Of a stretch of DNA of 64,000 nucleotides, positions 1-64,000 are shown in pieces (the first letter of the stretch is position 1; each line of letters opens with the position of its first letter). Below the pieces are notes generated by a model, which saw nothing but the letters and a program-made list of their open reading frames with translations, did not search any database and had not been told where the DNA came from. The position numbers were made by a program, and so were the translations under genes. Origin of the DNA: Candidatus Micrarchaeota archaeon (GTDB lineage: Archaea > Micrarchaeota > Micrarchaeia > Anstonellales > Anstonellaceae); contig JAOAKE010000001.1 of assembly GCA_026413805.1 (NCBI GenBank), forward strand, positions 30,199 through 94,198. The letters run 5' to 3'.

Positions 1-140
1 ACGGATAGAAACAAGGTCTTTCATCCCCACACCACCTACATATCTTGCCCAATATTTATAAACCGATTTTGGAGGGCAGCCGCTGAAGCTGCAATGGGCG
101 GGTAGAAAAGTTTTAAATTCGCTTTCCCCCAAGCCCAAGC

Positions 141-746
141 ATGAGGCTTCCTGCTGGCTTGGCATTGGCGATGCTCTTGCTTTTTGGCTGCACTGGGTTT
201 TTGCAAAACGAGCCATTGCCAGAGGGAATGACTGCAGATGGAAAGGCGTACCGGGGTGCAGCGGCGCCAAAATTAGTAATCTACGAATACTCTGATTTCC
301 AGTGCCCTTTCTGTGCGCGGGTTCAGGGAACTGTTGAGGAAGTCCTGCGGGCTTACCCTGGCGAGGTCCAGCTCCAGTTCAGGCACTATCCTTTGGAGAA
401 CCTGCACCCAGAAGCATTCGGGGCTGCGGTTGCCGCAGTATGCGCAGAAAGGCAGGGGGCATTTTGGAAGATGCATGACAAGATGTATTCCAACCAGCAA
501 GCGCTATACAAGGAGAACTTGACAAGCTATGCCCATGAAATCGGGCTGGACATGAAAAAATTTGAGGAGTGCTTGGGGTCTGAAGAAGCTGCGCTTGAAG
601 TAAAAAAAGAGATGGAAGAGGGTGCAAAAAAGGGAGTCCGGGCGACCCCCACTTTTTTAATAGGTGAAAGCAAGCTGGAAGGGGCTTTGCCTTTTTCAAC
701 TTTTAAAAGCATGATAGATTCCGAGCTTGCAAAAAAGCGAGGTTGA
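141..746 (+). CDS. DsbA-like thiol:disulfide oxidoreductase (thioredoxin fold), probable lipoprotein
   Basis: CPFC active-site motif (YSDFQCPFCARVQ); N-terminal signal with lipobox-like LFGCTG; ATG at 141 confirmed in sequence. Confidence 0.75.
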   Translation: MRLPAGLALAMLLLFGCTGFLQNEPLPEGMTADGKAYRGAAAPKLVIYEYSDFQCPFCARVQGTVEEVLRAYPGEVQLQFRHYPLENLHPEAFGAAVAAVCAERQGAFWKMHDKMYSNQQALYKENLTSYAHEIGLDMKKFEECLGSEEAALEVKKEMEEGAKKGVRATPTFLIGESKLEGALPFSTFKSMIDSELAKKRG

Positions 747-750
747 AAAA

Positions 751-1176
751 ATGGGGATGCAACTGCTGTTTTTGGCCGCAATTTTTCTGGCAATGCTTGG
801 CTGCACCCAGCAAGAAATGAAAGGGCCTGCCACTCATCTGCAGCCCAACCAAGCTGAATATGAAGAAAAAAAGCCTGCCTCAGATGGAGGGGATTCTGCA
901 AAGCAGCCTGTGCTTTCAAACCAGGTGAAAAAAGAGAGCATAACCCCTGCCCAGCTTTCAGAGCACGGAAGCGCAGAGGATTGCTGGGTGGCATACAAAG
1001 GAAAGGTGTATGACGTGACTGCCTACCTTTCAAAGCACCCGGGAGGTGCAGGGACGATAGCTGCATTCTGCGGCACTGCTGGGGCTTTTGAGAATGCCTT
1101 CATTGCAAAGCACGGCACCTCAAAAGAGAGGATTCTTGAAACACAAGCAATCTTCATAGGTGAATACGCAGGCTAG
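751..1176 (+). CDS. cytochrome b5-like heme-binding domain protein, secreted/lipoprotein
   Basis: Motif HGSAEDCWVAYKGKVYDVTAYLSKHPGG typical of cyt b5/heme-binding domains; signal peptide MGMQLLFLAAIFLAMLGC; track start 727 is TTG, ATG at 751 follows DsbA stop with GAGG upstream. Confidence 0.65.
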   Translation: MGMQLLFLAAIFLAMLGCTQQEMKGPATHLQPNQAEYEEKKPASDGGDSAKQPVLSNQVKKESITPAQLSEHGSAEDCWVAYKGKVYDVTAYLSKHPGGAGTIAAFCGTAGAFENAFIAKHGTSKERILETQAIFIGEYAG

Positions 1177-4100
1177 CTATGTGCTGCCTGCTTTTGGAAT
1201 TGGCTTTTTTGGGGGCTTTTTTTCTTGCCTGGGCTTTCGGATGAAGTAGTAAGCTGCTGCTGCAATAAATAGGATTGAAATGACTCCAAGGATTATAGAT
1301 GTGTCTTGCCCGCTTCCCTTTTTGGAGAGAAAGGCGCTTGAGGCGCCAATTGCCCGCTCTGATGCCAAGATGGAGTCTGCAAGAAGGGAAAGTGAGAGGT
1401 ATTCCTCTGCGCGCTTGACTTCTGCCTCAATTTGGGAAACTTCCTTTTCCTCTCCAGGAGATGCCTTTCTTTTTACTTCTGCAAGGGCTGCCTTTGCAAC
1501 CGAAAGCGAGGAGTGGGCAGAAGAGTTGAGGTTTTCAAGGGACTTTCTGACAAGCTCGCTTACAGAGACGAGTTTTTGGTAAGAGCTGTTTGCCTGCCTC
1601 AGCCCTGCAATTGAAGGCTTTTGCTTTTTTGCAGCTGCAAGGCCCTTTTCTGCATCGTCAATCCTTTGCTGTGCCGCAGAAGGTGAAATTGGAAGCTGCC
1701 TCTTTCCTTGCGCTGAAAGCGAGGCATATTGGGCAGAATACTTCAAGAGCAGCTGGTCGGTTTCCTGGCCCAGCCTTGAAAATTCAGCATCTATCCTTTC
1801 AAGCTCTGCGGCTGCCTGTGCCTCTGCTTCTTTCCCTCCTTCAAAGAAAGAAGAAAGAATCTGCTCTGCTTGAGAGGATGCTGAGAGGGCGCCAAGGTAA
1901 TTGCCAGCTGCAAAAAGGGAGTTTGCCTCGGATATTTTCTGCGCTGCCTCTGAAAGAACGCCTGCCTCTGCCCCCTCTTTTCTTGCCTTGGCATAGGCGG
2001 CTGAGGAATCCGAGGCTGCCTTCCAGGAGAGTGACGAGAGGGCTTCGCGAAACTCTGACTGGGCGCGGCGAAGCTGGCTGGCTGCCTTGGAAAGGCTTCC
2101 CTCGCTTGCCGCTTGCTGTGCCTCAACAATTGAGCTGTTGAGCTTGAGGATGAGGGAGGAGAGCTTCAAGGCACGCTCTGAAGCCCCATAGGCAGAAATC
2201 TTAGATTGGGTGGAAGATGCCTCAAAAAGAAGATAACTGGCTGTGCGGTTTTCTTCTGCAAATGCCTCTTGCTCTGCCTGGAAGGAAAGATAATCTGCTG
2301 AATTTCTGTTGATTTTTGACAAGATAGAAAGTGCTTCGCTTAGGCGGTTTTGCCCAATCAGAAGCTTTGCCTGTGCAAGGAGGCTGGCGTCTTGTGGCTT
2401 CTTGTAAAGCGCAACTTGCAGCTCGGCATTGGCAAGAGATTCGGATACAGCTGACTGCAGGTCTTCAATGGTGTATGAAACAAGAAACTCGGCAGACTGG
2501 TGGCGGCGCATGGGCGAAAAGTAAAATGAGATGGTCGTCTTTGAGGCTCCCTTGTCCAGCCTTAAGCGCTCTGCCCTTGCCCCGCTTATAGATTGGACAG
2601 AGAGTTCGGAAACCGAGGAAAACGGCTCTTCTAAAACCACCTTGGCGTATTCACAGTCAGCACGAAAATCTGAAGCTACTAAGGTATATGATACCCTTCT
2701 TTTCCCAGGCCCTATTTCCAAGTAGGACCTTTCGCTTTCTGAAAGCTTGAATGGAGAGGGCACGACAAATGAGACTTCAACTGAATTTGCGCCCTGCCTG
2801 ACTGAATTTATTTCTCCTGCAAGCACGGTGCCCGTGCCTGCGCCCTCTTTTGGGCTTAATTTTGTTTCCCTTCCTGCGAACCGGGCAGTGCCGCCAGCAA
2901 CACCATCCGGCGCTTTTTCCTCTATAAGCAGCCTTTCAAGGTCTCGGGAAGCAAAAAACTTGATGTTGCGGGTGAGGTAGGCTGAAGAGGAGTATGCTTC
3001 TTTGCACCACTCTTCAACAGAATTTACCTGGGCAGGGGAGTCTGACTTGCTAAATGTAAATGAATAGCTCTGCTGTGCTTGGACTTCGGGAAGGACAATG
3101 GTGGTTTTTTCCATTTCAGGATAGGCATCCACTATGCGGTCGCCAAAAGAAAAGTCTGAAGAATGAATTGGAAGGTCGGTTTTTGCCTGGAATGAAACCT
3201 CTGCAGAATAAGAGAGGGTGGAGGGATTTTTAGTCAAGATAGTGGCAAGGTAGTCTGATTTTCCGCCAAGCACTGCTGGGCTGCGCAGTTGTGATACCCA
3301 GGCGTTCTTAGAAAGAATTGCAGAGAGGTATTTGGGCACGCTTTTTTGGGCAACCTCGCTGTAGTAGTCCAGCTGGCTGTCAATCTCCTTTAGCCTTCCT
3401 GCCGCTTTCTTTACAAAGAGGCTGCCGCCCAAAAAATAGCTTGAAAGAGAGTCAAATTCTGGCAAAAAGCCCGGGCTTTCGCTTCGTATATTTTCAACAA
3501 TAGCCTTTGTTTTTTGGTATTTGGCTGGCAGGCCAGAATAAGCCTGGGAGAGCCTCTCAAGAAGGGCTTCTTCATCGTCTTTCAAGGCAGCTATTATGGC
3601 ATCTGCCACCTCTGGAAGCTCTGTTGAAGAAAGAAGCTGCATATATTGGGACAGCTTCCATTCCTCATATGAAACATCAAGCCCGTCTGCTTTTGCATTT
3701 CGCACAAGGCCGCTGAATTCTGAAAGCTGCCTTTGGGCTTCGCTTTTGATTCCAATAAGCCCGCTTTGCTGAAGTGCAGCTGAGGCATGGCTGGCAAGCC
3801 TTGTAGCCTCAGCATAGGCGCTGAATTTTTCACCAAGTGATGGAAGATAGGCTGCCTTGGAGCGCATTTCAATGGCGCGCTGGAGCAGTGAGCTTGAAAG
3901 GTTCTTTGCCTTTGCTTCTTCCATGCTTGAAGGCGTATATGCGGAAATCTTTTGCTGCACCCTTTCTATTGAAGTGTCGGCAAGCTCTTTTTGAAAAGAA
4001 ACCGCTTCCTGCGCATTTTTCAAGACAAGCGCAACTGAGAGAAGGGAGTAGTTGGCTTTTTTCTCAGCAGACTGCGCCTTGGATATGGCGTCTGCAAGAT

Positions 4101-5265
4101 AGCCGGGGGCTGCAGTGTTTGCATATGACGCCTCAGCGCCCCTTAATATTGCCTGGGCCTCCACAAGGCCCTCCCTTGCAGCAAGAAAGCCAGAATATAT
4201 CCCAGATGAAACAGGGGAAACCTCAATTCCTCCTTCCAGATTCCCTGCCTGCGCCGGGCTGTCGGGTATGAGGTGGAGCTTCTCGTCGCTTAGCAGGCTT
4301 ATTTTGGTTTCAAGGGAGGAGAGGGCGGCCTGGGCGGACAGGCGCGCAGATTGATATTCTCCGTTCATCTCCTTTTGTGCCTGCGAAAGGCTGGAATAAA
4401 TCGCAGCAAGCTGCATTATTGAAGATGAGTTTTGCCTGCCTGCAATTTTTTCAAGGTAGGATGAAAATCCGTAGCCTTCAAATGAGGGTAGGTCGGGCCT
4501 TGAAGACGCCCTGCTTGCGATTTTCCTGCCTTGCTGGGCTTGGAGGCAGATGGGCGAGGTGGGCGAAAGCTGTGACTTTGCCTCAAAGAATCGCCGCTGC
4601 GCCTTGCCAGTGTAATGGGGCTCGCCAGCGCCTGCGTCGGAGAGCCATTTCATTTTTTCATCTACCTTGTCTGCAAGGGCAAGGAGAGCCTCATTTGCCC
4701 TATCAAATGTGTCAAATGAGTTGGAATATGCCGACCAGAGGCTTTCATGGTAGGATAAGATGTAATTTGCTACCTCATATATGTTGAGAATCTCTGATAA
4801 TGCAGATGCCATTATTTTTGGAGTTGGTTCAAGAAGAGGCGCAGTAATTACCAGATAAGCAGGGCCTTTTTCTTGCAGCTCTTTGATTGAATTTTTTGCC
4901 TTTACTGATGAGACATGGGCTTTTAGGGAGGCATTCTTTGCCATCAAGAGCGATTCAGAGGCTTCCTTTAGCCTCTCAGAAGAGGCTAAAAGCTCGCTTC
5001 TTGCTTCAGGCGCCAGCATCCAGTTAAAGTAGTCTTTGTCTGCAAGGGTGAGCTGGGTTATTCCAAGCGACTGGGAAGCGTTGTCAAACTCAAATGAGTA
5101 AAAAGTCAGCCCCCAGAATTTGGCTATGAACGGGTTGCCTTGGACGTAATTGGGCTCGTTCCAAAAGCGAACAAGTGGCTCTACTTGTACGCAACTGCTT
5201 GCATATGAGGAGAAGGCAGGCTGAAGAAAAAGTAAAAATAGAAAGAGCGCCTCCCCACGCCTCAT
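1177..5265 (-). CDS. giant (1362 aa) secreted alpha-helical/coiled-coil surface protein with N-terminal signal peptide and C-terminal TM anchor plus basic tail; S-layer/stalk (tetrabrachion-like) candidate
   Basis: Long uninterrupted ORF; N-term MRRGEALFLFLLFLQPAFSSYASS signal; Ala/Ser/Leu/Glu/Gln-rich heptad-like sequence throughout; many N-x-S/T sequons; C-terminal hydrophobic segment ILGVISILFIAAAAYYFI followed by RKPRQEKKPPKKPIPK. Confidence 0.6.
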   Translation of the reverse strand: MRRGEALFLFLLFLQPAFSSYASSCVQVEPLVRFWNEPNYVQGNPFIAKFWGLTFYSFEFDNASQSLGITQLTLADKDYFNWMLAPEARSELLASSERLKEASESLLMAKNASLKAHVSSVKAKNSIKELQEKGPAYLVITAPLLEPTPKIMASALSEILNIYEVANYILSYHESLWSAYSNSFDTFDRANEALLALADKVDEKMKWLSDAGAGEPHYTGKAQRRFFEAKSQLSPTSPICLQAQQGRKIASRASSRPDLPSFEGYGFSSYLEKIAGRQNSSSIMQLAAIYSSLSQAQKEMNGEYQSARLSAQAALSSLETKISLLSDEKLHLIPDSPAQAGNLEGGIEVSPVSSGIYSGFLAAREGLVEAQAILRGAEASYANTAAPGYLADAISKAQSAEKKANYSLLSVALVLKNAQEAVSFQKELADTSIERVQQKISAYTPSSMEEAKAKNLSSSLLQRAIEMRSKAAYLPSLGEKFSAYAEATRLASHASAALQQSGLIGIKSEAQRQLSEFSGLVRNAKADGLDVSYEEWKLSQYMQLLSSTELPEVADAIIAALKDDEEALLERLSQAYSGLPAKYQKTKAIVENIRSESPGFLPEFDSLSSYFLGGSLFVKKAAGRLKEIDSQLDYYSEVAQKSVPKYLSAILSKNAWVSQLRSPAVLGGKSDYLATILTKNPSTLSYSAEVSFQAKTDLPIHSSDFSFGDRIVDAYPEMEKTTIVLPEVQAQQSYSFTFSKSDSPAQVNSVEEWCKEAYSSSAYLTRNIKFFASRDLERLLIEEKAPDGVAGGTARFAGRETKLSPKEGAGTGTVLAGEINSVRQGANSVEVSFVVPSPFKLSESERSYLEIGPGKRRVSYTLVASDFRADCEYAKVVLEEPFSSVSELSVQSISGARAERLRLDKGASKTTISFYFSPMRRHQSAEFLVSYTIEDLQSAVSESLANAELQVALYKKPQDASLLAQAKLLIGQNRLSEALSILSKINRNSADYLSFQAEQEAFAEENRTASYLLFEASSTQSKISAYGASERALKLSSLILKLNSSIVEAQQAASEGSLSKAASQLRRAQSEFREALSSLSWKAASDSSAAYAKARKEGAEAGVLSEAAQKISEANSLFAAGNYLGALSASSQAEQILSSFFEGGKEAEAQAAAELERIDAEFSRLGQETDQLLLKYSAQYASLSAQGKRQLPISPSAAQQRIDDAEKGLAAAKKQKPSIAGLRQANSSYQKLVSVSELVRKSLENLNSSAHSSLSVAKAALAEVKRKASPGEEKEVSQIEAEVKRAEEYLSLSLLADSILASERAIGASSAFLSKKGSGQDTSIILGVISILFIAAAAYYFIRKPRQEKKPPKKPIPKAGST

Positions 5266-5296
5266 AAGATTTTTTCATTGAAAGGGTTTATTATTT

Positions 5297-5932
5297 CTAT
5301 CTTTGCAGGGGGGCGAGGATGCGAACCAGCACCTTTCCGTTGGTTTTTTGAGCAACCATTGCTGAGAATGACTCTGGGTCCGCCTTGGTGTCTTCCAGAT
5401 AGTTGTAATGGTATGGGATGGCGATTTTTGGCATTATGGCAGCTGCAGCATCAGAGGCCTGCGAGGCGTCCATGGTGTATTTCCCGCCGATGGGAAGGAT
5501 TGCAACGTCACATTTGTAGTCTTTCATCTCTGGGATGAAGTCGGTGTCGCCTGCAACATAGATGCTTGCGCCTTTAAAGCGGACTATGAAGCCTGCTCCC
5601 TCGCCTTTAGGATGGTATGGCTTGTTGAGGTTATAGGCATGCACTGCCTCTACTTCCACGCCCATTATTTTTTCTCGCTCGCCAATCTGGATAGAGCGAA
5701 CAGGAAGCTTCACCTTGTGCCCAACGATGACGGTTTTGGGTGTGGTGATTGCAGGTGCAGAAACTGCGTGGTCAAAATGCCCATGGGTATAAAGAATAAT
5801 GTCGGCCTCCTTGGAGCCCTTGGGCACTATGAATGGGTCAATGTAGACTGAAACTCCGTCTCCTTCAAGATGGACGCTTGCATGGCCAAGAAGGGTGATC
5901 TTGACTCCAGAAAAGATGGTGCTGTTTGCCAT
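5297..5932 (-). CDS. metallo-beta-lactamase-fold metal-dependent hydrolase (UPF0173-like)
   Basis: HGHFDHA motif and overall MBL-fold pattern (LGHASVHLEGDGVSVYIDPF...); ATG confirmed. Confidence 0.75.
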   Translation of the reverse strand: MANSTIFSGVKITLLGHASVHLEGDGVSVYIDPFIVPKGSKEADIILYTHGHFDHAVSAPAITTPKTVIVGHKVKLPVRSIQIGEREKIMGVEVEAVHAYNLNKPYHPKGEGAGFIVRFKGASIYVAGDTDFIPEMKDYKCDVAILPIGGKYTMDASQASDAAAAIMPKIAIPYHYNYLEDTKADPESFSAMVAQKTNGKVLVRILAPLQR

Positions 5933-6043
5933 TCCTATCCCTAAGGCGCTCTACGAAGCCATATTTTTTATTGATGATGGGTAAATATTCAACCCTCAAA
6001 AAGGCAGTATGGAAAGTTGATGGCTTGTGTTTGTGGTGGTGCG

Positions 6044-7270
6044 ATGGCAAGTGAGAAGAGCTATGATGTTATTGTTGTTGGCGGTGGGCCTGGCGGCACG
6101 AGCGCTGCCTCTTTTCTTGCAATGAAGGGAAGAAAGGTTCTGCTGCTTGAAAAGGAGAAGTTCCCGCGCGACAAGACCTGTGGGGATGCAATCTCTGGAA
6201 AGGCCGTGGGGGTCTTGGCTGAGCTTGGGCTAAAAGATGCGCTGGAAAGGGCAGAGCACGGCGATGTCTGTGGAGTTACCTTTTCTTCCCCAGATGGGAA
6301 AAGGGCGGAGATATTTTTCAGGAAAAAAGAGGGTGAGATTGAAAAGGGGTATGTCTGCCGGCGCTTGGTCTATGACAACCTCCTTTGGAATGCTGCAAAG
6401 AACATGGTGGATGCCCGGGATGGAGTTGAGGTAATGGGCCTTGTGCGGGAAAATGGCAAGGTTGCTGGGGTAAAGGCTCGGGCAAAGGGCGGCGAGGAAC
6501 TTGTTTTCAAGAGCAATTTGGTGATTGGGGCAGACGGCGTTTCCTCGGTCGTGGCAAGGGAAATCCGTGGAAGCGATGTTGATGCGGACCACACGTGCGT
6601 GGCCTACCGTGCCTACTACTCAGGAGTAAGCCAGATGAATGGTACAATAGAAATACACTTTGTAAAGTCAATAATGCCTGGCTACTTTTGGATTTTCCCA
6701 GCTGACGGAGGCCTTGCCAATGTGGGCTTGGGTATGCTCATGTCGGACATGAAGAAAAAAAATGTCAACTTGCAAAAAGCAATGCAAGAAATAATCACAC
6801 AAAATCCGCTTTTTAAAAGCCGATTTGCCTCAGCGCAGCCTGCCTCCCCTCTGAAAGGGTGGAGCATACCGCTTGGCTCAAAAAAGCGTGCACTGCATTC
6901 TGACAACGTCCTTCTTGTTGGCGATGCTGCTGGCTTGGTTGACCCTTTTTCTGGCGAAGGGATGGGCAATGCGATGCTTTCTGGGAAGATTGCTGCCAAC
7001 GTGGCTGACGAGGCTCTTTTGGCAGGGGATTTTTCATCGGCATTCCTCTCTAAGTATAGCGAGCTTCTCTGGAAGGAAATTGGGGAGGAGTTGTCGCTGA
7101 GCTACAAAATGCAGAGGCTGGCGAGGATTGAGTGGCTGCTGAACTTGGTGATTTCAAAGGCGGCTTCATCTGAAAGGGCAAGGGAAGCGATTGCTGGCAC
7201 CTTTGCAAATGAAAAGGCAAAAAAGGAGTATACCTCCCCGCTTTTTTATCTGCGCCTGCTTTTGTCTTGA
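6044..7270 (+). CDS. geranylgeranyl reductase family FAD-dependent oxidoreductase (digeranylgeranylglycerophospholipid reductase-like)
   Basis: N-terminal Rossmann motif YDVIVVGGGPGG, GDAAG-type motif LLVGDAAGLVDPFSGEGM; track start 6017 is TTG, in-frame ATG at 6044 gives canonical N-terminus. Confidence 0.8.
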   Translation: MASEKSYDVIVVGGGPGGTSAASFLAMKGRKVLLLEKEKFPRDKTCGDAISGKAVGVLAELGLKDALERAEHGDVCGVTFSSPDGKRAEIFFRKKEGEIEKGYVCRRLVYDNLLWNAAKNMVDARDGVEVMGLVRENGKVAGVKARAKGGEELVFKSNLVIGADGVSSVVAREIRGSDVDADHTCVAYRAYYSGVSQMNGTIEIHFVKSIMPGYFWIFPADGGLANVGLGMLMSDMKKKNVNLQKAMQEIITQNPLFKSRFASAQPASPLKGWSIPLGSKKRALHSDNVLLVGDAAGLVDPFSGEGMGNAMLSGKIAANVADEALLAGDFSSAFLSKYSELLWKEIGEELSLSYKMQRLARIEWLLNLVISKAASSERAREAIAGTFANEKAKKEYTSPLFYLRLLLS

Positions 7271-7283
7271 ATTGCGTGGTGAA

Positions 7284-8351
7284 ATGATAAGGATAGCTGG
7301 CGCTGGGCTTGCTGGTCTGTGTGCAGCTATAAACCTTGCACGCCAAGGCGAAAAGGTCGCTGTCTTTGAAAAGCAAAAAGAGGTGGGTGCGCGCTTTCCC
7401 CCCAACCTTCAGGGAATGAAATATGTAGACTCCTTGGAGAAATTCCTAATGCAGGTGGGAGTGGAATCCAAGGTAAAGCCAAGGACTTTTAGCAGGTTTT
7501 TCTTCTGCACAAGAAAAAGGGACCTTGAGCTTGGAAGCGGCAATTACAAAAAAATGTCATTTGTGGTTCGTGGCGGCAGGGATTCGCTAGAATATGCACT
7601 TTACCGCGAAGCTGAAAGGTTGGGGGTTTCCTTTGAGTTTTCCGCCTTGTCTGCCAAACAAGGCGCCAATATTGTTGCAACTGGGGCAAGCGAATGCCAT
7701 TTTGCAGCTGCGGGGATGATACTTGAAGACAGCGACTTTCCAAGAGACCATTTTCTTGTGATGTTTGATGACCGCTACTCGCCCAAGGGGTGGTATTGCT
7801 ATATTTTTCCAGTTGGCAAAGACGAGATTGAGTTTGTAAATTGCGCTTCCCAACCTTATGTCCCTATGCTTTCGCAGCTGACTAAGAAGGCAATTGCTGA
7901 GAGGAAGATTCTGCGCCAGTTCCTTGAAGGAAAGAGGGTTGTGCGTCAGTTCGGAGGCTCGGGGGCGGCAAGTTTCCCGCCCTTGATTTTTTCAGGCGGG
8001 AGATACTACGTTGGCGAAGCGGCTGGGTTTCAAGACCCGTTTATGGGGTTTGGGATGAAATACGCCCTTTTAAGCGGAAAGCTTGCTGCTGATGATATAC
8101 TAAAAAGGGGAAGCTACGAGAAAGGCTGGAAAGAATTGATACTTCCCGACATGCGAAAGGACATTGCAAGGCGCTTCCTCCTTTCAATTCTGGGGGACGC
8201 TGTTGTTGAGTTTTTCATGAGAAGATACCAAAGTGGCGATGAGGTTGACCTCTCGCATGCTGCCCCTGAGAATTTCCCATTTTACAGCGCAGTGGAGTGG
8301 GCCTTTTTCCAATTAGAGGTCGCCAAAAAAAGGTTGGGCGGCAACTGGTAA
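7284..8351 (+). CDS. FAD-dependent oxidoreductase, second geranylgeranyl-reductase-family paralog
   Basis: MIRIAGAGLAGLCAAINLARQGEKVAVFEK Rossmann motif; YVGEAAGFQDPFMGFGM motif; ATG 7284 confirmed just after upstream stop at 7270. Confidence 0.65.
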   Translation: MIRIAGAGLAGLCAAINLARQGEKVAVFEKQKEVGARFPPNLQGMKYVDSLEKFLMQVGVESKVKPRTFSRFFFCTRKRDLELGSGNYKKMSFVVRGGRDSLEYALYREAERLGVSFEFSALSAKQGANIVATGASECHFAAAGMILEDSDFPRDHFLVMFDDRYSPKGWYCYIFPVGKDEIEFVNCASQPYVPMLSQLTKKAIAERKILRQFLEGKRVVRQFGGSGAASFPPLIFSGGRYYVGEAAGFQDPFMGFGMKYALLSGKLAADDILKRGSYEKGWKELILPDMRKDIARRFLLSILGDAVVEFFMRRYQSGDEVDLSHAAPENFPFYSAVEWAFFQLEVAKKRLGGNW

Positions 8352-8362
8352 GGCGGAGCTGC

Positions 8363-9241
8363 CTACTCCTTTCCTTTCTTTTCCTTCTTTTTGCCCTTTT
8401 CTTCAATTTCAACTATCTCGCTCATTGAGACAGTGTCATCGTAATTTTTCAAATAAGGCTGGATTTCTGCTTCATACTGCTTTTTTTTCTCTTCGCGGAC
8501 TTTCCTTTTAAGTTCCTCTATGCGGCGCTTCTGGAGCTCCTCCCTCCTTCTTTTTCGCTCCTCATAGGCTGCCTTGCGCTCTGCCAACACTTCGGCGTAG
8601 GTTTTTTCGCACTTGGCGCGGAGGTCTGCCAGCTGGCCTTCAAGCTGGCGAACCTCTTTTAGAAGCTCGCGCAATTTTTTTCGCTCTTCTTCAATCTGCC
8701 GCCTGGCACTGTCAATGTCTTTGTGCCGTTCAATCTCTTGGCGTATTTGGCGAAGGCGCTTGAGCAGCTCTTTTTCTTTTTTAGGGGTGTAGGCAGATGT
8801 TGCAATTGAAAATTCTATTCTTTCTGCTTCTGCAGCCAGCCTTAAAGTGTGAGATGCACCAGCAGAACGGACAATAGGAAGAAGAGAGGCTATTTTCTTT
8901 CGCGCCTCTGCAACAAGCGGGTTTTTCTGCTTTAGAAGGTCAATTACCTGCTGCCTTGCAGCTATAAGCGAGTCCAGCTCAAGCTCCTTTGGGGTTTTTT
9001 CCCTTATTCTCTCCGTCTTTTTCTCGCCTTGCGCAGGGAGGGGCAGTGCGGGTGGAGAAGTTGGAATTAACTTTTGCTCTTGCGCTGGGCCTATGCTTCC
9101 AGGTGGCGCTTCCTGCCCAATATCGGCTATCTCCCGCAAGCCGGGTGGGAGGGCGCTTAGCTTGCTGCTTTGCTTTGCTTTTTTCTCTTCTTCCAAAAAA
9201 TTACCCTTTGTCGCTGTTTGTGTCTGTCTGTATGGAAACAT
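8363..9241 (-). CDS. hypothetical protein: Pro-rich N-terminal region, long highly charged (K/E/R) coiled coil, poly-Lys/Glu C-terminus
   Basis: ORF with strongly biased, heptad-like charged composition (RKKLRELLKEVRQLEGQLADLRAK...EKGKKKEKKGKE); no recognisable catalytic motif. Confidence 0.45.
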   Translation of the reverse strand: MFPYRQTQTATKGNFLEEEKKAKQSSKLSALPPGLREIADIGQEAPPGSIGPAQEQKLIPTSPPALPLPAQGEKKTERIREKTPKELELDSLIAARQQVIDLLKQKNPLVAEARKKIASLLPIVRSAGASHTLRLAAEAERIEFSIATSAYTPKKEKELLKRLRQIRQEIERHKDIDSARRQIEEERKKLRELLKEVRQLEGQLADLRAKCEKTYAEVLAERKAAYEERKRRREELQKRRIEELKRKVREEKKKQYEAEIQPYLKNYDDTVSMSEIVEIEEKGKKKEKKGKE

Positions 9242-9323
9242 TTAAATATATGGCAGGGGCAAACTCTTTTCAGAGGAAATGCCCGTCTTTTGTTTCTGTC
9301 TCTGACAGAAAACTGGTCGCCTT

Positions 9324-9343
9324 GCCCGCGCGTTTGCGCGGGC
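9324..9343 (-). terminator. perfect GC-rich hairpin (GCCCGCGC-GTTT-GCGCGGGC) followed on minus strand by T-rich tract; candidate terminator of gap/small-ORF unit
   Basis: Inverted repeat read directly from sequence; minus-strand downstream flank contains CAGTTTTC. Confidence 0.3.
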
Positions 9344-9408
9344 CTACTTCTCTAACAATCATGTGCTTGCAAGCAGGCGCCAACGCCCAATGTCTTTTGA
9401 GTTTGCCG

Positions 9409-9615
9409 CTAACTTTTATTATTCTTGCGAATTTTTTCAATTGTAGAGACCAGCATCCAATCTCGGACCTGGGCAAGAATCACAAGGACTATCACTGCCG
9501 CAAGCCTGACTGACTTGTCTTCGCTTTCTAATATAAAAAAGATGCAAGCTGCAATTGGAATGAGGATTAAGTATCTTAGCAGGAACTCCTTTTGCAGCTC
9601 AAATGCCCCTGCCAT
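9409..9615 (-). CDS. small (68 aa) two-helix membrane protein, hypothetical
   Basis: ATG confirmed; lies 30 nt downstream of gap on same strand; two hydrophobic segments; followed on minus strand by a perfect 8-bp GC hairpin. Confidence 0.3.
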   Translation of the reverse strand: MAGAFELQKEFLLRYLILIPIAACIFFILESEDKSVRLAAVIVLVILAQVRDWMLVSTIEKIRKNNKS

Positions 9616-9645
9616 TGAATTACCAAGAGCGAGGATGGGAGGGCA

Positions 9646-10656
9646 TCAGAACATCTTGGCGGCCATCTCAACCATCCTGTTTGAAAAGCCCCATTCATTG
9701 TCATACCAAGAGAGCACCTTGGCTGTTTTTCCTATTGCAATTGTAGAAAGCCCGTCTACAATTGAGCTTGCCGGGTTGTGCACTATGTCTTGGGAGACGA
9801 TTGGGTCTTCAGTGTATTCCAATATTCCCTTCATCTGGCCTTCTGCCGCCTTCTTCAAGGCAGCATTTATCTCCTCTTTTTTTGCCTCTTTTGAAAGCAC
9901 CACTGACAAGTCATTTACCGAGCCCACAGGCACTGGCACCCGAAGTGCCAACCCATCCATCTTTCCCTTCAGCTTGGGCAGCACCTCGCCAATTGCCTTG
10001 GCTGCGCCAGTGCTGGTTGGGATGATGTTGATTGCCCCTGCCCTTGCCCTCCTAAAGTCCTTGTGATTGGCGTCAAGTATCAGTTGGTCGTTGGTATAGG
10101 CATGGCAGGTGGTCATAAAGCCGCTTTCAATCCCGAAGCTGTCATCAAGCACTTTTGCAACTGGGGCAAGGCAATTAGTAGTGCATGAGCCAATTGAAAC
10201 GATATTGTGCTTCTTCTTGTCATAGGCTTGGTCATTTACTCCGATTACGACTGTTGCGTCAGCGCCGCCTGCCTTGCATGGTGCAGAGACAAGCACCTTT
10301 TTTGCACCTGCCTTTAGGTGAAGTGAGGCGCCTTCTCGGTCGGTGAAGGCCCCGGTGCATTCAAGGACCAAGTCCACGCCAAGAGCCTTCCAAGGAAGGG
10401 CTGCTGGGTCTCGCGAGGAAACCCTTTTTATCTCATAGCCATCAATGGTTATCTTGTTCTCGTCGGCAGATACCTTTCCTGAAAATCGGCCCTGAGTAGA
10501 ATCGTATTTGAAAAGATGGGCGGTTAGCTTTGGGTCATGGGTGTCGTTTATTGCCACTATGTCAAATTTTTTGCCCACGAACCCGCGCTCAAAGGCAGCG
10601 CGCACAACAAGCTTTCCAATCCGGCCAAACCCGCTCACAGCTATCTTGACTGCCAT
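9646..10656 (-). CDS. gap: glyceraldehyde-3-phosphate dehydrogenase, type I (bacterial/eukaryotic-type, phosphorylating)
   Basis: Near-complete match to type I GAPDH signatures (INGFGRIGR-like AVSGFGRIG, SCTTNCLAP catalytic Cys motif, WYDNEWGFS C-terminus); true ATG at 10656 preceded by GGAGGTG; track ORF extends 81 codons upstream spuriously. Confidence 0.9.
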   Translation of the reverse strand: MAVKIAVSGFGRIGKLVVRAAFERGFVGKKFDIVAINDTHDPKLTAHLFKYDSTQGRFSGKVSADENKITIDGYEIKRVSSRDPAALPWKALGVDLVLECTGAFTDREGASLHLKAGAKKVLVSAPCKAGGADATVVIGVNDQAYDKKKHNIVSIGSCTTNCLAPVAKVLDDSFGIESGFMTTCHAYTNDQLILDANHKDFRRARAGAINIIPTSTGAAKAIGEVLPKLKGKMDGLALRVPVPVGSVNDLSVVLSKEAKKEEINAALKKAAEGQMKGILEYTEDPIVSQDIVHNPASSIVDGLSTIAIGKTAKVLSWYDNEWGFSNRMVEMAAKMF

Positions 10657-10733
10657 AAAAACACCTCCATTGGTGTGGGAATTGGAAATGCTAAATTTAA
10701 AATCTAATAACAGGCATTTCTGCTGGTTAATTA

Positions 10734-13151
10734 ATGTTGCTGGTGAGATACTTGGCGATGGTGAAAAGAAGGGCGGTGCTTTTAGACGTAGACTATGTGG
10801 CAGGCGAGGATGGCACGCTGGTGCGCCTTCTTTTGAAGGGCAAGCGCCTCTTTCGCCTTTACGACGAATACGAGCCGTATTTTTATGCGGTTGCGCCAAA
10901 AGAGGCAGAAAAGGAAATAATGCAGGTTAAAGTCCCCTCGAGAGGGGCCTTTGCTTCGCCTTCAAAATGCGAGAGGGTGAAGCGGCTGCTTTTTGGGAAA
11001 GAAGTGGAGATTTGGAAGGTTTATTGCCGCAGGCCCTTTGACGTGCCGCACATAAGCGCAGAAGTCTCAAAAAAATACCCCGTATACGAAAACAACATCC
11101 CTTTCGGGAAGAGGTATATGATTGACAAGGGGCTTGCCCCTTTCTCGGAGATAACATATGAAAGGGAGGAAAAGCGGATAAAGAGGATAATCAAGGTAAA
11201 AGAAGGCGGATGGAACCTGCGCACCATGTCTTTTGACATTGAAACTTACAACCCGTCTGGCACGCCCCGCCCTGAAAAAGACGAAGTAATAATGATTTCA
11301 TACGATTGCGAAGGGGAGCAAAGGGTAATCAGCTCAAAAAAAATTGCAAGGGATTTTGTCATTGCATGCAAGGACGAGCGGGAGATGATAAAGAAATTTT
11401 TGGAAATTGTAAATGCAAAGGATGTTGAGGTGTTGCTTGGGTATAACAGCACGGTTTTCGACCTGCCCTACCTGAAAGAGAGGGCAGAAAAAAATGGGCT
11501 GGATTTTGCAATTGGGCGGGACGGCTCTTCTTTTAGGCTGCAAAAAAAAGGAATCCGCACTGCTGCTGAAATAACTGGCAGGATACATGTGGATTTGTAT
11601 CCTGTTGTTCGCTTTATGGGATTCATAGGGGCATTCAAGATATCAAAATACAGCCTTGAAAATGCCTACGAAGAGCTTACAGGCAAGAAAAAGCTCATGG
11701 TGGGCAAGTTGGATATTTGGAAGATGTGGGAGGATGAAAGGCACAGGGAAGAGCTTGCAGAATACTCGCGCTTTGATGCTGTTGCAACTATGGAAATTGG
11801 AAAAATATTGCTTCCGCTTATGATGGAGATGGGGCGGCTTACCCGCCTTTCGCTTTTTGATGCTGCTGGCGCCACTGCGGGGCAGCTTGTGGAGTCCCTG
11901 CTCATGCACAAGAGCTTTGAGCATGGGGCGATTATCCCCAACAAGCCTGGAGACGAGGTTGCTGCTGAAAGAGAACTTGCTCCCATCAAGGGTGCGTTTG
12001 TAAAAATCCCCCAGCCAGGAATATACGAAAACCTTGTGGTCTTTGACTTTCGCGGGCTGTATCCCTCAATAATAACCTCGCACAATATTGACCCATATAC
12101 TTTGAACCCGCCAAAAAGCGTCCCTGACTCTGACTGCTATGTTTCACCGATCGGGCACCGCTTTTTGAAAAAGCCAAGGGGGCTGATTCCCCTTGTCCTT
12201 GAGGAACTGATTAAGATGAGGGCAAAGGTGAAGGAGCAGCTGAAAAAAGCTGACAAGGACTCAAGAGAATATGAGGCATTGTATGCCAAGGCGCAGTCTC
12301 TTAAAATCCTGGCAAACTCCTACTATGGATACCTTGCCTATTCGCGCTCGCGATGGTATTCGCGAGAGTGCGCCGAATCTGTGACTGCATGGGGCAGGCA
12401 CTACATCATGGAGACTATAAGGAAGGCAGAAAGGGAAGGGTTTGAAGTCTTGTATGGAGACACTGACTCGGTATTCTTGCTGATGGGCAAAAAAACAAGG
12501 GAGGATGCACTTGCTTTCATGAAGAAGATAAATCGCGAGCTTCCTGGGGACATGGAGCTCGAGCTGGAAGGCTTCTACCCCCGAGGCGTGTTTGTGACAA
12601 AGAAAGGAGCCGAGGAATCTGGGGCAAAGAAAAAATATGCTCTTATTGGAGAGGACGGCAGGATAAAGATACGGGGCTTTGAACTGGTGAGGCGGGACTG
12701 GTCCGCCATTGCAAAGGCCACGCAGCGAAAGGTGCTTGAGGCGATCTTGAAGCACGGGAGCAAAGAGATGGCAGTGAGGGTAGTGCGGGAGATAATTGAG
12801 AGGCTGAAAAAAGGGGATGTTGCCCTTGAGGACTTAGTCATTTACACGCAGATTCGCAAAGACCCGAGAAAATATGACGTAAAGTCGCCGGAGCTTTCAG
12901 CTGCGCAAAAGGCAATGGCAAAGGGAGTGGCAATTGAAAAGGGGGCAATGGTTGGCTATGTCATCACAAAGCACGGGAACAGCATATCGGACAAGGCGCA
13001 GTTGGCGGAATTTGCCAAAGACTATGATGCAAATTATTACATCAACCACCAGGTGCTGCCTGCTGTCCTTAAAATACTAAAAGAGCTGGGCTATTCTGAA
13101 GAGGACTTGAAATTTGGAGGGGAGCAGCAAGACTTAAGCTCCTTCTTTTAG
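10734..13151 (+). CDS. polB: DNA polymerase, family B (archaeal PolB)
   Basis: Exo motifs FDIETY, YNSTVFDLPYL; polymerase motifs KILANSYYGY, YGDTDS; alternative start ATG 10758. Confidence 0.9.
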   Translation: MLLVRYLAMVKRRAVLLDVDYVAGEDGTLVRLLLKGKRLFRLYDEYEPYFYAVAPKEAEKEIMQVKVPSRGAFASPSKCERVKRLLFGKEVEIWKVYCRRPFDVPHISAEVSKKYPVYENNIPFGKRYMIDKGLAPFSEITYEREEKRIKRIIKVKEGGWNLRTMSFDIETYNPSGTPRPEKDEVIMISYDCEGEQRVISSKKIARDFVIACKDEREMIKKFLEIVNAKDVEVLLGYNSTVFDLPYLKERAEKNGLDFAIGRDGSSFRLQKKGIRTAAEITGRIHVDLYPVVRFMGFIGAFKISKYSLENAYEELTGKKKLMVGKLDIWKMWEDERHREELAEYSRFDAVATMEIGKILLPLMMEMGRLTRLSLFDAAGATAGQLVESLLMHKSFEHGAIIPNKPGDEVAAERELAPIKGAFVKIPQPGIYENLVVFDFRGLYPSIITSHNIDPYTLNPPKSVPDSDCYVSPIGHRFLKKPRGLIPLVLEELIKMRAKVKEQLKKADKDSREYEALYAKAQSLKILANSYYGYLAYSRSRWYSRECAESVTAWGRHYIMETIRKAEREGFEVLYGDTDSVFLLMGKKTREDALAFMKKINRELPGDMELELEGFYPRGVFVTKKGAEESGAKKKYALIGEDGRIKIRGFELVRRDWSAIAKATQRKVLEAILKHGSKEMAVRVVREIIERLKKGDVALEDLVIYTQIRKDPRKYDVKSPELSAAQKAMAKGVAIEKGAMVGYVITKHGNSISDKAQLAEFAKDYDANYYINHQVLPAVLKILKELGYSEEDLKFGGEQQDLSSFF

Positions 13152-13160
13152 GGGAAGAAG

Positions 13161-13709
13161 ATGCTCAAGAAGGCTGCATTTTTTGCTGCCATTGCGGCAG
13201 GCGTTTTGTTTTTGTTGCTTGTTTTGCTCAGCAGCACAGGCAAGGAAGAAAGGCTGTTTTTTGCATATGGGTCCAACCTTGACGCCAAAGTCATTCGCGC
13301 GCGGATTGGCGGGCTGGCTTCAGCAGTCCCTGCCAAGCTCCATTCATACCGCCTTGTGTTTGAGGCGCCCAATGGAAGGGAATTTGGGCTTCCCAACATA
13401 AAAGAAAGCAACAATTCATCTGTGGCTGGGGCGCTTTACGTCCTTAGCAAAGAACAGGCAGAGCGCTTGGACAAGGCAGCAGGAGTGCCGCACATTTATA
13501 GAAAGGCAAGGGTTAGGGTTTTTGCACAGGGGATTGGAGAGGTGGATGCAGAAACCTATGTGCTTGCAGGAGAGCCTTCGCCTGCCCCTCCGCTAAAATC
13601 AGTTTTTGCCTCTGCAATTGAAGGGCTGCGCCAGTTCGGATATGGCAAAAGGGAGGAAGAAGAATTGGCTTCTGCCTTATGGGAAGCTGAAAGAATGCGG
13701 GGGCGATGA
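13161..13709 (+). CDS. gamma-glutamyl cyclotransferase-like (AIG2/GGCT fold) protein with N-terminal membrane anchor
   Basis: FFAYGSNLD motif and conserved downstream Glu region; N-terminal hydrophobic segment AAFFAAIAAGVLFLLLVLL. Confidence 0.6.
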   Translation: MLKKAAFFAAIAAGVLFLLLVLLSSTGKEERLFFAYGSNLDAKVIRARIGGLASAVPAKLHSYRLVFEAPNGREFGLPNIKESNNSSVAGALYVLSKEQAERLDKAAGVPHIYRKARVRVFAQGIGEVDAETYVLAGEPSPAPPLKSVFASAIEGLRQFGYGKREEEELASALWEAERMRGR

Positions 13710-13713
13710 ATGA

Positions 13714-14607
13714 TTAGAGCTTTATGAAGTAAAGGAGTATGTCTCCGAAGGCTATGGCAACAAGCAAGCCAAGAAGAAGATGAGGAAGGAAAAATGGCAT
13801 TCCAGTATAAACCGGTACTTTCTTCACTCCTGCCTTTTTGAGAAGTTCAATTGACTTTTTTGAAAGAAGGGGCTGCAAGGCGAGCCTCTTGACAACTGCG
13901 TGGTCCATCCTTTCAAGCGCTATCACATCTTCTTCTTGAAGGGCAGATGCTGGGACAAATTCCACCATGCTGTCTTTGATTTCCTCCCTGAAAAGAGAGA
14001 AGAAAAGCAGAGCAACAAAAAGAAATGATAGTAGCCAAAGGTAAACTGGCGAGATAGAAACAGGCAGCGAAATGAGGTTAAACATAAAAAAGCAGAAGGC
14101 TGCGGTTAATAGGATAGGCCCTATTAGCCTTGTGGAATTGAAATGCACTTTGCCCTTTGCAATGCTGCTTGCAACGAAAGGAACAAACCTAAGAAGCATG
14201 TGCGCAATGAAAAAAATCCCTGTTGGGGCTATCACTGACAAAATGAATGGGTAAGGGGCGGCCGGGGCATCTGGCACGAGGATTGGTTTTGGCAGGACTG
14301 GAAGCAGGGCTGAAATAGAGGCAAGGGCATAGACGTCTGCCCCGCCAAGCTGCCCTGCCTTGTAAAGAAGGTAGGCTATGCCAAAGACAACTGCAAACAG
14401 CGCGAATCCAAGAAGAGACGCCTCCCAATCAAAAAATACAATGTTTGAAAGCAGGGCTGCTGCTGCAAACCCGTAGACCAAGGCATTCGGAACCCATTTC
14501 TTTTTGAAGACATCAAAATAGGCTGCGACGGCAGTGAATGCCACTGCCAAAAAAATGCGGATTTCAATCCCCGGAACTGACGAGGGAAGGTCCATTATGC
14601 CAAACAT
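13714..14607 (-). CDS. archaeal type IV prepilin/preflagellin peptidase (A24 family, PibD/FlaK-like)
   Basis: Polytopic membrane protein with conserved Asp motifs incl. GGADVYALASI (second catalytic Asp box). Confidence 0.7.
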   Translation of the reverse strand: MFGIMDLPSSVPGIEIRIFLAVAFTAVAAYFDVFKKKWVPNALVYGFAAAALLSNIVFFDWEASLLGFALFAVVFGIAYLLYKAGQLGGADVYALASISALLPVLPKPILVPDAPAAPYPFILSVIAPTGIFFIAHMLLRFVPFVASSIAKGKVHFNSTRLIGPILLTAAFCFFMFNLISLPVSISPVYLWLLSFLFVALLFFSLFREEIKDSMVEFVPASALQEEDVIALERMDHAVVKRLALQPLLSKKSIELLKKAGVKKVPVYTGMPFFLPHLLLGLLVAIAFGDILLYFIKL

Positions 14608-14651
14608 GAGATAAAAACGACACGAAGCTATTTAATTTAACCGAAATTGCC

Positions 14652-15782
14652 CTATATCGTTTCCAAAAAATAGTCATGTATCTTGACAACATCCAGCTCC
14701 TCGCAGCGAGCGTTGCATGACAGGGCCTGCGCTATTGAGGGCTTTGTCCTGCCATTGTCCGAGGTTATGAATTCCTTGATGTATGCCCCTGCCTCTGCAA
14801 ATATGTGCAGCCTTAGTTTTCCGTCCTTTTCACATTGGGCTGAAACCGAAAATATCCTCCTTCTTCGCTCCAAGTCTGCCCTTCTTCCAAGGACTCGGTT
14901 AGGCGTCTGTTGGAAGAGAACTGCCCCTGAAAGCGAGCTTGCCTTTTCTGCGTCTTTTTGCCCGAGCGGGCGGTCAGCAGAAACCAATGCCGAGTATTCT
15001 TTGTCAAAATGAGAGTTGCAGACTGCATCAACAAAATGTGGGCCGACAATGCGCAGGCCAACTGCCCTTACGCTTCCCTTCTTTTCAATTGCCTTTTCAA
15101 GCTCAAGCAAGTCTGCCTTTCTCTTCTTTGGCTTTTTCAGCTCTAAAACAAACGGCCTTCCGCTGCCAAGCGCCCTTACATCCACGTCTTCCCGGCCGCT
15201 TGCATGCAGTATTGCATCTTCTGCCAAAAAAAGGCGCCTCGCCTCGCTTCCGATTTCTTCCTCAACAGAAGGGTAAGATTGGCCGCTTCCTGCGCAGCTT
15301 CGGCAGCCCTTTCCGCTGCACTTGGAGCATTGCCAGCGGCTCTGGCAGTGCCTTCGTGAAAGCTTCAGATACCTGCCAAAGACAAATAAAGGGGAAGGAA
15401 TTGCACGGGCGCTGCCCTTCTCAAAGTCAAGCTCAATGGCAAGGTCAGGGAACCTCTGCCTGTTCTGCCTCCCAGCCATCTTTGAAATTAACCCAGCCGC
15501 AGAAGAATTAAGGCTGTTTTTAATGGAGGTGAATTCTCCGGGCGCAAAATAGGTGGCGACCTCTTCCTCGCGAACCAGCACTTGGGGGGGAATGTGAGTT
15601 GAAACTGAAAAGGACTCCCACTCAAGCCCTTCTGAAAGCCCAACTGCCTTTGAGCAGAGCGCCTCAAGCTGCGAAAATATGCCTTGGCATAAGAAGCATC
15701 GGCTGCTTTCCCCTGAGATAGAAATTGCATGGGATTTTGGAAAGCGGCTTGCACACCATGAACAGAGGCAAAAACCTGCCAT
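14652..15782 (-). CDS. pus10: tRNA pseudouridine synthase Pus10
   Basis: N-terminal Zn-ribbon CSWC...CFLCQGIF, catalytic-Asp motif GREDVDVRALG matching Pus10 family. Confidence 0.75.
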   Translation of the reverse strand: MAGFCLCSWCASRFPKSHAISISGESSRCFLCQGIFSQLEALCSKAVGLSEGLEWESFSVSTHIPPQVLVREEEVATYFAPGEFTSIKNSLNSSAAGLISKMAGRQNRQRFPDLAIELDFEKGSARAIPSPLFVFGRYLKLSRRHCQSRWQCSKCSGKGCRSCAGSGQSYPSVEEEIGSEARRLFLAEDAILHASGREDVDVRALGSGRPFVLELKKPKKRKADLLELEKAIEKKGSVRAVGLRIVGPHFVDAVCNSHFDKEYSALVSADRPLGQKDAEKASSLSGAVLFQQTPNRVLGRRADLERRRRIFSVSAQCEKDGKLRLHIFAEAGAYIKEFITSDNGRTKPSIAQALSCNARCEELDVVKIHDYFLETI

Positions 15783-15869
15783 GGTGCAAAGAATTTGAAA
15801 GAGTATTTAAATATTGCATGAAAATTGCTTTTCAAGGCTTGGGGAAAGAGCGAAAGGATTAAAAGGGCG

Positions 15870-15892
15870 TTGGTTAAATAAATAATGGTAAA
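15870..15892 (+). promoter_or_regulatory. candidate TATA/BRE region for the triple-HTH gene (GGTTAAATAAATAATGG)
   Basis: AT-rich TATA-like element ~45 nt upstream of ATG 15931, with GGTGGG RBS at -10. Confidence 0.25.
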
Positions 15893-15930
15893 AAATGTAT
15901 TTTTGGATAAATCCCTGGCAGGTGGGTTAA

Positions 15931-16668
15931 ATGCCGCGTGGAAAGAGAATCGTGATTGAAAAGGTGATTAAAGACCCGGTTATAGCTAGGCTCAAGTCGC
16001 TCAAGCTCTCTGAGCTGAAGAGCAAAAGAGCGTCTGTTGAGAAAGAATTGCACGAGAGCATAGCCAACATAGTGAGCACTGCCAAGGAGCTTTATGCCAA
16101 GGAAAAGCTTGAAAAGGAAAAAAGAAGGGGGCTTGGGTTGCTGACGCTTGAGGAGGCGTATGAAGAGCTGAAGAAAGGCGGCATAGACATCTCGTTCAGG
16201 GCATTCGGCGGGAGGGTGGAAAGGCGCTCCATCTACTCTGAAAAAATCGGGAGCAAGAGGCTCATCCCGCTTCCAGTAATACAAGACTGGATTGCTCTTT
16301 CGAAAGAGTATTATACGGTGAAGCAGGCATATAATGAGCTCAAAAAATATGAGGACATCAACCTAAGGGCATTTATAGGCAGGATTGAAAAAAATTCTAT
16401 TCCTTCTCTTAAAATTGGGACGCAGAGGTGGGTCCCAAAAAGCGCAATTGAGGGCTTGACCCATATTTGCAAAAATTATTACGACGTAGGCGAAGCGGTT
16501 GCTGAAATGACAAAGCGGGGAATCAAGATAAAGAGAAATGCTTTTGAAAGAAGGCTGGACAGGAACAGAATCCCGCATGAGAAAATAGGAGGAAGGCGGG
16601 TAATTGCAAAAGAAGTGCTTGAGGAGCTCATAGAAAAGGAGCTCGCCCTTTCAAAAGCAAAAATATAA
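15931..16668 (+). CDS. DNA-binding protein with three tandem excisionase/MerR-type HTH (HTH_17-like) modules and N-terminal coiled coil
   Basis: Three ~55-aa repeats each with pattern T-x-x-EA-x-x-L...IP-x-x-KIG-x-x-R-[WVI]-x-K (e.g. IPSLKIGTQRWVPKSAIEGL; IPHEKIGGRRVIAKEVLEEL); ATG with GGTGGG RBS. Confidence 0.55.
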   Translation: MPRGKRIVIEKVIKDPVIARLKSLKLSELKSKRASVEKELHESIANIVSTAKELYAKEKLEKEKRRGLGLLTLEEAYEELKKGGIDISFRAFGGRVERRSIYSEKIGSKRLIPLPVIQDWIALSKEYYTVKQAYNELKKYEDINLRAFIGRIEKNSIPSLKIGTQRWVPKSAIEGLTHICKNYYDVGEAVAEMTKRGIKIKRNAFERRLDRNRIPHEKIGGRRVIAKEVLEELIEKELALSKAKI

Positions 16669-16675
16669 TGGGCAG

Positions 16676-18001
16676 TTAGCCCCCTATTTTTTTCAAGTCA
16701 AGCCCAGAGCCTTGGAGCATCTTTTCTATCCGCTTTCGCATCCCTCGGTTCTTTTTAACTTGGTTGAACAGGTTGTTGACCCTTTCAAATTGTGCAAGCA
16801 GCTCTCGTACCTCTGCCTCGGATGTGCCAGAGCCCCTTGCCACCCTCTCTATCCTTGATTTCTGCTTGCGAAAAAGGGAGGCGTCCTCGCGCTCTTGCGG
16901 AGTCATTGAGTTTATTATGCTTTCAAATTTCTTGAGCTTCTCCTCGCTTGTCCTTACCACTTCTTGTGGCATGTCAGCTGCGCCGAGCATTGAAAAAACT
17001 GAGGAGAGCGGGCCGAGCTTTTTTGCCGCCTTAAGCTGCTCATAAAAAACCCTCAAGGTAAGCTTTTCCTCGGCTGTTTCAGGCAGCTTTTCCTCTTCTG
17101 CTATCTTCTTTACTTTTTCAATCAATGTGCCAATGTCTGGAAACCCAAGCAGCCTGCCAACAAACTTTTGCGAGTCAAATGGCTCAAGCGCGTCCATCTT
17201 TTCTCCAGTGCCAATGAATGCCACCTTTGCCTTTGAGGCTGCAACTGCAGAGAGCGCGCCGCCTCCCTTCCCGCTTCCGTCCATCTTCGTTATTATTACT
17301 CCTGAAAGCCCAACTGCCTGGTGGAACTGCTCTGCTTGCTTTCCAGCAATCTGCCCGATGTCTGCTGAAATGACAAGGAACTTTTCGTCTGGGAGAAATT
17401 CTTTGTTGATCTCTTTTAGCTGCTCTACAAGAGGCTCTTCAAATGCGCTCCTGCCAGAAGAATCGCAAATTATTATGTCTTCTTTCCAGCGCCTGCTCGC
17501 CTCTGCGATGATTCTTTTCACGTCCCTTTCCCCTTTTATCCCGTAAAAGGCCGCCCCTGACTGCCGTGCCACCTGCTCTAGCTGCTCATAGGCAGCTGGC
17601 CTGTCAACATCGCAGGAAACCATCGCAACTGAAAGGCCGCGAGATTTGTAAAAGTGGGCAAGCTTGCCTGCGGTTGTGGTCTTGCCGCTTCCATACAGCC
17701 CAAGGAGAAGAATTTTGTGGGGCTTTAGCGAGGGCTCGTATTTTTCGCCCATCAGCAAGGAAAGCTCTTCATAGACCACTTTTACGACATGCTCGCGCAA
17801 CGACAGGCCTTTTGCAAGCTTGGAGTCAAGAGCACGGCTTTCAATCTTTTTTGTCAGTTCAAAGACAAGCTTGACATTCACATCTGAGGAAATCAGGACG
17901 CGCTGGAGCTCGCGGCACAGCGATTTTACTGCCTTTTCATCAGCAATCGGCGCTCCTGTGAATTTTGCCAGTGCTGCCCTAAGGCTCCTTCCCAAGTCCA
18001 T
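16676..18001 (-). CDS. srp54: signal recognition particle protein SRP54
   Basis: GLYGSGKTTTAGKLA Walker A, DSSGR, M-domain Met-rich C-terminus. Confidence 0.9.
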   Translation of the reverse strand: MDLGRSLRAALAKFTGAPIADEKAVKSLCRELQRVLISSDVNVKLVFELTKKIESRALDSKLAKGLSLREHVVKVVYEELSLLMGEKYEPSLKPHKILLLGLYGSGKTTTAGKLAHFYKSRGLSVAMVSCDVDRPAAYEQLEQVARQSGAAFYGIKGERDVKRIIAEASRRWKEDIIICDSSGRSAFEEPLVEQLKEINKEFLPDEKFLVISADIGQIAGKQAEQFHQAVGLSGVIITKMDGSGKGGGALSAVAASKAKVAFIGTGEKMDALEPFDSQKFVGRLLGFPDIGTLIEKVKKIAEEEKLPETAEEKLTLRVFYEQLKAAKKLGPLSSVFSMLGAADMPQEVVRTSEEKLKKFESIINSMTPQEREDASLFRKQKSRIERVARGSGTSEAEVRELLAQFERVNNLFNQVKKNRGMRKRIEKMLQGSGLDLKKIGG

Positions 18002-18165
18002 GGCTAACCAACCGACGCAAGAAGATGAACAAAAGAATATTAATGTGCAGCGGTTGGGCGCCAGCCGCCATTGGCCCGACGGAGATATCTTTATAAATTA
18101 TGCCGACGAAGAGAACGACGGGAAGGTGAATGGCCCGACCGCATGACTATTTTGGAGGTGTATAG

Positions 18166-18381
18166 ATGGGACAGAAGATTGGAAATGAAAAAATAAAGCG
18201 CGAAGACGGCTACCTATACTACATCGGAAAGGACGGGTATGTATGGGCAGCCCCAATGAAGCACAACAAGGGCGGCCGAAAGAAAAGAGTAGGCACTGAG
18301 AAGATTGAAAAGCAGGATGGCTACATGTATTACGTCGGAAAGGACGGATATGTGTGGAAGTCCAAGATGAAGAATGCTTGA
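18166..18381 (+). CDS. small (71 aa) basic protein made of two tandem repeats (EKIx[KR]xDGY[LM]YY[IV]GKDGYVW), hypothetical
   Basis: Internal duplication visible in translation; strong RBS GGAGGTG 7 nt upstream of ATG; no Cys/His. Confidence 0.5.
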   Translation: MGQKIGNEKIKREDGYLYYIGKDGYVWAAPMKHNKGGRKKRVGTEKIEKQDGYMYYVGKDGYVWKSKMKNA

Positions 18382-18522
18382 ATGCCTGGATTTTTCCTGA
18401 AAATTTCGGCGGGGCGCATGCCTCGCCATTTTATCTTTTTTATCCCTGCGCTTTTTCTTCTTTTGATTTGGCCCCATCTGCTGTGCGATAGAAATTAAAA
18501 GCCCAAGTGCGCTTCTTCCATC

Positions 18523-20847
18523 ATGGGATGCAGACCATCTTATCAAGGAGGGCGGCTGGTGATGGATTGCCCAACCTGTGGGCTTGGGCTTACCACCCCG
18601 CAGTGCATCAACTCACACCTCAAGGTAACTTCGCAGCTGACTAAGCCGTGGAGCACCATGAGGTATGAAGAAGAAGTGGTGGTGGACCTTGACGAGGAAA
18701 AAACTGCAATGATAGTTGAATATGATGCGCTTATCCGCCAGGTTGAAAACATCATGCTCAACCCAAAAACATACGGCAGGCCTGAAGACGAAAGATACAC
18801 GCAAAGAAGGAAGCTGCTGAAAGACTTCTACGAATATATGTTCATGAACCCCCTTGTTGCTGCGCAAGTGCTGAAAGACTATAGCGAGCCATACCCTGAA
18901 AAGGCGGTTTTTGTAGAGGGATACCGCAATTTTCAAGCCTGGATAAACGGAATACGCGAAGCCTACGTAAAATCTTCTTTGTACCTTCTGTGCCAAAAAA
19001 CAGGAGACTTGCGCTCTGCATTTCTTGCCCTGATGGGGCTCAAGTCGCTTCTTTTTGTCCAGAATTTCATGCTCTCCCTCCCAAAGGACGCCATCCCCAT
19101 AAGCGCCAGCGCTGGCGGCGAATATGAGCTGGATTATGGGATGAAAGTAAAAATATATGAGCTGCCTGGCGGCGAAGCCCACCTTTACACGATTGAAAAC
19201 CCAGTGATTGAAAACCTGCCAAGGGAGCTGCAAGAAATGATGAAAAACGCCATACAGGAAGGGCTGAGGGAAATCCACCAGGTCTTAGACTACGGCACGG
19301 TCTTTGATGACAGGAGCAGGGAGTATACGCAACAATTTATTGACAAGGCAACGCTTGAAAAAATACCGATTACCCAAGAGCAGGCAATTGCGATGGGAAG
19401 GGAGGCTGCTGCATGGGTGGTTGGGCTTGGCGCCCCGATAGAAAACATTGCGCTGGACCGGGAAAATATCACAGACATCTACATAGACAGTGAGAACACT
19501 CCGATATACATAGAGCATGCAAAGTTTGGGTTGTGCCATACCCTGTGGCGCTACAACCATGAAATGCTGGAAAACATGTTCAAAAACATCATTGCCGCTG
19601 GAAAAGGAAGCAAGCGCTTTGACCATGCCTCGCCCATTGTTGATGTTGTGCTTACGCGGCTGGCGATGAGGTGCCACCTCCAGCGCCCGCCTGCCACCTT
19701 TGGCGAGCTTCAGGCTGCGCTGAGGATAATGAGGGACCGCCCATTTACCTACCCGATGTATATAAACATGCATACTGTAAGCCCGTTCTTTGCAGGCTAC
19801 GACGACGTGATGGTGCAGCTTGGATGCTCTGAGGCAGTGCTTGGGCTGAAAGGCGTTGGGAAAACCGCATTTACTTCGACAAAGATTGCAGCCATTGGCA
19901 CCAAGCGGAGGATATTGCCGATTCAAGACATTGAAGAAATCCCGACCAAGGCATATAGAAAAAGGGGCTTTCACATAGGGGCTGTCCAGGTCCAGTCGTC
20001 TGACAGGGAAGAAATCGGGGGCGGAAGCGAGCTGGACTTGGTTTCCATGACAAATGCCGCCCTGCGCATGGGAGATGCCTGCGTCATAATAAATGAAATT
20101 CGTTCCAGGCTGGCAGTGCAAGGTGTAATAAACTTGCTTAATTCCCAGCCCGGCATATTCCTCCTTTACAACCTGCATGCAAGGTCGCTAAAAGACATAC
20201 AAGACCGGCTGGAGCTGGTTTTCGGCCTGCCAGCTGCCTCAATGTTTTCAACAGACCGCTATTCTTTCCTTTGGAAGGTTCGCTACGGAAGGAAAACGAG
20301 GATATACCGCATGCTCGGGCAGCAATATGAAAGCGATGTAAAGGAGCATAAGTTCGTGGAGGTTTTCAGGTTTGAAAGGGGCAACAGCCCCGAGACTTCT
20401 ACTTTGAAATGCTTCTTTTGCCCAATGCCTGAAGCAGAGGCAAAGTCCCTTTCAAACATAGACTTGGTAAAAACGCAAAAGAACCTCAAGCTCAGCTTTA
20501 TCCCCCCTGCCCTTGAAAGGAGGGCGGCTGACAGCGGCATTGACGCCAAGCAGTATATCATGGAGGCGTTCTTCAAAGGGAAGGTTTATTCGCAAATAGT
20601 TGAGGCTGCTGAAAAATACAAGCAGCCGCTGCTTTTAGAGCTTGACTTTACGCTAAAGTGCACCACCAAGGCGAACAACATCCTGAAAAGCTGCACCAAT
20701 GCCAATGGCGAAGTGGATTGGGCTGCTGTTGAAAGGGAGTGGAAAAAGGGGTTTGCATCGCTTGTTGAAAATGAGATAAGGCAGATGGCAGCTGAAGAAG
20801 AGGAGAGGGCTTCAAAAAAGAAAGAGAAGGGGGCGCAAAAATCATAG
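18523..20847 (+). CDS. divergent type II/IV secretion-system ATPase (FlaI/GspE/VirB11 superfamily) with N-terminal Cys-cluster zinc-ribbon-like segment and ~200-aa C-terminal extension
   Basis: N-domain ITDIYIDSENTPIYIEHAKFG, P-loop GLKGVGKTA, Walker B/Asp box ILPIQDIEEI, His box LYNLHARS, arginine-finger region ALRMGDACVIINEIRS; probable true start ATG 18562 (MDCPTCG...) preceded by GGAGGG. Confidence 0.65.
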   Translation: MGCRPSYQGGRLVMDCPTCGLGLTTPQCINSHLKVTSQLTKPWSTMRYEEEVVVDLDEEKTAMIVEYDALIRQVENIMLNPKTYGRPEDERYTQRRKLLKDFYEYMFMNPLVAAQVLKDYSEPYPEKAVFVEGYRNFQAWINGIREAYVKSSLYLLCQKTGDLRSAFLALMGLKSLLFVQNFMLSLPKDAIPISASAGGEYELDYGMKVKIYELPGGEAHLYTIENPVIENLPRELQEMMKNAIQEGLREIHQVLDYGTVFDDRSREYTQQFIDKATLEKIPITQEQAIAMGREAAAWVVGLGAPIENIALDRENITDIYIDSENTPIYIEHAKFGLCHTLWRYNHEMLENMFKNIIAAGKGSKRFDHASPIVDVVLTRLAMRCHLQRPPATFGELQAALRIMRDRPFTYPMYINMHTVSPFFAGYDDVMVQLGCSEAVLGLKGVGKTAFTSTKIAAIGTKRRILPIQDIEEIPTKAYRKRGFHIGAVQVQSSDREEIGGGSELDLVSMTNAALRMGDACVIINEIRSRLAVQGVINLLNSQPGIFLLYNLHARSLKDIQDRLELVFGLPAASMFSTDRYSFLWKVRYGRKTRIYRMLGQQYESDVKEHKFVEVFRFERGNSPETSTLKCFFCPMPEAEAKSLSNIDLVKTQKNLKLSFIPPALERRAADSGIDAKQYIMEAFFKGKVYSQIVEAAEKYKQPLLLELDFTLKCTTKANNILKSCTNANGEVDWAAVEREWKKGFASLVENEIRQMAAEEEERASKKKEKGAQKS

Positions 20848-22155
20848 CCTCTTTGCAAACTCGCAAATGAATTCTTCCAGCCTTGAATAAGGGATGGTGG
20901 CGCCAGCTGCGATGTTGTGCCCGCCGCCTGCACCGCCTACTGCGCTGCTGCACTCAGAAACTACCTTTCCAAGGTTCAAACCCTCGCTGACAAGCTTCCT
21001 TGTGCCCCTTGTCGAAAGCTTTATGTTTCCGGACTCGTCCAGTGAAAGGGCAAGCACTGGCTTTTTTCTCTGGCCTGGGTAAAGCATGCCTGCGACTATC
21101 CCAATTATTGAGTCTGGGATTACTCCGCGGGCGTCTACCAAGATGAATTTCCCGAAGTCTTGGGCATGGCTGGCGGCAAATTCTATTCCCTCTTTGAGCC
21201 TCTTGCGATGCTCGGCGAGCAGTGCGCTTGCCTGCTGGTAAGCCCCTTCTTTTAGCAGGCAGACCTCCAGCCCTAGGTTGGCTTTGTTGTTTCTTCCACA
21301 GGCATTAAGCAAGGTTGCAAACTCAGATGCATCGCGAAGCTCGGTTCTTTTTGGCTGCTTAAGCAGGGTGAATACCTCGCCTGTCAGCCTTTTTGCAGCC
21401 TCAGGGGAAGCGCGGATTGCAAGAAGCTCGGCAAGCGCAGAAACCAGCCTTTTTTTCTCTTCAACTGCAAGGTCAGAGTATGTGCGCCAGTGCGGGCCTT
21501 CTTTTAGAGGGATTTCAAGGCTTGCAAGGAAATCTATGCATGCTTCTTCTTGGCCGCTGAGCCCTGGAAGGAACGGCTCGTCGGCATACAAAAGAAACTG
21601 CACGAGAGGGCGGCTGTGCCTGCCAAACAAAAGCAGGTCTTTTGAAACTGCCACCTCTCCTCTTTCCACTGCCTCGTCAAGCATTGCCCGGTTTAGGCTG
21701 CAAAATGGCTGCTGGATGTCTCCGACTGCGCCAACGACCCCCAAGTCAGCATGCACTCCGAAAACAAAATAGGCGCAGCCTGCTGCTGAAATCTCACTCC
21801 CCCCATCAAAGCCAAAGTGGTGGGGGTTGGCTTGCAGGTGGGAGGTGGTTGCGGGCTGGTGGTGGTCAATAATTACAACTTCGCCTTTAAGCTCATCTAC
21901 AATGGAAGTGCCACTTCCAAGGTCCGCAAAGATGATTTCTTTTTCACCTTTCAGGGAAGAAATAAGGCTTTGGTCCACCTTCCTTACATCTTTTGCCAAG
22001 TAGCGCTTGCCCTCACTTTCAAGCCAGGATGCAACTATTGCGCCTGCAGCAATGCCATCGCAATCATAGTGATGGATTACCAACGGCTGTGCCATTCTTT
22101 TGGCAGCTTCCCTCGCTTCTGCACAGCGCTCAAGAAATTTTTCGCGGTTTCCCAT
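20842..22155 (-). CDS. DHH-family phosphoesterase (archaeal RecJ/GAN-like nuclease)
   Basis: DHH motif region IHHYDCDGIAAGAI...IIDHH, DHHA1-like C-terminal GGGH motif (AVGGAGGGHNIAAGA). Confidence 0.7.
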   Translation of the reverse strand: MGNREKFLERCAEAREAAKRMAQPLVIHHYDCDGIAAGAIVASWLESEGKRYLAKDVRKVDQSLISSLKGEKEIIFADLGSGTSIVDELKGEVVIIDHHQPATTSHLQANPHHFGFDGGSEISAAGCAYFVFGVHADLGVVGAVGDIQQPFCSLNRAMLDEAVERGEVAVSKDLLLFGRHSRPLVQFLLYADEPFLPGLSGQEEACIDFLASLEIPLKEGPHWRTYSDLAVEEKKRLVSALAELLAIRASPEAAKRLTGEVFTLLKQPKRTELRDASEFATLLNACGRNNKANLGLEVCLLKEGAYQQASALLAEHRKRLKEGIEFAASHAQDFGKFILVDARGVIPDSIIGIVAGMLYPGQRKKPVLALSLDESGNIKLSTRGTRKLVSEGLNLGKVVSECSSAVGGAGGGHNIAAGATIPYSRLEEFICEFAKRL

Positions 22156-22211
22156 AGCAGCGCCAACTGAATGATGGCTGGCTTGTGCTTATAAATGCCA
22201 AAGATAAAAAA

Positions 22212-22643
22212 ATGGGCATGGAAGTTGAGCGCGCGCCAGATGTTGAAGCGCTGGTTTCGGACATCGTAGGCGTCCTTTTCCAGGAGCACATAAATGAGTT
22301 TAGGATAATCTGCATGCGCTCAAAAAACGCCACTGCCAATGCCTATGCGAGAATTTGGAACCTGCCGAAAATCTGGCAAAAGGCGCTGGATGTCAAGGCA
22401 TTTTACATAATTGAAGTCCTGTCGCAGCACTATGACTTGCTGCCTCGCGAAAAAAAAGAAAAGGTGCTCATCCATGAGCTTTTGCACATCCCCAAGACTT
22501 TTTCAGGGGCCCTTCGGCCGCACAGGGGGAAAGTGAAAATAAATGAGCGCACTGTGGACGAGCTACACAGGATTTATAAGGAAAAAAAGAGGGGCAAAAA
22601 GGACAGCCTAAGCGGGCTTGAAATTGCTGAAGAGTCATTTTAG
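22212..22643 (+). CDS. small putative zinc metallopeptidase-like protein (HExxH)
   Basis: VLIHELLHIPKTFSGALRPH motif; track start 22185 is GTG, ATG at 22212. Confidence 0.45.
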   Translation: MGMEVERAPDVEALVSDIVGVLFQEHINEFRIICMRSKNATANAYARIWNLPKIWQKALDVKAFYIIEVLSQHYDLLPREKKEKVLIHELLHIPKTFSGALRPHRGKVKINERTVDELHRIYKEKKRGKKDSLSGLEIAEESF

Positions 22644-23400
22644 CGTGGTTGTTGTGAAGGTAGGCATAATTGGGCTTGGAAACATAGGCAGCTTCCTTGC
22701 AAAAAGGCTGCAAAAAGAGGTGCTTTGGGCAGTGGACAATGACGCCAGAGCAAAAAAAAGGGCACAGGCCCTTGGGCTTGGGCGAAAATTCTCCTTCACC
22801 CTGCCAAAAAAATGCGGGGGAGCTGACTTGGTGGTTGAGTGCGCTTCGCAAGAGGCAGTGCCCCTTTTGCTAAAATGCCTGCCATACTGCGACGTGATGG
22901 TAATGTCGGTTGGCGCGCTTGCCGATAGGCTGCTTTGCCGCAGGCTCGTCCGCACTGCCAAAAAATACAAGCGGCGCATATTCATTCCCTCAGGGGCAAT
23001 AGGCGGCCTGGATGCCATCTCCTCTTTGCAGGGGGAGCTAAAGGAGGTCTTGCTGGAAACGACCAAGCCGCCCGCCTCGCTTGGCAGGAGCGACGCCCAG
23101 CGGGTGGTTGTTTTTGAAGGAAATGCTATGGAGGCGTGCCAAAAATACCCTCAGAATATAAATGTCTCTGCCACCCTCGCGCTTGCAGGGCTTGGGTTTG
23201 AAAAGACAAAGGTCAGGATAATCAGCGACCCCGAAGCAACAAAAAACAGGCACCGCATTGTCGCACTCTCTTCGCAAAGCAGGATAGTGGTTGAGCTTGA
23301 AAATGAGCCTATGCCCGGCAACCCAAAGACCTCTGCCCTGGCCGCCCTGTCTGCGCTTAAAAGGATAAGGAAAACGGCGGAGGCCATGCAAATTGGATGA
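22618..23400 (+). CDS. nadX: L-aspartate dehydrogenase (NadX-like)
   Basis: N-terminal Rossmann KVGIIGLGNIGSFLAKRL; PSGAIGGLDAISS motif; start is non-ATG (TTG 22618 or GTG 22645/22654). Confidence 0.65.
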   Translation: MKLLKSHFSVVVVKVGIIGLGNIGSFLAKRLQKEVLWAVDNDARAKKRAQALGLGRKFSFTLPKKCGGADLVVECASQEAVPLLLKCLPYCDVMVMSVGALADRLLCRRLVRTAKKYKRRIFIPSGAIGGLDAISSLQGELKEVLLETTKPPASLGRSDAQRVVVFEGNAMEACQKYPQNINVSATLALAGLGFEKTKVRIISDPEATKNRHRIVALSSQSRIVVELENEPMPGNPKTSALAALSALKRIRKTAEAMQIG

Positions 23401-23409
23401 GGTGAGTGG

Positions 23410-24237
23410 TTGATAATTGGCGCGATGAACAGCCCAAAAAAGGAGCTTGCAGCTGAAATTGAGCTCTTTGGGGAAATGAACTTTGATTTTGTAGAGATAA
23501 CCATTGAGGCGCCAGGGGCGACGCCAGAAAAGATAGGCGAAAAGAAGAAGGCGATTTTAGATGCCCTCCACTCATACAATTTTGGCGTGCTTGCGCACCT
23601 CCCATGGTATTTTTCAGTGGCACACCCGTATGCAAGAATACAGAAGGCAATTCTTGAAGAATCCGTGCGTGCCTTTGATGCTGCGGTGCTGCTGGGCGCA
23701 AAAAAAGCCACTGTCCATACTGAGTTTTTGCCAGCAGGGCTGCAAGACCGGGCTGTTCATGTTGCAAAGACCATTGAAACTGTAAAGAGCTTGCAAAAAG
23801 AAGCAAGCAACAGGGGGATTGAGCTTTTAGTTGAGAATTACCTTGCCTCTTCCTTTTCAATAAAGGAATTCAAGCTGCTTTTTTCAGAAGTTGATGCCAA
23901 AATGACATTGGACGTGGGGCACGCTGAAGCCAAAGATGGTGAGGGGGTTGGCAGCTTCATCTCGGCTTTCAAAGGAAAGGTTGCCCATGTCCACCTGCAT
24001 GACAACGACAAAAAAGGCGACTTGCACCTCCCACTTGGGGCTGGGAAAATAGACCTGCCACGCTGCATAAAGGAGCTTAAGTCATTTTACAACGGAACAA
24101 TTACCTTAGAGGTTCACTCCGAAGACCGAGATTACTTGCGCTTGAGCAGGGAAAAGCTAGAGGTTATGTGGTTTGGAAAGGCGCACCACCAAAAAAACAA
24201 GGAATACCAAGGAGCTGTGGGTGGTGCAGGCAGGTAG
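23410..24237 (+). CDS. sugar phosphate isomerase/epimerase (xylose-isomerase-like TIM barrel)
   Basis: Pattern of TIM-barrel AP-endonuclease-2 family (HTEF..., LEVHSEDRD, HLHDNDKKGD...HLPLGAGKID); TTG start with GAGGTGAG RBS. Confidence 0.6.
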   Translation: MIIGAMNSPKKELAAEIELFGEMNFDFVEITIEAPGATPEKIGEKKKAILDALHSYNFGVLAHLPWYFSVAHPYARIQKAILEESVRAFDAAVLLGAKKATVHTEFLPAGLQDRAVHVAKTIETVKSLQKEASNRGIELLVENYLASSFSIKEFKLLFSEVDAKMTLDVGHAEAKDGEGVGSFISAFKGKVAHVHLHDNDKKGDLHLPLGAGKIDLPRCIKELKSFYNGTITLEVHSEDRDYLRLSREKLEVMWFGKAHHQKNKEYQGAVGGAGR

Positions 24238-24245
24238 CCTGTGGC

Positions 24246-26099
24246 TCATTTTTTGATTTTTTTGAATATTTCTTGGGCTTCCTGGGCGTCGATTTTCATA
24301 CGGTATTTTGCCATCAGTGACTTAAAGTCGTGCCCCTCTTTTTTGATGATTTCTTCTAGTGCCGCACCAGATAATTTTTCCAAGCCCAGCTTCTTTGCCG
24401 CCTCTTGGGGGGAAAGTGAGGGCTCGCGGCACATTTGGCGAAGCACCTCTGCCATTGCGGCTTTTGAAAATGCCCCGCCCTGGCAAGCGCGGAATGCCAA
24501 AATAATGCGCGGCTCGTCAAGAGAAGCAATGTTCTCGCCCTCCCGCTTTAGGCTTTGAAGGGTGTTGGTCAGTGTTGATGCTGCAAATTTTGGCTCAACA
24601 CCAAGCTTTATTGCCTCTGTAAAAACAGAAAGCTCGCTAGTAGTGGCAGAGAGCTGAAAGGTGCTGTTGTGCGAAACAAGCCCCCTTACAGAGGAAAGCT
24701 GGGCTGCCAGCTCATCGTTTAAAAGAGAAAGCAACCTTTCCTGCTCTTCTTCCATTCTTTGCGCTTTTTTTGCTATTCTTGCTGCCTCTTCGAGCATTTT
24801 CAGGGTTATTGGAACTGGGGGCAGGTCGGTCTCAGGGTACATCCTTGCCTTGCCTGGCAGGGGGCGAAGATAAGTGGAAGTGCCATCAGGGTTTGCTCTT
24901 CGGGTTTCGCCAGGAAGTGAAGGGCTGTTGATCCTGTCAGCAACCTTAAACAAGGCAGCCTGCGCTTTTTTTGCCTCTCCTGCTGCCAAGACAAATGCGT
25001 CTTTTTGCCCTATAGAAAGTGCCACCTTTAACTCTGCCAGCTCGTCTTCTGAGAAGCCGTATTTCGCCAAGTCTTCATCAGAGTGAAAAATGCCGCTTAC
25101 GCCCATTGAGCGTGCATAATCTGAAAGTTCGGTTCCAAAGCGCCTGTTTGGTGAGATTTCCTTCCCAAGCAGCCCTGCCAAGGAAGGCAGTGGAAGGGCA
25201 AGAACCTTGTTTTTGTTTTTAATTGCCTTTGCAAGGACTTGGCAGGCAGTGCTTTGGAAGATTTCGGTTAGGTCAAAGATGGCAGGCTCTATTTTTCGCC
25301 CTTCAAGCCTGGCAGAAATCTCAGAGGCTATTTCAAGGAGGGCCTGCTGCCTGCGAGCCTCTGTCTCAATTGTCTTTGCAATCATGCTGAGGTCTTGGAC
25401 GCCTTTTATTTCAACTCTCGCTCCGCCTGGGATAGAGACATTTAGGTCTTGGCGGATGCTTCCAAGCCCCCTTTGGACTACTCCTGTCTTTCGCAGCAGC
25501 TGGCCTATGGCAAGGGCTGCCTCCTGGGCTTCCTTGCCCGACTTTAAGTCAGGGGCGGTGGCTATTTCCACCAGAGGAATGCCAAGGCGGGAGAGGTCGT
25601 ATGAGGCTGAGTTCTCCTTTGCTTCCAAGATGGCACAGCTTTCTTCTTCTATGCATATTGTTTGTATCGCAAGCTTGCCTGAGGGCGTTTGCACCTCTCC
25701 GCCTAACCCAAGCAGCGCGGTGCGCTGAAATCCACTGGTGTTGCTGCCATCTATTACATTCTTGCGCATTATATGCAGCCGGTCAACGGGCCTTGCATGT
25801 AGAAGATGGCAGATTGCAAGCGCTGCAGTCAAGGCATTTTCATCAATTGCATGCGGTGGCTCTTCATCGCCTTCAACCAAGCAGACCAGCCTTGCGGGCG
25901 AAGAATACCTAAAAGTCCTGCCGCGAATCGCCTCCGCTCCCGAGGCAGCGTCCACCTCCCCGAGCTCGGATTTGACAACATGCAGCCTGCGGGTGAAAGA
26001 TACCTGCTGCCCTGCTGCTTCCTCGCTTGAGTCAGACTTGCAGCGGCAGAAGAGCTTCCCAGATGCAAGCCGCTGGTGTATTTCAAGCCCGCACTTCAT
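24246..26099 (-). CDS. gatE: glutamyl-tRNA(Gln) amidotransferase subunit E (archaeal GatE)
   Basis: MKCGLEIHQRL...CRCKSD N-terminus, GatB/E catalytic core, C-terminal YqeY-like domain. Confidence 0.9.
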   Translation of the reverse strand: MKCGLEIHQRLASGKLFCRCKSDSSEEAAGQQVSFTRRLHVVKSELGEVDAASGAEAIRGRTFRYSSPARLVCLVEGDEEPPHAIDENALTAALAICHLLHARPVDRLHIMRKNVIDGSNTSGFQRTALLGLGGEVQTPSGKLAIQTICIEEESCAILEAKENSASYDLSRLGIPLVEIATAPDLKSGKEAQEAALAIGQLLRKTGVVQRGLGSIRQDLNVSIPGGARVEIKGVQDLSMIAKTIETEARRQQALLEIASEISARLEGRKIEPAIFDLTEIFQSTACQVLAKAIKNKNKVLALPLPSLAGLLGKEISPNRRFGTELSDYARSMGVSGIFHSDEDLAKYGFSEDELAELKVALSIGQKDAFVLAAGEAKKAQAALFKVADRINSPSLPGETRRANPDGTSTYLRPLPGKARMYPETDLPPVPITLKMLEEAARIAKKAQRMEEEQERLLSLLNDELAAQLSSVRGLVSHNSTFQLSATTSELSVFTEAIKLGVEPKFAASTLTNTLQSLKREGENIASLDEPRIILAFRACQGGAFSKAAMAEVLRQMCREPSLSPQEAAKKLGLEKLSGAALEEIIKKEGHDFKSLMAKYRMKIDAQEAQEIFKKIKK

Positions 26100-26112
26100 A
26101 CGCTCCCCTTTG

Positions 26113-27441
26113 CTAATAGGAGGAAAATTCCGTCCGCTCGGTTATTTCCCCTGCGATGTTTTTTTCCATGAGCTCCTTTATTTTCCCCATCTTTTTCTCT
26201 CGCCCAAGAACCCACATCAGCTTGACATAGGCTGTTTCAGGTGTCATGTCGCACATGTGCCCGATTACCCCTGCTTCGCGAAGCACTCTTTGGTTGGTGT
26301 ATACATTGAGGTTTATCCTTCCATACATTGCCTGAGAGGAAAGGACAACTGGGATGCCGCTTGCAATTAGCTCCTTTATTTGCAAAAGCAGCGAATAGGA
26401 ATTCTTCTCGCCAGAGAGGTTTACCGGGACGTGCCCAAGCCCGAAGCCAACCAAAACTACGCCGTCATAATCAAAGAGTTGCTTGAAGGCTTCTGGCCTG
26501 AGCCCTGGGTAGATGTATTGCATGGCAACTTTAGTGTTTAGCTTGGTGTCAACTGTTAGCTTGGAATTTGGGCTGCGGGCTGGGCAGCGCTCAGAAACCT
26601 TCTCTATTTTTTCAAGAAATGGCCATACCCTTGCTGCTGGGAGCGAAGAGATTGAGCGAAAGGCGTCCCTGCGGCTGGTGTGCATTTTCCTGACCTTTGC
26701 CCCAAAATGCAGCAGGCAGGTCTCGTCATCGGTGTTTTCATGCATGCAGACAAAAACTCCTGATAGGTCGGAGTTTGCAGCAAGAAAAGAAGAAAGAAGG
26801 TTGGCTTCTGCATCTGATGAGCCCCTGTCAGAGCTTCGCTGGCTGCCTGTGAATATTACTGGGCAGGGAAGGTTTTGAAGCATGAATGAAAGGGCTGCAG
26901 ATGTATAATGCATGGTGTCAGTGCCGTGCGCAAGCACCACTCCATAGGCGCCATCCTTTATCTCGCCTGCCACTGCTTCGGCTATCCTTACCCAATGCCA
27001 TGGCGACATGTCCTCAGAGGCAATGGAAAAAAGCATGCGCGCCCGGATAGAATACTTTGAAAGGGCGGGCAGGCCTTCTATTAACTCCCTTGGGCTGACT
27101 GCAGGATGCACTGCCCCTGTGCGGTAGTCTATCTTGTTTACAATCGTCCCGCCGCAGCTGATGAATGAAGTAAAGGGAGATGACGGAGCAGGCGTTGTTG
27201 ATTGCTCCTTCTTTGCTGTGAGCCGTGCTTCGCCCTTTTTGAGCACCTCAATTTTTGTTATCTTGCCTTTTTGTATGCCGATGTTGTAGCCTGAATCAAG
27301 CTTAATGGTGATGAATGAGTCGTCCTTCAAAGAAGGGGGAAGAAGAATGCCTCTGAATTCTCTCCCTTCACAGATGGCAAGGACTTCGTCTCCTGGCTCG
27401 GGCGTGGGCCCTTTTTTGGATTTTTTTGGTGGCACGGGCAT
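26113..27441 (-). CDS. gatD: glutamyl-tRNA(Gln) amidotransferase subunit D (GatD, asparaginase-like)
   Basis: Asparaginase-fold motifs GGTIVNKIDYRTGAVHP, HGTDTM; directly upstream of gatE. Confidence 0.9.
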   Translation of the reverse strand: MPVPPKKSKKGPTPEPGDEVLAICEGREFRGILLPPSLKDDSFITIKLDSGYNIGIQKGKITKIEVLKKGEARLTAKKEQSTTPAPSSPFTSFISCGGTIVNKIDYRTGAVHPAVSPRELIEGLPALSKYSIRARMLFSIASEDMSPWHWVRIAEAVAGEIKDGAYGVVLAHGTDTMHYTSAALSFMLQNLPCPVIFTGSQRSSDRGSSDAEANLLSSFLAANSDLSGVFVCMHENTDDETCLLHFGAKVRKMHTSRRDAFRSISSLPAARVWPFLEKIEKVSERCPARSPNSKLTVDTKLNTKVAMQYIYPGLRPEAFKQLFDYDGVVLVGFGLGHVPVNLSGEKNSYSLLLQIKELIASGIPVVLSSQAMYGRINLNVYTNQRVLREAGVIGHMCDMTPETAYVKLMWVLGREKKMGKIKELMEKNIAGEITERTEFSSY

Positions 27442-27488
27442 ATATCAGGGATTGAACATTTAAAGGATTTGCAATGATATGCAACAGC

Positions 27489-28571
27489 ATGGGCATTGAA
27501 GAAAAGCTCAGGGCTTTGGAAGAGGAGCTTGCGCGCACGCAGAAAAACAAGGCGACAGAGTACCATATTGGGATATTGAAGGCGAAGATAGCTGCGCTAA
27601 AAAGAGAGCTTCTTGCCCCGAAAAAAAGCGGAGTGCGAAGCGGAGGCTTTGACGTAAAAAAGAGCGGGGATGCCACTGTTGTCTTTGTTGGGCTGCCGTC
27701 TGTTGGAAAGTCCACCCTGCTCAACTCCCTCACTCAATCCAAGTCAAAGGTGGCGCCATATGCCTTCACCACCTTGAACTGTGTGCCAGGCGTGATGGAG
27801 TATAAGGGTGCAAAAATACAGCTTTTGGACCTGCCTGGGATAATCATTGGCGCAAGCGAAGGGCGAGGCAGGGGGCGGGAGGTGCTGGCAGTAGCGCGAA
27901 GCGCAGACCTGATACTTATCCTGCTGGATGTTTTCCAGCCGCACATCCTTCAAAAAATAAAAGAGGAGCTTTGGGGCGCCGGCATAAGGCTGGATGAGGA
28001 GCCCCCAAAAATTTACATCACAAAAAGGCTTCGCGGCGGCGTGGAAATAAATTCCACTGTCAAGCTCACTAAGCTGAATGAAAAGATGATAACCGGCGTG
28101 CTTGCGGAGTATGGAATGCACAATGCAGTCGTAGTTTTCAGGCAGGACGCAACTGTTGACCAGCTCATTGATGTGCTTGCAGGCAATCGCAAATACGTTC
28201 CTTCGCTAGTGGCGCTCAATAAGGTAGATATGGTAAGCGAGGATTACCTGCGCGAAATTCCTTTTGAGTTTTTGCCCATTTCGGCTGAAAAGGGGCAGGG
28301 AATAGACCGCTTAAAGGAAGCCATTTACCAGCGCTTGTCCCTCATCCGCGTCTATACCAAGCCGAGGATGGGCGAGGCTGACCTTGGCGAGCCTCTTATG
28401 TTGAAGGCAGGCTCTACTATAGAAGATGCTTGCAACCGCCTGCACAGGGATTTGGTCAAGGAATTCAAATATGCGGTAGTTTGGGGAAAATCTGCTAAGT
28501 TCCCTGGGCAAAAGGTCGGCTTGCAGCATGTCTTGGAAGACGGCGACATATTCAGCGTGGTAAAAAAGTAA
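27489..28571 (+). CDS. developmentally regulated GTP-binding protein (DRG/Obg-family GTPase with TGS domain)
   Basis: MGIEEKLRALEEELARTQKNKATEYHIGILKAKIA N-terminus, G1 GLPSVGKSTL, TGS-like C-terminus; ORF could also start at ATG 27474. Confidence 0.85.
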   Translation: MGIEEKLRALEEELARTQKNKATEYHIGILKAKIAALKRELLAPKKSGVRSGGFDVKKSGDATVVFVGLPSVGKSTLLNSLTQSKSKVAPYAFTTLNCVPGVMEYKGAKIQLLDLPGIIIGASEGRGRGREVLAVARSADLILILLDVFQPHILQKIKEELWGAGIRLDEEPPKIYITKRLRGGVEINSTVKLTKLNEKMITGVLAEYGMHNAVVVFRQDATVDQLIDVLAGNRKYVPSLVALNKVDMVSEDYLREIPFEFLPISAEKGQGIDRLKEAIYQRLSLIRVYTKPRMGEADLGEPLMLKAGSTIEDACNRLHRDLVKEFKYAVVWGKSAKFPGQKVGLQHVLEDGDIFSVVKK

Positions 28572-28576
28572 GGCGC

Positions 28577-28864
28577 TCATTTCTTTTGAAGCTTCTTGAC
28601 CCAGAAAGGAAGCGGGCTTTTGGTGGTAAAGTCAATGATTTTTATCTCGTCTTTTTTTTGCTTGGCGAATACGATAGGCTTTCCGTCTATGCCGCTCAAG
28701 GTAAATGTGGTTTGCCCATCTTCATTTATGCCGATGGTCATTCGCTGCTTCTTTCCATGCAGCTCAAACTCAAAGCTGTAATTTTCGCCATCTGCAGTAA
28801 TCCTTATTTCATTTATTTTGTCCCATGGGATTTCGCTTGGGGAGGGAAACTTTTCTGAGCCCAT
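28577..28864 (-). CDS. hypothetical small protein (95 aa)
   Basis: ATG-initiated ORF in otherwise empty interval; no recognisable motif. Confidence 0.4.
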   Translation of the reverse strand: MGSEKFPSPSEIPWDKINEIRITADGENYSFEFELHGKKQRMTIGINEDGQTTFTLSGIDGKPIVFAKQKKDEIKIIDFTTKSPLPFWVKKLQKK

Positions 28865-29030
28865 CTAACCACTAATGCATAAGTAATTGTTGTGGTGTCT
28901 TCTTCTCCTCTTTTTCTGGAAGCGTATTGTGAAACATCTTATAAGTTAAATAAAGATTTTCGAGCACCTCTTTGAAATGTGGGTTTTGAGGAGTAATTAT
29001 TTTGACTTCTGGGTTTGCCATAAAACCACT

Positions 29031-29477
29031 TCACATGATTTTTTCATATGTTATTTCACTCTCCCTTTCTTGCCCTTTTGGAAGGGAGATTGTCAGTATC
29101 TCTTTGAGGCGGCTGCCCTTGGTAAGCGATGCCTCAATAAAATCCCCTCCTACACGAAGGGTGAGGAACTCCTTGCCCGCGCTTGTTTCAACCATGATGG
29201 TGTAAACCTCTGCAAGCATCTCATTGTCCTTTGAGATGCCCCGCCCCACCTTTACAGATATATTATGTTGGTCTGGGTTTTTATATATGTCTGCCACCAG
29301 TGTGAGCATCCGGCTTTGCTCATTCTTCAAAACTGCGTTAACCTTTGGGTTTGAGATGAAAAGGCTTTGGAAGATGTCTGCTGCCTCGCTGGTGGTTTTT
29401 CGGCTGAAGTCCACGATTGTTTGGAATACTTTCCACTCCCCTTGTGCGCCTGCGGGCGCCTCGGCTTTCTGCGCCAT
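29031..29477 (-). CDS. hypothetical protein (148 aa)
   Basis: ATG-initiated ORF; no recognisable motif. Confidence 0.4.
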   Translation of the reverse strand: MAQKAEAPAGAQGEWKVFQTIVDFSRKTTSEAADIFQSLFISNPKVNAVLKNEQSRMLTLVADIYKNPDQHNISVKVGRGISKDNEMLAEVYTIMVETSAGKEFLTLRVGGDFIEASLTKGSRLKEILTISLPKGQERESEITYEKIM

Positions 29478-29520
29478 AATGAATCTTCTGCCTGCTTTTA
29501 TTTAAAATAGGGGCCGCGGG

Positions 29521-31554
29521 CTATATCGCCCCTATTTCTTTGCCGGCAATTACTGCTGCCACGAGCAACGAAACAATGTTTAGGACCTTTACCATTGGGT
29601 TTAACGCGGGGCCGGAGGTGTCTTTCAGTGGGTCTCCCACTGTGTCGCCAACCACTGCTGCCTTGTGGGCATCAGAGCCCTTGCCCCCAAATGCCCCAGA
29701 CTCAATGTATTTCTTTGCGTTGTCCCATGCAGCTCCTGCATTCGCCTGGAACACTGCCAATAGTTGGGCAGATACTATGGCGCCTGCAAGAAAACCACCC
29801 AGCGCCTCTAGCCCGAGCCCAAAGCCAATTGCAACCGGCACGGCAACCACCATCACCCCTGGAAGAATGAGAGAGCTTATGGCTGCTTTTGTCGAGATGT
29901 CAACACATGATGCATAATCTGGCTTTTTGATGCCCTTCATTATCTTGTCATCTTTGAATTGGCGGCGAACTTCTTCTACGACAAGGTTTGCTGCCCTTCC
30001 GACTGCGCGCATGGTCATTGAAGAAAATATAAATGGGATGGCTGCGCCAATCAGGAGCCCTATAAAGACCAATGGGGATGCCACGTTGATCTGGCTCAGC
30101 CCGGTGCTTTCAAAGTAGGTTGAAAACAAAGCGACTGCGGCTATTGCAGCTGAGCTTATCGCAAACCCTTTAGTGACTGCTTTTGTAGTATTGCCAACTG
30201 CGTCTAGCTTGTCGAGGCGCTTTCTGCCCGCACTTGCCAAGCCAGACATTTCGCCAATCCCGCTTGCATTGTCAGAGATTGGGCCAAATGTGTCCATCGC
30301 CATTATCAGCGCAGTTGCAGAAAGCATGCCAAGCCCCACCAATGCTATGCCAAAATAGCCCAAGCCTGTGCCAAAAAAGCCAAGCAATATTGCTGCACAG
30401 ACTATTAAGACGCCTGCTACTGCAGACTCCATTCCTAGCGCCAGGCCAGAAATCAGGTTTGTGCCTGCCCCGGACTTTGCAGACTCTGCTGTCTCCCGGA
30501 CTGGTTTTTGCTTGGTGGAGGTGTAGTAGTCTGTAAGGTAGATGATGAGATGGGTGGCAAGCAGCCCGACAACCAAGGCAAATGCATAAGAGAGGCTGCC
30601 AAGCAAGAAATAGGAAACCAAAAGAAAGAAAGCTGCAGAGAGCAACGAGAAGTTTACAAGCCCTCTTTTCATGGCTTCAAATGGGTATTCTGACTCTTTT
30701 TTGAGGCGGGTGGTTTTGCTTGCCAAAAGCCCAATTAAAAGCGCTCCAGCAGCAACAATTAGTGGAAAGATGGCCCCTGCCAGCCCAAGAAGCACTGCGC
30801 CAAGGACCACGGCGGCAATCAGCGCAACGCTGTAGGACTCAAAGACATCTGCGCCCATCCCTGCGCAGTCCCCGACGTTGTCTCCTACATTGTCCGCAAT
30901 TGTTGCAGGGTTTCGTGGGTCATCTTCAGGGATTCCCTTTTCTACTTTGCCAACCAAATCTGCGCCCACGTCAGCCGCTTTTGTATAAATGCCCCCGCCA
31001 ACACGCATGAACAGCGCCAATACGTTTGCACCAAAGCCAAAGCCGATCAGTGCCCGCGCCGCTTCGCTTAAGGCGTGCCCCTCACCCCCAAAGTAGAGCA
31101 GCACGCCTATAAAAACTGCAGCCACGCCAAGAAGGCCTAGCCCTGCCACCAAAGCGCCATTGACTGTGCCTGCCTGAAAGGGAATTGAAAACGCCTCTTG
31201 CATGCTCGAAAGAGACGCCCTGGCAGTCCTTGCATTGGTATTTACTGCCAACAACATGCCAAAATATCCTGCCAACCCAGAACAGGCTGCCCCTACAAGA
31301 AAGGCAGCTGCAACTGCAGGACCAAGGACAAAGTATATTATTGCAAGCAAGACAAATGAAAAGCTGATTATTGTGATGAATTGCCTTTTGAGGTAGGCTG
31401 CTGCGCCTTCTTTAATGGCTTGGGAGATTTCCTTCATCCTTTCACTGCCTTCATCTTTTTTGAAAACCTCCAAGGCAAGCTTGAGCCCATATGCTAAGCC
31501 TGCAATGGCAGCAATAATTGAAAGGTATCCCCACTCTAAAGAAGCCAGTGACAT
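29521..31554 (-). CDS. hppA: membrane-bound proton/sodium-translocating pyrophosphatase (H+-PPase)
   Basis: GDNVGDCAGMGADVFESY and GDTVGDPLKDTSGP signatures; ~16 TM helices; start moved to ATG 31554 preceded by GGGAGGTGG, removing overlap with PIN gene. Confidence 0.9.
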   Translation of the reverse strand: MSLASLEWGYLSIIAAIAGLAYGLKLALEVFKKDEGSERMKEISQAIKEGAAAYLKRQFITIISFSFVLLAIIYFVLGPAVAAAFLVGAACSGLAGYFGMLLAVNTNARTARASLSSMQEAFSIPFQAGTVNGALVAGLGLLGVAAVFIGVLLYFGGEGHALSEAARALIGFGFGANVLALFMRVGGGIYTKAADVGADLVGKVEKGIPEDDPRNPATIADNVGDNVGDCAGMGADVFESYSVALIAAVVLGAVLLGLAGAIFPLIVAAGALLIGLLASKTTRLKKESEYPFEAMKRGLVNFSLLSAAFFLLVSYFLLGSLSYAFALVVGLLATHLIIYLTDYYTSTKQKPVRETAESAKSGAGTNLISGLALGMESAVAGVLIVCAAILLGFFGTGLGYFGIALVGLGMLSATALIMAMDTFGPISDNASGIGEMSGLASAGRKRLDKLDAVGNTTKAVTKGFAISSAAIAAVALFSTYFESTGLSQINVASPLVFIGLLIGAAIPFIFSSMTMRAVGRAANLVVEEVRRQFKDDKIMKGIKKPDYASCVDISTKAAISSLILPGVMVVAVPVAIGFGLGLEALGGFLAGAIVSAQLLAVFQANAGAAWDNAKKYIESGAFGGKGSDAHKAAVVGDTVGDPLKDTSGPALNPMVKVLNIVSLLVAAVIAGKEIGAI

Positions 31555-31577
31555 CTTCTTCCACCTCCCAAAAGAAC

Positions 31578-31967
31578 TTACACAATGCCTATTTTGCATT
31601 TGTGCTTTAGCACTACGACTCCGATCCTTGCGCTGGCTAACTTTTTCCTAAGCGCCCTGTCGTTTGTCGCGACCAACGTCTTGTTTTTGGTGGCAAATTT
31701 AAAAATCCACTTGTCAACCTCGCCAGAACTTTTCAGTATTTTGGTTGGGATTTTCAAAGAAAGGGTTTGAATGGCGCCAAGAGCGAAACGCGCGGCGCTT
31801 GCCCGCCTACCCCCCTTACAAGAGAGGGCTTCCAGCTCCTCAACTGCTCCTGAGGGGATGATTATCTGGACTGGCCCGTCTGCAATGTGCAGCAAGCCTT
31901 CAATCAAATCCACTTTTTGTTCGTATTGAGAAAGCAAGAAATTGGTATCTAAGACTACTTTTTTCAT
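31578..31967 (-). CDS. PIN-domain protein (Fcf1/VapC-like nuclease fold)
   Basis: MKKVVLDTNFLL... with conserved acidic residues (D, E, D) of PIN fold; ATG 31967 confirmed. Confidence 0.6.
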   Translation of the reverse strand: MKKVVLDTNFLLSQYEQKVDLIEGLLHIADGPVQIIIPSGAVEELEALSCKGGRRASAARFALGAIQTLSLKIPTKILKSSGEVDKWIFKFATKNKTLVATNDRALRKKLASARIGVVVLKHKCKIGIV

Positions 31968-32017
31968 GAGTAAAAAAGGAGGGCACTGCTTAAAAGAGAT
32001 GGGCTTGAAATTGAAGC

Positions 32018-32548
32018 ATGAGGAAGGTAAGCGTACTTCGGCTGGGCCACCGAATTGGGAGGGATAGGCGAATAACAACCCATGTTTTTTTGGCAGCGCG
32101 AGCGCTCGGGGCGAATGATGGGATTTTGTGCGGAGAGAAAGATGAAAGGTTGTTAGAGAGCATAAGGAAAGTGAGTAAGTTGTGGGGCGGGGCGTTTGTA
32201 GTGCGCTATGAAGAAAATTGGAAAAAATGCCTCATGGAAGAAAAGAGGCAGGGGAAGGTGGTTGTGCACCTTACTATGTATGGAGAACCATTTCTTGAAA
32301 GGGTTTCTTTGTTGAAGGAAAAAGAGTTGGTGGTTGTTGTAGGCGCAGGAAAGGTCCCTCCAGAGATTTACCACATTGCAGACTTTAACCTTGCAGTGAC
32401 TCAGCAACCCCATTCAGAAGTGTCTGCACTTGCGCTTTTTCTTGACAGGTATTTTGAAGGGAAGGAACTTTCTTTGAATTTTGAAGGGATGATAAAAATA
32501 CTGCCAAATAAGTGCGGTAAAAGTGTTGTTCGTGTAAAAAATGTATGA
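32018..32548 (+). CDS. tRNA (cytidine56-2'-O)-methyltransferase aTrm56 (SPOUT)
   Basis: VLRLGHRIGRDRRITTHVFLAARALGA N-terminus characteristic of aTrm56. Confidence 0.8.
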   Translation: MRKVSVLRLGHRIGRDRRITTHVFLAARALGANDGILCGEKDERLLESIRKVSKLWGGAFVVRYEENWKKCLMEEKRQGKVVVHLTMYGEPFLERVSLLKEKELVVVVGAGKVPPEIYHIADFNLAVTQQPHSEVSALALFLDRYFEGKELSLNFEGMIKILPNKCGKSVVRVKNV

Positions 32549-32587
32549 AGGAATAAATAGGGTGCGGCTAAAATTAAAGCGGTGAGC

Positions 32588-33154
32588 ATGGCGACTAAAA
32601 AGGCTCTTAAAAAAAAGAAGGTTAATTCTTCTAAGAAGGTTAAGAAGAAAGTTAGGAAAAAAAGCAAGGGATATGGTGGGGGGAGGATTGGTGGTGGAAA
32701 AAGGCCTAATTTTGAAACTCAGGTAAGGCGCGCCACTTATTCTAAAACTGCACGCCTGAGTGCGCTTGCCTGCGCAAAGACGAGGCAATGGTTGATTGAG
32801 ATGGGGGGAGAGAACACCATCGCCATAATCAAAGAGTTTGACATGGATATGAGTGATGAGGAGATTGCGAAAAAAACAGGAATACGCGCTTCTGATGTGA
32901 GAGTGGTGTTAAATCGGCTGCATGGTTGTGGGTTGTTTTCTTATACTCGAGTCCGAGACCGTGATAGTGGATGGTACTCGTATATTTGGAAGTTAAATGA
33001 GGAAAAGCTAAGGCAAGTGGTTGAAGGAGAAAACACTATTATGGTGGAAAAGGTTGAGGAAGAGCCTGTTGTTGAAGAAAGATATTTGGAAAAAAACATG
33101 TTAAATGAGGGGCGTGTGGTAAAAAGACCACCTGCCCTTCAAAAAGGCTTTTAA
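32588..33154 (+). CDS. tfe: transcription factor E (TFE/TFIIE-alpha winged helix) with ~60-aa Lys/Gly-rich N-terminal extension
   Basis: wH core IAIIKEF...SDEEIAKKTGIRASDVRVVLNRLHGCGLFSYTRVRDRDSGWYSYIWKLN; N-terminal KKALKKKKVNSSKKVKKKVRKKSKGYGGGRIGGG. Confidence 0.75.
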   Translation: MATKKALKKKKVNSSKKVKKKVRKKSKGYGGGRIGGGKRPNFETQVRRATYSKTARLSALACAKTRQWLIEMGGENTIAIIKEFDMDMSDEEIAKKTGIRASDVRVVLNRLHGCGLFSYTRVRDRDSGWYSYIWKLNEEKLRQVVEGENTIMVEKVEEEPVVEERYLEKNMLNEGRVVKRPPALQKGF

Positions 33155-33178
33155 GCCAACCTATTTCTATAAACTGCC

Positions 33179-33253
33179 AGCGGGATAGGGTAGCTTGGAG
33201 TGCCCGCTGGGCTCATAACCCAGAGATCAGTGGTTCAAATCCACTTCCCGCTA
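33179..33253 (+). tRNA. initiator tRNA-Met (anticodon CAU)
   Basis: Hand-folded cloverleaf: acceptor AGCGGGA/UCCCGCU with A1:U72, D-stem GGGU/GCCC, anticodon stem CUGGG/CCCAG with three G:C pairs next to loop CUCAUAA, T-arm AGUGG-UUCAAAU-CCACU, discriminator A; CCA not encoded. Confidence 0.8.
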
Positions 33254-33457
33254 TTTTGAGGTTGATCGCTGCGCCTTTTTGGTTCTTTCCCACCCCGGGC
33301 TTCCACTATTTAAGTGTATGTTCTTTTGTTTTGATTTTATTATGTAACTATGGTTACTATAAATAAGAAAAAACAACCAATATAAGAAAAAAATCAAATA
33401 AAAAACGAGATAATTAAAATAAAGAAAAGATAAAAATTAATGGAAGTGTGGGGATAC

Positions 33458-33736
33458 CTACCCTTCTAAGCCAACATTGGCGCTCTTTGAGACAACAACA
33501 ACATCTTCTATTGACTTAACCGACTTGAACAAAACAGAGCGGTCGCGAAGCACCCTTTTTGCCTCTTCTTTTGAAACTGCGTTGAGGGGGTCCATAGTTA
33601 GCCTGATAATCTCTCCCTTTTCCAAATCAAGAAGTATTTCTTGGACTCGCCCCAAAAACTTCCCACCATCTGTGTAAATATCCATTCCATATATCTTCGA
33701 AACCTTTATTGCCATAAACATCACCCTGGTCTGCAA
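33458..33736 (-). CDS. PRC-barrel domain protein
   Basis: Small protein with PRC-barrel-like pattern (IYGMDIYTDGGKFLGRVQEILLDLEKGEI); alternative starts at 33721/33715. Confidence 0.55.
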   Translation of the reverse strand: MQTRVMFMAIKVSKIYGMDIYTDGGKFLGRVQEILLDLEKGEIIRLTMDPLNAVSKEEAKRVLRDRSVLFKSVKSIEDVVVVSKSANVGLEG

Positions 33737-33781
33737 GCGTTTTCTTCACATCTCGAATTTAAAAACTTATCTTCAACCATC

Positions 33782-34777
33782 CTATTTTCTTCTTTTCAAA
33801 ACAAACACAGCCAACATCTCCAATGCCTTTCTCTTTGGGTTGCTAGGCAGAGCGCGAAGTAAAGAAAGCGCCTCTTTTATTTCCCTTTCAGCAGCTTGCA
33901 ATGCTCGCTTAGGAGCCCCGCTCTTTTTGATAAGGGAGAGGGCCATGTCTACCTCTTCATCCCCTTTTTTCTCTTTTTTAAGGATATTCAAAAGAAGCTG
34001 GCGGTCGTTGGGGGGCAGGGCTTTCAAGGCCTCAATGACTATTAAAGTGCGCTTGCCTTCCCTTATATCCCCACCTATTTCCTTTCCATACAGCGCCTCT
34101 TCCCCAACAATATTCAAGACATCATCAACAATCTGAAACCCCATCCCAATCTTCCTTCCAAATAAAGACAAGGCTCGGCACTGCCTTTCACTTCCACCAC
34201 CTAATAATCCCCCAACTTCACAAGAAACTGCAATAAGGGCGCCGGTCTTGCCGCTAATCACCCGCCTATACGCCGCCTCATCCACATCCCAATTATTGGC
34301 TTTATACCAACCAAGTTCAATAGCCTGCCCTTCCAAAACCTCTGTAAAAGCTGAAAGGAGCAGCTCCTGGGCCTTCTCTTTCTTTGGCCCTTTTATCCTG
34401 CGCGCCTCCCTCCAAACCATCATGAACAAACCATCCCCAGCATTTAGGGCAAGTGGGATTCCATACTTTACATGAAGGCAAGGGGAGCCCCTTCGCATCT
34501 TTGAGTCATCTTCAATATCATCATGTATTAGAGTAAAGTTATGAAACATCTCAATAGCAGTTGCTGCAGCCAGAGCGTCTTCCTTCTTTCCACCAACCAC
34601 TTCACAAGAAAGCAGGCAGAGAGCAGGCCTTAGGCGCTTGCCCTCAAAAGAAAAAAATTCAGAAAGAAGCCCGTAGACTTCTTTAGGTTCCTTTGGCTTG
34701 CCGAAAATCTCTTTTAACCTAGAGTCAACAGGCGCCACGGTCTTGCGCAAGATTTCATCAAGTTCAGCTTCATCCAT
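33782..34777 (-). CDS. geranylgeranyl diphosphate synthase (trans-polyprenyl synthetase)
   Basis: FARM LIHDDIEDDSKMRRG and SARM FQIVDDVLN motifs. Confidence 0.85.
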   Translation of the reverse strand: MDEAELDEILRKTVAPVDSRLKEIFGKPKEPKEVYGLLSEFFSFEGKRLRPALCLLSCEVVGGKKEDALAAATAIEMFHNFTLIHDDIEDDSKMRRGSPCLHVKYGIPLALNAGDGLFMMVWREARRIKGPKKEKAQELLLSAFTEVLEGQAIELGWYKANNWDVDEAAYRRVISGKTGALIAVSCEVGGLLGGGSERQCRALSLFGRKIGMGFQIVDDVLNIVGEEALYGKEIGGDIREGKRTLIVIEALKALPPNDRQLLLNILKKEKKGDEEVDMALSLIKKSGAPKRALQAAEREIKEALSLLRALPSNPKRKALEMLAVFVLKRRK

Positions 34778-34841
34778 CGTTCCACTTAGTTTTTGGGCAG
34801 TGCAATTGTTTTTATACCCTATTCCCTAAAAAATCGTCTGC

Positions 34842-34937
34842 GGGCCCATAGCTCAGCTTGGTAGAGCGGTGGACTCTTAATCCACGTGTCGGGGGTTCGA
34901 ATGCAGCCTCAGGCTGCCGGCGCTCCCTCTGGGCCCG
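34842..34937 (+). tRNA. tRNA-Lys (anticodon CUU) interrupted by a ~22-nt non-canonical intron in the T-loop (position ~59/60)
   Basis: Acceptor GGGCCCA/UGGGCCC, D-arm GCUC-AGCUUGGUA-GAGC, anticodon arm GUGGA-CUCUUAA-UCCAC, T-stem GGGGG...CCCUC; between UUCGAA and U-CCCUC lies UGCAGCCUCAGGCUGCCGGCGC containing hairpin GCAGCC-UCA-GGCUGC. Confidence 0.7.
34902..34923 (+). other. predicted tRNA intron (T-loop, non-canonical position) within tRNA-Lys
   Basis: Removal restores a canonical 7-nt T-loop UUCGAAU and 74-nt mature tRNA; exact splice junction ambiguous by 1 nt because of repeated U. Confidence 0.55.
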
Positions 34938-36423
34938 TTTCATTTGTTGTTTTGTTTGCTTTATCTTTGACTTGCTGGGATAAAAATTCCTCAATCAAAC
35001 CCTCCTCTGCCTTGGCCACACACTCATAATAGGCGCTTGTTTTGTTGAAGCCGCAAAATCCACTGTTGCATATGCATGATAGGTTTGCATAGCACTGCAA
35101 AATAGGGCCAGTTTCAACAGGGAAGGTGCGGGTGTCGTTTTTTGGCACGCAATATTGCCTTGCATTCCCCACAACTTTACAGTCACTGTCAGCGGCGCAG
35201 TTCTTCTGATCCATTAGCCTCTTGAGGCGTTCGGCTTCAGCAGCCACCTTCTTCTGGCCTTCAATAGAAGCATTAATACACACCTGCACCAAGCTGCTGT
35301 TTTTAAGCTTCTTGCACAGTTCGTATTCACCAGTGTTCTTCACAACCGAAATATAGCAGTCATCTTTCAAAATATCTAGCTTTTCGCAAAGAACCTTGTT
35401 GTTAGTCAGCTGCGCCACAACTAAAGTGCATTGCTCATAAATCGTGGCATTAGTTATTTTTTTGCAGACTTCCCACTTTTTCCTCTCAGCGCCCAAGGCA
35501 ACGTAACACTTGTCCCTCTCATATCCTTTTTGGATTTCGCATGTCTGCATAGAGACAAAGTCTTTCACAGAGCTTTGGTAATAGGCTGCAAAGGAGGAGG
35601 CACTAATGAGGCCCTCGGGCTTGGGCGGCAGTTGGGCCGCCTCGGTTTTTATTACAAAGTACTCTCTTTCATATCTCTGTGCCACGCCATTTAAGTAGTA
35701 GGTAGCAACAACCTTTGCTACCAACTTGCTTTCGCCATCAATCCAATAAGTTATCTTCCTGTTTGTTACAGACGTCACTTCTGGCGAATCAGGAGAAATG
35801 CCCGCTTCCATCAATTGCTTGACAGTAAGCTGCCTGTAGTCCAGAGAATATGATATTTTCGTAGCCTCAAAACCATTTATCTTCTCACTGCTGACCTCTT
35901 CAATAGTGATTGCCTTGTTGGTTATCAGAAAACGCATCTGGTCTTTCTGCGAAAGGTATAGCGCCCTGTCTGGGATGGCCTTTTTTATGTTGGAAAGCAC
36001 TCCCTTTACATCACTGTTGTTTTCTGCCATGGCGCAGCGCCGCTCGCCGCCATAAGCAAGGCACACCACATCAGAGCTTTCATTTTCCCCGAAAAACGCC
36101 TCCAAGTTTCCAAAGTTGCTTGTCAGGTTTACCCAACTTGACGTTCCGTTTTTCCCTATTTGGTAGCGGCTTTCTACCCCATCAGAAAGTTCTCGGTATT
36201 CTAAATAATAATCTTTAAGCGCAGCCCCTGCTTCATAGGTAGAAAGAAGCAGCTGCGCAGCAGGCGTGTCAATGGCAGGAACAGGCTCTCCCCGTGCGTT
36301 CAGCTGCGAATTCTCCTTTAAAAAATAGGCGGCTCCTGCTATCAGCAAAATTACCACTACCCCCAAGAGCAACAAAACGCGGCTGTCTATGCCAAGCTGC
36401 TTTTTTTCCTTGTCCTGGTTCAT
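34909..36423 (-). CDS. membrane-anchored extracellular protein with C-terminal Cys-pair repeats (hypothetical)
   Basis: N-terminal TM LLLLGVVVILLIAGAAYFL after short cytoplasmic tail; C-terminal region has 4+ copies of C-x(9-12)-C-[YI] repeat; ATG 36423 (track TTG 36441); 3' end overlaps tRNA-Lys on opposite strand. Confidence 0.5.
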   Translation of the reverse strand: MNQDKEKKQLGIDSRVLLLLGVVVILLIAGAAYFLKENSQLNARGEPVPAIDTPAAQLLLSTYEAGAALKDYYLEYRELSDGVESRYQIGKNGTSSWVNLTSNFGNLEAFFGENESSDVVCLAYGGERRCAMAENNSDVKGVLSNIKKAIPDRALYLSQKDQMRFLITNKAITIEEVSSEKINGFEATKISYSLDYRQLTVKQLMEAGISPDSPEVTSVTNRKITYWIDGESKLVAKVVATYYLNGVAQRYEREYFVIKTEAAQLPPKPEGLISASSFAAYYQSSVKDFVSMQTCEIQKGYERDKCYVALGAERKKWEVCKKITNATIYEQCTLVVAQLTNNKVLCEKLDILKDDCYISVVKNTGEYELCKKLKNSSLVQVCINASIEGQKKVAAEAERLKRLMDQKNCAADSDCKVVGNARQYCVPKNDTRTFPVETGPILQCYANLSCICNSGFCGFNKTSAYYECVAKAEEGLIEEFLSQQVKDKANKTTNETGPEGAPAA

Positions 36424-36511
36424 TGCTCTCCCTCCAGCCAAAACGCTAAATTCTTCTGAAAAGGTTATAATCTTTCTCTATTTTGTTTGGCGCGAGCAGC
36501 ACCTAATCCGC

Positions 36512-37675
36512 TTATCGCCCGGCAATTATTTTTATTACATCTCCATCTCCAAGCAAATGGTCTGCGCCAATCCTGGTCTTTCTTTTTACATCAATCGCCC
36601 CTATAAACTTAGCAGCAAGCTCGCTGTGCACCATCCCCGCAAGCTGGCGCGCAGTTGTTCCCTTTGGGACTAAGAACGCATCCGGCAAAATCTCCCCTTT
36701 ATGGTTAGAGAGCCTATGTTCATCCTCAACAGGGTAAACTACAATTGCCCCCATTTTCTTGTACACTGCCCAGTCTATTATCTCCTGCACCCCGCTGCTT
36801 TTGTGGGCTTTGAGGAACGCATCTATCTGTGATAGGGCCTCCTTTTGTTTTTCATCAGGCGTTCCCACTAGCTTAAAAGAGCCCTGCCCCGGGGCATACT
36901 CGATCAATCCATGCTCTGCCGCCTTTCGCAGGGCAAGCTCTATCGCTGCGCTGCAGGCAAATACATTTTCAAGCCCTCTTTGCCTTGCCTTTTCAAATTC
37001 TTCTTTTGCGCCGGGCAGGTCCACTTTGTTGAAAGCGACGGCTATAGGAAATCGCATCTCCACCAGCTTCTGGGCTATTCGTTTCATTCCATCATCATCA
37101 GGCATGGTGCCATCGCCTACCTCCAGCCCACAAGAAGCAGCAGCCTGCAAAAGCATTCCCTCGCTTATCCTCAGGCCAGAAAGCGAAAGGGCGGCTTCCT
37201 TCAATGCCAAGTGCCGCCCTCCGCCCTTCCTTTTCATTATTTCAAAGACCCACATCGCTATTTCTTCTTTTAAAAAAGCAACCTCGTCCATTGGGGAGCA
37301 GCCTTGGCACGGGTTGCCATGCAAGTCAGTTTTTCCGCTGCCATCCACAACTTGGATAAATACGTCGGCTTCACGCAGCGAATCTAGAAAGCGGTTGCCA
37401 AGCCCCCTCCCCTTATGGGCTTCTGGCACAAGCCCAGGCGTGTCAATTATGCCGACTGGCACGAGGCGAACGCCATCAACGCATTTTGAATTTTTGGGGT
37501 TGCAGGCTTTCAGTCCAAGCTCCACGTGTGGGCATTGCGCCCTAACATAAGTCACTCCTCTGCTTGCGGTAGTAGTGGTAAAGGGATAGTTTGCTATTGC
37601 AGCATCAACCATAGTAACCGCTGCAAAAAAAGTGCTCTTTCCTTTGTTAGGGGCGCCAACCACTCCAAGAAGCAT
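36512..37675 (-). CDS. Obg-family GTPase, YchF/OLA1-like with TGS domain
   Basis: MLLGVVGAPNKGKSTFF P-loop, DTPGLV G3, C-terminal TGS-like region. Confidence 0.8.
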   Translation of the reverse strand: MLLGVVGAPNKGKSTFFAAVTMVDAAIANYPFTTTTASRGVTYVRAQCPHVELGLKACNPKNSKCVDGVRLVPVGIIDTPGLVPEAHKGRGLGNRFLDSLREADVFIQVVDGSGKTDLHGNPCQGCSPMDEVAFLKEEIAMWVFEIMKRKGGGRHLALKEAALSLSGLRISEGMLLQAAASCGLEVGDGTMPDDDGMKRIAQKLVEMRFPIAVAFNKVDLPGAKEEFEKARQRGLENVFACSAAIELALRKAAEHGLIEYAPGQGSFKLVGTPDEKQKEALSQIDAFLKAHKSSGVQEIIDWAVYKKMGAIVVYPVEDEHRLSNHKGEILPDAFLVPKGTTARQLAGMVHSELAAKFIGAIDVKRKTRIGADHLLGDGDVIKIIAGR

Positions 37676-37728
37676 GCTTTAGACAAGGAAGCCATCACTA
37701 TTAAAGCTTAACACAGAATTATCACTAC

Positions 37729-38940
37729 ATGCTCTTCTCATCTGAAAAGCCGCAAAGACTCTCAGAAATAGCAGGCAACCAACCTGCCATGTCTGAGATA
37801 AAAAAATGGGCCGATGCTTGGGAAAAGGGAGGCGCACAAAAACCCCTTTTGATATTTGGCCCTCCAGGGACAGGAAAAACCTCCATAGCATACGCACTCG
37901 CATCCGAATATGGATGGGGAATTTTTGAGTTCAATGCCTCTGATTTGCGCGATGAGGCAGCAGCTGAGCGGTTTCTTGCAAATGCTTCCCTTTCAGGCAG
38001 CCTTTTTGGGAAAAGGAAGCTCATATTAATTGATGATGTAGACTCGCTTTCCCCCCAAGAAGACAAAGGAGGGCTAGCCGCAATCTCAAAAATAATTACT
38101 TCCTCCAAGCAGCCCACAATACTAACTGCTATTGACTATTACGACAAAAAGCTCCAAGGCATAAGGGGCAGCTGCACTCCTGTAAAGCTGCAAAGAGTCT
38201 ATTTGCCGACCATCCTCTCGCTCCTTAAAAAAATTGCAGCTAAACATAAAGTAGAAGTGAGCGAGAAAGACCTAGCAGCAGTGGCCTCTGCTTCTGGCGG
38301 CGATGTTCGCGCAGCCCTCAATGACTTGCAGGCCCGCAACCTGAGTGCAAGGCGGGACTCCCAAAAAAACATATTTGAAGTAGTTCGCGCCATCTTCAAG
38401 TCCAGCGCATATTCAGAGGCGCGCAGGGCAGCTTTTGATTCTGAAACCGAGCACGATACCCTCAAGCTCTGGATAGCAGAGAACATACCTGTAGAATATG
38501 AAAAGCCATTTGACATAGCAGAGGCATACAATTCCCTTTCGCGCGCAGATGTGTTCGACGGCAGGATACTAAAAAGGCAGTACTGGGGCTTTCTGCGCTA
38601 CTCCTCTGACCACATCTCAGCAGGAGTGGCGGTTGCAAAAAGCTCTCGTTATAGCAAGTTTTCCACTTATGCTTACCCGAACTATATCAAAGAGATGGGA
38701 GCAACCAAGTCCTCGCGCCAGCTGCGAAAGGCAATCTTGCGAAAAATCGCGCTTGCCTGCCACTGCTCAATGAGGCAAGCTGAAGCATACCTTTTCTTGC
38801 TTAACCTCCTTTCCTCAAAGGACGCACAAGGAACTGCAAAGTTTTTTGGATTTAACGAAGACGAGCTTCAATTCCTTGCATCCCTGCCTTCAAATGCTGC
38901 TGCCAGCAGGGGAGCAGGCAGGCAAAAAAGCGGAGGCTGA
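37729..38940 (+). CDS. rfcL: replication factor C large subunit
   Basis: W..W....KPLLIFGPPGTGKTSIAYALA...FNASD pattern, AAA+ core, sensor motifs; possible start at 37789. Confidence 0.8.
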   Translation: MLFSSEKPQRLSEIAGNQPAMSEIKKWADAWEKGGAQKPLLIFGPPGTGKTSIAYALASEYGWGIFEFNASDLRDEAAAERFLANASLSGSLFGKRKLILIDDVDSLSPQEDKGGLAAISKIITSSKQPTILTAIDYYDKKLQGIRGSCTPVKLQRVYLPTILSLLKKIAAKHKVEVSEKDLAAVASASGGDVRAALNDLQARNLSARRDSQKNIFEVVRAIFKSSAYSEARRAAFDSETEHDTLKLWIAENIPVEYEKPFDIAEAYNSLSRADVFDGRILKRQYWGFLRYSSDHISAGVAVAKSSRYSKFSTYAYPNYIKEMGATKSSRQLRKAILRKIALACHCSMRQAEAYLFLLNLLSSKDAQGTAKFFGFNEDELQFLASLPSNAAASRGAGRQKSGG

Positions 38941-38942
38941 AT

Positions 38943-39383
38943 ATGAAGCGGTTTCACCCGTCCCCGAAGAAAAAATGGGTGCAGGCGGCATGCATCCTCC
39001 TTTTTTTTGCTATCGTGATTTTTGCCCTTCCCATCCCGATGGATGCCACGCTGTCCTACACATCTTTCTTTTTTTTGGCGCTTGTTGTCCTCGCATCCGC
39101 CATGCTTGAGACAGCGCGCATGCTGCTTATCACCTACACCATGTCAGATGACGCAATAACAATGGAGAAGACATTTTTGTCCTCATTCAAGCACACCATC
39201 CCATTCAAAAGCATAGACAACATATTTACAAAAGCATCTGCGGTTGACAGGCTCTTGTCGCTGGCAGACGTCTATATAGACACGCCCGGGGGCTTTGGCT
39301 TTGAGATGGTGATGCATGACATCCCGCAAGAGGTGGCAGATGAGCTTCTTGCGGCAGTGAAAAAGGTAAAAGGTAGTGGTTAG
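38943..39383 (+). CDS. membrane protein with bacterial-type PH domain (bPH_2/YdbS-like)
   Basis: Two N-terminal TM helices followed by ~80-aa domain with IPFKSIDNI...VYIDTPGG pattern. Confidence 0.55.
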   Translation: MKRFHPSPKKKWVQAACILLFFAIVIFALPIPMDATLSYTSFFFLALVVLASAMLETARMLLITYTMSDDAITMEKTFLSSFKHTIPFKSIDNIFTKASAVDRLLSLADVYIDTPGGFGFEMVMHDIPQEVADELLAAVKKVKGSG

Positions 39384-39884
39384 ATGCTTGTTGAATCTAA
39401 GAAGAAAAAAGGGTTTTTTGAGGAAACGAACAATGAGCTTGCCTCTCTTTTTGCCGAGGCTGGCGCAGGGTTTTCGTTCCAAAAGCAGTTCCTTTTCCAC
39501 CCACTGGAAGCCGCCTATTTTGTTAAAATCGGAAAGGCAGCTTTCAAGGATTTCAAGACTTTTGAAAGCTTCCTGTCGCGCTGGAGGCAGAAAGACCCGT
39601 CATTTCCCTTTGCATTTTCAGTCTATTTTGCCATCCGCCAGACAGGAAGGCTCATCTATCCATACATGAAAAAAACGAACTTCTTTCGCGTCTATTCCCC
39701 CGGAGTTGGCAGGCAGGATTCCCGTCCTTCCCAACTGGTTTGCCTCTTGCCAGGGAAGTTTCCATCGCAAAAAACACTTGAGAACGAGGTAAGAGTTGCA
39801 CACCTTGCAAGGCTGGATTTGATAGTTGCATGCGGAACCCCGCAAAACATAAGGTTTTACAAAATCTCCAGCTTCAATTTCTAG
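39384..39884 (+). CDS. tRNA-splicing endonuclease family protein lacking catalytic His/Lys (putative structural/beta-type subunit)
   Basis: C-terminal block NFFRVYSPG...QLVCLL...RVAHLARLDLIVACG aligns with EndA catalytic-domain blocks GADFRLY / HS.YLV / RVAHSVRKKLLIA but His and Lys positions are substituted; N-terminal EAAYFVKIGK resembles EndA N-domain; ATG with AGGTAG RBS. Confidence 0.55.
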   Translation: MLVESKKKKGFFEETNNELASLFAEAGAGFSFQKQFLFHPLEAAYFVKIGKAAFKDFKTFESFLSRWRQKDPSFPFAFSVYFAIRQTGRLIYPYMKKTNFFRVYSPGVGRQDSRPSQLVCLLPGKFPSQKTLENEVRVAHLARLDLIVACGTPQNIRFYKISSFNF

Positions 39885-39938
39885 CTTCCGCGCCCCATCT
39901 ACAAATAGTGTTTTATTACTCCTTACAGTTTTTTTCGC

Positions 39939-40442
39939 ATGCAGCATTGCCTTTCATGTGGCGCAACTATTGACGAGTTTGATTCAGCTTACTATGCCCG
40001 CACAATGCTTTGCATCCCATGCTGGACAAGAAAGGCTTCAGAGCTCGCAAAATCCCCCTGCCCTCGCTGTGGGGTGCTTGTGCGAAAGGAGGAGGCAAGG
40101 CTAAGGGAAGGAAGGTATTACTGCGGGCACTGCTTTTTTGAGCTTGAAAGGCTGGAAAAAATCCCACAAAAGCCATTATGCACCCTTTGCAGGAATGCAA
40201 TTGAGGACTGGCAGGGCAGCATAAGGTCTCCGGCCGGGCAATTCTTCCACAAATCATGCCTTGAGGACATCAAGAAAGGGCGGCATGCTGCCCGCTGCAT
40301 TAGGTGTGGCAGGCAGACAGACATCTATTCAGTTTCGCCTGATGGATTGATTACCTGCTTTGAGTGCGCAAAAAAAGGAGAGGGCACACAGAAAGCCGCC
40401 TCGCTTTTGGTAAGCATATTCAATCGCGTGATGCCTCGCTGA
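39939..40442 (+). CDS. multi-zinc-ribbon protein (five CxxC-containing pairs), hypothetical
   Basis: CLSCG, CIPCW, CPRCG, CGHCF, CTLCR, CIRCG, CFEC motifs regularly spaced. Confidence 0.5.
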   Translation: MQHCLSCGATIDEFDSAYYARTMLCIPCWTRKASELAKSPCPRCGVLVRKEEARLREGRYYCGHCFFELERLEKIPQKPLCTLCRNAIEDWQGSIRSPAGQFFHKSCLEDIKKGRHAARCIRCGRQTDIYSVSPDGLITCFECAKKGEGTQKAASLLVSIFNRVMPR

Positions 40443-40498
40443 CGTTTTCAGCCCAACCCAAATCAAATACTTAATAAACTTCCTCCCAAAATAATAAT

Positions 40499-41371
40499 AT
40501 GGTCGCCAAGCTTCTGGCCAGCCAGAACTCTTCCTATCTTTTTCCAGCTGGCATTGAGCTTAAGAACTTCCCAGACAAGGAAAGCCATGTTTTGGTAAAA
40601 GACCTTGAGTCATTGCGCGGGCAAGACGTGCAGGTTCTCCATCGCTGCTACCCCAAGCAAGACAGCAGCCTTGTCCAGCTCTTTTTAATTGGCAGGACGG
40701 TTGCCAAAGTGGCAAATCGCATGGAAGCAATTATCCCCTACTTACCATATGCCCGGCAGGACAAGATCTGGAAGCCCGGCGAGGCGCTTTCTGCCGAAGC
40801 GGTCTGCGAAATGATAAAGGCAGCAGGGTTTTCATCAATAGCCACCTTTGACTGCCACTTCATAAAGAAGCCTGGCGAAACAACTTACGGCGGAATCCGA
40901 ATACGCAACTTCTCACTTTCAAGCGCCCTCGTCTCTTACTTTAAGGCAAAAAAGCCAGACGCGATATTCATCTCCCCTGATGAAGGGGCAAAATACTTGG
41001 TAAGCGAAAGCGGCGGGGCGTCAATGGTCAAAAAGAGGGGCGACTATGCAAACCATAAAAAGAGGGCAGTCCGCCAGGTCGAGTCCCTTGAGCTGAATGG
41101 CGGGCTCGATGTTCGCGGCAAAGACGTAATCATACTTGACGACATGATTGCAGGCGGGGGCACCATGATTCGCGCAGTTCGCGCAGTAATTTCGCTTGGC
41201 GCGCGTTCAGTTTGCTGTGGCTGCACACACGGGCTGTTTTTAGGGGACTCTTACACAAAGCTTCAAGATGCCGGCGCCGAAGAAATAGTCTCTTCAAACA
41301 CAATTGCCTCCGAGGCTTCAAAGATAGACATATTGCCCGAGATAAAAAACAAAATACTGGGCACTTTCTAA
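40499..41371 (+). CDS. prs: ribose-phosphate pyrophosphokinase (PRPP synthetase)
   Basis: PRPP-binding loop VIILDDMIAGGGTM and N-terminal Prs pattern. Confidence 0.8.
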   Translation: MVAKLLASQNSSYLFPAGIELKNFPDKESHVLVKDLESLRGQDVQVLHRCYPKQDSSLVQLFLIGRTVAKVANRMEAIIPYLPYARQDKIWKPGEALSAEAVCEMIKAAGFSSIATFDCHFIKKPGETTYGGIRIRNFSLSSALVSYFKAKKPDAIFISPDEGAKYLVSESGGASMVKKRGDYANHKKRAVRQVESLELNGGLDVRGKDVIILDDMIAGGGTMIRAVRAVISLGARSVCCGCTHGLFLGDSYTKLQDAGAEEIVSSNTIASEASKIDILPEIKNKILGTF

Positions 41372-41387
41372 ATTTACCTTTGCGCTT

Positions 41388-42911
41388 ATGTGTGGCTTGC
41401 TGTCTGCCCAAAAGGTGCTTTCTGGGGAGGTTGCAGCCAGGACCTTTTTTGTCCGCCCGCCAGAGCCCGTCCCTCAACTGTTGGTCTCAAGCCCAGCAGA
41501 ATCGATATACATCGGAAAGACCAAGCTGTTAAAAGTACCTTTCTTTTGGAACCCAGCCAAGCTAATCAACCCTCATCTGTGCATTGTGGGCATTACAGGC
41601 TCTGGCAAATCCTATTTTGTAAAGGCATTCACTACCCGCGCACGCCTTGTTTTCAATGCCAATATCCTCATACTGGACTGGGCGGGCGAATATGTGGAGT
41701 GGGTGCGGCTCGCAGGCGGCAAGGTAATTTCATTTGGCGAGAACGGAATCAACCTGCTAGACCCCGGCCAAGCCACCCCGGAGATTCGCATGCGGCAGGT
41801 AATCTCTGCATTGGAGATGCTTACCGACTTGGCAAGCTTTCCTTCGCAGCGCTCCCTTACTGAAGAAGCTATAGAAAAGGCGTACTTGCAGAGGGGCCTT
41901 TCCTTGAACAAAGCAGGTCAGCAAAAAAAGCCACCTACCCTTGCAGAGGTGCACGCCATTTTAAAAAAGGATGCAAAAAGGTCCCAGGCAGCCTCTGAAG
42001 CAGCAAGGAGGGTTAATTCCCTTCTGCTTTCATCTGGCAAGTCATTTTCTCACTCTACCATTGGGATAGACTCAATCCTCTCGGGCCTTGTGTGCATTGA
42101 TTTGCACTCCCTGCCAACCGAGTCTCTAAGAAGCCTTGCAGGCCTGACAATACTTCAGTTCATTAAAGACAGGATGCGCTCCGAGCAGTTCCAAGCAGAG
42201 GGCAGGCCCAGGCTCTTTGTGGTGGTTGACGAGGCTTGGAAGATTGCTTCTGATGAGCGCTCCGATGTAATCTCCATCGTGCGGGAGGGCAGAAAGTATG
42301 GCTTTGGGTTGATAATTGCCTCCCAAAACCCAACTGACATTCACAAAAGCATTTTTTCAAATGCAGGGACAACATTCATCTTCCGCCTGACCCTTGCCTC
42401 CGAGCGCGAATACCTTCGCTCTTCCCTTTCTTATTCAGACTATTATGAAGAAGCCTCGCATAGCATGGGGGTAGGGCAGGCCCTCGTCCACATCGAGCCA
42501 GCAGCAGCAATCCCCTGCCCGCGCAATTTCATAATAGATAAAGTCGACGGAGAGCCCCTCCTCGAAGTTTGCTATATTTGCGGTGGTGGCATGAACCTTG
42601 AAATGGAAAAAGAATTTTTGGTGCGCAAGCTGCATAATTTCGGCTTGACTGAAAGGCAGGTCGCCCACCTGCTTGGAAGGTTTGAGCGAGGAAGCTTTAC
42701 TTTAGACGCCCCAACCTTCATTTTAGAGCTAGAGAAATTTGGGCATAGCCGCGCTGCAATAATTATGCTTTTGCGCGACCTCGGGGCCCATGAAAAAGAC
42801 CTTCTTCGCCTTTTCTCATCAGCATTTCAAAAAGGCAAGGCAAAGATTTCAGTGGAGCTATCTACAGAAAAGGAAAAAGAAAAAAGCCGGAGGCAGAAAA
42901 ACAAACCATAG
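41388..42911 (+). CDS. HerA/FtsK-superfamily ATPase with DUF87-like domain (VirB4/CedB/HerA-like)
   Basis: P-loop HLCIVGITGSGKSYFVKAF, Walker B LFVVVDEAWKIA, downstream GFGLIIASQNPTD typical of DUF87/HerA-like ATPases. Confidence 0.65.
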   Translation: MCGLLSAQKVLSGEVAARTFFVRPPEPVPQLLVSSPAESIYIGKTKLLKVPFFWNPAKLINPHLCIVGITGSGKSYFVKAFTTRARLVFNANILILDWAGEYVEWVRLAGGKVISFGENGINLLDPGQATPEIRMRQVISALEMLTDLASFPSQRSLTEEAIEKAYLQRGLSLNKAGQQKKPPTLAEVHAILKKDAKRSQAASEAARRVNSLLLSSGKSFSHSTIGIDSILSGLVCIDLHSLPTESLRSLAGLTILQFIKDRMRSEQFQAEGRPRLFVVVDEAWKIASDERSDVISIVREGRKYGFGLIIASQNPTDIHKSIFSNAGTTFIFRLTLASEREYLRSSLSYSDYYEEASHSMGVGQALVHIEPAAAIPCPRNFIIDKVDGEPLLEVCYICGGGMNLEMEKEFLVRKLHNFGLTERQVAHLLGRFERGSFTLDAPTFILELEKFGHSRAAIIMLLRDLGAHEKDLLRLFSSAFQKGKAKISVELSTEKEKEKSRRQKNKP

Positions 42912-42920
42912 GGTGTTCCC

Positions 42921-43766
42921 ATGTCGTTGAAAGAAAAAACGATAAAGCTTGATTTCTCCATCCCAATTTTTTTCAAGGGAAGCTGGCCCCCAGACACCTC
43001 TTTGCTTGCAGCAGCTGGCTTTGACTCAATCTCAATATCTTCCCGAGCCTTAAAGATAACTAAAGTGCATGGCACTGATTTGGTTGGCACCCCGAACAAC
43101 ATGACTCAAATAACCATACAAAAAGGCAGCGCCACAATCACCATTCTCGCCCCAAGCCAAACTGATGAAGAAGCTGCCAAGATGAGAGCAATACTTATTT
43201 TTCTGCGAGTGGCTCGTCTCATCCCAGGCTTATCTGCCGAATTGTCCAAAGTCTCAGAACTTATCCTGCCTTCGCTCGAGGTGGCAAATTCCATCTTTTC
43301 TTCTTCTTATGATTCGCTTTTGAAAAGGCATAAAGACTTGGAAGAGCTGTTTTATGAGGAGCAGAAAAAGAACAAGCAGCTTGCAAAAATGTCTGAGGAG
43401 CTTGCAGCTTCCAACCTTGACCTTGAAAAGCAAGTCGGGGAGCTAAAGGAGTGGCGGCGCAGGCTCGAAACACTGCCTGATGAAGCCCTCTGCGAGCTGG
43501 TGCTGGATTGGGTCAACACCCATAGGGGCACATTCAGCCTGCCAAGCTTCTCCAAAGCCACGGGGGTACCGCCTGCAAGGGCAGAAGAAGGGCTTGAAAT
43601 GCTTCTTAAAAAAGGCGTCCTTCGCCGTCTGAAAAGCGGGTTTGCCCAAGAGTCTTCCCTTGCTGAAAGGCAGTTTGAAGTGAAAGGCCTCTTGCCAGGG
43701 AGGGCAAAAGATTCAATCTATCGCTGGCTGCGCAACACCTTCTCTTCATCTATCAAAAACAAGTAG
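42921..43766 (+). CDS. hypothetical protein, N-terminal alpha/beta domain, central coiled coil, C-terminal winged-helix-like region
   Basis: ATG with AGGGTG RBS 10 nt after ATPase stop (operon-like); no catalytic motif. Confidence 0.45.
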   Translation: MSLKEKTIKLDFSIPIFFKGSWPPDTSLLAAAGFDSISISSRALKITKVHGTDLVGTPNNMTQITIQKGSATITILAPSQTDEEAAKMRAILIFLRVARLIPGLSAELSKVSELILPSLEVANSIFSSSYDSLLKRHKDLEELFYEEQKKNKQLAKMSEELAASNLDLEKQVGELKEWRRRLETLPDEALCELVLDWVNTHRGTFSLPSFSKATGVPPARAEEGLEMLLKKGVLRRLKSGFAQESSLAERQFEVKGLLPGRAKDSIYRWLRNTFSSSIKNK

Positions 43767-46084
43767 CAGCCAGCGGCAGCCACTAAGCCAAAGGCAACAA
43801 GAAGCACAACATGCCATCCTATCGCAGGCTCTGCCGTTATTTCAAATTCCCCCTGGCCAATCCCACTTATTTTTGAAAGAGAAGTTTTTTCGTCTTTTAT
43901 TATTTCACAAGTGCCCTTCTTGTTCGTGCATTTGGAGTTAAGAAGGGCATAATTGCAAAGAAAGATAGTGCAGTTATCCTTTTCACATCTCCCCTTTAGC
44001 CAAGCCTTGCCATACCAAATGCGATATGACTCCACTTTTGCATCCTCAGAGTAATAGCCAACAGGGGCTATTGAAGGCATATCTTTTAGTGCAAAGAGCC
44101 TGCCTGCGCCAGAGGAAACAATTTCTATAAACCGCCCGTCATTTTTAATTTCCAGGTATTCTTCATACCTAGTCTTTTCATCCGGTTCATATGAAAGCTT
44201 GTTATTTCCTAGTATAACATACTTGCTGTTGCGCTCTTTCATGTTTTCGTAAAGAGAGTTGGCATCTACGTACCATTGATGGCCGATGAACGAGGGCCAT
44301 AAGCTGCTTATCGGGTAATGAGACACTAAATTATATGGGATAAAGGCAACATAGCCATCTTTTGCTGTAGCCCTGACTTCTTCTAAAAATTCCCATTCTA
44401 TTGCGAAGCCAACATCGTCTGCCAAATTCCTATAGATGAGTGCCTGCCTTTCAAAGACGCCTGCACAATGTATAGCAGTGGGGATAGAAAGAAGAACCAC
44501 TGCGCCCAAGACAGTAATGTCATCCAGCTTAGAGCTTTTTTTAAATGAAGCTATGCACCGTTTTCCATAATCATATAGCCGCTGCATGCCCATGCCTGCA
44601 ACAAAAAACATTGGCAAGAAAAAAGAGGGAAAGTACCTCAACCCATCCAAAAAGTCAAAGTAGTCATTTGCCTGCGGGCTGGTGGCAATTGCCAATATAA
44701 TTAACGCCTTCGAGGCAAGCAAGGCAGGAAAAAGCAGCTTCTGTTTCCATATGGCATAGCCACCCAAAATAATCAAAATAGGCAGCACAAGTGTTCCCAC
44801 TTGCAGCAGGGCGACAAGAGGCTGGTGCCAATCTGAAATAGACACCCCTCCAAGCTGTGCAGGAGGCAAAGTCAAAAGGTTCTCCCAGACAAACAAGGCA
44901 TAGCCTACAGACAATGACAAGCAGGCAAAAGCCAAAACAACCACTCTCTTTCGCAACCTACCTTCCAAAAATGCTGCTAAAAAAAGGACAAGGAGCATCA
45001 CAAGTAGTGGGAAAAAAATCTTTGGATGGCACAACAAGGCAGCTGCAAAAACAAAGGCTGCCAGCAGAAATCTCGCTTTCTTTTTTTCAAAGACAAATTC
45101 GTATGCAAAATAGAAAAAAAGCAAAGTAAGGTACGTTGCAAGGGTTCGCGGCAGCATGCCATACTTAAACAAGTCTGGCCAGCCGCCAACCAACAGCCCG
45201 CTACTTGGTATGAAAAGGTAGATAAGCGAGCTAAAGACAAACACAGCTTCCCTGCCAGCTGGAATCTTTCTTGAAAACAGGTAAAAGAGGGCTATTGGGG
45301 CAAAAAACAAGATTATTGCATACACCTTGAATGCATATTGGGGCGTTATCCCAAAAACAGCGCTCATTAAGGCAGCTGGAAGCACGCTGGCAAATGAATA
45401 TATAGCAACGGGCCAAGCCCCCTCTTTGAGATGATCAACAAGAATAGCGGTTCTGTCCAGATGGGCTGGTGCATCAGTGCCGTAAAAAGAGGAGGGCATC
45501 TTTTCATTATAAACAGGCTTCCAGCTTGGCGAGAGATAGAGGCCCAAAAGGGGAGTTGCCTGGCTTATTCTTCTCGGGCGGAAGAATCCCTCCAGCTTCC
45601 CCCAATCATCTTTTTTCTCAGCTTCAGCTTCTTTTTTGCCTATTTCAGCAAATAAATCCAGCTCTCCCTCTATTTTCAAATCTACTTTATATCTGCTCTC
45701 ATTGCAAGGAGCGCAGATAGCCACGCCATTTATTTCAAGGTAATCTAGCCTCAGCTCTCCTTCACTTAAGCCAATTTCAACTTGGTCTACCTTGCCCTGA
45801 CCTAAAAAAGAGGAATTTACTTGATAGCCATCAACGTTCATTACAGGAATAACTAGTCGATTATACGCTGCAAATGAATCAAAAGAAGCATTTACAACTT
45901 GTCCATCCTCCTCATATGTCCCAAAAGAAAGGGCCTTTTGGTAATGAAACTCGGGCTCTAAAATCCCTATTCTTAATGCAATAATGATGCAAGTGATTGC
46001 AACCAGAAGAAAAGGAACCCTGTCTTTTAACCGAAGCACCCCACAGCAAAAGGAAGGCCTTTCTTTCCGAGCAGTTTTCCCCAT
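43718..46084 (-). CDS. large (788 aa) polytopic membrane protein with N-terminal signal-anchor, ~220-aa extracytoplasmic domain, ~10 TM core and C-terminal Cys-containing domain plus terminal TM; possible GT-C-type glycosyltransferase
   Basis: Hydropathy pattern from translation; ATG confirmed; no family signature recognised with confidence. Confidence 0.5.
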   Translation of the reverse strand: MGKTARKERPSFCCGVLRLKDRVPFLLVAITCIIIALRIGILEPEFHYQKALSFGTYEEDGQVVNASFDSFAAYNRLVIPVMNVDGYQVNSSFLGQGKVDQVEIGLSEGELRLDYLEINGVAICAPCNESRYKVDLKIEGELDLFAEIGKKEAEAEKKDDWGKLEGFFRPRRISQATPLLGLYLSPSWKPVYNEKMPSSFYGTDAPAHLDRTAILVDHLKEGAWPVAIYSFASVLPAALMSAVFGITPQYAFKVYAIILFFAPIALFYLFSRKIPAGREAVFVFSSLIYLFIPSSGLLVGGWPDLFKYGMLPRTLATYLTLLFFYFAYEFVFEKKKARFLLAAFVFAAALLCHPKIFFPLLVMLLVLFLAAFLEGRLRKRVVVLAFACLSLSVGYALFVWENLLTLPPAQLGGVSISDWHQPLVALLQVGTLVLPILIILGGYAIWKQKLLFPALLASKALIILAIATSPQANDYFDFLDGLRYFPSFFLPMFFVAGMGMQRLYDYGKRCIASFKKSSKLDDITVLGAVVLLSIPTAIHCAGVFERQALIYRNLADDVGFAIEWEFLEEVRATAKDGYVAFIPYNLVSHYPISSLWPSFIGHQWYVDANSLYENMKERNSKYVILGNNKLSYEPDEKTRYEEYLEIKNDGRFIEIVSSGAGRLFALKDMPSIAPVGYYSEDAKVESYRIWYGKAWLKGRCEKDNCTIFLCNYALLNSKCTNKKGTCEIIKDEKTSLSKISGIGQGEFEITAEPAIGWHVVLLVAFGLVAAAGCYLFLIDEEKVLRSQR

Positions 46085-46099
46085 TTTGCCATCCCCTTT

Positions 46100-48184
46100 T
46101 CATTCCCGTTTCCCTTTTTTTGCTGCGGTTTTAGCCTTTTTTTCACCATTATCTGCAGTGTTTTTTGACCAGCCTTTTTTGGTTTCACACGATGGCTCAA
46201 GGCACATTTCAAAGGTTTTTTTTCCTTTTCGGGTTACCCTAATTACAGGCGTGCTACAACTTGGGCAATTTTTTTCCAGCCATTTTATCTTTGCATTTTG
46301 GGGAAGGGGGTATGTCGCAGTGCATTCAGGATAGCTGCTGCAACCCACAAACTGCTTTCCAAGCTTAGAGCGGATTACTCGCAGCTCTCCCTTGCCGCAT
46401 TTCTTGCATGGCCCCAGCAGCGAATCTCCCATTTCCTTTTTCTTCAATCCTGAAAGAAGGTCCAGCCCGACATCTTTTTCCTTTCCTTCAAACTTAGACA
46501 ATATTTTCTCAAGCATCCTCTTGCCGTCCTCAATTGCCTTCTTTTCGTTTTCGCCATCCTGGATTTTTTCCATCTCTTCCTCCAAGTTCCTCGTTAGTTT
46601 TTCATCAAGTATTTCGGGAGCGATTTTTGAAAGGGCATCGTATACTGCCATCCCAAAAGGCGTGACCTTTATGCTTGCGCCCTCAGCATATCCTCTCTTG
46701 AAAAGTGTTTCAACCACCACAGCACGGGTAGCCTTGGTGCCAAGCCCAAGCCTCTCAAGTTCGCTGACAAGCGAGGCAGGCGTGTACCTTTTTGGAGGCT
46801 GCGTCTTTTTCTCCTGCATTTTGAACGATGAAAGCCGAACCGCCTCTCCCTCACTGAATTGAGGAAGGCTAACCTCTTCCAACTTTACATAAGGCCCATA
46901 TATGTCCAGCCATCCCTGCTTTACCGTGCGGTTTCCTGCAGCAGAATACGTCTCAGTGCCCGAAAGCACTACTACCTTTTGCGCCTCGCGTACAGCCGCC
47001 TCTCCAAAGCAAGAAAGAAATCTCCTAACGATCAAATCATAAAGCCTCATTTCCCTTTCGCTCATTTTTCGGTATATCCCGGTCGGGTGTATCGCAGGAT
47101 GAGCCGGGTCTTCTTTCTTGCCCTCAACAGGAACAGTTCGCCCTGCTGCCAGCAGCCCACTTGATAGCTGTGCATAGGGCGGAATCTTTGAGACTGCTTC
47201 AATTATTTTCTTTAAGTTGAGCTTTGGCGGGAGCTTCTGTGAGCTCGTCCTCGGGTAAGATATCATTGACGCCTCGTATAGAGATTGGGCAAGCTCCAGA
47301 GTCAAGGCAGGCGCAAAGCCAAAAACCCTATATGCCTCAACTTGAAGGGAAGTCAAGTCAAATGGAGGCGGGGCAGGCTGCAGGTATTCTTTGCGGTCTA
47401 TCTTCTGGACAGTTCCTTGCGGGGCAGACGATGCAAGCGCCTTTTGTGCCTCTTCTCTTTTTGCAAACCTGCCATGTGTGTGGAGCAGAGTAATGCCCTT
47501 TGCAACGCAAGAAACTTCCCAATAGGGCTGGGGCACAAACGAGCCAATTTCTTTCTCTTTGCGCGCAAGTATGGCAAGCGCAGGGCCTTGCACCCTTCCG
47601 ATGCTCATGATTTGATGCTTTCCAGCGCTTCTTATAGAAGACATAAGGGCGCGGGAAAGGTTTATGCCATAAAACCAATCCAAAATGTGCCTTGCCTCTC
47701 CTGCAAGGGCGTTTGGCAAGTCAAGCTCTCCCCTTTCTATGTAAGCATTTTCCAGCTCATCCGGGGTAAGAGTTGAAAACTTCATGCGCTTGCCGTCGTT
47801 TGAGCCGCAGGCAAACCTTATCACATTATACCCTATCAGGCTTCCCTCTATGTCAAAGTCGCAAGCACTTATGAATTCATCAGCATTCTTGGAGAGGCTT
47901 TTTATTGCATCAAGGTAGTTTTTTGCATAATCAGCATCTTTTTCTACTTCATAGACAGGCGCCCATTCCACTGAAAAAACAGGCCATTGGCGCTCTTCTT
48001 CAGATACTGCCTGCCTTAGGGTATAGAGGTGGCCGACCGCTGAAACTACGGCTATTTTTTCGCCTTGGCGCTCTACTTCATAATACGGGACATTATGAAG
48101 GATTTTTTTAGTGGCCTTGCCAGCTCCAATTGCAAAAGCTATTTTTTCAGCCACCTTTGGCTTTTCGCAGATTACAAGCTTCAT
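46100..48184 (-). CDS. topA: DNA topoisomerase I (type IA) with C-terminal zinc ribbons
   Basis: Toprim N-terminus MKLVICEKP, catalytic Tyr region SYPRTSS, C-terminal CxxC...CxxC ribbons; track start 48199 also ATG. Confidence 0.85.
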   Translation of the reverse strand: MKLVICEKPKVAEKIAFAIGAGKATKKILHNVPYYEVERQGEKIAVVSAVGHLYTLRQAVSEEERQWPVFSVEWAPVYEVEKDADYAKNYLDAIKSLSKNADEFISACDFDIEGSLIGYNVIRFACGSNDGKRMKFSTLTPDELENAYIERGELDLPNALAGEARHILDWFYGINLSRALMSSIRSAGKHQIMSIGRVQGPALAILARKEKEIGSFVPQPYWEVSCVAKGITLLHTHGRFAKREEAQKALASSAPQGTVQKIDRKEYLQPAPPPFDLTSLQVEAYRVFGFAPALTLELAQSLYEASMISYPRTSSQKLPPKLNLKKIIEAVSKIPPYAQLSSGLLAAGRTVPVEGKKEDPAHPAIHPTGIYRKMSEREMRLYDLIVRRFLSCFGEAAVREAQKVVVLSGTETYSAAGNRTVKQGWLDIYGPYVKLEEVSLPQFSEGEAVRLSSFKMQEKKTQPPKRYTPASLVSELERLGLGTKATRAVVVETLFKRGYAEGASIKVTPFGMAVYDALSKIAPEILDEKLTRNLEEEMEKIQDGENEKKAIEDGKRMLEKILSKFEGKEKDVGLDLLSGLKKKEMGDSLLGPCKKCGKGELRVIRSKLGKQFVGCSSYPECTATYPLPQNAKIKWLEKNCPSCSTPVIRVTRKGKKTFEMCLEPSCETKKGWSKNTADNGEKKAKTAAKKGKRE

Positions 48185-48384
48185 GCTCTCGCTTTTCATG
48201 TGAGAGGTTAATAAATTAAAAAGATGTTGCGAGGAGGCTGCAGGGCAATCTGCTATTGCAGTTGCCTATTGAGCGGCGGCTGCCAATTGGCTGCGCTGCC
48301 TTTGCTGCAATTTGCAACAGCCTGCTGCAGGCTGCCTGCAAGGTTTTTTATCATTCTGTTGCATATCTTTAATCGGTGGGGGGA

Positions 48385-48627
48385 ATGAAGGCACAAATTT
48401 CTGTAGAAGCCCTAATCGTGCTTGCCGTTTTGCTAGGCGTGGCTCTCCTTCTTGCCTCAGTAATGTTTCGCAGCGCAGGGAGTGCTGCTGAAAGAATTGA
48501 AAAGAAAGCCAACGAAACATTCTCCGTGGTTGAAGGGGGCGGTAAGGCAAAGGCAGGCGGCTATTGCCGCTCTGATGCTGATTGCGAATCATTTAGCTGC
48601 GATACTTACTCTAACCGATGCAACTGA
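48385..48627 (+). CDS. archaeal type IV pilin-like protein with class III signal peptide and Cys-rich C-terminus
   Basis: MKA|QISVEALIVLAVLLGVALLL matches prepilin-peptidase site pattern; RBS GGTGGGGGG; C-terminal CRSDADCESFSCDTYSNRC. Confidence 0.6.
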   Translation: MKAQISVEALIVLAVLLGVALLLASVMFRSAGSAAERIEKKANETFSVVEGGGKAKAGGYCRSDADCESFSCDTYSNRCN

Positions 48628-49014
48628 GTGATTGCCTTGGCAAAAGGGCAGCTTTCAACTGAACTGCTGGTAGTATTTTTGGTTTTCCTCGCCCTTCTCG
48701 GGCTCTCACTTGCAGCAATAGACCGAACTCTACGGGTTTCACAGCAAAAGATAAGCCAAGCAAAATTTGATTCTGCCTTTGCAGATTTCTACTCCAAGCT
48801 TGAGTCAGCCTGCAGCCTCGGGGAAGGGAATGTTCGCCATTTTGCAGTTGAGGGGGGCAAGGCATCGGTTTCTGCAAGCGGCACAGGCTTTACTCTTTCT
48901 CTCTTTGGCATTTCAAAAAGCGGCTCCTCTTCCTGCGAGATAGAGATAGCTGACGAAGCCCCATCAGAAACCTTTACAATATCCAATAAAGAAGGCAAGC
49001 TGGTAATTTCATAA
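48628..49014 (+). CDS. archaeal type IV pilin-like protein with class III signal peptide
   Basis: MIALAKG|QLSTELLVVFLVFLALLGL classic KGQ-hydrophobic prepilin motif; immediately follows first pilin gene. Confidence 0.65.
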   Translation: MIALAKGQLSTELLVVFLVFLALLGLSLAAIDRTLRVSQQKISQAKFDSAFADFYSKLESACSLGEGNVRHFAVEGGKASVSASGTGFTLSLFGISKSGSSSCEIEIADEAPSETFTISNKEGKLVIS

Positions 49015-49019
49015 TCTGC

Positions 49020-49613
49020 CTACAGCCCCCTCAGCTTCTCATCCATGAATCTCTTGATGTCATCCCCAACCAGCCAGGTTTGGACTCCTGCCCTGCTGCC
49101 TGCCAGCCTGTCCTCTTCATTGTCGCCTATAAAGATGGCTTGCCCCGGAGTTATTCTCAGCCTTTCGCAAGCAATTTTAAGCATGGTCGGGTCTGGCTTT
49201 GGGGGCGCATCAGCGCTTGTTATGACAGCTGAAAAATAATGCCTGATGCCGAGCCTCTCCAAAACCATGTTGGCGCTTGCCCTTCTATTGGTTGCAACTG
49301 CCAGCAGGTATCTTTTAGAAAGAGAAGGGACAGCCTCCACCACAGGAAGGGGGGAAATGAGGTGCAGGTTTTCGGCAGTGAGCTGTGAAAGGCGGGCCAA
49401 CATCTGCCTAAGCAGGGCACCGTTTCCCTTTAACTCTGGGGCAAGGGCGAGCAGAACTGTTTCTGCGCTGTGCGCAGACGACATCTTTTCTATCTTTTCG
49501 TCAGGGACTACAAAGCCAAACTCCCTCATAAGCTCGCGTGTATTGTGGACCACTGCCCTGCGCGAGTCAGCAAGCACCCCATCAATGTCAAATATTATCG
49601 CCTTTATTGCCAT
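49020..49613 (-). CDS. HAD-superfamily hydrolase (phosphoglycolate/beta-phosphoglucomutase-like subfamily IA)
   Basis: Motif I IFDIDGVLADS, motif III/IV GDNEEDRLAG. Confidence 0.75.
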   Translation of the reverse strand: MAIKAIIFDIDGVLADSRRAVVHNTRELMREFGFVVPDEKIEKMSSAHSAETVLLALAPELKGNGALLRQMLARLSQLTAENLHLISPLPVVEAVPSLSKRYLLAVATNRRASANMVLERLGIRHYFSAVITSADAPPKPDPTMLKIACERLRITPGQAIFIGDNEEDRLAGSRAGVQTWLVGDDIKRFMDEKLRGL

Positions 49614-50650
49614 TCAATCAGCCTTTTCTGTTCAGCCTCATAGTCCCTGCACAAAAGCACCACCCTTGAGGCAGGATGCCTCTCGCTTACAAGATAGCCG
49701 GTCTTTTCTGCAAGCCAGGCAGCAACCTTTTCTATTTCCTCCATTTTTAGCATGCTGTCCAATGATAGGCCCCTGCCTTGCATTCTTGCGCCACCTACAA
49801 AAACCATGCTTTTTACCTCCACATATTGCGGCCGGGCAAGCCCGATCTGCTTTGCATAGCCTTGCAGGTTGGCATCATTTGCCCCTCGCGCAAGAGTCAT
49901 GCGCAGCACAGTCCTGGTTTTCTTCCCAAGCGCAGGCATGAGCCGCAGCATCTTGAGGTATTTTTCCCACAACAAAGGCGAGGCAGGCCTTATTGCTTTT
50001 CTATAAGTCTCCTCGTCGCTTGCCACCATTGAAACGTAGAATTGTGTCGGGAAAGTTTCCCATTTCTCTACCCTCTCCGGAAATGTTCCATTCGTCACCA
50101 AGAACGTTGTCATGTTCCGCCTGTGGAATTCCCTAACAAGCCCTTCCAGATAGGGATACATCATCGGCTCACCTGTAAGGGAAATCGCAGCGTGCTTGGG
50201 ATTCATGGCCTGCTGGTACAGTTCCTTTGGCACCCCTCGGCTTCCCCCAAAGCCTGAGATAATCTCCTTTTGCGCTTTAATAAGCCCTTCAGCAATTTCC
50301 TCGGGGCTGTCCCACCTAAATTGCCCATCGGGAATTTCGGCAAACTGCACTTTTCTGTCAGGTATGAACCTCCAGCAGAAAACGCATGCATGGTTGCAAA
50401 ACAAAAGGGAAGGGGTGCATTGGAGGCATCGGTGCGAGGCAATCCCATAAAACTTGTTTTTGTAGCACCCTGCCCTCCTTTTTAGCATCTCCCCTGCCCA
50501 TTTGCACAGCTTGGCAGCAGAGTGCTCTCCTGCAAGGTGGTACTTCTGCCTGATGAGAAGCTTTAGCAGACTGTCGGGGATGGACTTGTTTAAAGCCCTG
50601 ACCCTCGCATAGTACTTGCTCTCCTCCAAATCCTTTCTGCGGCGCGCCAT
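49604..50650 (-). CDS. taw1: radical-SAM tRNA 4-demethylwyosine synthase (TYW1/Taw1)
   Basis: Radical SAM cluster CNHACVFCW plus upstream Cys cluster, TYW1-like length and pattern. Confidence 0.8.
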   Translation of the reverse strand: MARRRKDLEESKYYARVRALNKSIPDSLLKLLIRQKYHLAGEHSAAKLCKWAGEMLKRRAGCYKNKFYGIASHRCLQCTPSLLFCNHACVFCWRFIPDRKVQFAEIPDGQFRWDSPEEIAEGLIKAQKEIISGFGGSRGVPKELYQQAMNPKHAAISLTGEPMMYPYLEGLVREFHRRNMTTFLVTNGTFPERVEKWETFPTQFYVSMVASDEETYRKAIRPASPLLWEKYLKMLRLMPALGKKTRTVLRMTLARGANDANLQGYAKQIGLARPQYVEVKSMVFVGGARMQGRGLSLDSMLKMEEIEKVAAWLAEKTGYLVSERHPASRVVLLCRDYEAEQKRLIEWQ

Positions 50651-50765
50651 CGCATGTTCTTCTCATGCTCTCGTTATAAAAACCCTTACATTTGAACAGG
50701 ATAGGCCAAGACTGATGCTTTCTCAGGCAATTTTTGGAAGGTTTCGCCTGCGAAGGGGTGATAAA

Positions 50766-51953
50766 ATGGCAGTAAAAATAGAGTTTGACCCAAAAAAGAA
50801 AGAGCTGTTCGTCTCGGAGCCCGAGTCAGTTTCCTCTCTTGTAAATGGGCATTATGGGCATATGAAAAAGGGCACAATTTACCTATTCCCAGAGGAGGCG
50901 CTTTACCTGATGGACATACGCAATGCCAAGTGCTATGACCCAGCCTTTAACGAATACAAGTTCAACCAAGTCGCCTCTCATTTTCAAAGCAAAAAGCAGA
51001 TGGCCCGCTATTTTACTTACAAAGACTGGCGAGACCGCGGCTTAATTGCACGGCAAGTCTCTGAGATTTGCGAAAAATATGGCAGGAGCAATGTGAAAAA
51101 ATACCCCAGCGGAAGGCTGCAGCTTGACCGCTATGCGCTGCAGGGCAGGTTTTACCCAGATGACCTTTGGACGATAATTGATGACGAAGCTGTTGGAAAA
51201 GAGCTCTATGAGCGCTACTGGTTTGGCCAATTTGGCTCTTACAAGGCAGAGCAGCGTGGCAAGCTCTCCAAGCTGGACATATACGAAACCCTATTTTTAA
51301 TCAGGCACGCCAACCTCCACATAGAAAATGCGACTGAAGAGCAGGTCATAAAGGCAGCAAAGAGGCAGCACAAGTATTTCCTCAACCTATACGATGTTTA
51401 TGAAGACTGGCGGCTCAATGGGTTTGTGCTCAAAACAGGCTTCAAGTTCGGCACCCATTTCCGGCTATACATGCCTGGTGCCTCCCCTGTAAGGCAGGGA
51501 GACGAATGGATACACTCCAAGCACGTAATACACTGCTTTCCAAGGCAAAGCAAGCTGCTAATTTCAGAGTGGGCACGGGCAATTCGCGTTGCCCATTCTG
51601 TAAAAAAGACCTTTGTCCTTGCCATACCCGGCGAAAAAAAGGCAAAGAAGAAGAAAAAAGAGCAGCAGGAGCTTTTCACTAGCCTTGACTTTCTTCTCTA
51701 CCATCGTGCGCAAGGGGGGATAGAAAACCCCAAGACCGGAAAGCCAAAATACCTGATGTTTTCGCTCTCCGAAGAGGAGTATATCGGAGGTGAAGAGCTT
51801 GCAGATGCCATCGAGCAGTGCAAACGGATAGGGCTTGAGCTTCTGCTTGCAATATGCGACCGCGAAACCTCTGTAACCTATTATCTTGTCAAAAGGATTG
51901 AAGTGCCCGGCTCAAAATACGAGTATTACGAAATTGAGTGGGTGCAGCCGTAA
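50766..51953 (+). CDS. endA: tRNA-splicing endonuclease, multi-unit fused form (N-terminal pseudo-unit + catalytic unit + degenerate C-terminal unit)
   Basis: Catalytic unit KTGFKFGTHFRLY / HSKHVIHCF / RVAHSVKKTFVLAI retains Tyr-His-Lys triad; N-terminal region YFTYKDWRDRGLIARQ and C-terminal RIGLELLLAICDRETSVTYYLVKRI resemble additional EndA units; ATG 50766 confirmed. Confidence 0.8.
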   Translation: MAVKIEFDPKKKELFVSEPESVSSLVNGHYGHMKKGTIYLFPEEALYLMDIRNAKCYDPAFNEYKFNQVASHFQSKKQMARYFTYKDWRDRGLIARQVSEICEKYGRSNVKKYPSGRLQLDRYALQGRFYPDDLWTIIDDEAVGKELYERYWFGQFGSYKAEQRGKLSKLDIYETLFLIRHANLHIENATEEQVIKAAKRQHKYFLNLYDVYEDWRLNGFVLKTGFKFGTHFRLYMPGASPVRQGDEWIHSKHVIHCFPRQSKLLISEWARAIRVAHSVKKTFVLAIPGEKKAKKKKKEQQELFTSLDFLLYHRAQGGIENPKTGKPKYLMFSLSEEEYIGGEELADAIEQCKRIGLELLLAICDRETSVTYYLVKRIEVPGSKYEYYEIEWVQP

Positions 51954-51955
51954 AA

Positions 51956-52903
51956 TCAGGCGAGCGCAAGCTTGAGCCTTTCAATGAGGCCTTTGTTTCC
52001 AAGATAGACCGGAGTTCGGGCATCAACATCCAGTGCGCTGACGTCAAGGAGCGATTCTTTTCCAGACCAGCTTGCCCCTCCTGCCTGCTCCCATATAAAG
52101 GCCATGGGGGCAGCCTCATAAGTTAGGCGCAATTTCCCATTCGGGCTTTTCTTGGTTGGCGGGTAAGCAAAGATGCCTCCCCGATGGAGGATTTGTGAAA
52201 AGTCAGCCACAAAGGTGCCACAGTACCTTACCTTTAGCCTTTCAACCCTGAATAGGTCCTTGGCGAACTTCAAAAACTTGGCATCCCATTCAGTCGGGTC
52301 GCCCCCAATCCCAAAGACTTCTCCTGGCTCAGGGATTTTCAAATTTTCACCAAGCAAATAAAAACGGGCGTTGCCTTCTGAATCATAGTGCTTGACAAAC
52401 TCATGGGTGCCATCTCCAGTGCTGTACACCAGGGTGTTTACAGGCCCATACAATTTGTAAAACGCGGCAACAAGCTCCTTCCCTTTCTTGGGCAAGTCCT
52501 CTTTGTAAACTCCAACGATGGAGCCAAAGGCATTGTTTGTTATTATGTTGGAAGAGCCGTCCAAGGGGTCAAGGGTGACTACAAAGGGAGCCTTCGGGTT
52601 GGCTGTGGCAAGGAGGGGCTCGCGAAGCTCCTCGGAATATATCTTTCGCACCAAGCCTGTCTTTACAAGGTTGTCGCAAAGGTAGCCATTTACCCATTCA
52701 TCAAGCTTTGCTACTGCCTCGCCATACTTGTTCTTGTCCCCAAGCGTGCCGCGCAGGTATTTCGGGAAATGATGCTGGGCGTCCAAGGCTATGCTTGCAA
52801 AGGAATAAATCAAATTGCGCAGGTCGGTTTCTACTCCCCTGCTTTCCATGTGCTGGTAAAGTGTTATCGGTTCTGCCACTTCCACAAAATCATCCGAACA
52901 CAA
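51956..52903 (-). CDS. fbp: fructose-1,6-bisphosphatase class I
   Basis: DPLDGSSN metal-binding motif, GKLRLTYEAAPMAFIWEQAGG C-terminal signature; TTG start. Confidence 0.85.
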   Translation of the reverse strand: MCSDDFVEVAEPITLYQHMESRGVETDLRNLIYSFASIALDAQHHFPKYLRGTLGDKNKYGEAVAKLDEWVNGYLCDNLVKTGLVRKIYSEELREPLLATANPKAPFVVTLDPLDGSSNIITNNAFGSIVGVYKEDLPKKGKELVAAFYKLYGPVNTLVYSTGDGTHEFVKHYDSEGNARFYLLGENLKIPEPGEVFGIGGDPTEWDAKFLKFAKDLFRVERLKVRYCGTFVADFSQILHRGGIFAYPPTKKSPNGKLRLTYEAAPMAFIWEQAGGASWSGKESLLDVSALDVDARTPVYLGNKGLIERLKLALA

Positions 52904-53651
52904 TTTTCTTTATCTCATTGGTCATCCTAAGGGGGTCGTCGTGCTGCCAGACATTCCTTCCAACAGCCAGCCCGCACGCCCCGCCTGCCATTATATCCTT
53001 GACCTTTTGCAAGAATTCTGCCTCTGGCTGCTTGCTGCCACCTGCTGAAATGACCTTGCACCTGCCTGCTGATGCCACCACCCACTTCATAGCGTCAATT
53101 GAGCCAGGGTAATTTATTTTTACTACGTCCGCCCCGAGCTCAAGGGCCACCCTTGCAGCATAGGCAACCATCTCAGGGGACTTTTCATCAGGCACGTATT
53201 TTCCTCGGGGGTAAGACCAAACGACGCAGGCAAGCCCATAGTCGTGAGCCTCTCGTTCTATGGCTCCAAATTCCTTGAACATCTGCGCCTCCATTGGCGA
53301 GCCAACATATATGGTGTAGCCTATTGCATCGGCCCCCAAGTCCACAGCCTCCTTTACGCTTGCAACAGGAGGAGAATAAGCCTCGTCCTTTGGGACAATG
53401 TTCGTCCTGCCATTTAGCTTGAGCACAAGCGGGACCTTTCCAGAGTAGTTTTCCTTGTATAGCTTTGCAATGCCCTTCTGTATGGCAAACCCAGTAAACC
53501 CGCCTTTGCACGCAATATCACAGACGTATTCTGGGTTTATGTTTTTTTGGTTGAAGTCCTTTGGCCCGTGCTCCATCCCTTGGTCCATGGCAAGGATTAG
53601 CACCCGCCCATTCCTCACGATTTTTCCAAGATGAGTCTCCTTCCTCTTCAT
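52890..53651 (-). CDS. fbaB: archaeal-type class I fructose-bisphosphate aldolase (DhnA/FbaB family)
   Basis: LAMDQGMEHGP N-terminal pattern and Schiff-base Lys region typical of DhnA-type aldolases; ATG 53651. Confidence 0.8.
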   Translation of the reverse strand: MKRKETHLGKIVRNGRVLILAMDQGMEHGPKDFNQKNINPEYVCDIACKGGFTGFAIQKGIAKLYKENYSGKVPLVLKLNGRTNIVPKDEAYSPPVASVKEAVDLGADAIGYTIYVGSPMEAQMFKEFGAIEREAHDYGLACVVWSYPRGKYVPDEKSPEMVAYAARVALELGADVVKINYPGSIDAMKWVVASAGRCKVISAGGSKQPEAEFLQKVKDIMAGGACGLAVGRNVWQHDDPLRMTNEIKKIVFG

Positions 53652-53719
53652 GTCATTCACCCAGAGCACTTTCCAGGTTTAAAAATATAAAACAGCCCTT
53701 CGCTTGCTGACGGAGGAAG

Positions 53720-53740
53720 CTTTTTAAATTTGAATAGACT
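53720..53740 (+). promoter_or_regulatory. candidate TATA element (CTTTTTAAATTTGAATAG) for PRC-barrel gene; divergent region also has TTTAAAAATATAAAA for the aldolase
   Basis: AT-rich TATA-like box ~45-50 nt upstream of ATG 53776 with AAGGTGAG RBS. Confidence 0.25.
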
Positions 53741-53775
53741 AGTTTAGAGCATCAAACAAAAACAAAGGTGAGCTC

Positions 53776-54030
53776 ATGGTAAAAATTGTTCTTGCAAGGC
53801 AGCTTGCTAGCAAAAAGATAATTACAAACGATGGCGAAGAGCTGGGCAGGTTGGTTGACTTAGAAGTTTCAGAGACATCTGGCAAGATAGAAAACCTGCT
53901 TTTGGAGCCCAACCTTGACAACCAAACTGCAAGAAGGCTAAACAAGGAGGATGGCTTGGTAGTAATTCCTTACTCTTCTGTTCTTGCAGCCTCAGACCAC
54001 ATAATAGTTGACAAGAAGAGCATAGGGTGA
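53776..54030 (+). CDS. PRC-barrel domain protein
   Basis: KIITNDGEELGRLVDLEVSETSGKIENLLL pattern as in PRC-barrel proteins. Confidence 0.55.
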   Translation: MVKIVLARQLASKKIITNDGEELGRLVDLEVSETSGKIENLLLEPNLDNQTARRLNKEDGLVVIPYSSVLAASDHIIVDKKSIG

Positions 54031-54060
54031 GTGCTCGCTCTTCAAGGAGGGATTTTTTTG

Positions 54061-54615
54061 ATGGAACTTTTGATATACATTTTTGCAGGCCTGTTTATCC
54101 TCGTGCTTCTCTTTTTCATCTTAACCTACAATTACCTAATAACCCTGCGAAACCGAATTGACAATGCCTGGGCACAAATAGATGTTCAGCTCAAGCGGCG
54201 CTATGACTTGGTCCCGAACCTTGTTGAGACAGTAAAAGGCTATGCCAAGCACGAGCGCGAGCTTTTTGAGTCAGTGACCAAGGCGCGTGCCGCCATGGCA
54301 AGCGCAGGCACAGTGGCTGAAAAGGCAAAGGCAGATAATATCCTGTCCTCCACTTTGAAATCCCTGTTTGCAGTTGCAGAAAACTATCCGCAGCTTCGCG
54401 CAAACGAGAACTTCAAGATGCTTCAAGAGGAACTGGCAGGGATTGAGAACAAGATAGCATATGCCAGGCAGTTCTACAACGATTCTGTCCTTTCCTACAA
54501 TACAGCCATACAGCACATCCCGACCAACATCGTTGCAGCCATATTTAACTTCAAAGCGCGCGAGTTTTTCAAAACAGAAGGAAGCGAAAGGGAAAATGTC
54601 AAAGTAAAATTCTAG
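54061..54615 (+). CDS. lemA: LemA family membrane protein
   Basis: N-terminal TM then LemA pattern ([38 protein letters not shown]); ATG 54061 with AAGGAGGGA RBS (track GTG 54031). Confidence 0.8.
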
Positions 54616-54642
54616 CTCAAGCTCACTTGCAGGATTGTTTTT

Positions 54643-55515
54643 ATGGTGAGCTTCTACGACCAGATTGCAGCCAACAAGCGAAATTCCTACATCATCCTTT
54701 TCATCGCCTTTCTGCTTTCCTTCATAGCAATCTATGCATTTTCCATCGTTTTATTTGGTGGAAATGAGCTTTCAATAATCATAAGCACCATATTTGCAAT
54801 TGGTTACCTTGCAATAACATACACAATTTCAGACAGTTTGATACTCTCAGTCTCTGGGGCGCGCGAAGCAAAAAAAGAAGAATATCCATACCTTGTCAAT
54901 GTAGTTGAGGGCCTGTCAATAGCAGCAGGCATCCCCACCCCAAAAATTTATGTGATAGACGACCCGTCTCTCAATGCATTTGCAGTAGGGAAGTCTCCTG
55001 ACAGGGCAGCAGTCGCCTTTACAACAGGGCTTTTAAACAACCTCAACCGCGCCGAGCTTGAAGGAGTAGTTGCCCACGAGATTTCGCACATCCGCAACTA
55101 TGACTCTCGTATGGCGACCATTGCAATTGGCATGGTAGGGCTGATTGCAATATTGTCCGAAGTTGGGCTAAGGGGGCTGTTTTGGGGCAGGGGCCAAAGC
55201 CGAAGGGGAGGAGGAGGAATTTTAGTCCTCATAGGGCTTCTCATCTTAATTCTTGCGCCCATACTTGCACAGCTTGTCCGCCTTGCGCTTTCCCGCCAGC
55301 GCGAATATCTGGCAGATGCTTCTGGAGCGCAGCTCACTCGCTACCCTGAAGGGCTTGCCTCTGCCCTTGAAAAAATCAAAAAGCTTGGCTCGCACGTCCA
55401 GAAGGCTTCAGATACCACTGCTCCACTTTACATTGCCAACCCATTAAGTGTGGGCTCCCTTTTTTCTACCCACCCACCAATAGATGAGAGAATACGGATT
55501 TTAAGGGAAATGTAG
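54643..55515 (+). CDS. htpX: HtpX-like M48 zinc metalloprotease
   Basis: HEISHIRNYD HExxH motif, 4 TM helices, downstream Glu ligand region (REYLADASG). Confidence 0.85.
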   Translation: MVSFYDQIAANKRNSYIILFIAFLLSFIAIYAFSIVLFGGNELSIIISTIFAIGYLAITYTISDSLILSVSGAREAKKEEYPYLVNVVEGLSIAAGIPTPKIYVIDDPSLNAFAVGKSPDRAAVAFTTGLLNNLNRAELEGVVAHEISHIRNYDSRMATIAIGMVGLIAILSEVGLRGLFWGRGQSRRGGGGILVLIGLLILILAPILAQLVRLALSRQREYLADASGAQLTRYPEGLASALEKIKKLGSHVQKASDTTAPLYIANPLSVGSLFSTHPPIDERIRILREM

Positions 55516-55519
55516 CAGG

Positions 55520-56056
55520 TCATTTCCTGCCAGGGGTTGCCTGCAGCACCTCCTTCTTTTTTGCAGGCAGGCTGATTTTTCCAACCATAGATGCAATTTT
55601 CTCTTTTCCAGCGATTGCCCGCCAGTTTTTAAGAAGGCGAAAGCTGATGTAGTATGAGCTGCCAATTGCCACCACGCCAGTCGCAACTGCCAAGGCTGAA
55701 AGAGCATAGCTTAGAGGCAGCATAAGCGCTGTCGTAGCAAGCGAGGTTGCAAGAATGAGCTCCTTTACATATCCGCTAGTATGAGGGGCATACTTTTCAA
55801 TTATCCTTTCAACTTCTTCCCTTCTTCGCGAAAGAACTGCTGCCTTTTTTGCAGCATGCATTTCAGGGTTTTTTGCATAAAGGGCATCAAGCTTGCGGAT
55901 TTCTTTCCCAGCCGCTTCATATACCCCTTCAATCTCAGACAACATCTGGCTTGCTGCCTCTCTGCTCCCGCAGGCACTAATGACATCTTTCAATGCCTTT
56001 TCATAGGTGTCCAAGTAATCCTTTAATTCCATTTTTTCCGTTGCATTAAGCTGCAT
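55520..56056 (-). CDS. hypothetical membrane protein (N-terminal soluble helical domain, C-terminal two TM helices)
   Basis: ORF with ATG at 56056 (track start 56131 is TTG); no motif recognised. Confidence 0.4.
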   Translation of the reverse strand: MQLNATEKMELKDYLDTYEKALKDVISACGSREAASQMLSEIEGVYEAAGKEIRKLDALYAKNPEMHAAKKAAVLSRRREEVERIIEKYAPHTSGYVKELILATSLATTALMLPLSYALSALAVATGVVAIGSSYYISFRLLKNWRAIAGKEKIASMVGKISLPAKKKEVLQATPGRK

Positions 56057-56096
56057 GAAAATCCCTCGCACCCAAGGTTTTAATAACCAACCTCTC

Positions 56097-56882
56097 CTAT
56101 GCCTTTGCCCAGCTGATGCCTTGCCTTTCAAGTGCTAAAATAAGCTCCTGCCTGACTCCTCCTTTTATGCCCTTCCAGTCAAGCAATGCAGACTTTGGCT
56201 TCTCCACATTTTTTTCCCAAGCCTCCTTTACCATCTTGTCGCTGGCGCCCCACCTTTCCAAGTCATAGCCTGAGATTATATGCCCAAAAGCCAGCTCGCC
56301 TTCAACCACCAAAGGAGTAAATCGCGGGCAGTAGTGCGTTCCGCCAAAAGCAATGTGGGTTGGGAAAGTGGCCTTGCTTTTTGCAGCCTCAATGATTGAC
56401 CGGGCAACAATCTCTCCAGCTTTTTTGTTTTTCCATTCGGGCTCGCTGCTCCCTATCTCTATGAAAAACAAGGGCTTTTCCAGCGTGGGTCCGTGGTGGT
56501 CTACCTCCAAAGACACCCCCCACCCAAGCTCCTCCTCAGATAATTTGGCGAGCCATTGCGCAGCGACCTTGACCTTTGAAGGCAACGCAAGATTCAGCTT
56601 GCAAGGCTCACCGCCCAATTCTGCCGAGCCCCAATTTCCAGGGGTATGGACTGAAAAGCCCTTCATTCCAGAAGAGCTCCGGTGGGTGCTTGCAAAAATA
56701 TAGTAATCTGCTGCATGCGAAGGGACAATCTCCACAATCCTTCCGCCGTATTCTGCCATGTCAAGCGCTTCACAGCTCCAAAATCCCTTTCTCACCAGGC
56801 GCATATCCTCTATTTCAAGCAGCCTTTCCTTTATGTTCTGGCTTGCTTCGTTTTGAGCAGAAATTACAACAAGGGCGCGCAT
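56097..56882 (-). CDS. archaeal-type D-aminoacyl-tRNA deacylase (DtdA-like)
   Basis: N-terminal MRALVVISAQNEASQNIKERLL pattern and length/arrangement resembling DtdA family. Confidence 0.6.
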   Translation of the reverse strand: MRALVVISAQNEASQNIKERLLEIEDMRLVRKGFWSCEALDMAEYGGRIVEIVPSHAADYYIFASTHRSSSGMKGFSVHTPGNWGSAELGGEPCKLNLALPSKVKVAAQWLAKLSEEELGWGVSLEVDHHGPTLEKPLFFIEIGSSEPEWKNKKAGEIVARSIIEAAKSKATFPTHIAFGGTHYCPRFTPLVVEGELAFGHIISGYDLERWGASDKMVKEAWEKNVEKPKSALLDWKGIKGGVRQELILALERQGISWAKA

Positions 56883-56909
56883 GCAGTCTTTTTGTGGGTA
56901 GCAAATTAA

Positions 56910-57635
56910 ATGGTTCGCTGCCTTTTTTTCAAGGCAAGATTCAGAGGAAGTGGAAAAATGCCGTGCCGTTTATTCGCTGCGAATGAAAAAATAATAGGGA
57001 AGGAAGGGCAGCGAAAGCTCCTTTCTTCTTCTGTTGCAGTTGCTGGCTTGGGAGGAGTGGGCGGAATCGCATTTGAGCTTCTTATTCGCGCAGGCTTTGG
57101 CTCCATCAAGATAGCCGATAGCGGATTTTTTGAGGAGTCAAATGCCAACCGGCAGCTCCTCTGGAGCATAGAAAACGATGGCAGAAAAAAAACCGAGGCG
57201 GCAGCCCGGCGCGCCAGGCAGCTCAACCCAAAGGCCAAGGTATTCCCCTTTTTCAAGATAGATGCGCGCAACGCCTTTGCCTTTGCTTCTTCTTGCTCAG
57301 CCCTTGTAGATGCCACTGACAACAAGCAGGCACGCATGGTTTTATGGCAGGCCTGCGCACGCGCAGGGACTCCCTATATATTTGCCTCTGCCCTGTCCTG
57401 CCGAGGTATGCTAACAACATTCAAAAGCCCAGACGGGGCGTTCCCACTGGCAAGAAAAAAAGGCATCCCCCCTCTCTCATGCGACCACTCGCTTGGCCCG
57501 GTTGCAAATGCCATAGGTTGCCTCGCTGCGCAGCAGGCAATCAATTTTGCATTGGGAAAAAGCACAATTTCTTACCCAGAAATCCTTTCTATTGATGCAT
57601 TTAGCAAAGACCAAGCGGTCATTTACAAGTTCTAA
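56910..57635 (+). CDS. ThiF/MoeB/HesA-family E1-like protein (dinucleotide-binding)
   Basis: VAVAGLGGVGGIAFELLIRAG Rossmann motif, ATD pattern of ThiF family; alternative start ATG 56958. Confidence 0.65.
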   Translation: MVRCLFFKARFRGSGKMPCRLFAANEKIIGKEGQRKLLSSSVAVAGLGGVGGIAFELLIRAGFGSIKIADSGFFEESNANRQLLWSIENDGRKKTEAAARRARQLNPKAKVFPFFKIDARNAFAFASSCSALVDATDNKQARMVLWQACARAGTPYIFASALSCRGMLTTFKSPDGAFPLARKKGIPPLSCDHSLGPVANAIGCLAAQQAINFALGKSTISYPEILSIDAFSKDQAVIYKF

Positions 57636-57698
57636 AATGCCGCTGCCCAACACCAAGACTTATAAGCTATATTTGAGTTCATTTTTACAGTGGTAGGC

Positions 57699-58334
57699 AT
57701 GAGTGACGACCTTATCCAGTTTATAATAAAATCAAGGGAGCGCGGCAGGTCAGATGAACAGATATCCCGCGCCCTGCTGTCAGTCGGCTGGTCCAAGGAA
57801 AAAGTCCAAGAAGCCCTTGCAAAGGCGTCTGTAATGCAAAAGGAAGAAAAATGGGCAGCCCCAAAGCCAGAGGCTCCAGCAGCGCAGCAGCCTGCTCCTG
57901 CAAAGGTGGCCGCACCCATCCAGCCTCCTTCCACACAACCGCAGCAACCAGGCGCCCAACAGCAAATAAAGCCCCAAGTGGCCCAAACTTCGCCAGCACC
58001 TCCCTTGCAGACTCCAATCACACAAGCTTCACAGCCGACCTCTTTGCAGCCTCCCATAGACTTGCCAGGCTCAAAGCCAGCCATACCAATAATCTCAGAT
58101 GTAGTAAAGTCAATCCGAGCAATGAACTTCAACACCACGATGATATTGTTGGCGCTAATAGTGCTTGCGATAATCATCATAGGAGGGGCATATTTCATTT
58201 TGTTCAAGTTTTCTCTCACAGAGGAGGGGCGCATAATAAAGCCATACCAGCCCCCTAAACTTTCCGAGCCAATTCCCCCTCCCCCTCCATTAAACACTTC
58301 AGGAAGTGGTTGGGAGGAGAACGAAAGCCAATAG
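57699..58334 (+). CDS. bitopic membrane protein with N-terminal UBA-like helical domain and Pro/Gln-rich low-complexity regions
   Basis: DLIQFIIKSRERGRSDEQISRALLSVGWSKEKVQEAL followed by PAPAKVAAPIQPPSTQPQQP..., single TM ILLALIVLAIIIIGGAYFILF, C-terminal PPPPP. Confidence 0.5.
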   Translation: MSDDLIQFIIKSRERGRSDEQISRALLSVGWSKEKVQEALAKASVMQKEEKWAAPKPEAPAAQQPAPAKVAAPIQPPSTQPQQPGAQQQIKPQVAQTSPAPPLQTPITQASQPTSLQPPIDLPGSKPAIPIISDVVKSIRAMNFNTTMILLALIVLAIIIIGGAYFILFKFSLTEEGRIIKPYQPPKLSEPIPPPPPLNTSGSGWEENESQ

Positions 58335-58340
58335 CAAAAG

Positions 58341-58838
58341 TCAGGCCTTGATTTCAAAGAGCCGTTTTCCCCCCTGGTTAAAAAGAAGCGAATGGCCTTC
58401 CTCCTCTTCTTTCTGGCCATGGACCTCAATGATTTCGCCAACCACCAAGGTGTGGCTGCCCACGCTTTGGTAGGAAAGGACCTTGCATTCAAGGTTGGCC
58501 TTGGCTTCCTTTACAAGAGGGGCTGAAACCCGTGATGCCTTTACTGGAGTCAGCTTACCCTCCTCAAACTTGTCAATAATTTTGCCTGAGGTGGTGCCGC
58601 ACAAGAGGACAGCGTCTTTGAGCCTCTCGTCGGGGATAGCGACCACAAATTCCATTGAAGCGCACATCAACTCTAAGGTCAGGGAGGAATTGGCAAGGGA
58701 AAGGGCAATTGCAGGTGGCTTTTCCGAAACTGGCGAGACCCACTCAGCAGCCGTCACATTCGCCTTTTCGGAGGTGGCGGCAGTCACCAACACCACCTGC
58801 CTCGGGTATAGAAAGTCGTGAAAAAATTCCTTTCCCAT
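58341..58838 (-). CDS. flavin reductase-like FMN-binding split-barrel protein
   Basis: RQVVLVTAATSEKANVTAAEWVSPVS and C-terminal HTLVVGEIIEVH pattern; ATG 58838 confirmed (track ORF extends 65 codons upstream). Confidence 0.65.
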   Translation of the reverse strand: MGKEFFHDFLYPRQVVLVTAATSEKANVTAAEWVSPVSEKPPAIALSLANSSLTLELMCASMEFVVAIPDERLKDAVLLCGTTSGKIIDKFEEGKLTPVKASRVSAPLVKEAKANLECKVLSYQSVGSHTLVVGEIIEVHGQKEEEEGHSLLFNQGGKRLFEIKA

Positions 58839-58896
58839 GGTGCTTGTTTTCCACCTAACTAATTTAAACGTTGCAATGCAAATGCCAATAGATAGC

Positions 58897-59481
58897 ATGA
58901 AAAACCGCTTGATTTTGCTATTTGTCGGCCTTGGGATTTTTCTTTCTGGCTGCATACAAGGCGAAAAGCCGCCCCAGTGCGCTTCTGTGCCAAAAGAGAA
59001 GTTTGCAAATTGCATATACATAAATGCCGTCATGGAGCAAAACCCCTTCTACTGCTACTCCTTGGAAGACAAAGAGCAGAAAAGAGTCTGCATCCAAGAT
59101 GCATCTGACGCCTCAAAAAAAGCTGCTCTTGAGAGGGCAGACCAGGAAACAAGGGACTCAATCTTTGCCCCCAAAAAGCCTCAAATAATCCCTGTGCAAA
59201 ACCAGACTAAAAACAACACCACAGATGAAATCCCACAGCTTCCTCCCCTCCCACAAGACCCCTGTGAGATGGCCCCTGCAAGCAAGAAAGACGAGTGCTA
59301 CTGGCAGGTTGCCATGGAGGATTTAAACATGCCATTGTGCGAAAAAATCAAAACAGGCTCATTCCGAGAAAACTGCATAGCATACATCGCGCTTACAACG
59401 AAGAATTCCGCCCTTTGCCAGCAGCTCACCAACCGGAGCAACATTGACCTGTGCAGGTTCTTTTCTTCGGGGCAGGCATAG
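58897..59481 (+). CDS. secreted Cys-rich lipoprotein with Cys-pair repeats (paralogous repeat to 34909..36423 C-terminus)
   Basis: Signal/lipobox MKNRLILLFVGLGIFLSGC; five C-x(9-11)-C-[YIR] units. Confidence 0.5.
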   Translation: MKNRLILLFVGLGIFLSGCIQGEKPPQCASVPKEKFANCIYINAVMEQNPFYCYSLEDKEQKRVCIQDASDASKKAALERADQETRDSIFAPKKPQIIPVQNQTKNNTTDEIPQLPPLPQDPCEMAPASKKDECYWQVAMEDLNMPLCEKIKTGSFRENCIAYIALTTKNSALCQQLTNRSNIDLCRFFSSGQA

Positions 59482-59486
59482 CCTTC

Positions 59487-60275
59487 TTAGAAAAGCTGGT
59501 CATGAAAGTCTTCAATGTCAGATGGCAGGAGCACCTCCCACATCAGGCAGCGCTTCATGTCCTCGCCTTTCAGCTCAACTACTTCGCAGCCAAGGGCAGA
59601 GCTGACCACCACGCCCAATTCCTTTGCCTGCCAGCGAGCCTGCTCAACCGCAGCGTCACGCGTCATGCCCGAGCCTGTTGTTGACAGGTAAAGCACCACT
59701 TCCAAAGGGCGCTCGCCTCCCGTCAGCCTCTCAATAATCCTGTTCCACATGGCTATTTCCCTTTCAAGCCTGGCCACTTCTGATTCATTCCGCCCGCGCC
59801 TTAGCTTTTCCAGCCTGCTTTCAGCGAGGCTTCGCTTTGCCCTCGCCTCTTCTAATTCATTTTTCAAATCCAATGGCGAGACCACGCAGGAAAGCTTGAA
59901 TGGAAACCCGACCGAGGAAATTGCCTTCTCAAACATGGCAGAAAGGGCTGCGCGACCCTCTGCGTTCTTTTCAGTCGCAGACTCATAAAGCCTGGCTGCA
60001 AGGAAGGCAGTGGCAAAGAACAAGTCTCCCCTTTTTCCTATGACAACGTCTTGGGAAGGAGGTATTTCAAACGAGCCCCCGACCTCCACTATATTGGCGC
60101 TTTTTGTCAATAGAGGCAAAATGATGTAGCCGTATTTCCATATCAAAAGAGAGGCAAAAAGAAATAGCGATGCTAAAACAACTGCTGCAGCAGACTGGAA
60201 GAAAATCGCCGCAGCCAAGCAGAAGAACCCCCCTGCAAGCGCAAGGGCAGTGTAAAGACGGTTTTCACCTTCCAC
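59487..60275 (-). CDS. hypothetical membrane protein (two N-terminal TM helices, cytoplasmic coiled-coil domain)
   Basis: GTG-initiated ORF; hydrophobic N-terminus; Arg/Glu-rich helical region. Confidence 0.4.
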   Translation of the reverse strand: MEGENRLYTALALAGGFFCLAAAIFFQSAAAVVLASLFLFASLLIWKYGYIILPLLTKSANIVEVGGSFEIPPSQDVVIGKRGDLFFATAFLAARLYESATEKNAEGRAALSAMFEKAISSVGFPFKLSCVVSPLDLKNELEEARAKRSLAESRLEKLRRGRNESEVARLEREIAMWNRIIERLTGGERPLEVVLYLSTTGSGMTRDAAVEQARWQAKELGVVVSSALGCEVVELKGEDMKRCLMWEVLLPSDIEDFHDQLF

Positions 60276-60335
60276 GCAAAGGTTTTTTCAGAGAGGGTTT
60301 AAAAGTTTCTCTGCGCTTTTTGGTGAGGGGATTTT

Positions 60336-61526
60336 ATGAAGACAATAGATGGATTTGACTTTTCTGGAAAGGTTGTCTTTGTGCGGGTTGACCTAAACTC
60401 TCCAGTTGACCAAAAAACCCTGAAAGTGGAGCCATCAGAGAGAATCGCCGCCCATGCAAAAACGCTGCGCGAGCTTTCAGACAAGAAGGCAAAGGTAGTG
60501 GTGCTTGCCCACCAGGGAAGAAAGGGAGACTATGATTGCATCTCCCTTTCGCAGCACGCCTTGTTTTTAGGCTCTGCAGCAAAGAGGCCTGTCCGCTTCA
60601 TAGATGACGTATGCGGGGAAAAGGCAAAGTCAGCAATCAAGTCCATGCAGCCCGGCGAGATTTTGCTGCTTGAAAATGTGCGCTTTCTTGAAGACGAAGC
60701 CAAATACAAGACAATTGAGGAGAATGCAAACGCGACAATCGTCCGGGAGCTTTCGCCTCTTTGCGATGCCTTTGTGCTTGATGGCTTTTCAGTAGCCCAC
60801 CGCGCGCAGGCGTCAGTGGTAGGCTTTTACAAAAAACCTGTATTTGCAGGAAGGGTGATGCAGCGCGAGCTTGAGGCGTTAAATAGGCTTTCTTCTCCTG
60901 CAAAGCCCTCTGTGTTTGTCTTCGGCGGCGCAAAGCCAGAAGATTCAATAGGCATTATGCAGAAATGGCTCTCAGAGGGAAAGATAGACCATGCCTTGAC
61001 CTGCGGGGTGCTGGGCGAGCTTTTCATACTGGCATCCGGGCGAGAGCTGGGGGCGACGTTAGATGTCTTGAAGGAAAAGAAAGCCCTTGACTATCTTCCA
61101 ACAGCAAAGGAGCTTCTTGCAAAATACAAAGGCAAAATACTATTCCCAAAAGACGTAGCAGTTTCTGTCGCTGGAAAAAGAAAGGAGCTTTCAATAGACA
61201 AGCTGCCCTCTGGCTCAACAATAGGCGACATTGGCAGAAAGACAGCAGCCCAATACGCCTCACTAATCAAGAAGGCAAGGTCAGTCATGGTCAATGGGCC
61301 AGCTGGCATATACGAACAGAAGGAATTTGAATACGGGACAAAGGCAATTCTTAAGGCCTGCCAACAAAGCAAGGCATTTTCAGTAATGGGTGGAGGGCAT
61401 ACTATATCTGCCATTGAGAAATTCAAGATAAGCAAAAAGAAGCTGGGCTACATCTCTCTTGCAGGAAAGGCGCTAATAGAGTACCTCTCTGGGGAAGAGC
61501 TGCCAGGAGTAAAAATACTTAAGTAG
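60336..61526 (+). CDS. pgk: phosphoglycerate kinase
   Basis: N-terminal FVRVDLNSPV, hinge and nucleotide-binding motifs; ATG with GGTGAGGGG RBS. Confidence 0.9.
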   Translation: MKTIDGFDFSGKVVFVRVDLNSPVDQKTLKVEPSERIAAHAKTLRELSDKKAKVVVLAHQGRKGDYDCISLSQHALFLGSAAKRPVRFIDDVCGEKAKSAIKSMQPGEILLLENVRFLEDEAKYKTIEENANATIVRELSPLCDAFVLDGFSVAHRAQASVVGFYKKPVFAGRVMQRELEALNRLSSPAKPSVFVFGGAKPEDSIGIMQKWLSEGKIDHALTCGVLGELFILASGRELGATLDVLKEKKALDYLPTAKELLAKYKGKILFPKDVAVSVAGKRKELSIDKLPSGSTIGDIGRKTAAQYASLIKKARSVMVNGPAGIYEQKEFEYGTKAILKACQQSKAFSVMGGGHTISAIEKFKISKKKLGYISLAGKALIEYLSGEELPGVKILK

Positions 61527-61595
61527 GGAGCAGCTTTCGACTGTTACTCCCCAAACTTTATAAGCAGCAAGAGGCAAAATACTATTGGTGGTTGA

Positions 61596-64000
61596 ATGCC
61601 CCCCATCCTTCAAAAGACTGAACCTCAAAGAAGTGTTGATGAGGAGCTTACGCTCCTCAAAAAAGACGTGCTCAGCAGATTGGAGCAGGGGGCTACTCTA
61701 GAGAACCTTTCGTATATCTTTTCTCAGGCGCAAGCTTTGTCAAAAAGAGTAGATGCGGACAAAACACTCTCAGCGGAGGATAAATCGCGCTTAATTGCCT
61801 TTTCACGCGCCTTAGTCGAGATTGTCAATGAAAATATCAAAGGCATTGAAGGCACGGATAAACTCAAGGAAGAACTAAATAATGAACAAAAAAAACTAAC
61901 AGACCACATCAACAACATCAATAGTCTTGGGCTTGGAAAAACATACCAGAGAATAGCAAACGAAATCAACCTCGCCTTTTTGCTGGAGTCCGCCTTTAAA
62001 GCAAATGGCCTTGCCTTAGATGAAAATACAGTGGAGAAAATAAAAAATTGCATACTAACAAGCGAAGATTTATCACAGAATGTCACGCAGATTTATTTCG
62101 CCTCAGAAGAAAATGCTAAAAAATTCAAGTCGGCTATGGAAAGCCTTCCTCTTCAAAAAAGCAAGTTAGAAATATACCATGCAGATAAGGTTCCAGGAGG
62201 AAAAGATGGCGCGAAATACTGCGTAATCTTTAACCTCTCAGTTCCAGAAACAGTCCCATTCTTTTCAGGCATTACTGCCTATAAAGAAGCCTCCACACAG
62301 TCTCCCGAGCCTGCATCAAAGCTTATCACCCGCAGGGTTGAGTCACATAAAATTCTCAAACCCCCTGTCAGTTCGCAGTCGGATCAAATCCCCTTCTGCA
62401 AGGTTGAAAGCGAACAAGAAAGGGAAATAGATCTCCTGTCAACTGGGCAGTTTGCTTACTCGCGCCGTTTCAAGGTAGAAGACCCTGCCTCAGAAGAGGT
62501 TGCGAGAAGCTTGGCAGACTCTGCGATAAGGAAATATGCTCAGATGTACAATTACAAGCTGAGCCCAGGGCAAAGCATAGTTGATTTTCTAAAGACTGAC
62601 GAAGGGCAGGGGTTCATCAAGAAGTTCAACGCTGCTGGCGGCAATCTAGAGATTATCGGGTCTGCAAGCCAAGAGGTAATATACGATGGCACAAACTTTG
62701 ACGAATGGCTTTCGCAGGCAAGAAAAAACCTTGAGCTTGCGCAAGAAAGGGCAAGGGCAGCATGGAATTATTTAAGCGAGATAAACGCGGCTTTGAAGAT
62801 GGAGGGAAAAGAAACACTTTTAGTCCAAGATGGGCTTGAAGGCAAAATCTTCTTTTTCCAGCCTAACCTCCCAACAGCAGAAACCCCTGAAATAAAAAAA
62901 GCCTTGAAAAAACACGGATTCAAGTCGCTCGATGAGGCATATGGACAATTAGGCTACAACAGCCAAGAGGCACATGCGCATTTACAGTCTTTCATGAAAA
63001 CTTTAAAAGAAAAAGACAAACAAGCGCACGATGCACTTATTAGCTCTGGCGCAATAAGCCTTTCAGAAAGCGGAGAGTATTCAATAGCGGATGCCAAGAA
63101 ACTGAGGGCAGCTTTTTACAGGGTTGAAAGAGGCGGGATGCGCGATGAAGACAGCCGAAATGGTTTTGTAGAGGCGATAGAAGAATGCCATGGGGGAGCT
63201 GCACGTTCAGTCACTCTCAAAAAGAGGGTTAAGGCAAGGCTGAAAATAAGCATTCATGATGCGTCAAAAGGCATATTTTTAGTTGAGCAATTTATCAATA
63301 ATGAATCTGTCAGGTTTGAAGGCTCAGTTCATGTCTTTTCATCAAATAAAGACAAGGAGTTAGAAGTTAAACGCATAGAACCTGCAGAGTCAGGGTTCTT
63401 TGTAGCAGCCATCTCGGAAGATATGAGGGGAGGCCATATTGGGGCATATGCCGAAGATATCCAAACAGGGCTGAACTCCGGCATGGTAGGCGCTTATTTG
63501 CCAATGCCACCGCAAGATAAAAAAGTAAAACTACCTGCCACGAGCAATATACCTCGAAATATAGGGAGGTTTGAGCAAAACTATGTGCCGATGAATTTTA
63601 CTCTATTTGGAGAACTTCCTCTTTCAACAGACTTTCCCGGCTACACTTCTCTCATCAGAGATTTTCAGGACATCGCTAAGAATTTGGGATTAAAACCTAA
63701 AGAAGAAAGCATCATAGGCGGTAAGATAAAACTTAGTCCCGAGCAAGCCATTTATTTTCTTAATAAATGGGGCGAAGCCGTGGACAAATGGATGGAAACA
63801 AAAATCAACATCGGAGGAAAGCTCATAAGTATAGGCGCCTACTTGAAAGATTACTTTAAAGATGACTCCAAGTACGAAATGCTTGTCCAAAAATTAAAGA
63901 GGGGCCAGTTCAAATCTGCATTTGAAGGCGTGCAAGATCCTAAATTTCAGCAAGCTATCGATTTCAAAAATTTAAAAGACGCAGAAGAAATATCAGTAAA
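61596..64000 (+). CDS. large hypothetical protein, 5' portion (>=801 aa, runs off window end), compositionally AT-richer than surrounding genes
   Basis: ATG 61596 (absent from ORF track because no stop in window); hand translation through 64000 showed no in-frame stop; no signal peptide, no recognisable motif. Confidence 0.5.
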   Translation, partial: MPPILQKTEPQRSVDEELTLLKKDVLSRLEQGATLENLSYIFSQAQALSKRVDADKTLSAEDKSRLIAFSRALVEIVNENIKGIEGTDKLKEELNNEQKKLTDHINNINSLGLGKTYQRIANEINLAFLLESAFKANGLALDENTVEKIKNCILTSEDLSQNVTQIYFASEENAKKFKSAMESLPLQKSKLEIYHADKVPGGKDGAKYCVIFNLSVPETVPFFSGITAYKEASTQSPEPASKLITRRVESHKILKPPVSSQSDQIPFCKVESEQEREIDLLSTGQFAYSRRFKVEDPASEEVARSLADSAIRKYAQMYNYKLSPGQSIVDFLKTDEGQGFIKKFNAAGGNLEIIGSASQEVIYDGTNFDEWLSQARKNLELAQERARAAWNYLSEINAALKMEGKETLLVQDGLEGKIFFFQPNLPTAETPEIKKALKKHGFKSLDEAYGQLGYNSQEAHAHLQSFMKTLKEKDKQAHDALISSGAISLSESGEYSIADAKKLRAAFYRVERGGMRDEDSRNGFVEAIEECHGGAARSVTLKKRVKARLKISIHDASKGIFLVEQFINNESVRFEGSVHVFSSNKDKELEVKRIEPAESGFFVAAISEDMRGGHIGAYAEDIQTGLNSGMVGAYLPMPPQDKKVKLPATSNIPRNIGRFEQNYVPMNFTLFGELPLSTDFPGYTSLIRDFQDIAKNLGLKPKEESIIGGKIKLSPEQAIYFLNKWGEAVDKWMETKINIGGKLISIGAYLKDYFKDDSKYEMLVQKLKRGQFKSAFEGVQDPKFQQAIDFKNLKDAEEISV

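Follow-up and report, generated by a model that had tools for sequence, protein, structure and literature searches.

The open reading frame at 18523..20847 (+) of the window, that is, of the whole 64,000-nucleotide stretch of Candidatus Micrarchaeota archaeon DNA analysed here, encodes a divergent FlaI/GspE/CpaF-type member of the secretion (T2SSE) ATPase superfamily, which is held at a housekeeping-level constraint comparable to that of SRP54. Our best explanation, held with middling confidence, is that this orphan ATPase is a lineage-specific active paralogue of a type-IV-filament motor, and that it probably acts in trans, on a platform whose gene lies elsewhere. Micrarchaeota belong to the DPANN archaea and are obligate and host-attached; a pilus-type motor that the whole group has kept, with SRP54-level conservation, and that has parted from the pilus genes stands out clearly as a candidate for a core, lineage-defining function. 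The same architecture is operon-bound in sister lineages and orphaned in Micrarchaeota, which makes it a natural experiment in how secretion-superfamily ATPases swap partners and roles. The group itself is an annotated but unstudied family and no new kind of system.

The gene and its secretion ATPase core

The coding sequence is complete (774 aa and a stop codon), according to the list of open reading frames and the family alignments, and forms a single, uninterrupted reading frame. A deposited MAG protein, P0001, with the GenBank title 'ATPase, T2SS/T4P/T4SS family [Ca. Micrarchaeota]', has exactly the sequence of its product (100% identity), and hundreds of full-length homologues are colinear with that product. 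This identity and colinearity dispose of the frameshift or fusion of two ORFs that the initial annotation had considered as an artefact. The same annotation had the protein begin at MDCPTCG. The true start lies 13 codons earlier (MGCRPSYQG.RLV), in a segment that is conserved in the homologues and adds C3, and the length is 774 aa and not ~760; the excess of about 250 aa over afGspE, FlaI or CpaF was estimated correctly.

Membership of the superfamily was supported by three kinds of search. Compared with the PDB by phmmer, the core (residues ~266-567) matched CpaF (8e-9), afGspE (2e-8) and FlaI (5e-5), the NCBIfam models matched were TadA (1.2e-17) and FlaI (3e-13), and Foldseek returned afGspE (2oap; 3e-15, TM 0.70 on the target), FlaI (1.7e-14) and CpaF (6e-12). 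The Foldseek matches support a two-domain fold of N2 and a RecA-like domain, in a model with parts of the core below pLDDT 50; the low-confidence stretches of this AF2 model (pLDDT 30-60) are residues 360-407 and 465-504. A Pfam scan of the 774-aa protein gave no family at E<=1, T2SSE (PF00437) included, and some orthologues carry precomputed PF00437 matches, marked 'faint' in that of locus L005. Since the NCBIfam, PDB sequence and fold searches agree, the Pfam miss is read as divergence and not as missing homology, and the core alignment on which the secretion-ATPase assignment had been made to depend succeeded. The specific subfamily models scored far lower than their cutoffs, with 49.4 bits against 550 for the FlaI equivalog (NF058587), which is below threshold, 64.2 against 373 for TadA/CpaF (TIGR03819) and 33.7 against 250 for VirB11 (TIGR02788).

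CpaF is a motor acting on TadB/TadC platforms. Among solved proteins CpaF/TadA (PDB 8RKD, 9E24; TIGR03819) comes closest in sequence, and it is also the top match in NCBIfam, but CpaF is operonic, lacks the N- and C-terminal modules of the orphan and has a core identity of ~24% to it. The best solved structural matches, afGspE (PDB 2OAP) and FlaI (PDB 4II7/4IHQ), have the N2 domain, the RecA-like core and the motifs in common with the orphan; they are of ~500 aa, to which the orphan adds N-terminal residues, a C-domain insertion and a tail.

All the core blocks that had been recognised at the outset (N2, Walker A and B, Asp box, His box and Arg region) were found, and the motifs are near-invariant in the orthologues, their conservation being counted over 167 non-redundant sequences. 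The N2-like domain and linker (19423..19752, +) were placed by alignment to CpaF and afGspE, and the conserved Arg region RLAMRCHLQRPPATFGELQAALRIMRD (residues 379-405; nt 19657-19737, +) by invariant alignment columns, R383 and R401 being invariant in the Micrarchaeota group and in the long ATPases of DPANN archaea and Hadarchaeota. The P-loop GLKGVGKTA (residues 441-449; 19843..19869, +) had been called degenerate. It is not, as GLKGVGKT (residues 441-448) matches GxxGxGK[ST] exactly, and with it the general Walker A pattern GxxxxGK[ST], aligns with GGTGSGKT of CpaF and differs only from the usual 'G.TGSGKTT' spelling; GLKGVGKT[ASCM] is read in all but a few of the 167 orthologues. The Asp box PIQDIEEIP (residues 466-474; 19918..19944, +) aligns with 'TCEDAAEL' of CpaF and has variants among the 167 orthologues, D469 and E472 being invariant in the family and cross-group alignments. 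Walker B with its catalytic Glu was placed by alignment at GDACVIINEIRSR (residues 517-529; 20071..20109, +) and is near-invariant among orthologues as DACVIINEIRSR, with E525 and R527 invariant in the Micrarchaeota group and the long relatives alike, and the His box YNLHA (residues 549-553; 20167..20181, +), which reads GTIHG in relatives, has an invariant H552. The Asp box, the atypical Walker B (IINEIRSR) and the His box all align with the motifs of CpaF and afGspE. Judged by its sequence, the orphan ATPase is catalytically competent; it is presumably hexameric.

Terminal domains, relatives and conservation

The protein begins with a beta-hairpin and Cys knuckle (residues 1-32; C3, D15, C16, C19, C28 and H32; 18523..18618, +), a putative Zn site. 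C3, C16-x2-C19 and C28, together with H32, lie on the hairpin and the start of the helix in the AF2 model, which has strands at residues 4-8 and 11-15 and a helix at 26-37. The Cys cluster of the zinc ribbon proposed for the N-terminus is present, yet it does not define the family: all four Cys are present in 69 of the 167 sequences (20 more are N-terminally truncated gene calls), and ligands are lost in 63, where C16 and C28 are replaced (C16/C28 to Leu/Met and Phe). D15 and H32 are invariant in every aligned Micrarchaeota sequence. In the alignment of DPANN relatives C..DCxxC..C is the consensus pattern, and the N-terminal Cys motif is accordingly read as ancestral in the wider family and as kept by about half of the Micrarchaeota orthologues. 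The tetracysteine Zn motif of bacterial GspE/PilB is found in the C-terminal domain, whereas in the orphan the Cys cluster stands right at the N-terminus, and about half of the orthologues do without it. A family-specific N-domain follows (residues ~45-300; 18655..19422, +), made up of an invariant Y48-E-E-E51, a helical bundle (58-171), a small beta-meander (200-225) and a helical hairpin (234-300). The bigger of the two extensions is therefore the N-terminal one, ~170 aa relative to afGspE, for which structure and PDB comparison found no solved relative.

The C-terminal extension had been described as unique and 200 aa long, and neither holds. The C-terminal beta/alpha domain (residues 571-745; 20233..20757, +; AF2 pLDDT 85-96), with its ELDF and VDW..W..F motifs, aligns as a whole with the long ATPases of DPANN archaea and Hadarchaeota, and in length ~130 aa of the region match what archaeal GspE/FlaI normally have at their C-terminal end. 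The only lineage-specific parts are an insertion of ~39 aa (residues 630-668; nt 20410-20526, +), otherwise seen only in Hadarchaeota P0161 ('DLSNVDLDKARKSLSF' versus 'SLSNIDLVKTQKNLKLSF'), and a low-complexity Glu/Lys/Ala-rich tail (residues ~746-774; 20758..20844, +), which varies among orthologues in sequence (19% identity) and in length (0 to >150 aa).

End to end, the orphan is colinear with the long ATPases of DPANN archaea and Hadarchaeota at ~20% identity, Cys pattern and C-domain included, and in P0139, P0140, P0153 and P0161 the profile matches start at position 4-13 and reach about 620-740. Such long (~700-800 aa) TFF ATPases occur in Iainarchaeota, Woese-, Pace- and Nanoarchaeota, Nanohaloarchaeota, Undinarchaeales, Altiarchaeales and some Micrarchaeia. 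Those of DPANN archaea are similar to the orphan in length and, like it, consist of a Cys knuckle, a helical N-domain, N2, a RecA-like core and a C-terminal helical domain ending VD[WY]..W..W. Unlike the orphan, they are directly followed, in 58 of 80 loci, by a T2SSF platform protein of 690-810 aa with 8-12 predicted TM segments; platform homologues carry precomputed PF00482, and the small proteins downstream are pilins with KGQ/AFS class-III signal peptides. Their motifs are spelled G.RG.GKTS, GEVRG and GTIHG, against the derived GLKGVGKTA, NEIRS and YNLHA of the orphan, and their N-domain has two extra CxxC pairs that the orphan has lost. Core identity is 52-58% among the long DPANN relatives and 26-31% between those and the orphan group. 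They are probably of the 'system 2 / clade 2' type, marked by an extended N-terminus and one platform gene, and probably fall in arCOG01818 or arCOG01817, an assignment inferred from descriptions in PMC4858521, PMC5498576 and bioRxiv 10.64898/2026.04.22.720090.

Two Hadarchaeota proteins, P0161 and P0220 (746 and 664 aa), have the derived E-x-R-S and H-A spellings of the orphan, and P0161 also its ~39-aa insertion. They differ from it in adjoining a Hadarchaeota-specific polytopic membrane protein of 652 aa, in retaining this partner together with small proteins with an N-terminal TM segment, and in a Walker A that is truly degenerate (GxxGTAKTS). In a neighbour-joining (NJ) tree of the core, all 100 of 100 bootstraps recovered the Micrarchaeota group as monophyletic, and the tree joined it with P0161/P0220 (67 of 100 bootstraps) in a basal position on a long branch; identity between these two proteins and the orphan is ~22-29%, and the sister grouping could be long-branch attraction.

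The orthologous group is restricted to Micrarchaeota/Micrarchaeia and forms one tight cluster of at least 53% identity. Among 1.84 billion representatives it is a single 50%-identity cluster, beyond which the score falls from 1418 to about 150 bits. Over the 167 orthologues, identity is 79% in the core and 54-58% in the N and C domains. Between the window and locus L005 the ATPase is 75% identical, to be compared with 77% for SRP54, 75% for DRG, 72% for PolB, 57% for GatDE and 51% for the A24 peptidase; between the window and L002 the figures are 58% for the ATPase, 64% for DRG and 45% for DHH. Core identity to the architectural relatives (26-31%) is hardly above that to CpaF and afGspE (24%), and because the core is about equally far from those relatives and from these two, a change of partner or function is quite possible. 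A long derived branch followed by strong conservation would fit a changed or specialised role.

Genomic context and the search for a platform

A TATA-like box, GAAATTAAAAG (18491..18501, +), is centred ~27 nt upstream of the ATG, and similar A/T boxes stand ~24-25 nt before the ATG at the divergent orthologous loci L005 and L002. Since this is the established distance of archaeal promoters, the gene is predicted to have its own promoter and a leaderless mRNA. The upstream gene, of 71 aa, has T-runs 3' of it at ~18430-18465 and appears to end at its own predicted terminator, and a convergent DHH gene overlaps the ATPase 3' end by 6 nt. In the window the gene is directly flanked by housekeeping genes and the one 71-aa protein, with no adjoining pilins with class-III signal peptides, and no archaellum genes were seen among the window genes. 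The pilus genes of the window are dispersed, as had been noted, and comprise an A24 prepilin peptidase (13714..14607; Peptidase_A24, 32.3 bits against a cutoff of 26.5) and two pilin-like ORFs with class-III signal peptides, ~28 kb from the ATPase gene, the coordinates of which are corrected to 48376..48627 and 48628..49014.

A FlaJ/TadC-like platform had been reported missing beside the gene, and it is missing on a wider scale, being found neither in the window nor in 79 orthologous loci and 86 neighbourhoods. The T2SSF HMM gave no match in the 86 Micrarchaeota neighbourhoods and all window ORFs, and the same model gave 63 matches in 80 neighbourhoods at control loci of the relatives. No platform was found in the window by tblastn with the neighbour proteins of Hadarchaeota and DPANN archaea, a crude TM count of every window ORF gave no platform candidate, and in none of the 79 loci was a platform, pilin or accessory gene directly linked to the orphan ATPase. 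Several candidate partners were considered and rejected. A recurrent upstream protein with 8 TM segments is SecD; a protein of 813 aa with 11 TM segments in locus L093 is a homologue of the PTPS-related membrane protein of the window and not T2SSF; and a conserved upstream protein of ~140 aa, which matched nothing in Pfam or the PDB, occurs neither in the window nor at the DPANN pilus loci. Homologues of the 652-aa Hadarchaeota partner were found in Hadarchaeota only, with no Micrarchaeota protein among them.

Genomes named Micrarchaeia/Norongarragalinales hold an orthodox long ATPase (GSRGSGKTS / GEVRS / GTIHG) adjoining a T2SSF platform, so that a platform is available in the class. In the literature, type-IV pilus genes are reported for MAGs of Anstonellales and Gugararchaeales (PMC8561730), and two pilus loci for Mia14 (PMC5498576). 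Co-occurrence of the orphan ATPase and the orthodox ATPase-platform pair is established at class level only, and the flanks of the two have no housekeeping genes in common.

Possible roles of the orphan ATPase

According to our best explanation, the ancestors of the Micrarchaeota group would be type-IV-filament ATPases of the long kind (~750 aa) that DPANN archaea and Hadarchaeota have. In Micrarchaeota the gene would have left the operon of ATPase, platform and pilins and would now be transcribed alone, from its own predicted promoter, having first diverged sharply and since come under housekeeping-level constraint. The ring would bind and hydrolyse ATP at the cytoplasmic face of the membrane, dock in trans on a T2SSF-type platform whose gene is at another place in the genome, and serve as a second, dedicated motor of the type-IV-filament machinery, much as the orphan paralogues PilT/PilU do for the bacterial PilB-PilC machine. 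PilT and PilU are paralogues of the assembly ATPase that are encoded apart from the platform/pilin operon, show very high conservation and work in trans on that same platform; PilT is of ~350 aa and lacks N-terminal extensions. The likeness is a functional analogy only, with no specific sequence relationship, as PilT chains gave weak Foldseek matches (E about 4e-4 or worse) and no PilT model was among the NCBIfam matches. Archaea lack the PilT family (PMC4858521), and if the pilus platform does have a second motor in the orphan, this would have a bearing on how archaeal pili are retracted without PilT. The subsystem-specific N- and C-terminal domains of archaeal pilus ATPases are thought to be interaction surfaces (bioRxiv 10.64898/2026.04.22.720090). 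The N-domain of the orphan is presumed to be the docking surface, and its identity of only ~20% to the N-domain of platform-linked relatives counts against the best explanation.

The initial annotation had suggested a paralogue co-opted for a different transport or assembly function. Much of this stands, since the gene is a secretion-superfamily paralogue uncoupled from a platform in the window and in 79 loci, on a long derived branch and strongly conserved thereafter; however, the atypical features used as evidence (N-terminal Cys module, long N-domain and C-terminal domain) also occur in orthodox, platform-linked pilus ATPases of other DPANN archaea and Hadarchaeota, and the P-loop is canonical. 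Co-option is a possibility, and action in trans on a distant platform is no less likely, given the orthodox ATPase-T2SSF operon that Micrarchaeia have as well.

That the orphan is just an ordinary PilB-like motor extending the Micrarchaeota pilus, whose platform, pilins and peptidase are scattered in a small and rearranged genome, seems to us rather unlikely. Within the window the pilin-like genes (48376..49014) and the A24 peptidase (13714..14607) do lie apart, two distant clades have an A24-Pus10 pair 4-9 genes upstream of the ATPase, the architecture is that of operonic pilus ATPases, and MAG papers score Anstonellales and Gugararchaeales as 'type IV pili present'. Yet the assembly role appears already filled, since Micrarchaeia-labelled genomes hold the orthodox long ATPase in an operon with the platform and small proteins; the orphan, moreover, has derived motif spellings (NEIRS, YNLHA), a long branch, and a conservation far above that of the pilus peptidase (75% vs 51%).

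A ring motor that has acquired a new function outside the pilus system, whether in Sec/SRP protein export or in taking up macromolecules from the host or exchanging them with it, is likewise doubtful; if true, it would be a new use of the T2SSE ATPase family. Archaea lack SecA, which makes Sec/SRP export a candidate process. Conservation at the level of SRP54 and DRG, extreme divergence from the pilus-linked relatives, and the position of a single-copy, stand-alone gene amid translation and export housekeeping genes across the group would all agree with such a role. SRP54 is a recurrent neighbour (20 loci, in two different configurations), and SecF-SecD lie on the same strand 2-5 genes upstream in 14 loci by clustering or 17 with a SecD probe. 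These links are loose, however, with intervening unrelated genes and mixed orientations, each is found within one clade, and they may be inherited synteny; by a rough estimate, proximity to one of ~10 export genes in ~2 of 6 arrangement types is not significant. The N- and C-domains are, besides, those of pilus ATPases, and no case of a T2SSE ATPase acting together with SecYEG is known to us.

A bolder proposal, and quite an improbable one in our judgement, makes the orphan an essential motor across the group that stands outside pilus assembly or opposes it, either as the retraction ATPase that type-IV pili of archaea are not known to have, drawing the symbiont onto its host, or as the energiser of SecA-less Sec/SRP export. 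The latter version would fit the SRP54-like conservation and the repeated nearness to SRP54 and SecDF.

Finally, it is scarcely credible that the gene is an artefact, a pseudogene or mobile-element cargo (a two-gene fusion, a decaying copy or a conjugative/viral VirB11-like ATPase), for although the Pfam T2SSE model does not match it and its length is unusual in the superfamily, its colinear full-length orthologues number in the hundreds, their catalytic motifs are near-invariant, its GC content is that of the window and its synteny with housekeeping genes is stable. A mobile-element origin was rejected, as the phage and plasmid collections gave core-only matches, at 22-25% identity, to CpaF-type genes.

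The motor ATPase and its conservation

The ATPase gene (window 18523..20847, forward strand) was read as a single, unbroken ORF of 774 aa with the GC content of the rest of the window. A protein of exactly this sequence has been deposited (P0001, 'MAG: ATPase, T2SS/T4P/T4SS family [Candidatus Micrarchaeota archaeon]'); the ATPase is already annotated generically in public records, its family being as yet unstudied. Since the first 13 residues, MGCRPSYQG.RLV, are common to the homologues, the start lies at 18523 and not at the internal Met of 'MDCPTCG', where the initial annotation had begun the protein. The fusion or frameshift against which it had cautioned was checked and excluded by the single ORF, the identical deposited protein and homologues colinear from residue 1. 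Among the best 120 of 453 homologues, identities were 56-83% over 72-100% of the query, and the named sources were all Micrarchaeota, Micrarchaeia, Anstonellaceae (a family within the class Micrarchaeia) or Gugararchaeum. A profile search against 1.84 billion representatives returned only 428 matches; the Micrarchaeota proteins, orthologues of the window ATPase, formed one 50%-identity cluster at 1418 bits, and the next full-length proteins scored about 150 bits.

No Pfam match to the protein was found at E<=1, and NCBIfam gave TadA/CpaF (1.2e-17, residues 281-564), FlaI (3e-13, residues 242-563) and VirB11, all scoring far under the curated cutoffs. Comparison with the PDB by phmmer recovered CpaF (8e-9), afGspE (2OAP, 2e-8) and FlaI (5e-5). 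The AF2 model of the full-length protein (mean pLDDT 74) was confident in its N- and C-terminal thirds; with a core that was poor in parts, its top Foldseek matches were afGspE (E 3e-15, target TM 0.70, 572 columns), FlaI and CpaF, those to PilB, PilT, VirB11 and DotB being much weaker. Alignments located the Walker A (GLKGVGKT, residues 441-448), the Asp box (PIQDIEEIP, residues 466-474), the Walker B with catalytic Glu (DACVIINEIRSR, residues 518-529), the His box (YNLHA, residues 549-553) and the Arg region (residues 379-405, R383 and R401 among it), all five of which vary little or not at all among 167 non-redundant orthologues. These lines of evidence concur that, as first noticed, the core secretion-ATPase blocks are recognisable. 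The P-loop had been called degenerate, but it is an exact fit to GxxGxGK[ST], and that claim is therefore wrong.

Between the window and the syntenic Anstonellaceae locus L005, identity was 75% for the ATPase, 77% for SRP54, 75% for DRG, 72% for PolB, 60% for DHH, 57% for GatDE, 53% for Pus10 and 51% for the A24 peptidase; with the distant locus L002 it was 58% (ATPase), 64% (DRG) and 45% (DHH). Within the Micrarchaeota group, identity to the window protein was 79% in the core, 58% in the N-domain and 54% in the C-domain. An NJ tree built on the core recovered the Micrarchaeota group as monophyletic in 100 of 100 bootstraps and joined it to a Hadarchaeota pair in 67 of 100, where long-branch attraction is possible. 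Core identities were 26-31% between the group and its second-tier relatives (long ATPases, ~700-800 aa, of other DPANN archaea and Hadarchaeota), 52-58% among the latter, and 24% between the group and afGspE or CpaF. The group thus sits on a long stem and is strongly conserved thereafter.

Terminal domains and second-tier relatives

The second-tier proteins are 690-800 aa long, about 20% identical to the window ATPase and aligned with it end to end (alignment A3). Their motif spellings are orthodox (G.RG.GKTS, GEVRG, GTIHG), a C-terminal helical domain is common to them and the window ATPase, and their consensus starts C ... D-C-x2-C-x8-9-C, with two further CxxC pairs in the helical N-domain. 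Up to seven N-domain Cys are conserved in the long pilus ATPases of DPANN archaea (C, DCxxC..C and two CxxC pairs in the helical bundle), as seen in A3 with P0136, P0139, P0140, P0144, P0147, P0153, P0155, P0161 and P0186. Such an arrangement is suggestive of two metal sites or of an Fe-S cluster, and a description of such an N-domain was not found in the pilus-ATPase literature examined.

The window ATPase retains C3, C16, C19, C28 and H32 at its N-terminus. Of the 167 Micrarchaeota-group sequences, 69 have all four Cys (a further 20 being truncated gene calls), and C16 and C28 are substituted in 63. Given the Cys-rich second-tier consensus, the supposed zinc-ribbon is a Cys motif that is indeed present here but that is, by this alignment, the remnant of an ancestral Cys-rich module partly lost in the group. 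Residue 310 aligns with afGspE residue 139, and the principal extension is thus N-terminal, of about 170 aa. In place of the unique 200-aa C-terminal extension described initially, the excess over afGspE is about 75 aa, partly a variable Glu/Lys-rich tail; the sole special part of the shared C-domain is an insertion at residues 630-668, found also in the Hadarchaeota protein P0161 (A3). Subsystem-specific N- and C-terminal domains have been described for archaeal type-IV-filament ATPases in general, with extended N-termini and a single platform gene in 'system 2' (bioRxiv 10.64898/2026.04.22.720090), so that extensions per se are already known.

A second-tier profile scan, taking one genome per species, gave at least 593 loci, their sources being Iainarchaeota, Woese-, Pace- and Nanoarchaeota, Nanohaloarchaeota, Undinarchaeales and Micrarchaeota-labelled MAGs; 80 of the loci were kept. 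Directly 3' of the ATPase, 58 of the 80 carried a same-strand gene whose product, 690-810 aa long, has 8-12 predicted TM segments. Homologues of this product have PF00482 (T2SSF, the membrane platform family) and are named, for example, 'type II secretion system F family protein'; the genes after it encode pilins whose class-III signal peptides are of the KGQ/AFS kind. In the Woesearchaeota and Nanoarchaeota loci (L034-L089), a recurring trio occupied positions -3 to -1 of the ATPase, namely a ~180-aa protein with 5-6 TM segments (+) and soluble proteins of ~220 and ~125 aa (-). The Hadarchaeota ATPases P0161 and P0220 (L007 10001..14200) are encoded ahead of a conserved 652-aa polytopic membrane protein and small TM proteins; detected homologues of this partner were all from Hadarchaeota, and the source genome was placed there for this reason. 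The Walker A of this pair is truly degenerate (GDIGTAKTS / GAIGTAKTS, second Gly replaced by Ala), and the pair is also accompanied by a 318-aa protein with a faint HPr-kinase-C match.

Sister lineages have retained the same architecture inside classic pilus operons, the relatives being linked to platform and pilin genes, whereas the window ATPase is not. On these comparisons operonic pilus ATPases have the extensions as a family trait, and the initial annotation, correct in holding the gene to be real and somewhat unusual, erred in its account of the P-loop, the extensions and the Cys motif.

Genomic neighbourhood and possible role

Upstream in the window lie SRP54, Pus10, PolB, an A24 prepilin peptidase and a 71-aa protein, and downstream a convergent DHH phosphoesterase, GatDE, a DRG GTPase and an H+-PPase; no T2SSE or T2SSF genes were found elsewhere in the window. 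Across six genome loci and 80 metagenome loci, the recurring neighbours were an aminotransferase (23 loci), SRP54 (20), the DRG GTPase (15), SecD (14, with SecF also in 9), an uncharacterised ~140-aa protein (12), DHH and an asparagine-synthase-like protein (11 each), and a Ser/Thr kinase and the 71-aa protein (9 each). A T2SSF HMM built from 60 platform proteins matched 63 ORFs in 80 control loci and none in these neighbourhoods or the window, bearing out the earlier remark that no platform gene is clustered with the ATPase. A TATA-like box ~24-27 nt 5' of the ATG in three divergent loci, together with T-runs or a hairpin after the upstream gene, indicates that the ATPase gene is most likely monocistronic and leaderless.

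The platform homologues include proteins of 'Candidatus Micrarchaeia archaeon' and 'Candidatus Norongarragalinales archaeon', in whose loci an orthodox 749- or 763-aa ATPase (GSRGSGKTS, GEVRS, GTIHG; PF00437) directly precedes the platform. Type-IV pilus genes have been reported in Norongarragalinales, Gugararchaeales, Burarchaeales and Anstonellales MAGs (PMC8561730), as have two pilus loci in Mia14 (PMC5498576). Platforms and an orthodox motor thus exist in the class, and the orphan would seem to be a further paralogue, the two being found together at class level. What makes the group notable is that it is seen only in Micrarchaeota, has the conservation of housekeeping genes and regularly stands apart from the genes for platforms and pilins. 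In the best-supported reading, to which we give about an even chance, the orphan is an active, putatively ring-forming type-IV-filament motor, uncoupled from its operon, specialised in Micrarchaeota and probably acting on a platform encoded elsewhere, on which it would dock. An ordinary assembly ATPase whose genes are scattered would likewise stand apart from its platform, and we consider this unlikely. We are equally doubtful that the motor was neofunctionalised, possibly with a tie to Sec/SRP: SRP54 and SecDF lie near it in several loci, but the linkage is weak and possibly inherited synteny. The reading as an artefact or mobile element is refuted, phage and plasmid collections giving nothing beyond core-only CpaF-like matches at 22-25% identity.

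In about 14-17 loci SecF-SecD preceded the ATPase by 2-5 genes and shared its strand; in the window's clade SRP54 was upstream, on the opposite strand, and in another it was directly downstream on the same strand (examples of export or SRP proximity are L118 4394..7200, L136, L125, L157 and others; L115, L116, L120 and L124; and window 16676..18001). An A24 peptidase-Pus10 pair was found 4-9 genes upstream in two distant clades. The recurrence of export genes may represent ancestral synteny and not functional linkage.

The 71-aa basic protein (window 18166..18381, +) has two copies of a ~30-aa repeat (EKI.R.DGY.YY.GKDGYVW...MK), is 80% identical at the same position in L005, and its gene has its own terminator (hairpin in L005, T-runs in the window). 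It had no match in Pfam, and the repeats resemble propeller blades, given that its sole PDB sequence matches were 'Cake' proteins, which are designed beta-propellers (E 2e-5). The ~140-aa cytoplasmic protein (L001 9474..9893, L002 9397..9813 and L004 9525..9947, all on the reverse strand, and nine further loci) is conserved, with the pattern MGILD..., ...HYRDY.HV.NS.KK..LR.V, and in the clades at 53-61% identity its gene lies directly 5' of the ATPase and is transcribed divergently. The protein had no Pfam or PDB match and was found neither in the window nor in the DPANN pilus loci; as the only uncharacterised recurring neighbour, it is a candidate partner of the ATPase.

Other genes of the window

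Two adjoining pilin-like ORFs (48376..48627 and 48628..49014, +) have class-III signal peptides (MGGMKAQ/ISVE and MIALAKGQ/LSTE). They are isolated, lying between topoisomerase I and a HAD hydrolase and away from any ATPase or platform gene. A 1362-aa protein (1177..5265, -), in which no significant Pfam domain was found, has a signal-like segment at its N-terminus and a hydrophobic one at its C-terminus, and is probably a large surface protein. At 41388..43766 (+) a 507-aa HerA/DUF87-type ATPase is followed by a 281-aa protein, which had no Pfam match and may be its NurA-like partner; this ATPase, the window's second of the FtsK-HerA superfamily, has no bearing on the findings for the orphan. 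The protein encoded at 22185..22643 (+) has a 'putative phage metallopeptidase' domain (PF18894, 2e-19), but its 65-67% identity in the distant Micrarchaeota loci L001 and L005 and its setting among housekeeping genes argue for a conserved cellular gene and not for prophage cargo.

Follow-up and report, generated by a model that had tools for sequence, protein, structure and literature searches.

Non-canonical tRNA introns have a close precedent within the Micrarchaeota, where insertions between T-loop positions 59 and 60, their relaxed splice-site motifs and their cleavage by an ε2-type endonuclease are already published (PMC3239211). For example, the ε2 enzyme of ARMAN-2 cuts in vitro a pre-tRNA-Cys that carries a 13-nt intron at 59/60 in a relaxed hBH motif (Fujishima et al. 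2011, PMC3239211). Cleavage of both strict and relaxed motifs by the homodimer was demonstrated for the ARMAN-2 protein only (PMC3239211). Lysine K161, within the ARMAN-specific loop (ASL), is essential for cutting both kinds of motif, and its role and those of Y236, H251 and K282 were described in the same study (PMC3488258). The intron positions of ARMAN-2 also overlap the major insertion sites of Crenarchaeota and Thermoproteales (PMC3239211).

Here we describe a tRNA gene in a 64,000-nucleotide stretch of DNA (the window) from an uncultured Candidatus Micrarchaeota archaeon (DPANN). The segment at 34842-34937 on the forward strand is very probably a functional, promoter-driven tRNA-Lys(CUU) gene with a 22-nt protein-spliced intron between T-loop positions 59 and 60. 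The locus has the features of a non-canonical protein-spliced intron: removal of the insert restores the cloverleaf, the junction forms a relaxed bulge-helix-bulge (BHB), the exons are conserved and the intron variable, and an ε2 endonuclease is encoded. The intron thus belongs to a kind already described for Micrarchaeota and calls for no new mechanism.

A disrupted tRNA-Lys(CUU) gene

The 96-nt pre-tRNA-Lys(CUU) consists of the 5′ exon GGGCCCATAGCTCAGCTTGGTAGAGCGGTGGACTCTTAATCCACGTGTCGGGGGTTCGAA, the insert TGCAGCCTCAGGCTGCCGGCGC and the 3′ exon TCCCTCTGGGCCCG, and dropping 34902-34923 leaves a mature form of 74 nt (Table 1). The anticodon CTT occupies 34876-34878, and no CCA is encoded in the gene.

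A preliminary description of this DNA had proposed that the tRNA folds cleanly only without ~22 nt that themselves contain a 6-bp hairpin, and both statements hold. ARAGORN found no uninterrupted tRNA at the raw locus, returning no call with or without intron mode or at lowered thresholds. Applied to the whole window at lowered thresholds, it produced only noise, with introns of up to 2.7 kb, and its sole tRNA in the raw window is the tRNA-Met of Table 1. The Rfam tRNA model matched the raw locus only in part (34842-34899; 26.1 bits, below the 29-bit threshold) and treated the T-arm as missing. Once the 22 nt were deleted, ARAGORN called a tRNA-Lys(ctt) with a 7-bp acceptor, a 4-bp D-stem, a 5-bp anticodon stem and a 5-bp T-stem that includes one G·U pair. 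The hairpin reads GCAGCC-TCA-GGCTGC, and it is present in the minimum-energy structure and in all 15 of the lowest-energy suboptimal structures printed. That minimum, computed by RNAfold for the unspliced 96-mer, is a cloverleaf whose T-stem carries the stacked hairpin of the insert (-46.5 kcal/mol; z = -2.3 relative to shuffled sequences).

Table 1. Features of the tRNA-Lys(CUU) locus and of related genes in the window
Feature	Position	Strand	Remarks
Pus10	14652-15782	-	Pseudouridine 54/55
aTrm56	32018-32548	+	2′-O-methylation of C56
tRNA-Met(CAT), uninterrupted	33179-33253	+	61.4 bits in Rfam
TATA-like box TTTTTATA	34809-34816	+	Centre ~29 nt upstream of tRNA position 1
5′ exon of tRNA-Lys(CUU), positions 1-59	34842-34901 (60 nt)	+	ARAGORN on spliced sequence, Rfam partial match; acceptor 5′ strand, D-arm, anticodon arm, variable loop, T-stem 5′ strand (34891-34895), U54-A59
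Exon strand of central helix H, U55-C56-G57	34897-34899	+	Hand-drawn; register from relatives
5′ bulge, 3 nt	34900-34902	+	A58-A59 (34900-34901) and intron U1 (34902); holds the 5′ splice site
Intron UGCAGCCUCAGGCUGCCGGCGC, at 59/60	34902-34923 (22 nt)	+	Exactly absent in L147/L148 and L149
Intron hairpin, outer helix h′	34903-34917	+	6 bp, GCAGCC/GGCUGC, loop UCA
Intron 3′ segment CGGCGC	34918-34923	+	C17-G18-G19 pair with G57-C56-U55
3′ exon	34924-34937 (14 nt)	+	U60; T-stem 3′ strand CCCUC (34925-34929); acceptor 3′ strand UGGGCCC (34930-34936); discriminator G73 (34937)
510-aa ORF, antisense	34909-36441	-	Overlaps the last 29 nt of the tRNA-Lys gene (34909-34937)
Stand-alone 166-aa tRNA splicing endonuclease paralogue	39384-39884	+	Pfam tRNA_int_endo only 17.6 bits
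Radical-SAM/wyosine-formation protein (Taw1-like)	49604-50650	-	Immediately upstream of the ε2 gene, divergent
ε2-type three-unit tRNA splicing endonuclease	50766-51953	+	395 aa from the ATG at 50766; predicted to remove the intron

Upstream of the gene, the TTTTTATA box fits an archaeal promoter and would be expected to act as one. The motif TTTTATA(T/C)(C/T)C lies at an equal upstream distance in five relatives (L013, L146, L147, L149 and L150; Table 2). The neighbouring tRNA-Met has the pattern of an archaeal initiator tRNA, with A1:U72 paired and the base of its anticodon stem made up of three G-C pairs.

The antisense 510-aa ORF terminates inside the intron, its stop TGA being the complement of the hairpin loop UCA. 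In seven relatives, 8-35 nt separate the end of the homologous gene from the tRNA. The overlap is therefore peculiar to this genome, and may reflect a short C-terminal extension or a sequence error.

Other origins for the insert were considered and rejected. It is not a copy of a repeated element, since its sequence is unique within the window when up to 3 mismatches are allowed. Group I and group II introns have ribozyme cores hundreds of nucleotides long and match RNA families. A self-splicing intron of either group is ruled out here by the 22-nt length and by the lack of any Rfam match at the locus beyond the partial tRNA. A weak Rfam match to alpha_tmRNA, a member of the tRNA clan, at 21247-21451 raised the possibility of a second disrupted tRNA, and was dismissed as chance (12 bits, no tRNA-like features).

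The chief value of these observations lies in annotation. ARAGORN, and Rfam at its threshold, both miss the gene, and the genome would therefore appear to be without tRNA-Lys(CUU). Prediction that allows for introns is needed for DPANN genomes in which many tRNA genes are disrupted.

Orthologous genes and the splice-site motif

Nine orthologous, syntenic genes were compared: that of the window and those of eight further genomes, with L147/L148 and L150/L151 each counted as one entry (Table 2). The conserved gene order (PPase, PIN, Trm56, TFE, tRNA-Met, PRC, GGPP synthase, tRNA-Lys, a ~500-aa protein, GTPase, RFC, EndA-like) is kept over >10 kb to either side of the gene in independent assemblies drawn from NCBI, JGI, ENA and Logan.

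Table 2. Introns in the orthologous tRNA-Lys(CUU) genes
Genome	T-loop insert	37/38 intron	Gene
Window	22 nt	none	
L013	14 nt	none	
L142	40 nt	37 nt	4485-4635
L146	40 nt	58 nt	5255-5426
L143	72 nt	none	
L150/L151	73 nt	none	
L141	116 nt	40 nt	3-232
L147/L148	none	19 nt	5864-5956 (L147)
L149	none	35 nt	5763-5871

The mature tRNA is 74 nt in all nine genes, with 97% column identity, and the window's 5′ exon is 93-100% identical to those of its orthologues. The T-loop inserts are unalignable (33% column identity) and range from 0 to 116 nt. Conserved exons around such an insert mark it as an intron and not as part of an exon. In every orthologue, all 21 stem pairs are of standard type, and pairing falls to 24-51% when the stem partners are slid by one to three columns. 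Three pairs covary: 27:43 (G-C/A-U), 28:42 (U-A/C-G) and 50:64 (G·U/A-U/U-A), the last of which spans the T-loop insert. The exons of L013 are 100% identical to those of the window, beside flanking proteins that are 34-84% identical (55-63% for GGPP synthase, GTPase, RFC and the EndA-like protein). The flanks of the insert, UUCGAA|U, are invariant, and the lineages that lack it (L147/L148 and L149) read GGGTTCGAATCCCAC, which fixes the mature sequence exactly. Near-identical mature tRNAs, compensatory changes and the exact absence of the insert in two lineages amount to more than chance, and the exons are under selection.

Comparison also settles the junction. A U stands at both junctions of the window gene, so that 59/60 and 60/61 are equally possible from this gene alone; per gene, the ambiguity covers one to three positions. 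The preliminary placement at ~59/60 was confirmed, since no other junction suits all seven T-loop inserts, that of the window and six others.

In the archaeal splicing motif, two 3-nt bulges lie on opposite strands of a 4-bp helix, and each is cut on the 3′ side of its second nucleotide. A motif was drawn by hand on this geometry and then scored for energy. Its outer parts are the T-stem (G49-G53/C61-C65) and the intron hairpin (G2-C7/G11-C16, loop UCA). Between them, the central helix has three of its four pairs (U55·G19, C56-G18 and G57-C17), and C20 lies opposite U54 as a mismatch. The 3′ splice-site loop comprises G21-C22 and U60 (34924) and adjoins the T-stem; the U54·C20 mismatch in the place of the fourth central pair puts the 3′ site in a 1x4 internal loop. 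The strict hBHBh′ form, with two 3-nt bulges and exactly 4 bp between them, is thus absent, and the junction is a relaxed bulge-helix-bulge. The preliminary description had failed to draw a strict motif by eye, in agreement with this result, and had left the splice sites to a search of folded junctions; the relaxed form drawn here has a register common to all the relatives, though it is not the minimum-energy structure.

At -41.8 kcal/mol, the drawn motif lies 4.7 kcal/mol above the predicted minimum of -46.5 kcal/mol. In that alternative, C56-G57 pair with G21-C20, two to three nucleotides further 3′, and a 3x3 internal loop results. By arithmetic, one random 4-mer has a ~22% chance of forming at least three pairs, so the motif in the window gene alone is weak evidence. 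It is the comparison with the T-loop introns of the relatives that favours the drawn register. Counted from the end of the intron, G57 pairs with position n-5 and C56 with n-4 in seven of seven T-loop introns, and all four central pairs are present in four of the seven (L013, L141, L143 and L150). For L141 and L143, a strict motif costs no more than 0.7 kcal/mol over the minimum; these are the only genes for which constrained-folding energies were used, as the constraints were not enforced for short introns. As a positive control, the rule of cutting after the second bulge nucleotide, with the 4-nt helix upstream, recovers four of four central pairs in four of five canonical 37/38 introns of the relatives. 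The window motif is therefore relaxed but real.

When a genome collection was scanned for tRNA-Lys(CUU) genes interrupted in the T-loop, L013 was the one true match; 19 bacterial matches were due to chance. A metagenome scan with the pattern GGGGGTTCGAA N{0,30} TCCCTCTGGGCCC revealed no new relative among the matches listed, which were tRNAs of unrelated organisms, lacking introns and carrying other anticodons, mostly CAT.

Canonical introns of 19-58 nt at 37/38 occur in the orthologues L141, L142, L146, L147 and L149, and the window gene has none. Every combination of the 59/60 and 37/38 introns except 'none' is represented among the nine genes, and three of four combinations within one clade imply repeated intron gain or loss. 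A single gene therefore offers a natural series of T-loop introns of 0, 14, 22, 40, 72, 73 and 116 nt, with or without a canonical intron, which can be used to study gain, loss and turnover as well as the minimal substrate of an ε2 endonuclease.

The long T-loop introns of L141 (104-219) and L150 (3454-3526) have a common core, UCAGCCCAAGGGG ... CCCUUAGUCCGA.ACC.CCC.AACCCC, with stable predicted helices. A search of Rfam with this core gave no family at a meaningful score. The core could be a structured, intron-derived RNA.

Splicing endonuclease, its paralogue and the predicted pathway

An intron at this site had been expected to require a splicing endonuclease of relaxed specificity, and an enzyme of a suitable, broad-specificity type is indeed encoded 16 kb downstream of the tRNA-Lys gene. 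The most probable start codon of the ORF at 50616-51953 is the ATG at 50766, with GGGGTGAT ahead of it. Pfam tRNA_int_endo scores 97 bits on the product, and the N-terminal domain is recognised as well. Against the ARMAN-2 EndA structure (PDB 4FZ2), phmmer aligned ORF residues 54-445 to chain residues 4-387 in a single alignment (E 1.3e-132), and the window protein has the three units, αN-α-βC, in one chain. The catalytic triad Y236/H251/K282 of 4FZ2 and its K161, within GSYKAEQR, are identical in the window ORF (Y285, H300, K331 and K210 in the numbering of the TTG-start ORF). This ε2-type EndA is accordingly the candidate for removing the tRNA-Lys intron. The divergent Taw1-like gene beside it is another tRNA-maturation gene.

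Closer to the tRNA, the window encodes a stand-alone 166-aa EndA-like paralogue whose best PDB match is 5X89, the EndA of M. kandleri. Its sequence shares 100% identity with an NCBI protein of a "Candidatus Micrarchaeota archaeon" metagenome-assembled genome. Of 81 homologues, 79 have the catalytic Tyr, 80 have Arg at the His position and 80 have Leu at the Lys position; those homologues that are named have Micrarchaeota-type names throughout. In each of the relatives examined, the gene follows RFC; it occurs alongside the ε2 enzyme. The protein could be an undescribed structural subunit that alters the architecture or the specificity of the splicing enzyme. Neither this paralogue nor a clade-wide fixed 59/60 intron with turnover is described in the ARMAN-2 papers (PMC3239211, PMC3488258). 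That the 59/60 intron is old and fixed, the L141/L150 core a functional RNA and the 166-aa paralogue a structural subunit, all at once, is in our judgement unlikely.

In the pathway that we infer, the T-loop of the precursor would be unable to form, and pairing of intron C17-G18-G19 with G57-C56-U55 would create the short central helix in its place. This helix would be flanked by the A58-A59|U bulge and the 6-bp hairpin and, on the opposite side, by the G-C|U60 loop, the U54·C mismatch and the T-stem. The ε2 dimer would cut at 34901|34902 and 34923|34924, releasing fragments of 60, 22 and 14 nt, and an RtcB-type ligase would join the exons (...GGTTCGAA linked to TCCCTCTGGGCCCG) into a normal 74-nt tRNA. 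The window ORFs that were scanned included no RtcB ligase. Pus10 and aTrm56, which the window also encodes, would probably modify the T-loop after splicing: their targets are nucleotides within or next to the precursor's central helix, so that modification of the tRNA-Lys T-loop probably waits for the intron to be removed. Transcription, cleavage, ligation and later modification are all predicted from sequence, as are the occurrence of splicing itself and its order relative to modification.

Alternative readings and relation to known systems

Failure of tRNA finders on the raw sequence, the lack of a strict bulge-helix-bulge and the antisense ORF that overlaps the gene's 3′ end would also suit a decaying pseudogene, a tRNA-Lys inactivated by the 22-nt T-loop insertion and yielding no functional tRNA. 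Decay, however, is hard to reconcile with exons 100% identical to those of L013 when neighbouring proteins share only 34-84% identity, with the retention of all 21 stem pairs in all orthologues through compensatory changes, with a conserved promoter box, with the persistence of a same-site insert in seven lineages and with a suitable endonuclease encoded nearby; we regard it as very improbable. It is hardly credible, too, that the 22 nt are retained in a mature tRNA with an enlarged T-loop and an extra hairpin, even though the minimum-energy structure keeps the cloverleaf stems and merely adds the hairpin on top of the T-stem. Conservation would be expected of a structural element that is retained, but this insert varies from 0 to 116 nt and cannot be aligned between invariant UUCGAA|U flanks. 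Pairing of C56 and G57 in the precursor, moreover, precludes the standard interaction between the T-loop and the D-loop. In addition, the ε2 enzyme removes in vitro an insert that is equivalent to this one at 59/60 (PMC3239211).

The sequence comes from a metagenome-assembled genome, and tRNA 3′ halves are common integration sites, two points that could be taken to favour an artefact of assembly or binning, or a scar left by a mobile element integrated at the tRNA 3′ half. Independent assemblies nevertheless share the gene order for >10 kb on both sides, no more than 22 nt separates the two parts of the tRNA, no tRNA fragment is repeated, and the intron sequence is unique in the window. Two scans of viral contigs for the 3′ half of tRNA-Lys found none, which counts against an integration scar. 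The probability of either origin is close to negligible, and a functional gene with a protein-spliced intron is the reading that we adopt.

As a predicted protein-spliced intron, the tRNA-Lys insert most resembles the 59/60 intron of ARMAN-2 (PMC3239211), with which it shares the phylum, the T-loop site, a short length, a relaxed motif and an ε2 EndA. It differs from that case in residing in tRNA-Lys(CUU) and in a different uncultured lineage. The intron's own 6-bp hairpin leaves the 5′ bulge flanked by helices on both sides, and the motif is therefore closer to HBh′ than to the hBH of ARMAN-2. Beyond the ARMAN-2 case, the 59/60 position is here conserved across a clade while intron length turns over between 0 and 116 nt.

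The non-canonical introns of Crenarchaeota and Thermoproteales are likewise located outside 37/38, often have relaxed motifs and co-occur with a broad-specificity endonuclease. Their enzyme is an (αβ)2 EndA with a Crenarchaea-specific loop, whereas that of the window is a single-chain, three-unit ε2 protein with the ASL. With canonical 37/38 introns and their strict hBHBh′ motif, the tRNA-Lys intron would share cleavage chemistry and geometry, but it lies in the T-loop rather than in the anticodon loop, and its central helix has three of four pairs. Given this imperfect central helix, α4 or α′2 enzymes, which need a strict motif, are not expected to cut the window intron.

Follow-up and report, generated by a model that had tools for sequence, protein, structure and literature searches.

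Introduction

The gene at positions 39384 to 39884 of the stretch of DNA analysed here (the window: 64,000 nucleotides of a Candidatus Micrarchaeota contig) raises a simple question. If the genome possesses a complete, fused tRNA-splicing endonuclease (EndA), what does it do with a second, stand-alone EndA-like protein in which two of the three catalytic residues have been replaced? Archaeal splicing endonucleases are grouped into four closed types by subunit composition, and the origin of one of them, the epsilon2 of Micrarchaeota, regarded as a single-gene enzyme, has been called elusive (PMC5829648). The paper that reported the discovery of epsilon2 took in only proteins with an existing endonuclease annotation, and we found no description of the present protein in the literature, the epsilon2 papers included. 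An earlier note on this DNA read the gene as a stand-alone EndA paralog lacking the catalytic His and Lys, and as a candidate structural subunit that, if the protein was real, might pair with the fused enzyme. We posit instead, with a probability of about 0.5, that the paralog is a pseudo-endonuclease which was kept and took on a new function, probably that of a dimer that binds RNA without cleaving it.

A conserved gene under purifying selection

39384..39884, forward strand: gene for the 166-aa EndA alpha-type paralog, stop codon included, with an ATG start; identified by open reading frame, homologs, profile, AF2/Foldseek and dN/dS

An NCBI "hypothetical protein" from a Candidatus Micrarchaeota MAG (P0001) has the same sequence as the predicted product (100% identity), and the homology search returned 82 homologs at 40-66% identity. 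Further loci came from a scan of a genome collection with alignment A1 and a metagenome scan with alignment A6. Across a 41-sequence alignment of the paralog the start and the length are conserved and 20 columns are invariant, and dN/dS for the gene lies between 0.07 and 0.13, at dS values (0.5-0.9) that are not saturated. Identity between genomes is 52-58%, similar to that of the replication factor C large subunit (RFC-L) at the same loci (51-62%). The open reading frame is a real gene under purifying selection, which settles the proviso in the earlier note; a chance ORF is excluded because of the 82 homologs and the low dN/dS. The view that the paralog is a decaying remnant or a chance ORF without function could appeal to a single-sequence Pfam score under threshold and to the missing catalytic residues, but its probability is close to nil in the face of the selection estimates, the invariant columns, the conserved start and length, a confident predicted fold and the presence of the family across the Micrarchaeota. 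We hence rejected a pseudogene or chance ORF on the dN/dS values and the conservation.

EndA homology and predicted fold

Judged by its single sequence, the paralog is a marginal member of the EndA group. Pfam PF01974 matches it with an E-value of 0.004 and 17.6 bits, below the gathering score of 27 bits; NCBIfam PRK09300 matches at E 6e-5, the PRK09300 models scoring 17-22 bits against curated cut-offs above 500; and TIGR00324 (catalytic tRNA-intron lyase, EC 4.6.1.16) does not match. The best single-sequence match in the PDB is 5x89 (E 4.4e-7). The earlier note had proposed a profile search as a check, and the 41-sequence profile does find EndA in the PDB, with E-values of 7.6e-16 for 1r0v (A. 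fulgidus EndA), 9e-13 for 5x89, 2e-9 for 1a79 and 2.6e-8 for the alpha unit of 4fz2. Homology to EndA, weak by the single sequence, is thus unambiguous at the level of profile comparison.

The structural predictions agree with this assignment. The AF2 model of the paralog (pLDDT 90.8, pTM 0.86) has 1a79_A, the M. jannaschii EndA, as its top Foldseek match (TM 0.81), and 2cv8, 3ajv, 5x89 and 4fz2 are all matched with probability 1.00. The model has both domains of the EndA alpha-subunit fold in full, an N-terminal alpha/beta domain followed by a C-terminal endonuclease-like domain, and both fold and profile similarity place the paralog in the EndA fold superfamily (PF02778 plus PF01974). The reading of the gene as a stand-alone EndA paralog is borne out by these results.

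39384..39659, forward strand: EndA N-terminal domain (residues 1-92), containing the conserved blocks PLEAAYL and F.FA..Y..IR..GR; delimited by profile and conservation

The N-terminal domains of 1r0v, 5x89 and 1a79 align to positions 21-92 of the paralog profile. In the C-terminal half, BLASTP of the paralog against the window's fused enzyme aligns FFRVYSPG with HFRLYMPG and VRVAHLARLDLIVA with IRVAHSVKKTFVLA, the same blocks that the earlier note had matched to the EndA catalytic domain.

Active-site residues, L10 loop and C-terminal strand

Residue states were counted over 41 homologs, with positions set by HMM alignment to M. jannaschii EndA (1a79), in which Y115, H125 and K156 correspond to Y104, R114 and L144 of the paralog.

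39693..39695, forward strand: codon of Tyr104, the retained Tyr of the catalytic triad (in FRVY), aligned with M. jannaschii Y115; Tyr in 39 of 41 homologs
39723..39728, forward strand: codons of Arg114 and Pro115 at the site of the catalytic His (RPSQL against HS.YL); Arg in 40 of 41, Pro in 40 of 41
39813..39815, forward strand: codon of Leu144 at the site of the catalytic Lys (AHLARLD against AHSVRK), by alignment to 1a79, 5x89 and 1r0v; Leu in 41 of 41
39837..39851, forward strand: loop equivalent to L10, residues 152-156 (TPQNI; family consensus TEKEI), aligned with the DADGD loop of M. jannaschii
39849..39881, forward strand: strand and tail at the C-terminus (IRFYKISSFNF), corresponding to the beta-strand by which EndA subunits pair; by conservation and an AF2 strand at 156-161

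The replacement of the catalytic His and Lys, claimed originally for one sequence, is hence a fixed trait of the whole alignment, in which R114 and L144 are almost or fully invariant. His occurs at aligned position 114 or at the adjacent 115 in none of the 41 homologs, and in one of them it is found at position 117, off the catalytic site. In most of the distant Micrarchaeota subfamilies, Arg likewise occupies the position of the catalytic His (39 of the 47 listed). Both residues are required in the characterised EndAs, and loss of either abolishes cleavage. The paralog would then be a full-length, well-folded alpha subunit for which the known route of RNA cleavage is closed: Arg stands in for the general-acid His and Leu for the transition-state Lys, and of the triad only the Tyr is left. 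In the ARMAN-2 enzyme, alanine mutants of the predicted triad (Y236A, H251A and K282A) were made to test it (PMC3488258).

The surroundings of the former active site have been remodelled. The loop between Tyr104 and the former His carries a family-specific PGVGRE..RP motif, the paralog lacks the G.K.G hairpin that bears the pocket Lys, and the equivalent of that Lys, position 96, is not conserved among the 41 homologs. The best-conserved blocks of the paralog are YAPGVGRE..RPSQL and AHLARLDL, which line the canonical active site, together with the C-terminal strand. K/R137 (38 of 41) and K160 (41 of 41) are the equivalents of the substrate cation-pi residues R275/R280 and W384/R302, the equivalence of K160 being deduced from residue spacing, as the alignments end before it. 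The proteins of the family are basic, with a median pI of 9.6.

The former active-site loops are better conserved than any other part of the protein, and two Arg and one His close by are invariant. This might suggest that the paralog is still a nuclease, one that uses other residues (for example Tyr104 with Arg114, Arg110 or His140) and either acts slowly or cuts something different from the standard BHB. An older subfamily points the same way: it has kept the Tyr and the Lys and changed only the His to Arg, within a very rigid motif, RVYRKGFRPGEDRT. Arg is, however, a poor general acid, the Lys has become a hydrophobic Leu in every one of the 41 homologs and an intact epsilon enzyme is present in the window, and we regard residual cleavage as very improbable.

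At least one acidic residue is found in the L10 loop of 40 of the 41 homologs (E153 in 31, E155 in 35, and the E-x-E pattern in about three quarters of the family), and the window paralog, with TPQNI, is alone in having none. The C-terminal strand, with the consensus (F/Y)YK(I/V)S(S/A)(F/Y)N(F/W), is among the best-conserved segments of the paralog; K160 and N165 are invariant over the 41 homologs, and Y159 and S162 are present in at least 90%.

Descent of the paralog family

Profile-profile comparison with hhalign connects the paralog to canonical alpha subunits through intermediates. The scores are 238 for canonical alpha against subfamily A3, 240 for A3 against GV, 219 for GV against the paralog subfamily A1 and 118 for A1 against canonical alpha. 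Against the units of epsilon, A1 scores 37 (alpha), 27 (alphaN) and 17 (betaC), and the alphaN of epsilon scores 92 against canonical alpha. By these comparisons the family is a graded series, leading from the canonical single-unit alpha, through His-to-Arg forms that retain the Lys, to the window form of the paralog at its end, and the profile alignments trace the paralog to alpha-type subunits. The alternatives that the paralog arose by duplication of an epsilon unit, or that it was the donor of alphaN, were rejected on the same scores (37, 27 and 17 against 118).

A1, GV and A3 are positional orthologs, because a block consisting of a GTPase, a bPH_2 protein, the paralog and a HerA-like ATPase recurs in all three locus types. 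The paralog would accordingly represent, in each lineage, one ancient Micrarchaeota gene that arose from a single-unit (alpha4-like) endonuclease subunit. All named members of the family are Micrarchaeota; the only labels found are "Micrarchaeota", "Micrarchaeia", "Anstonella stagnisolia", "Bilamarchaeaceae" and one "ainarchaeum sp.", and neither cluster look-ups nor the homology search found a member under the names ARMAN-2, Mia14 or A_DKE. Two relatives with a complete triad, P0219 and P0221, lie in a neighbourhood that differs from that of the paralog.

The fused enzyme and the question of pairing

50766..51953, forward strand: intact epsilon-type three-unit EndA, 395 aa; matched to 4fz2_A over residues 4-395 (E 8.8e-133), and by Pfam and NCBIfam

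The fused EndA pointed out in the earlier note proves to be of the epsilon2 type, with alphaN, alpha and betaC in one polypeptide that aligns to 4fz2_A over its full length. Under the residue names of PMC3488258 and PMC12397907, the alignment to 4fz2_A indicates that the triad, the pocket K/R, the D/E of L10 and the Tyr-Lys of the ASL are all kept. Judged by this conservation, it is the catalytic tRNA-splicing endonuclease of the window genome; it is also the only catalytic EndA found in the window, and no separate catalytic alpha subunit that would need a beta partner was found there. The crystal structure of epsilon2 is a closed equivalent of four units, in which alphaN and betaC form the structural unit, and the recombinant enzyme needs no partner to cleave introns (PMC3239211, PMC3488258). 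In the epsilon protein of the window, the alpha unit relies on the betaC of its own chain and on the L10 of the second protomer.

Could the paralog be an accessory structural subunit of epsilon? It would have to dock on the fused protein through its L10 loop or its C-terminal strand, giving a larger or alternative quaternary form, for example by replacing the betaC contact of one protomer or by capping free L10 and pocket elements. The pattern of conservation in the family is beta-like in that the triad is lost, E-x-E is present in the L10 of most members, the strand is conserved and the Lys at position 96 is not; moreover, the E-x-E of the family resembles the epsilon2 assembly loop D357-x-E359, so that it could dock on a catalytic partner. 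There is also a precedent, since an "EndA-like" gene of M. kandleri proved to encode a beta subunit (PMC5829648). Conservation of the gene pair in related genomes, which had been suggested as a further check, is real to the extent that in 12 or more cases one contig carries both paralog and epsilon, which lie 8-11 kb apart in the window and at three other loci (L010, L023 and L024). Around the paralogs of the distant subfamilies (L003-L005 and L030-L047), no epsilon was found within 10 kb.

Several observations nonetheless make this arrangement unlikely. In epsilon2 both canonical interfaces are already occupied, inside each protomer and from one protomer to the other, and the enzyme is active alone in vitro. 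A beta-type subunit needs a free partner with an unoccupied strand and pocket, and none was found in the window, the epsilon there being self-served and keeping its pocket K/R and L10 D/E; the window paralog, for its part, has no acid in L10. The beta-subunit models NF007084-NF007086 do not match the paralog, whereas they do match the betaC of the window's epsilon. In the same contigs the paralog evolves much faster, at 52-58% identity against 81-86% for epsilon. In two more distant genomes, no paralog was found within 10 kb of epsilon. The structural-subunit idea of the earlier note consequently stands in part: triad loss, the usual E-x-E loop and the conserved strand fit it, and the absence of a beta-model match and the non-acidic L10 of the window copy do not. 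Pairing with the fused enzyme, by contrast, finds no support, as that enzyme is of a kind that is closed and active alone, it keeps its own self-assembly residues and the paralog is no closer to its units than to generic alpha subunits.

Comparison with known EndA systems

With the alpha subunits of alpha4-type enzymes (M. jannaschii 1a79; DPANN alpha4) the paralog shares its length class, the two-domain fold (TM 0.81), conserved blocks, the catalytic Tyr, the arginine of FR.Y and the C-terminal strand. Unlike them, it has Arg for His and Leu for Lys, no G.K.G hairpin, the family-specific PGVGRE..RP loop between Tyr and the former His, and a separate complete enzyme alongside. The beta subunits of (alpha-beta)2 enzymes (A. 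pernix, N. equitans, P. aerophilum and the "EndA-like" 5x89 of M. kandleri) resemble it as EndA-fold proteins with a gene of their own and, by sequence, without catalysis, and with most members of its family they have in common the acidity of an L10-type loop and the conservation of the pairing strand; the paralog differs from them in being closest to alpha-type units, in matching no beta model and, in the window copy, in its non-acidic L10.

The epsilon2 of Candidatus Micrarchaeum acidiphilum ARMAN-2 (4fz2, 9w2k) belongs to the same phylum and contains degenerate structural units, alphaN and betaC. We would make a distinction here, in that the paralog is a separate polypeptide with no specific kinship to alphaN, alpha or betaC. 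The N-terminal pseudo-catalytic repeat of alpha'2 enzymes (A. fulgidus 1r0v, T. acidophilum 2ohc) is, like the paralog, derived from alpha and deprived of the triad, and it serves as a structural half; the N-terminal domain of the paralog aligns to both repeats of 1r0v, but the paralog is free-standing whereas the repeat and its catalytic partner form a single chain. Sen54 and Sen15, structural subunits in eukaryotes, also have the EndA fold without the catalytic residues (TM about 0.75 for Sen54). The likeness is at the level of the fold, with profile E-values of 0.2-0.5, and Sen54 and Sen15 are obligatory in a heterotetramer that would have empty interfaces if they were missing.

Proposed role

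We infer that the paralog has lost its activity, forms dimers, binds RNA and works independently of epsilon2, and suggest the following course of events. Splicing catalysis in the window genome would be carried out by the separate, self-sufficient epsilon2, and the old subunit would afterwards have been kept under strong purifying selection in a changed role. A non-cleaving RNA-binding or scaffold function appears most likely, with the conserved C-terminal strand as the pairing element, probably in a homodimer, and with bulged or helical RNA held in the remodelled cleft of the former active site by Y104, R110, R114, K/R137, R143 and K160. The paralog would not be a stoichiometric fifth subunit bound to epsilon2 via the canonical interfaces. 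It is probably the relic of an older enzyme, now in an undescribed non-cutting job.

A more ambitious version of this proposal, which we advance tentatively and with considerable doubt, is that the family is a phylum-wide, overlooked second component of RNA splicing: a fossil of the ancestral alpha4 enzyme in which the His-to-Arg change, and later Lys-to-Leu or Lys-to-Met, became fixed, leaving a non-cleaving reader of the BHB. It might compete with epsilon2, chaperone it or modulate it, for instance by holding stems of pre-tRNA or rRNA processing or by passing exons on. In a more extreme variant, the Tyr-Arg-Lys forms of other Micrarchaeota would still be active, with Arg at the position of the general acid. 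If the BHB-reader reading were true, the gene would be direct evidence of epsilon2 displacing an older enzyme; were the protein unrelated to splicing, it would be one more uncharacterised family of DPANN pseudoenzymes.

The pseudo-endonuclease that we favour would matter in other respects as well. It would be a candidate extra player, invisible to biochemical and structural work on recombinant epsilon2, and an instance of an enzyme subunit kept as a pseudoenzyme after non-orthologous displacement. If, as is likely, it is what remains of the enzyme displaced by epsilon, the history of the fourth EndA type would become open to testing.

Gene neighbourhood

37729..38940, forward strand: replication factor C large subunit (RFC-L), first gene of the row; NCBIfam NF003230, E 5e-109
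38943..39383, forward strand: bPH_2 membrane protein, abutting the ATG of the paralog; PF03703, E 4e-8
39939..40442, forward strand: 167-aa protein with four zinc-ribbon pairs, the commonest immediate downstream neighbour and a candidate partner; by Cys pattern and adjacency

The operon-like row described previously is tightly packed, with RFC-L ending at 38940, bPH_2 occupying 38943..39383 and the paralog starting at 39384. RFC-L lies upstream of the paralog in all 22 genome-scan loci that have upstream DNA (the 22nd locus, L029, being a C-terminal fragment), and bPH_2 also in L003, L008-L010, L032, L038 and L040. The zinc-ribbon protein, whose Cys pattern is invariant in 15 homologs, could be assigned to no specific family; its matches are to generic double-zinc-ribbon and LIM models, and its PDB matches (E above 0.01) look spurious.

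A function outside splicing, in which the paralog is a nucleic-acid-binding adaptor in a module with the zinc-ribbon protein or, elsewhere, with the HerA-like ATPase, would draw on this arrangement. The zinc-ribbon gene adjoins the paralog downstream in 14 of the 21 close loci that could be assessed; L003 and L004, the deepest two of the syntenic loci, have it there as well, and in L004 base 9053 is both the last of the paralog range and the first of the zinc-ribbon range; at A3-type loci, a HerA-like ATPase follows the paralog after 8-300 nt in 8 of 16 metagenome loci. We consider such a module distinctly unlikely. Adjacency to the zinc-ribbon gene is lost in a whole subclade (L012, L015, L016, L019, L020, L022 and L026) and in L005, L030 and L031, and the protein itself is without a specific family. 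The region is an old syntenic housekeeping block, and adjacency may hence only reflect ancestry. Gene context provides no functional anchor for the pseudo-endonuclease either, since the zinc-ribbon, bPH_2, RFC-L and HerA-like neighbours are each lineage-dependent. A TATA-like TTTTATTA, read by eye about 24-31 nt upstream of the ATG of the zinc-ribbon gene in the window, suggests that this gene has a promoter of its own, a further point against the module.

Identity of the EndA paralog

We suggest, with a probability of about 0.5, that the stand-alone 166-aa EndA paralog is a pseudo-endonuclease, retained after the fused three-unit (alphaN-alpha-betaC) EndA of the same window, epsilon, took over catalysis. 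This seems to us the most economical reading; the protein would then work, we infer, as a dimer that binds RNA without cutting it or serves as a scaffold. The gene lies in the following row.

37729..38940, + strand: replication factor C large subunit (RFC-L), followed after a 2-nt gap by the next gene
38943..39383, + strand: bPH_2 membrane protein, its stop codon directly abutting the paralog ORF
39384..39884, + strand: paralog ORF, ATG start, 166 aa
39837..39851, + strand: paralog residues 152-156, equivalent to the interface loop L10 of EndA units; TPQNI against the family consensus TEKEI
39939..40442, + strand: Zn-ribbon gene, product of about 170 aa with four CxxC...CxxC zinc-ribbon pairs
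41388..42911: HerA-like (DUF87) ATPase, 1.5 kb downstream of the paralog, beyond the genes for the Zn-ribbon protein and PRPP synthetase

Taken singly, the paralog sequence gives weak matches: it scores 17.6 bits against Pfam PF01974 (E 0.004), short of the 27 bits required, and hits NCBIfam PRK09300 at 6e-5 and PDB 5x89 at 4.4e-7. With a profile of 41 close homologs (A1), the relationship to EndA is unambiguous: the EndAs of A. fulgidus (7.6e-16), M. kandleri (9e-13) and M. jannaschii (2e-9) and the alpha unit of ARMAN-2 EndA (2.6e-8) are all recovered, the matches to EndAs spanning the N-terminal and C-terminal domains. An AlphaFold2 model built on A1 (pLDDT 90.8, pTM 0.86) finds the M. jannaschii alpha subunit as its closest structure (TM 0.81), followed by EndA subunits only. 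The earlier note, which had proposed an EndA paralog and named a missing EndA match or a different fold as the contrary outcome, is thus borne out.

The same note placed the loss of the catalytic His within SRPSQLV and that of the Lys within ARLD, and rightly so, since Y115, H125 and K156 of M. jannaschii EndA fall on Y104, R114 and L144 of the paralog in the HMM alignment, although alignments of the loops around these residues shift by one or two positions depending on the method. Position 104 is Tyr in 39 of 41 homologs, position 114 is Arg in 40/41 and followed by Pro in 40/41, and position 144 is Leu in every one; none of the 41 has a His at or beside the aligned catalytic-His position. 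The protein is very likely an EndA homolog that would be inactive by the canonical mechanism. Residual or alternative catalysis strikes us as unlikely.

The product is a 100% match to a "hypothetical protein" of a Candidatus Micrarchaeota MAG, which marks the window as DNA of Micrarchaeota. That it might be a decaying remnant is ruled out by its 82 homologs (40-66% identity, all about 165 aa), by 20 invariant columns in A1, by dN/dS of 0.07-0.13 (pairs with dS 0.5-0.9), and by a divergence between genomes (52-58% identity) like that of RFC-L at the same loci (51-62%). One MAG carries RFC-L followed by a paralog copy on each of two contigs (CAZYTZ010000062.1 and CAZYTZ010000013.1), so that either the gene has been duplicated or the bin mixes strains.

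Origin of the family

When 1.84 billion representatives were searched exhaustively by profile, the close family came up first, followed by remoter proteins of 145-200 aa that form two groups, GV and A3. Members of the GV group have the RGVGRE.ER loop in common, and their catalytic Lys is either retained (e.g. Anstonella stagnisolia VVB58920.1) or changed to Leu or Met. The A3 group is marked by its rigid RVYRKGFRPGEDRT motif and keeps Tyr and Lys, with Arg, rarely Lys or Pro, at the His position; A3-type proteins (140-170 aa; P0361-P0403, alignments A3 and A6, loci L030-L047) are widespread among Micrarchaeota. All named members of the paralog family are Micrarchaeota, except one labelled "Candidatus ainarchaeum sp."

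Profile-profile scores link the groups in series, from the canonical single-unit alpha subunit to A3 (238), A3 to GV (240) and GV to A1 (219), with A1 to canonical alpha at 118. Scores to epsilon units are far lower (A1 to epsilon alpha 37, A1 to betaC 17, alphaN to A1 27), and exclude the paralog as a copy of an epsilon unit or as the source of alphaN. Genes of all three groups are found at the same place in the genome, in a block of an Obg-like GTPase gene on the opposite strand, optional RFC-L and bPH_2 genes, the paralog, optional Zn-ribbon and PRPP synthetase genes, and the HerA-like ATPase gene. From the graded scores together with this common position we conclude that A1, GV and A3 are one and the same ancient gene of Micrarchaeota, which goes back to a single-unit alpha subunit. 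The change of His to Arg was fixed first, and that of Lys to Leu later, in the lineage of the window.

In A3-type loci L033, L034, L036, L037, L039, L042, L045 and L046 the HerA-like ATPase gene lies immediately 3' of the paralog (gap of 8 nt in L037). The 281-aa protein encoded after the window's ATPase matched none of the families tested.

The commonest gene directly 3' of the paralog, deep-branching Micrarchaeota included, is the Zn-ribbon gene (also L002 10538-11056, L003 10525-11037, L004 9053-9598), whose product has a very conserved N-terminal motif, M..CL.CG..IDE(Y/F)DS.YY.R.MLCIPC. A link between the two proteins is a lead, though a doubtful one: of the 21 close loci that could be assessed, 14 have the two genes side by side, as do two deep-branching loci, but the Zn-ribbon gene is absent from a whole subclade and from A3-type loci, and its product matched no specific family, only generic Zn-ribbon/LIM ones.

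Interfaces and the epsilon enzyme

When ARMAN-2 residues are mapped onto the 41 homologs, the tetramerisation elements are kept only in part. The arginine of FR.Y (R234 equivalent) is invariant as R102, position 96, which corresponds to the pocket Lys K228, holds Lys in just 18/41, and the family lacks the G.K.G hairpin. Conservation is among the highest in the C-terminal strand and tail, where K160 and N165 are invariant. A basic residue matches the cation-pi substrate residue of active enzymes in 38/41 (K/R137), K160 (41/41) may, to judge by residue spacing, be the second such position, and the protein is basic (pI about 9.6). This pattern would suit a unit that still pairs via its strand and in which the cleft of the former active site stays conserved and positively charged.

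The epsilon gene lies beside a second gene of tRNA maturation.

49604..50650, - strand: radical-SAM wyosine-formation gene (Taw1/TYW1-like), divergent from and adjoining epsilon
50766..51953, + strand: epsilon, 395 aa, ATG start backed by homologs and the 4fz2 alignment (called mechanically as 50616..51953, TTG start, 445 aa)

In its alignment to 4fz2 (E 8.8e-133 over residues 4-395) epsilon keeps the triad, the pocket Lys and Arg, the L10 Asp and Glu, the ASL Tyr-Lys and the C-terminal Trp, residues whose roles have been described (PMC3488258, PMC12397907). In the crystal structure of epsilon2, the dimeric enzyme of ARMAN-2, the structural unit is made up of alphaN and betaC, the alpha unit has betaC of its own chain as its mate, and the pocket of each protomer takes up its counterpart's L10 loop, so that epsilon2 amounts to the usual four-unit enzyme in closed form (PMC3488258). 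Since recombinant epsilon2 alone also cuts strict and relaxed substrates (PMC3488258), none of its canonical interfaces is left free for a further subunit. The closed architecture counts against the earlier note's idea that the paralog is an accessory subunit of epsilon, which is improbable, if less so than a link to the Zn-ribbon protein. Most members have T-E-K-E in the L10-equivalent loop (E153 31/41, E155 35/41), an acidic pattern that agrees with such a role, as does a precedent in M. kandleri (PMC5829648), but the window's copy is the sole one of 41 without an acidic residue there, and the paralog lacks beta-type similarity.

The paper that discovered epsilon2 took from ARMAN genomes only proteins already annotated as splicing endonuclease. 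The epsilon2 structure papers, a 2018 survey and a 2019 review treat epsilon2 as an enzyme encoded by one gene, call its origin elusive (PMC5829648) and make no mention of a stand-alone EndA paralog; a full-text literature search for such a gene in Micrarchaeota or DPANN found nothing. Database labels of family members read "hypothetical protein" or, automatically, "tRNA splicing endonuclease".

The paralog and epsilon lie 8-11 kb apart on one contig in the window and in L010, L023 and L024, and size matches between the two homolog lists indicate eight further shared contigs (40688, 72638, 192341, 180697, 16396, 158292, 34970 and 103059).

The Taw1/TYW1-like gene and epsilon are a conserved pair of tRNA-maturation genes; a distant Micrarchaeota genome (L048) has the same divergent arrangement (8926-9933, - strand, and 10001-11179, + strand). 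Disrupted or non-canonical-intron tRNA genes are common among Micrarchaeota, and ARAGORN, which would miss such genes, reports one tRNA gene in the window (1..64000), tRNA-Met at 33179..33253. In same-contig pairs epsilon is unusually conserved relative to the window copy (81-86% identity) when compared with the paralog (52-58%), RFC-L (51-62%) and the HerA-like ATPase (56-69%).
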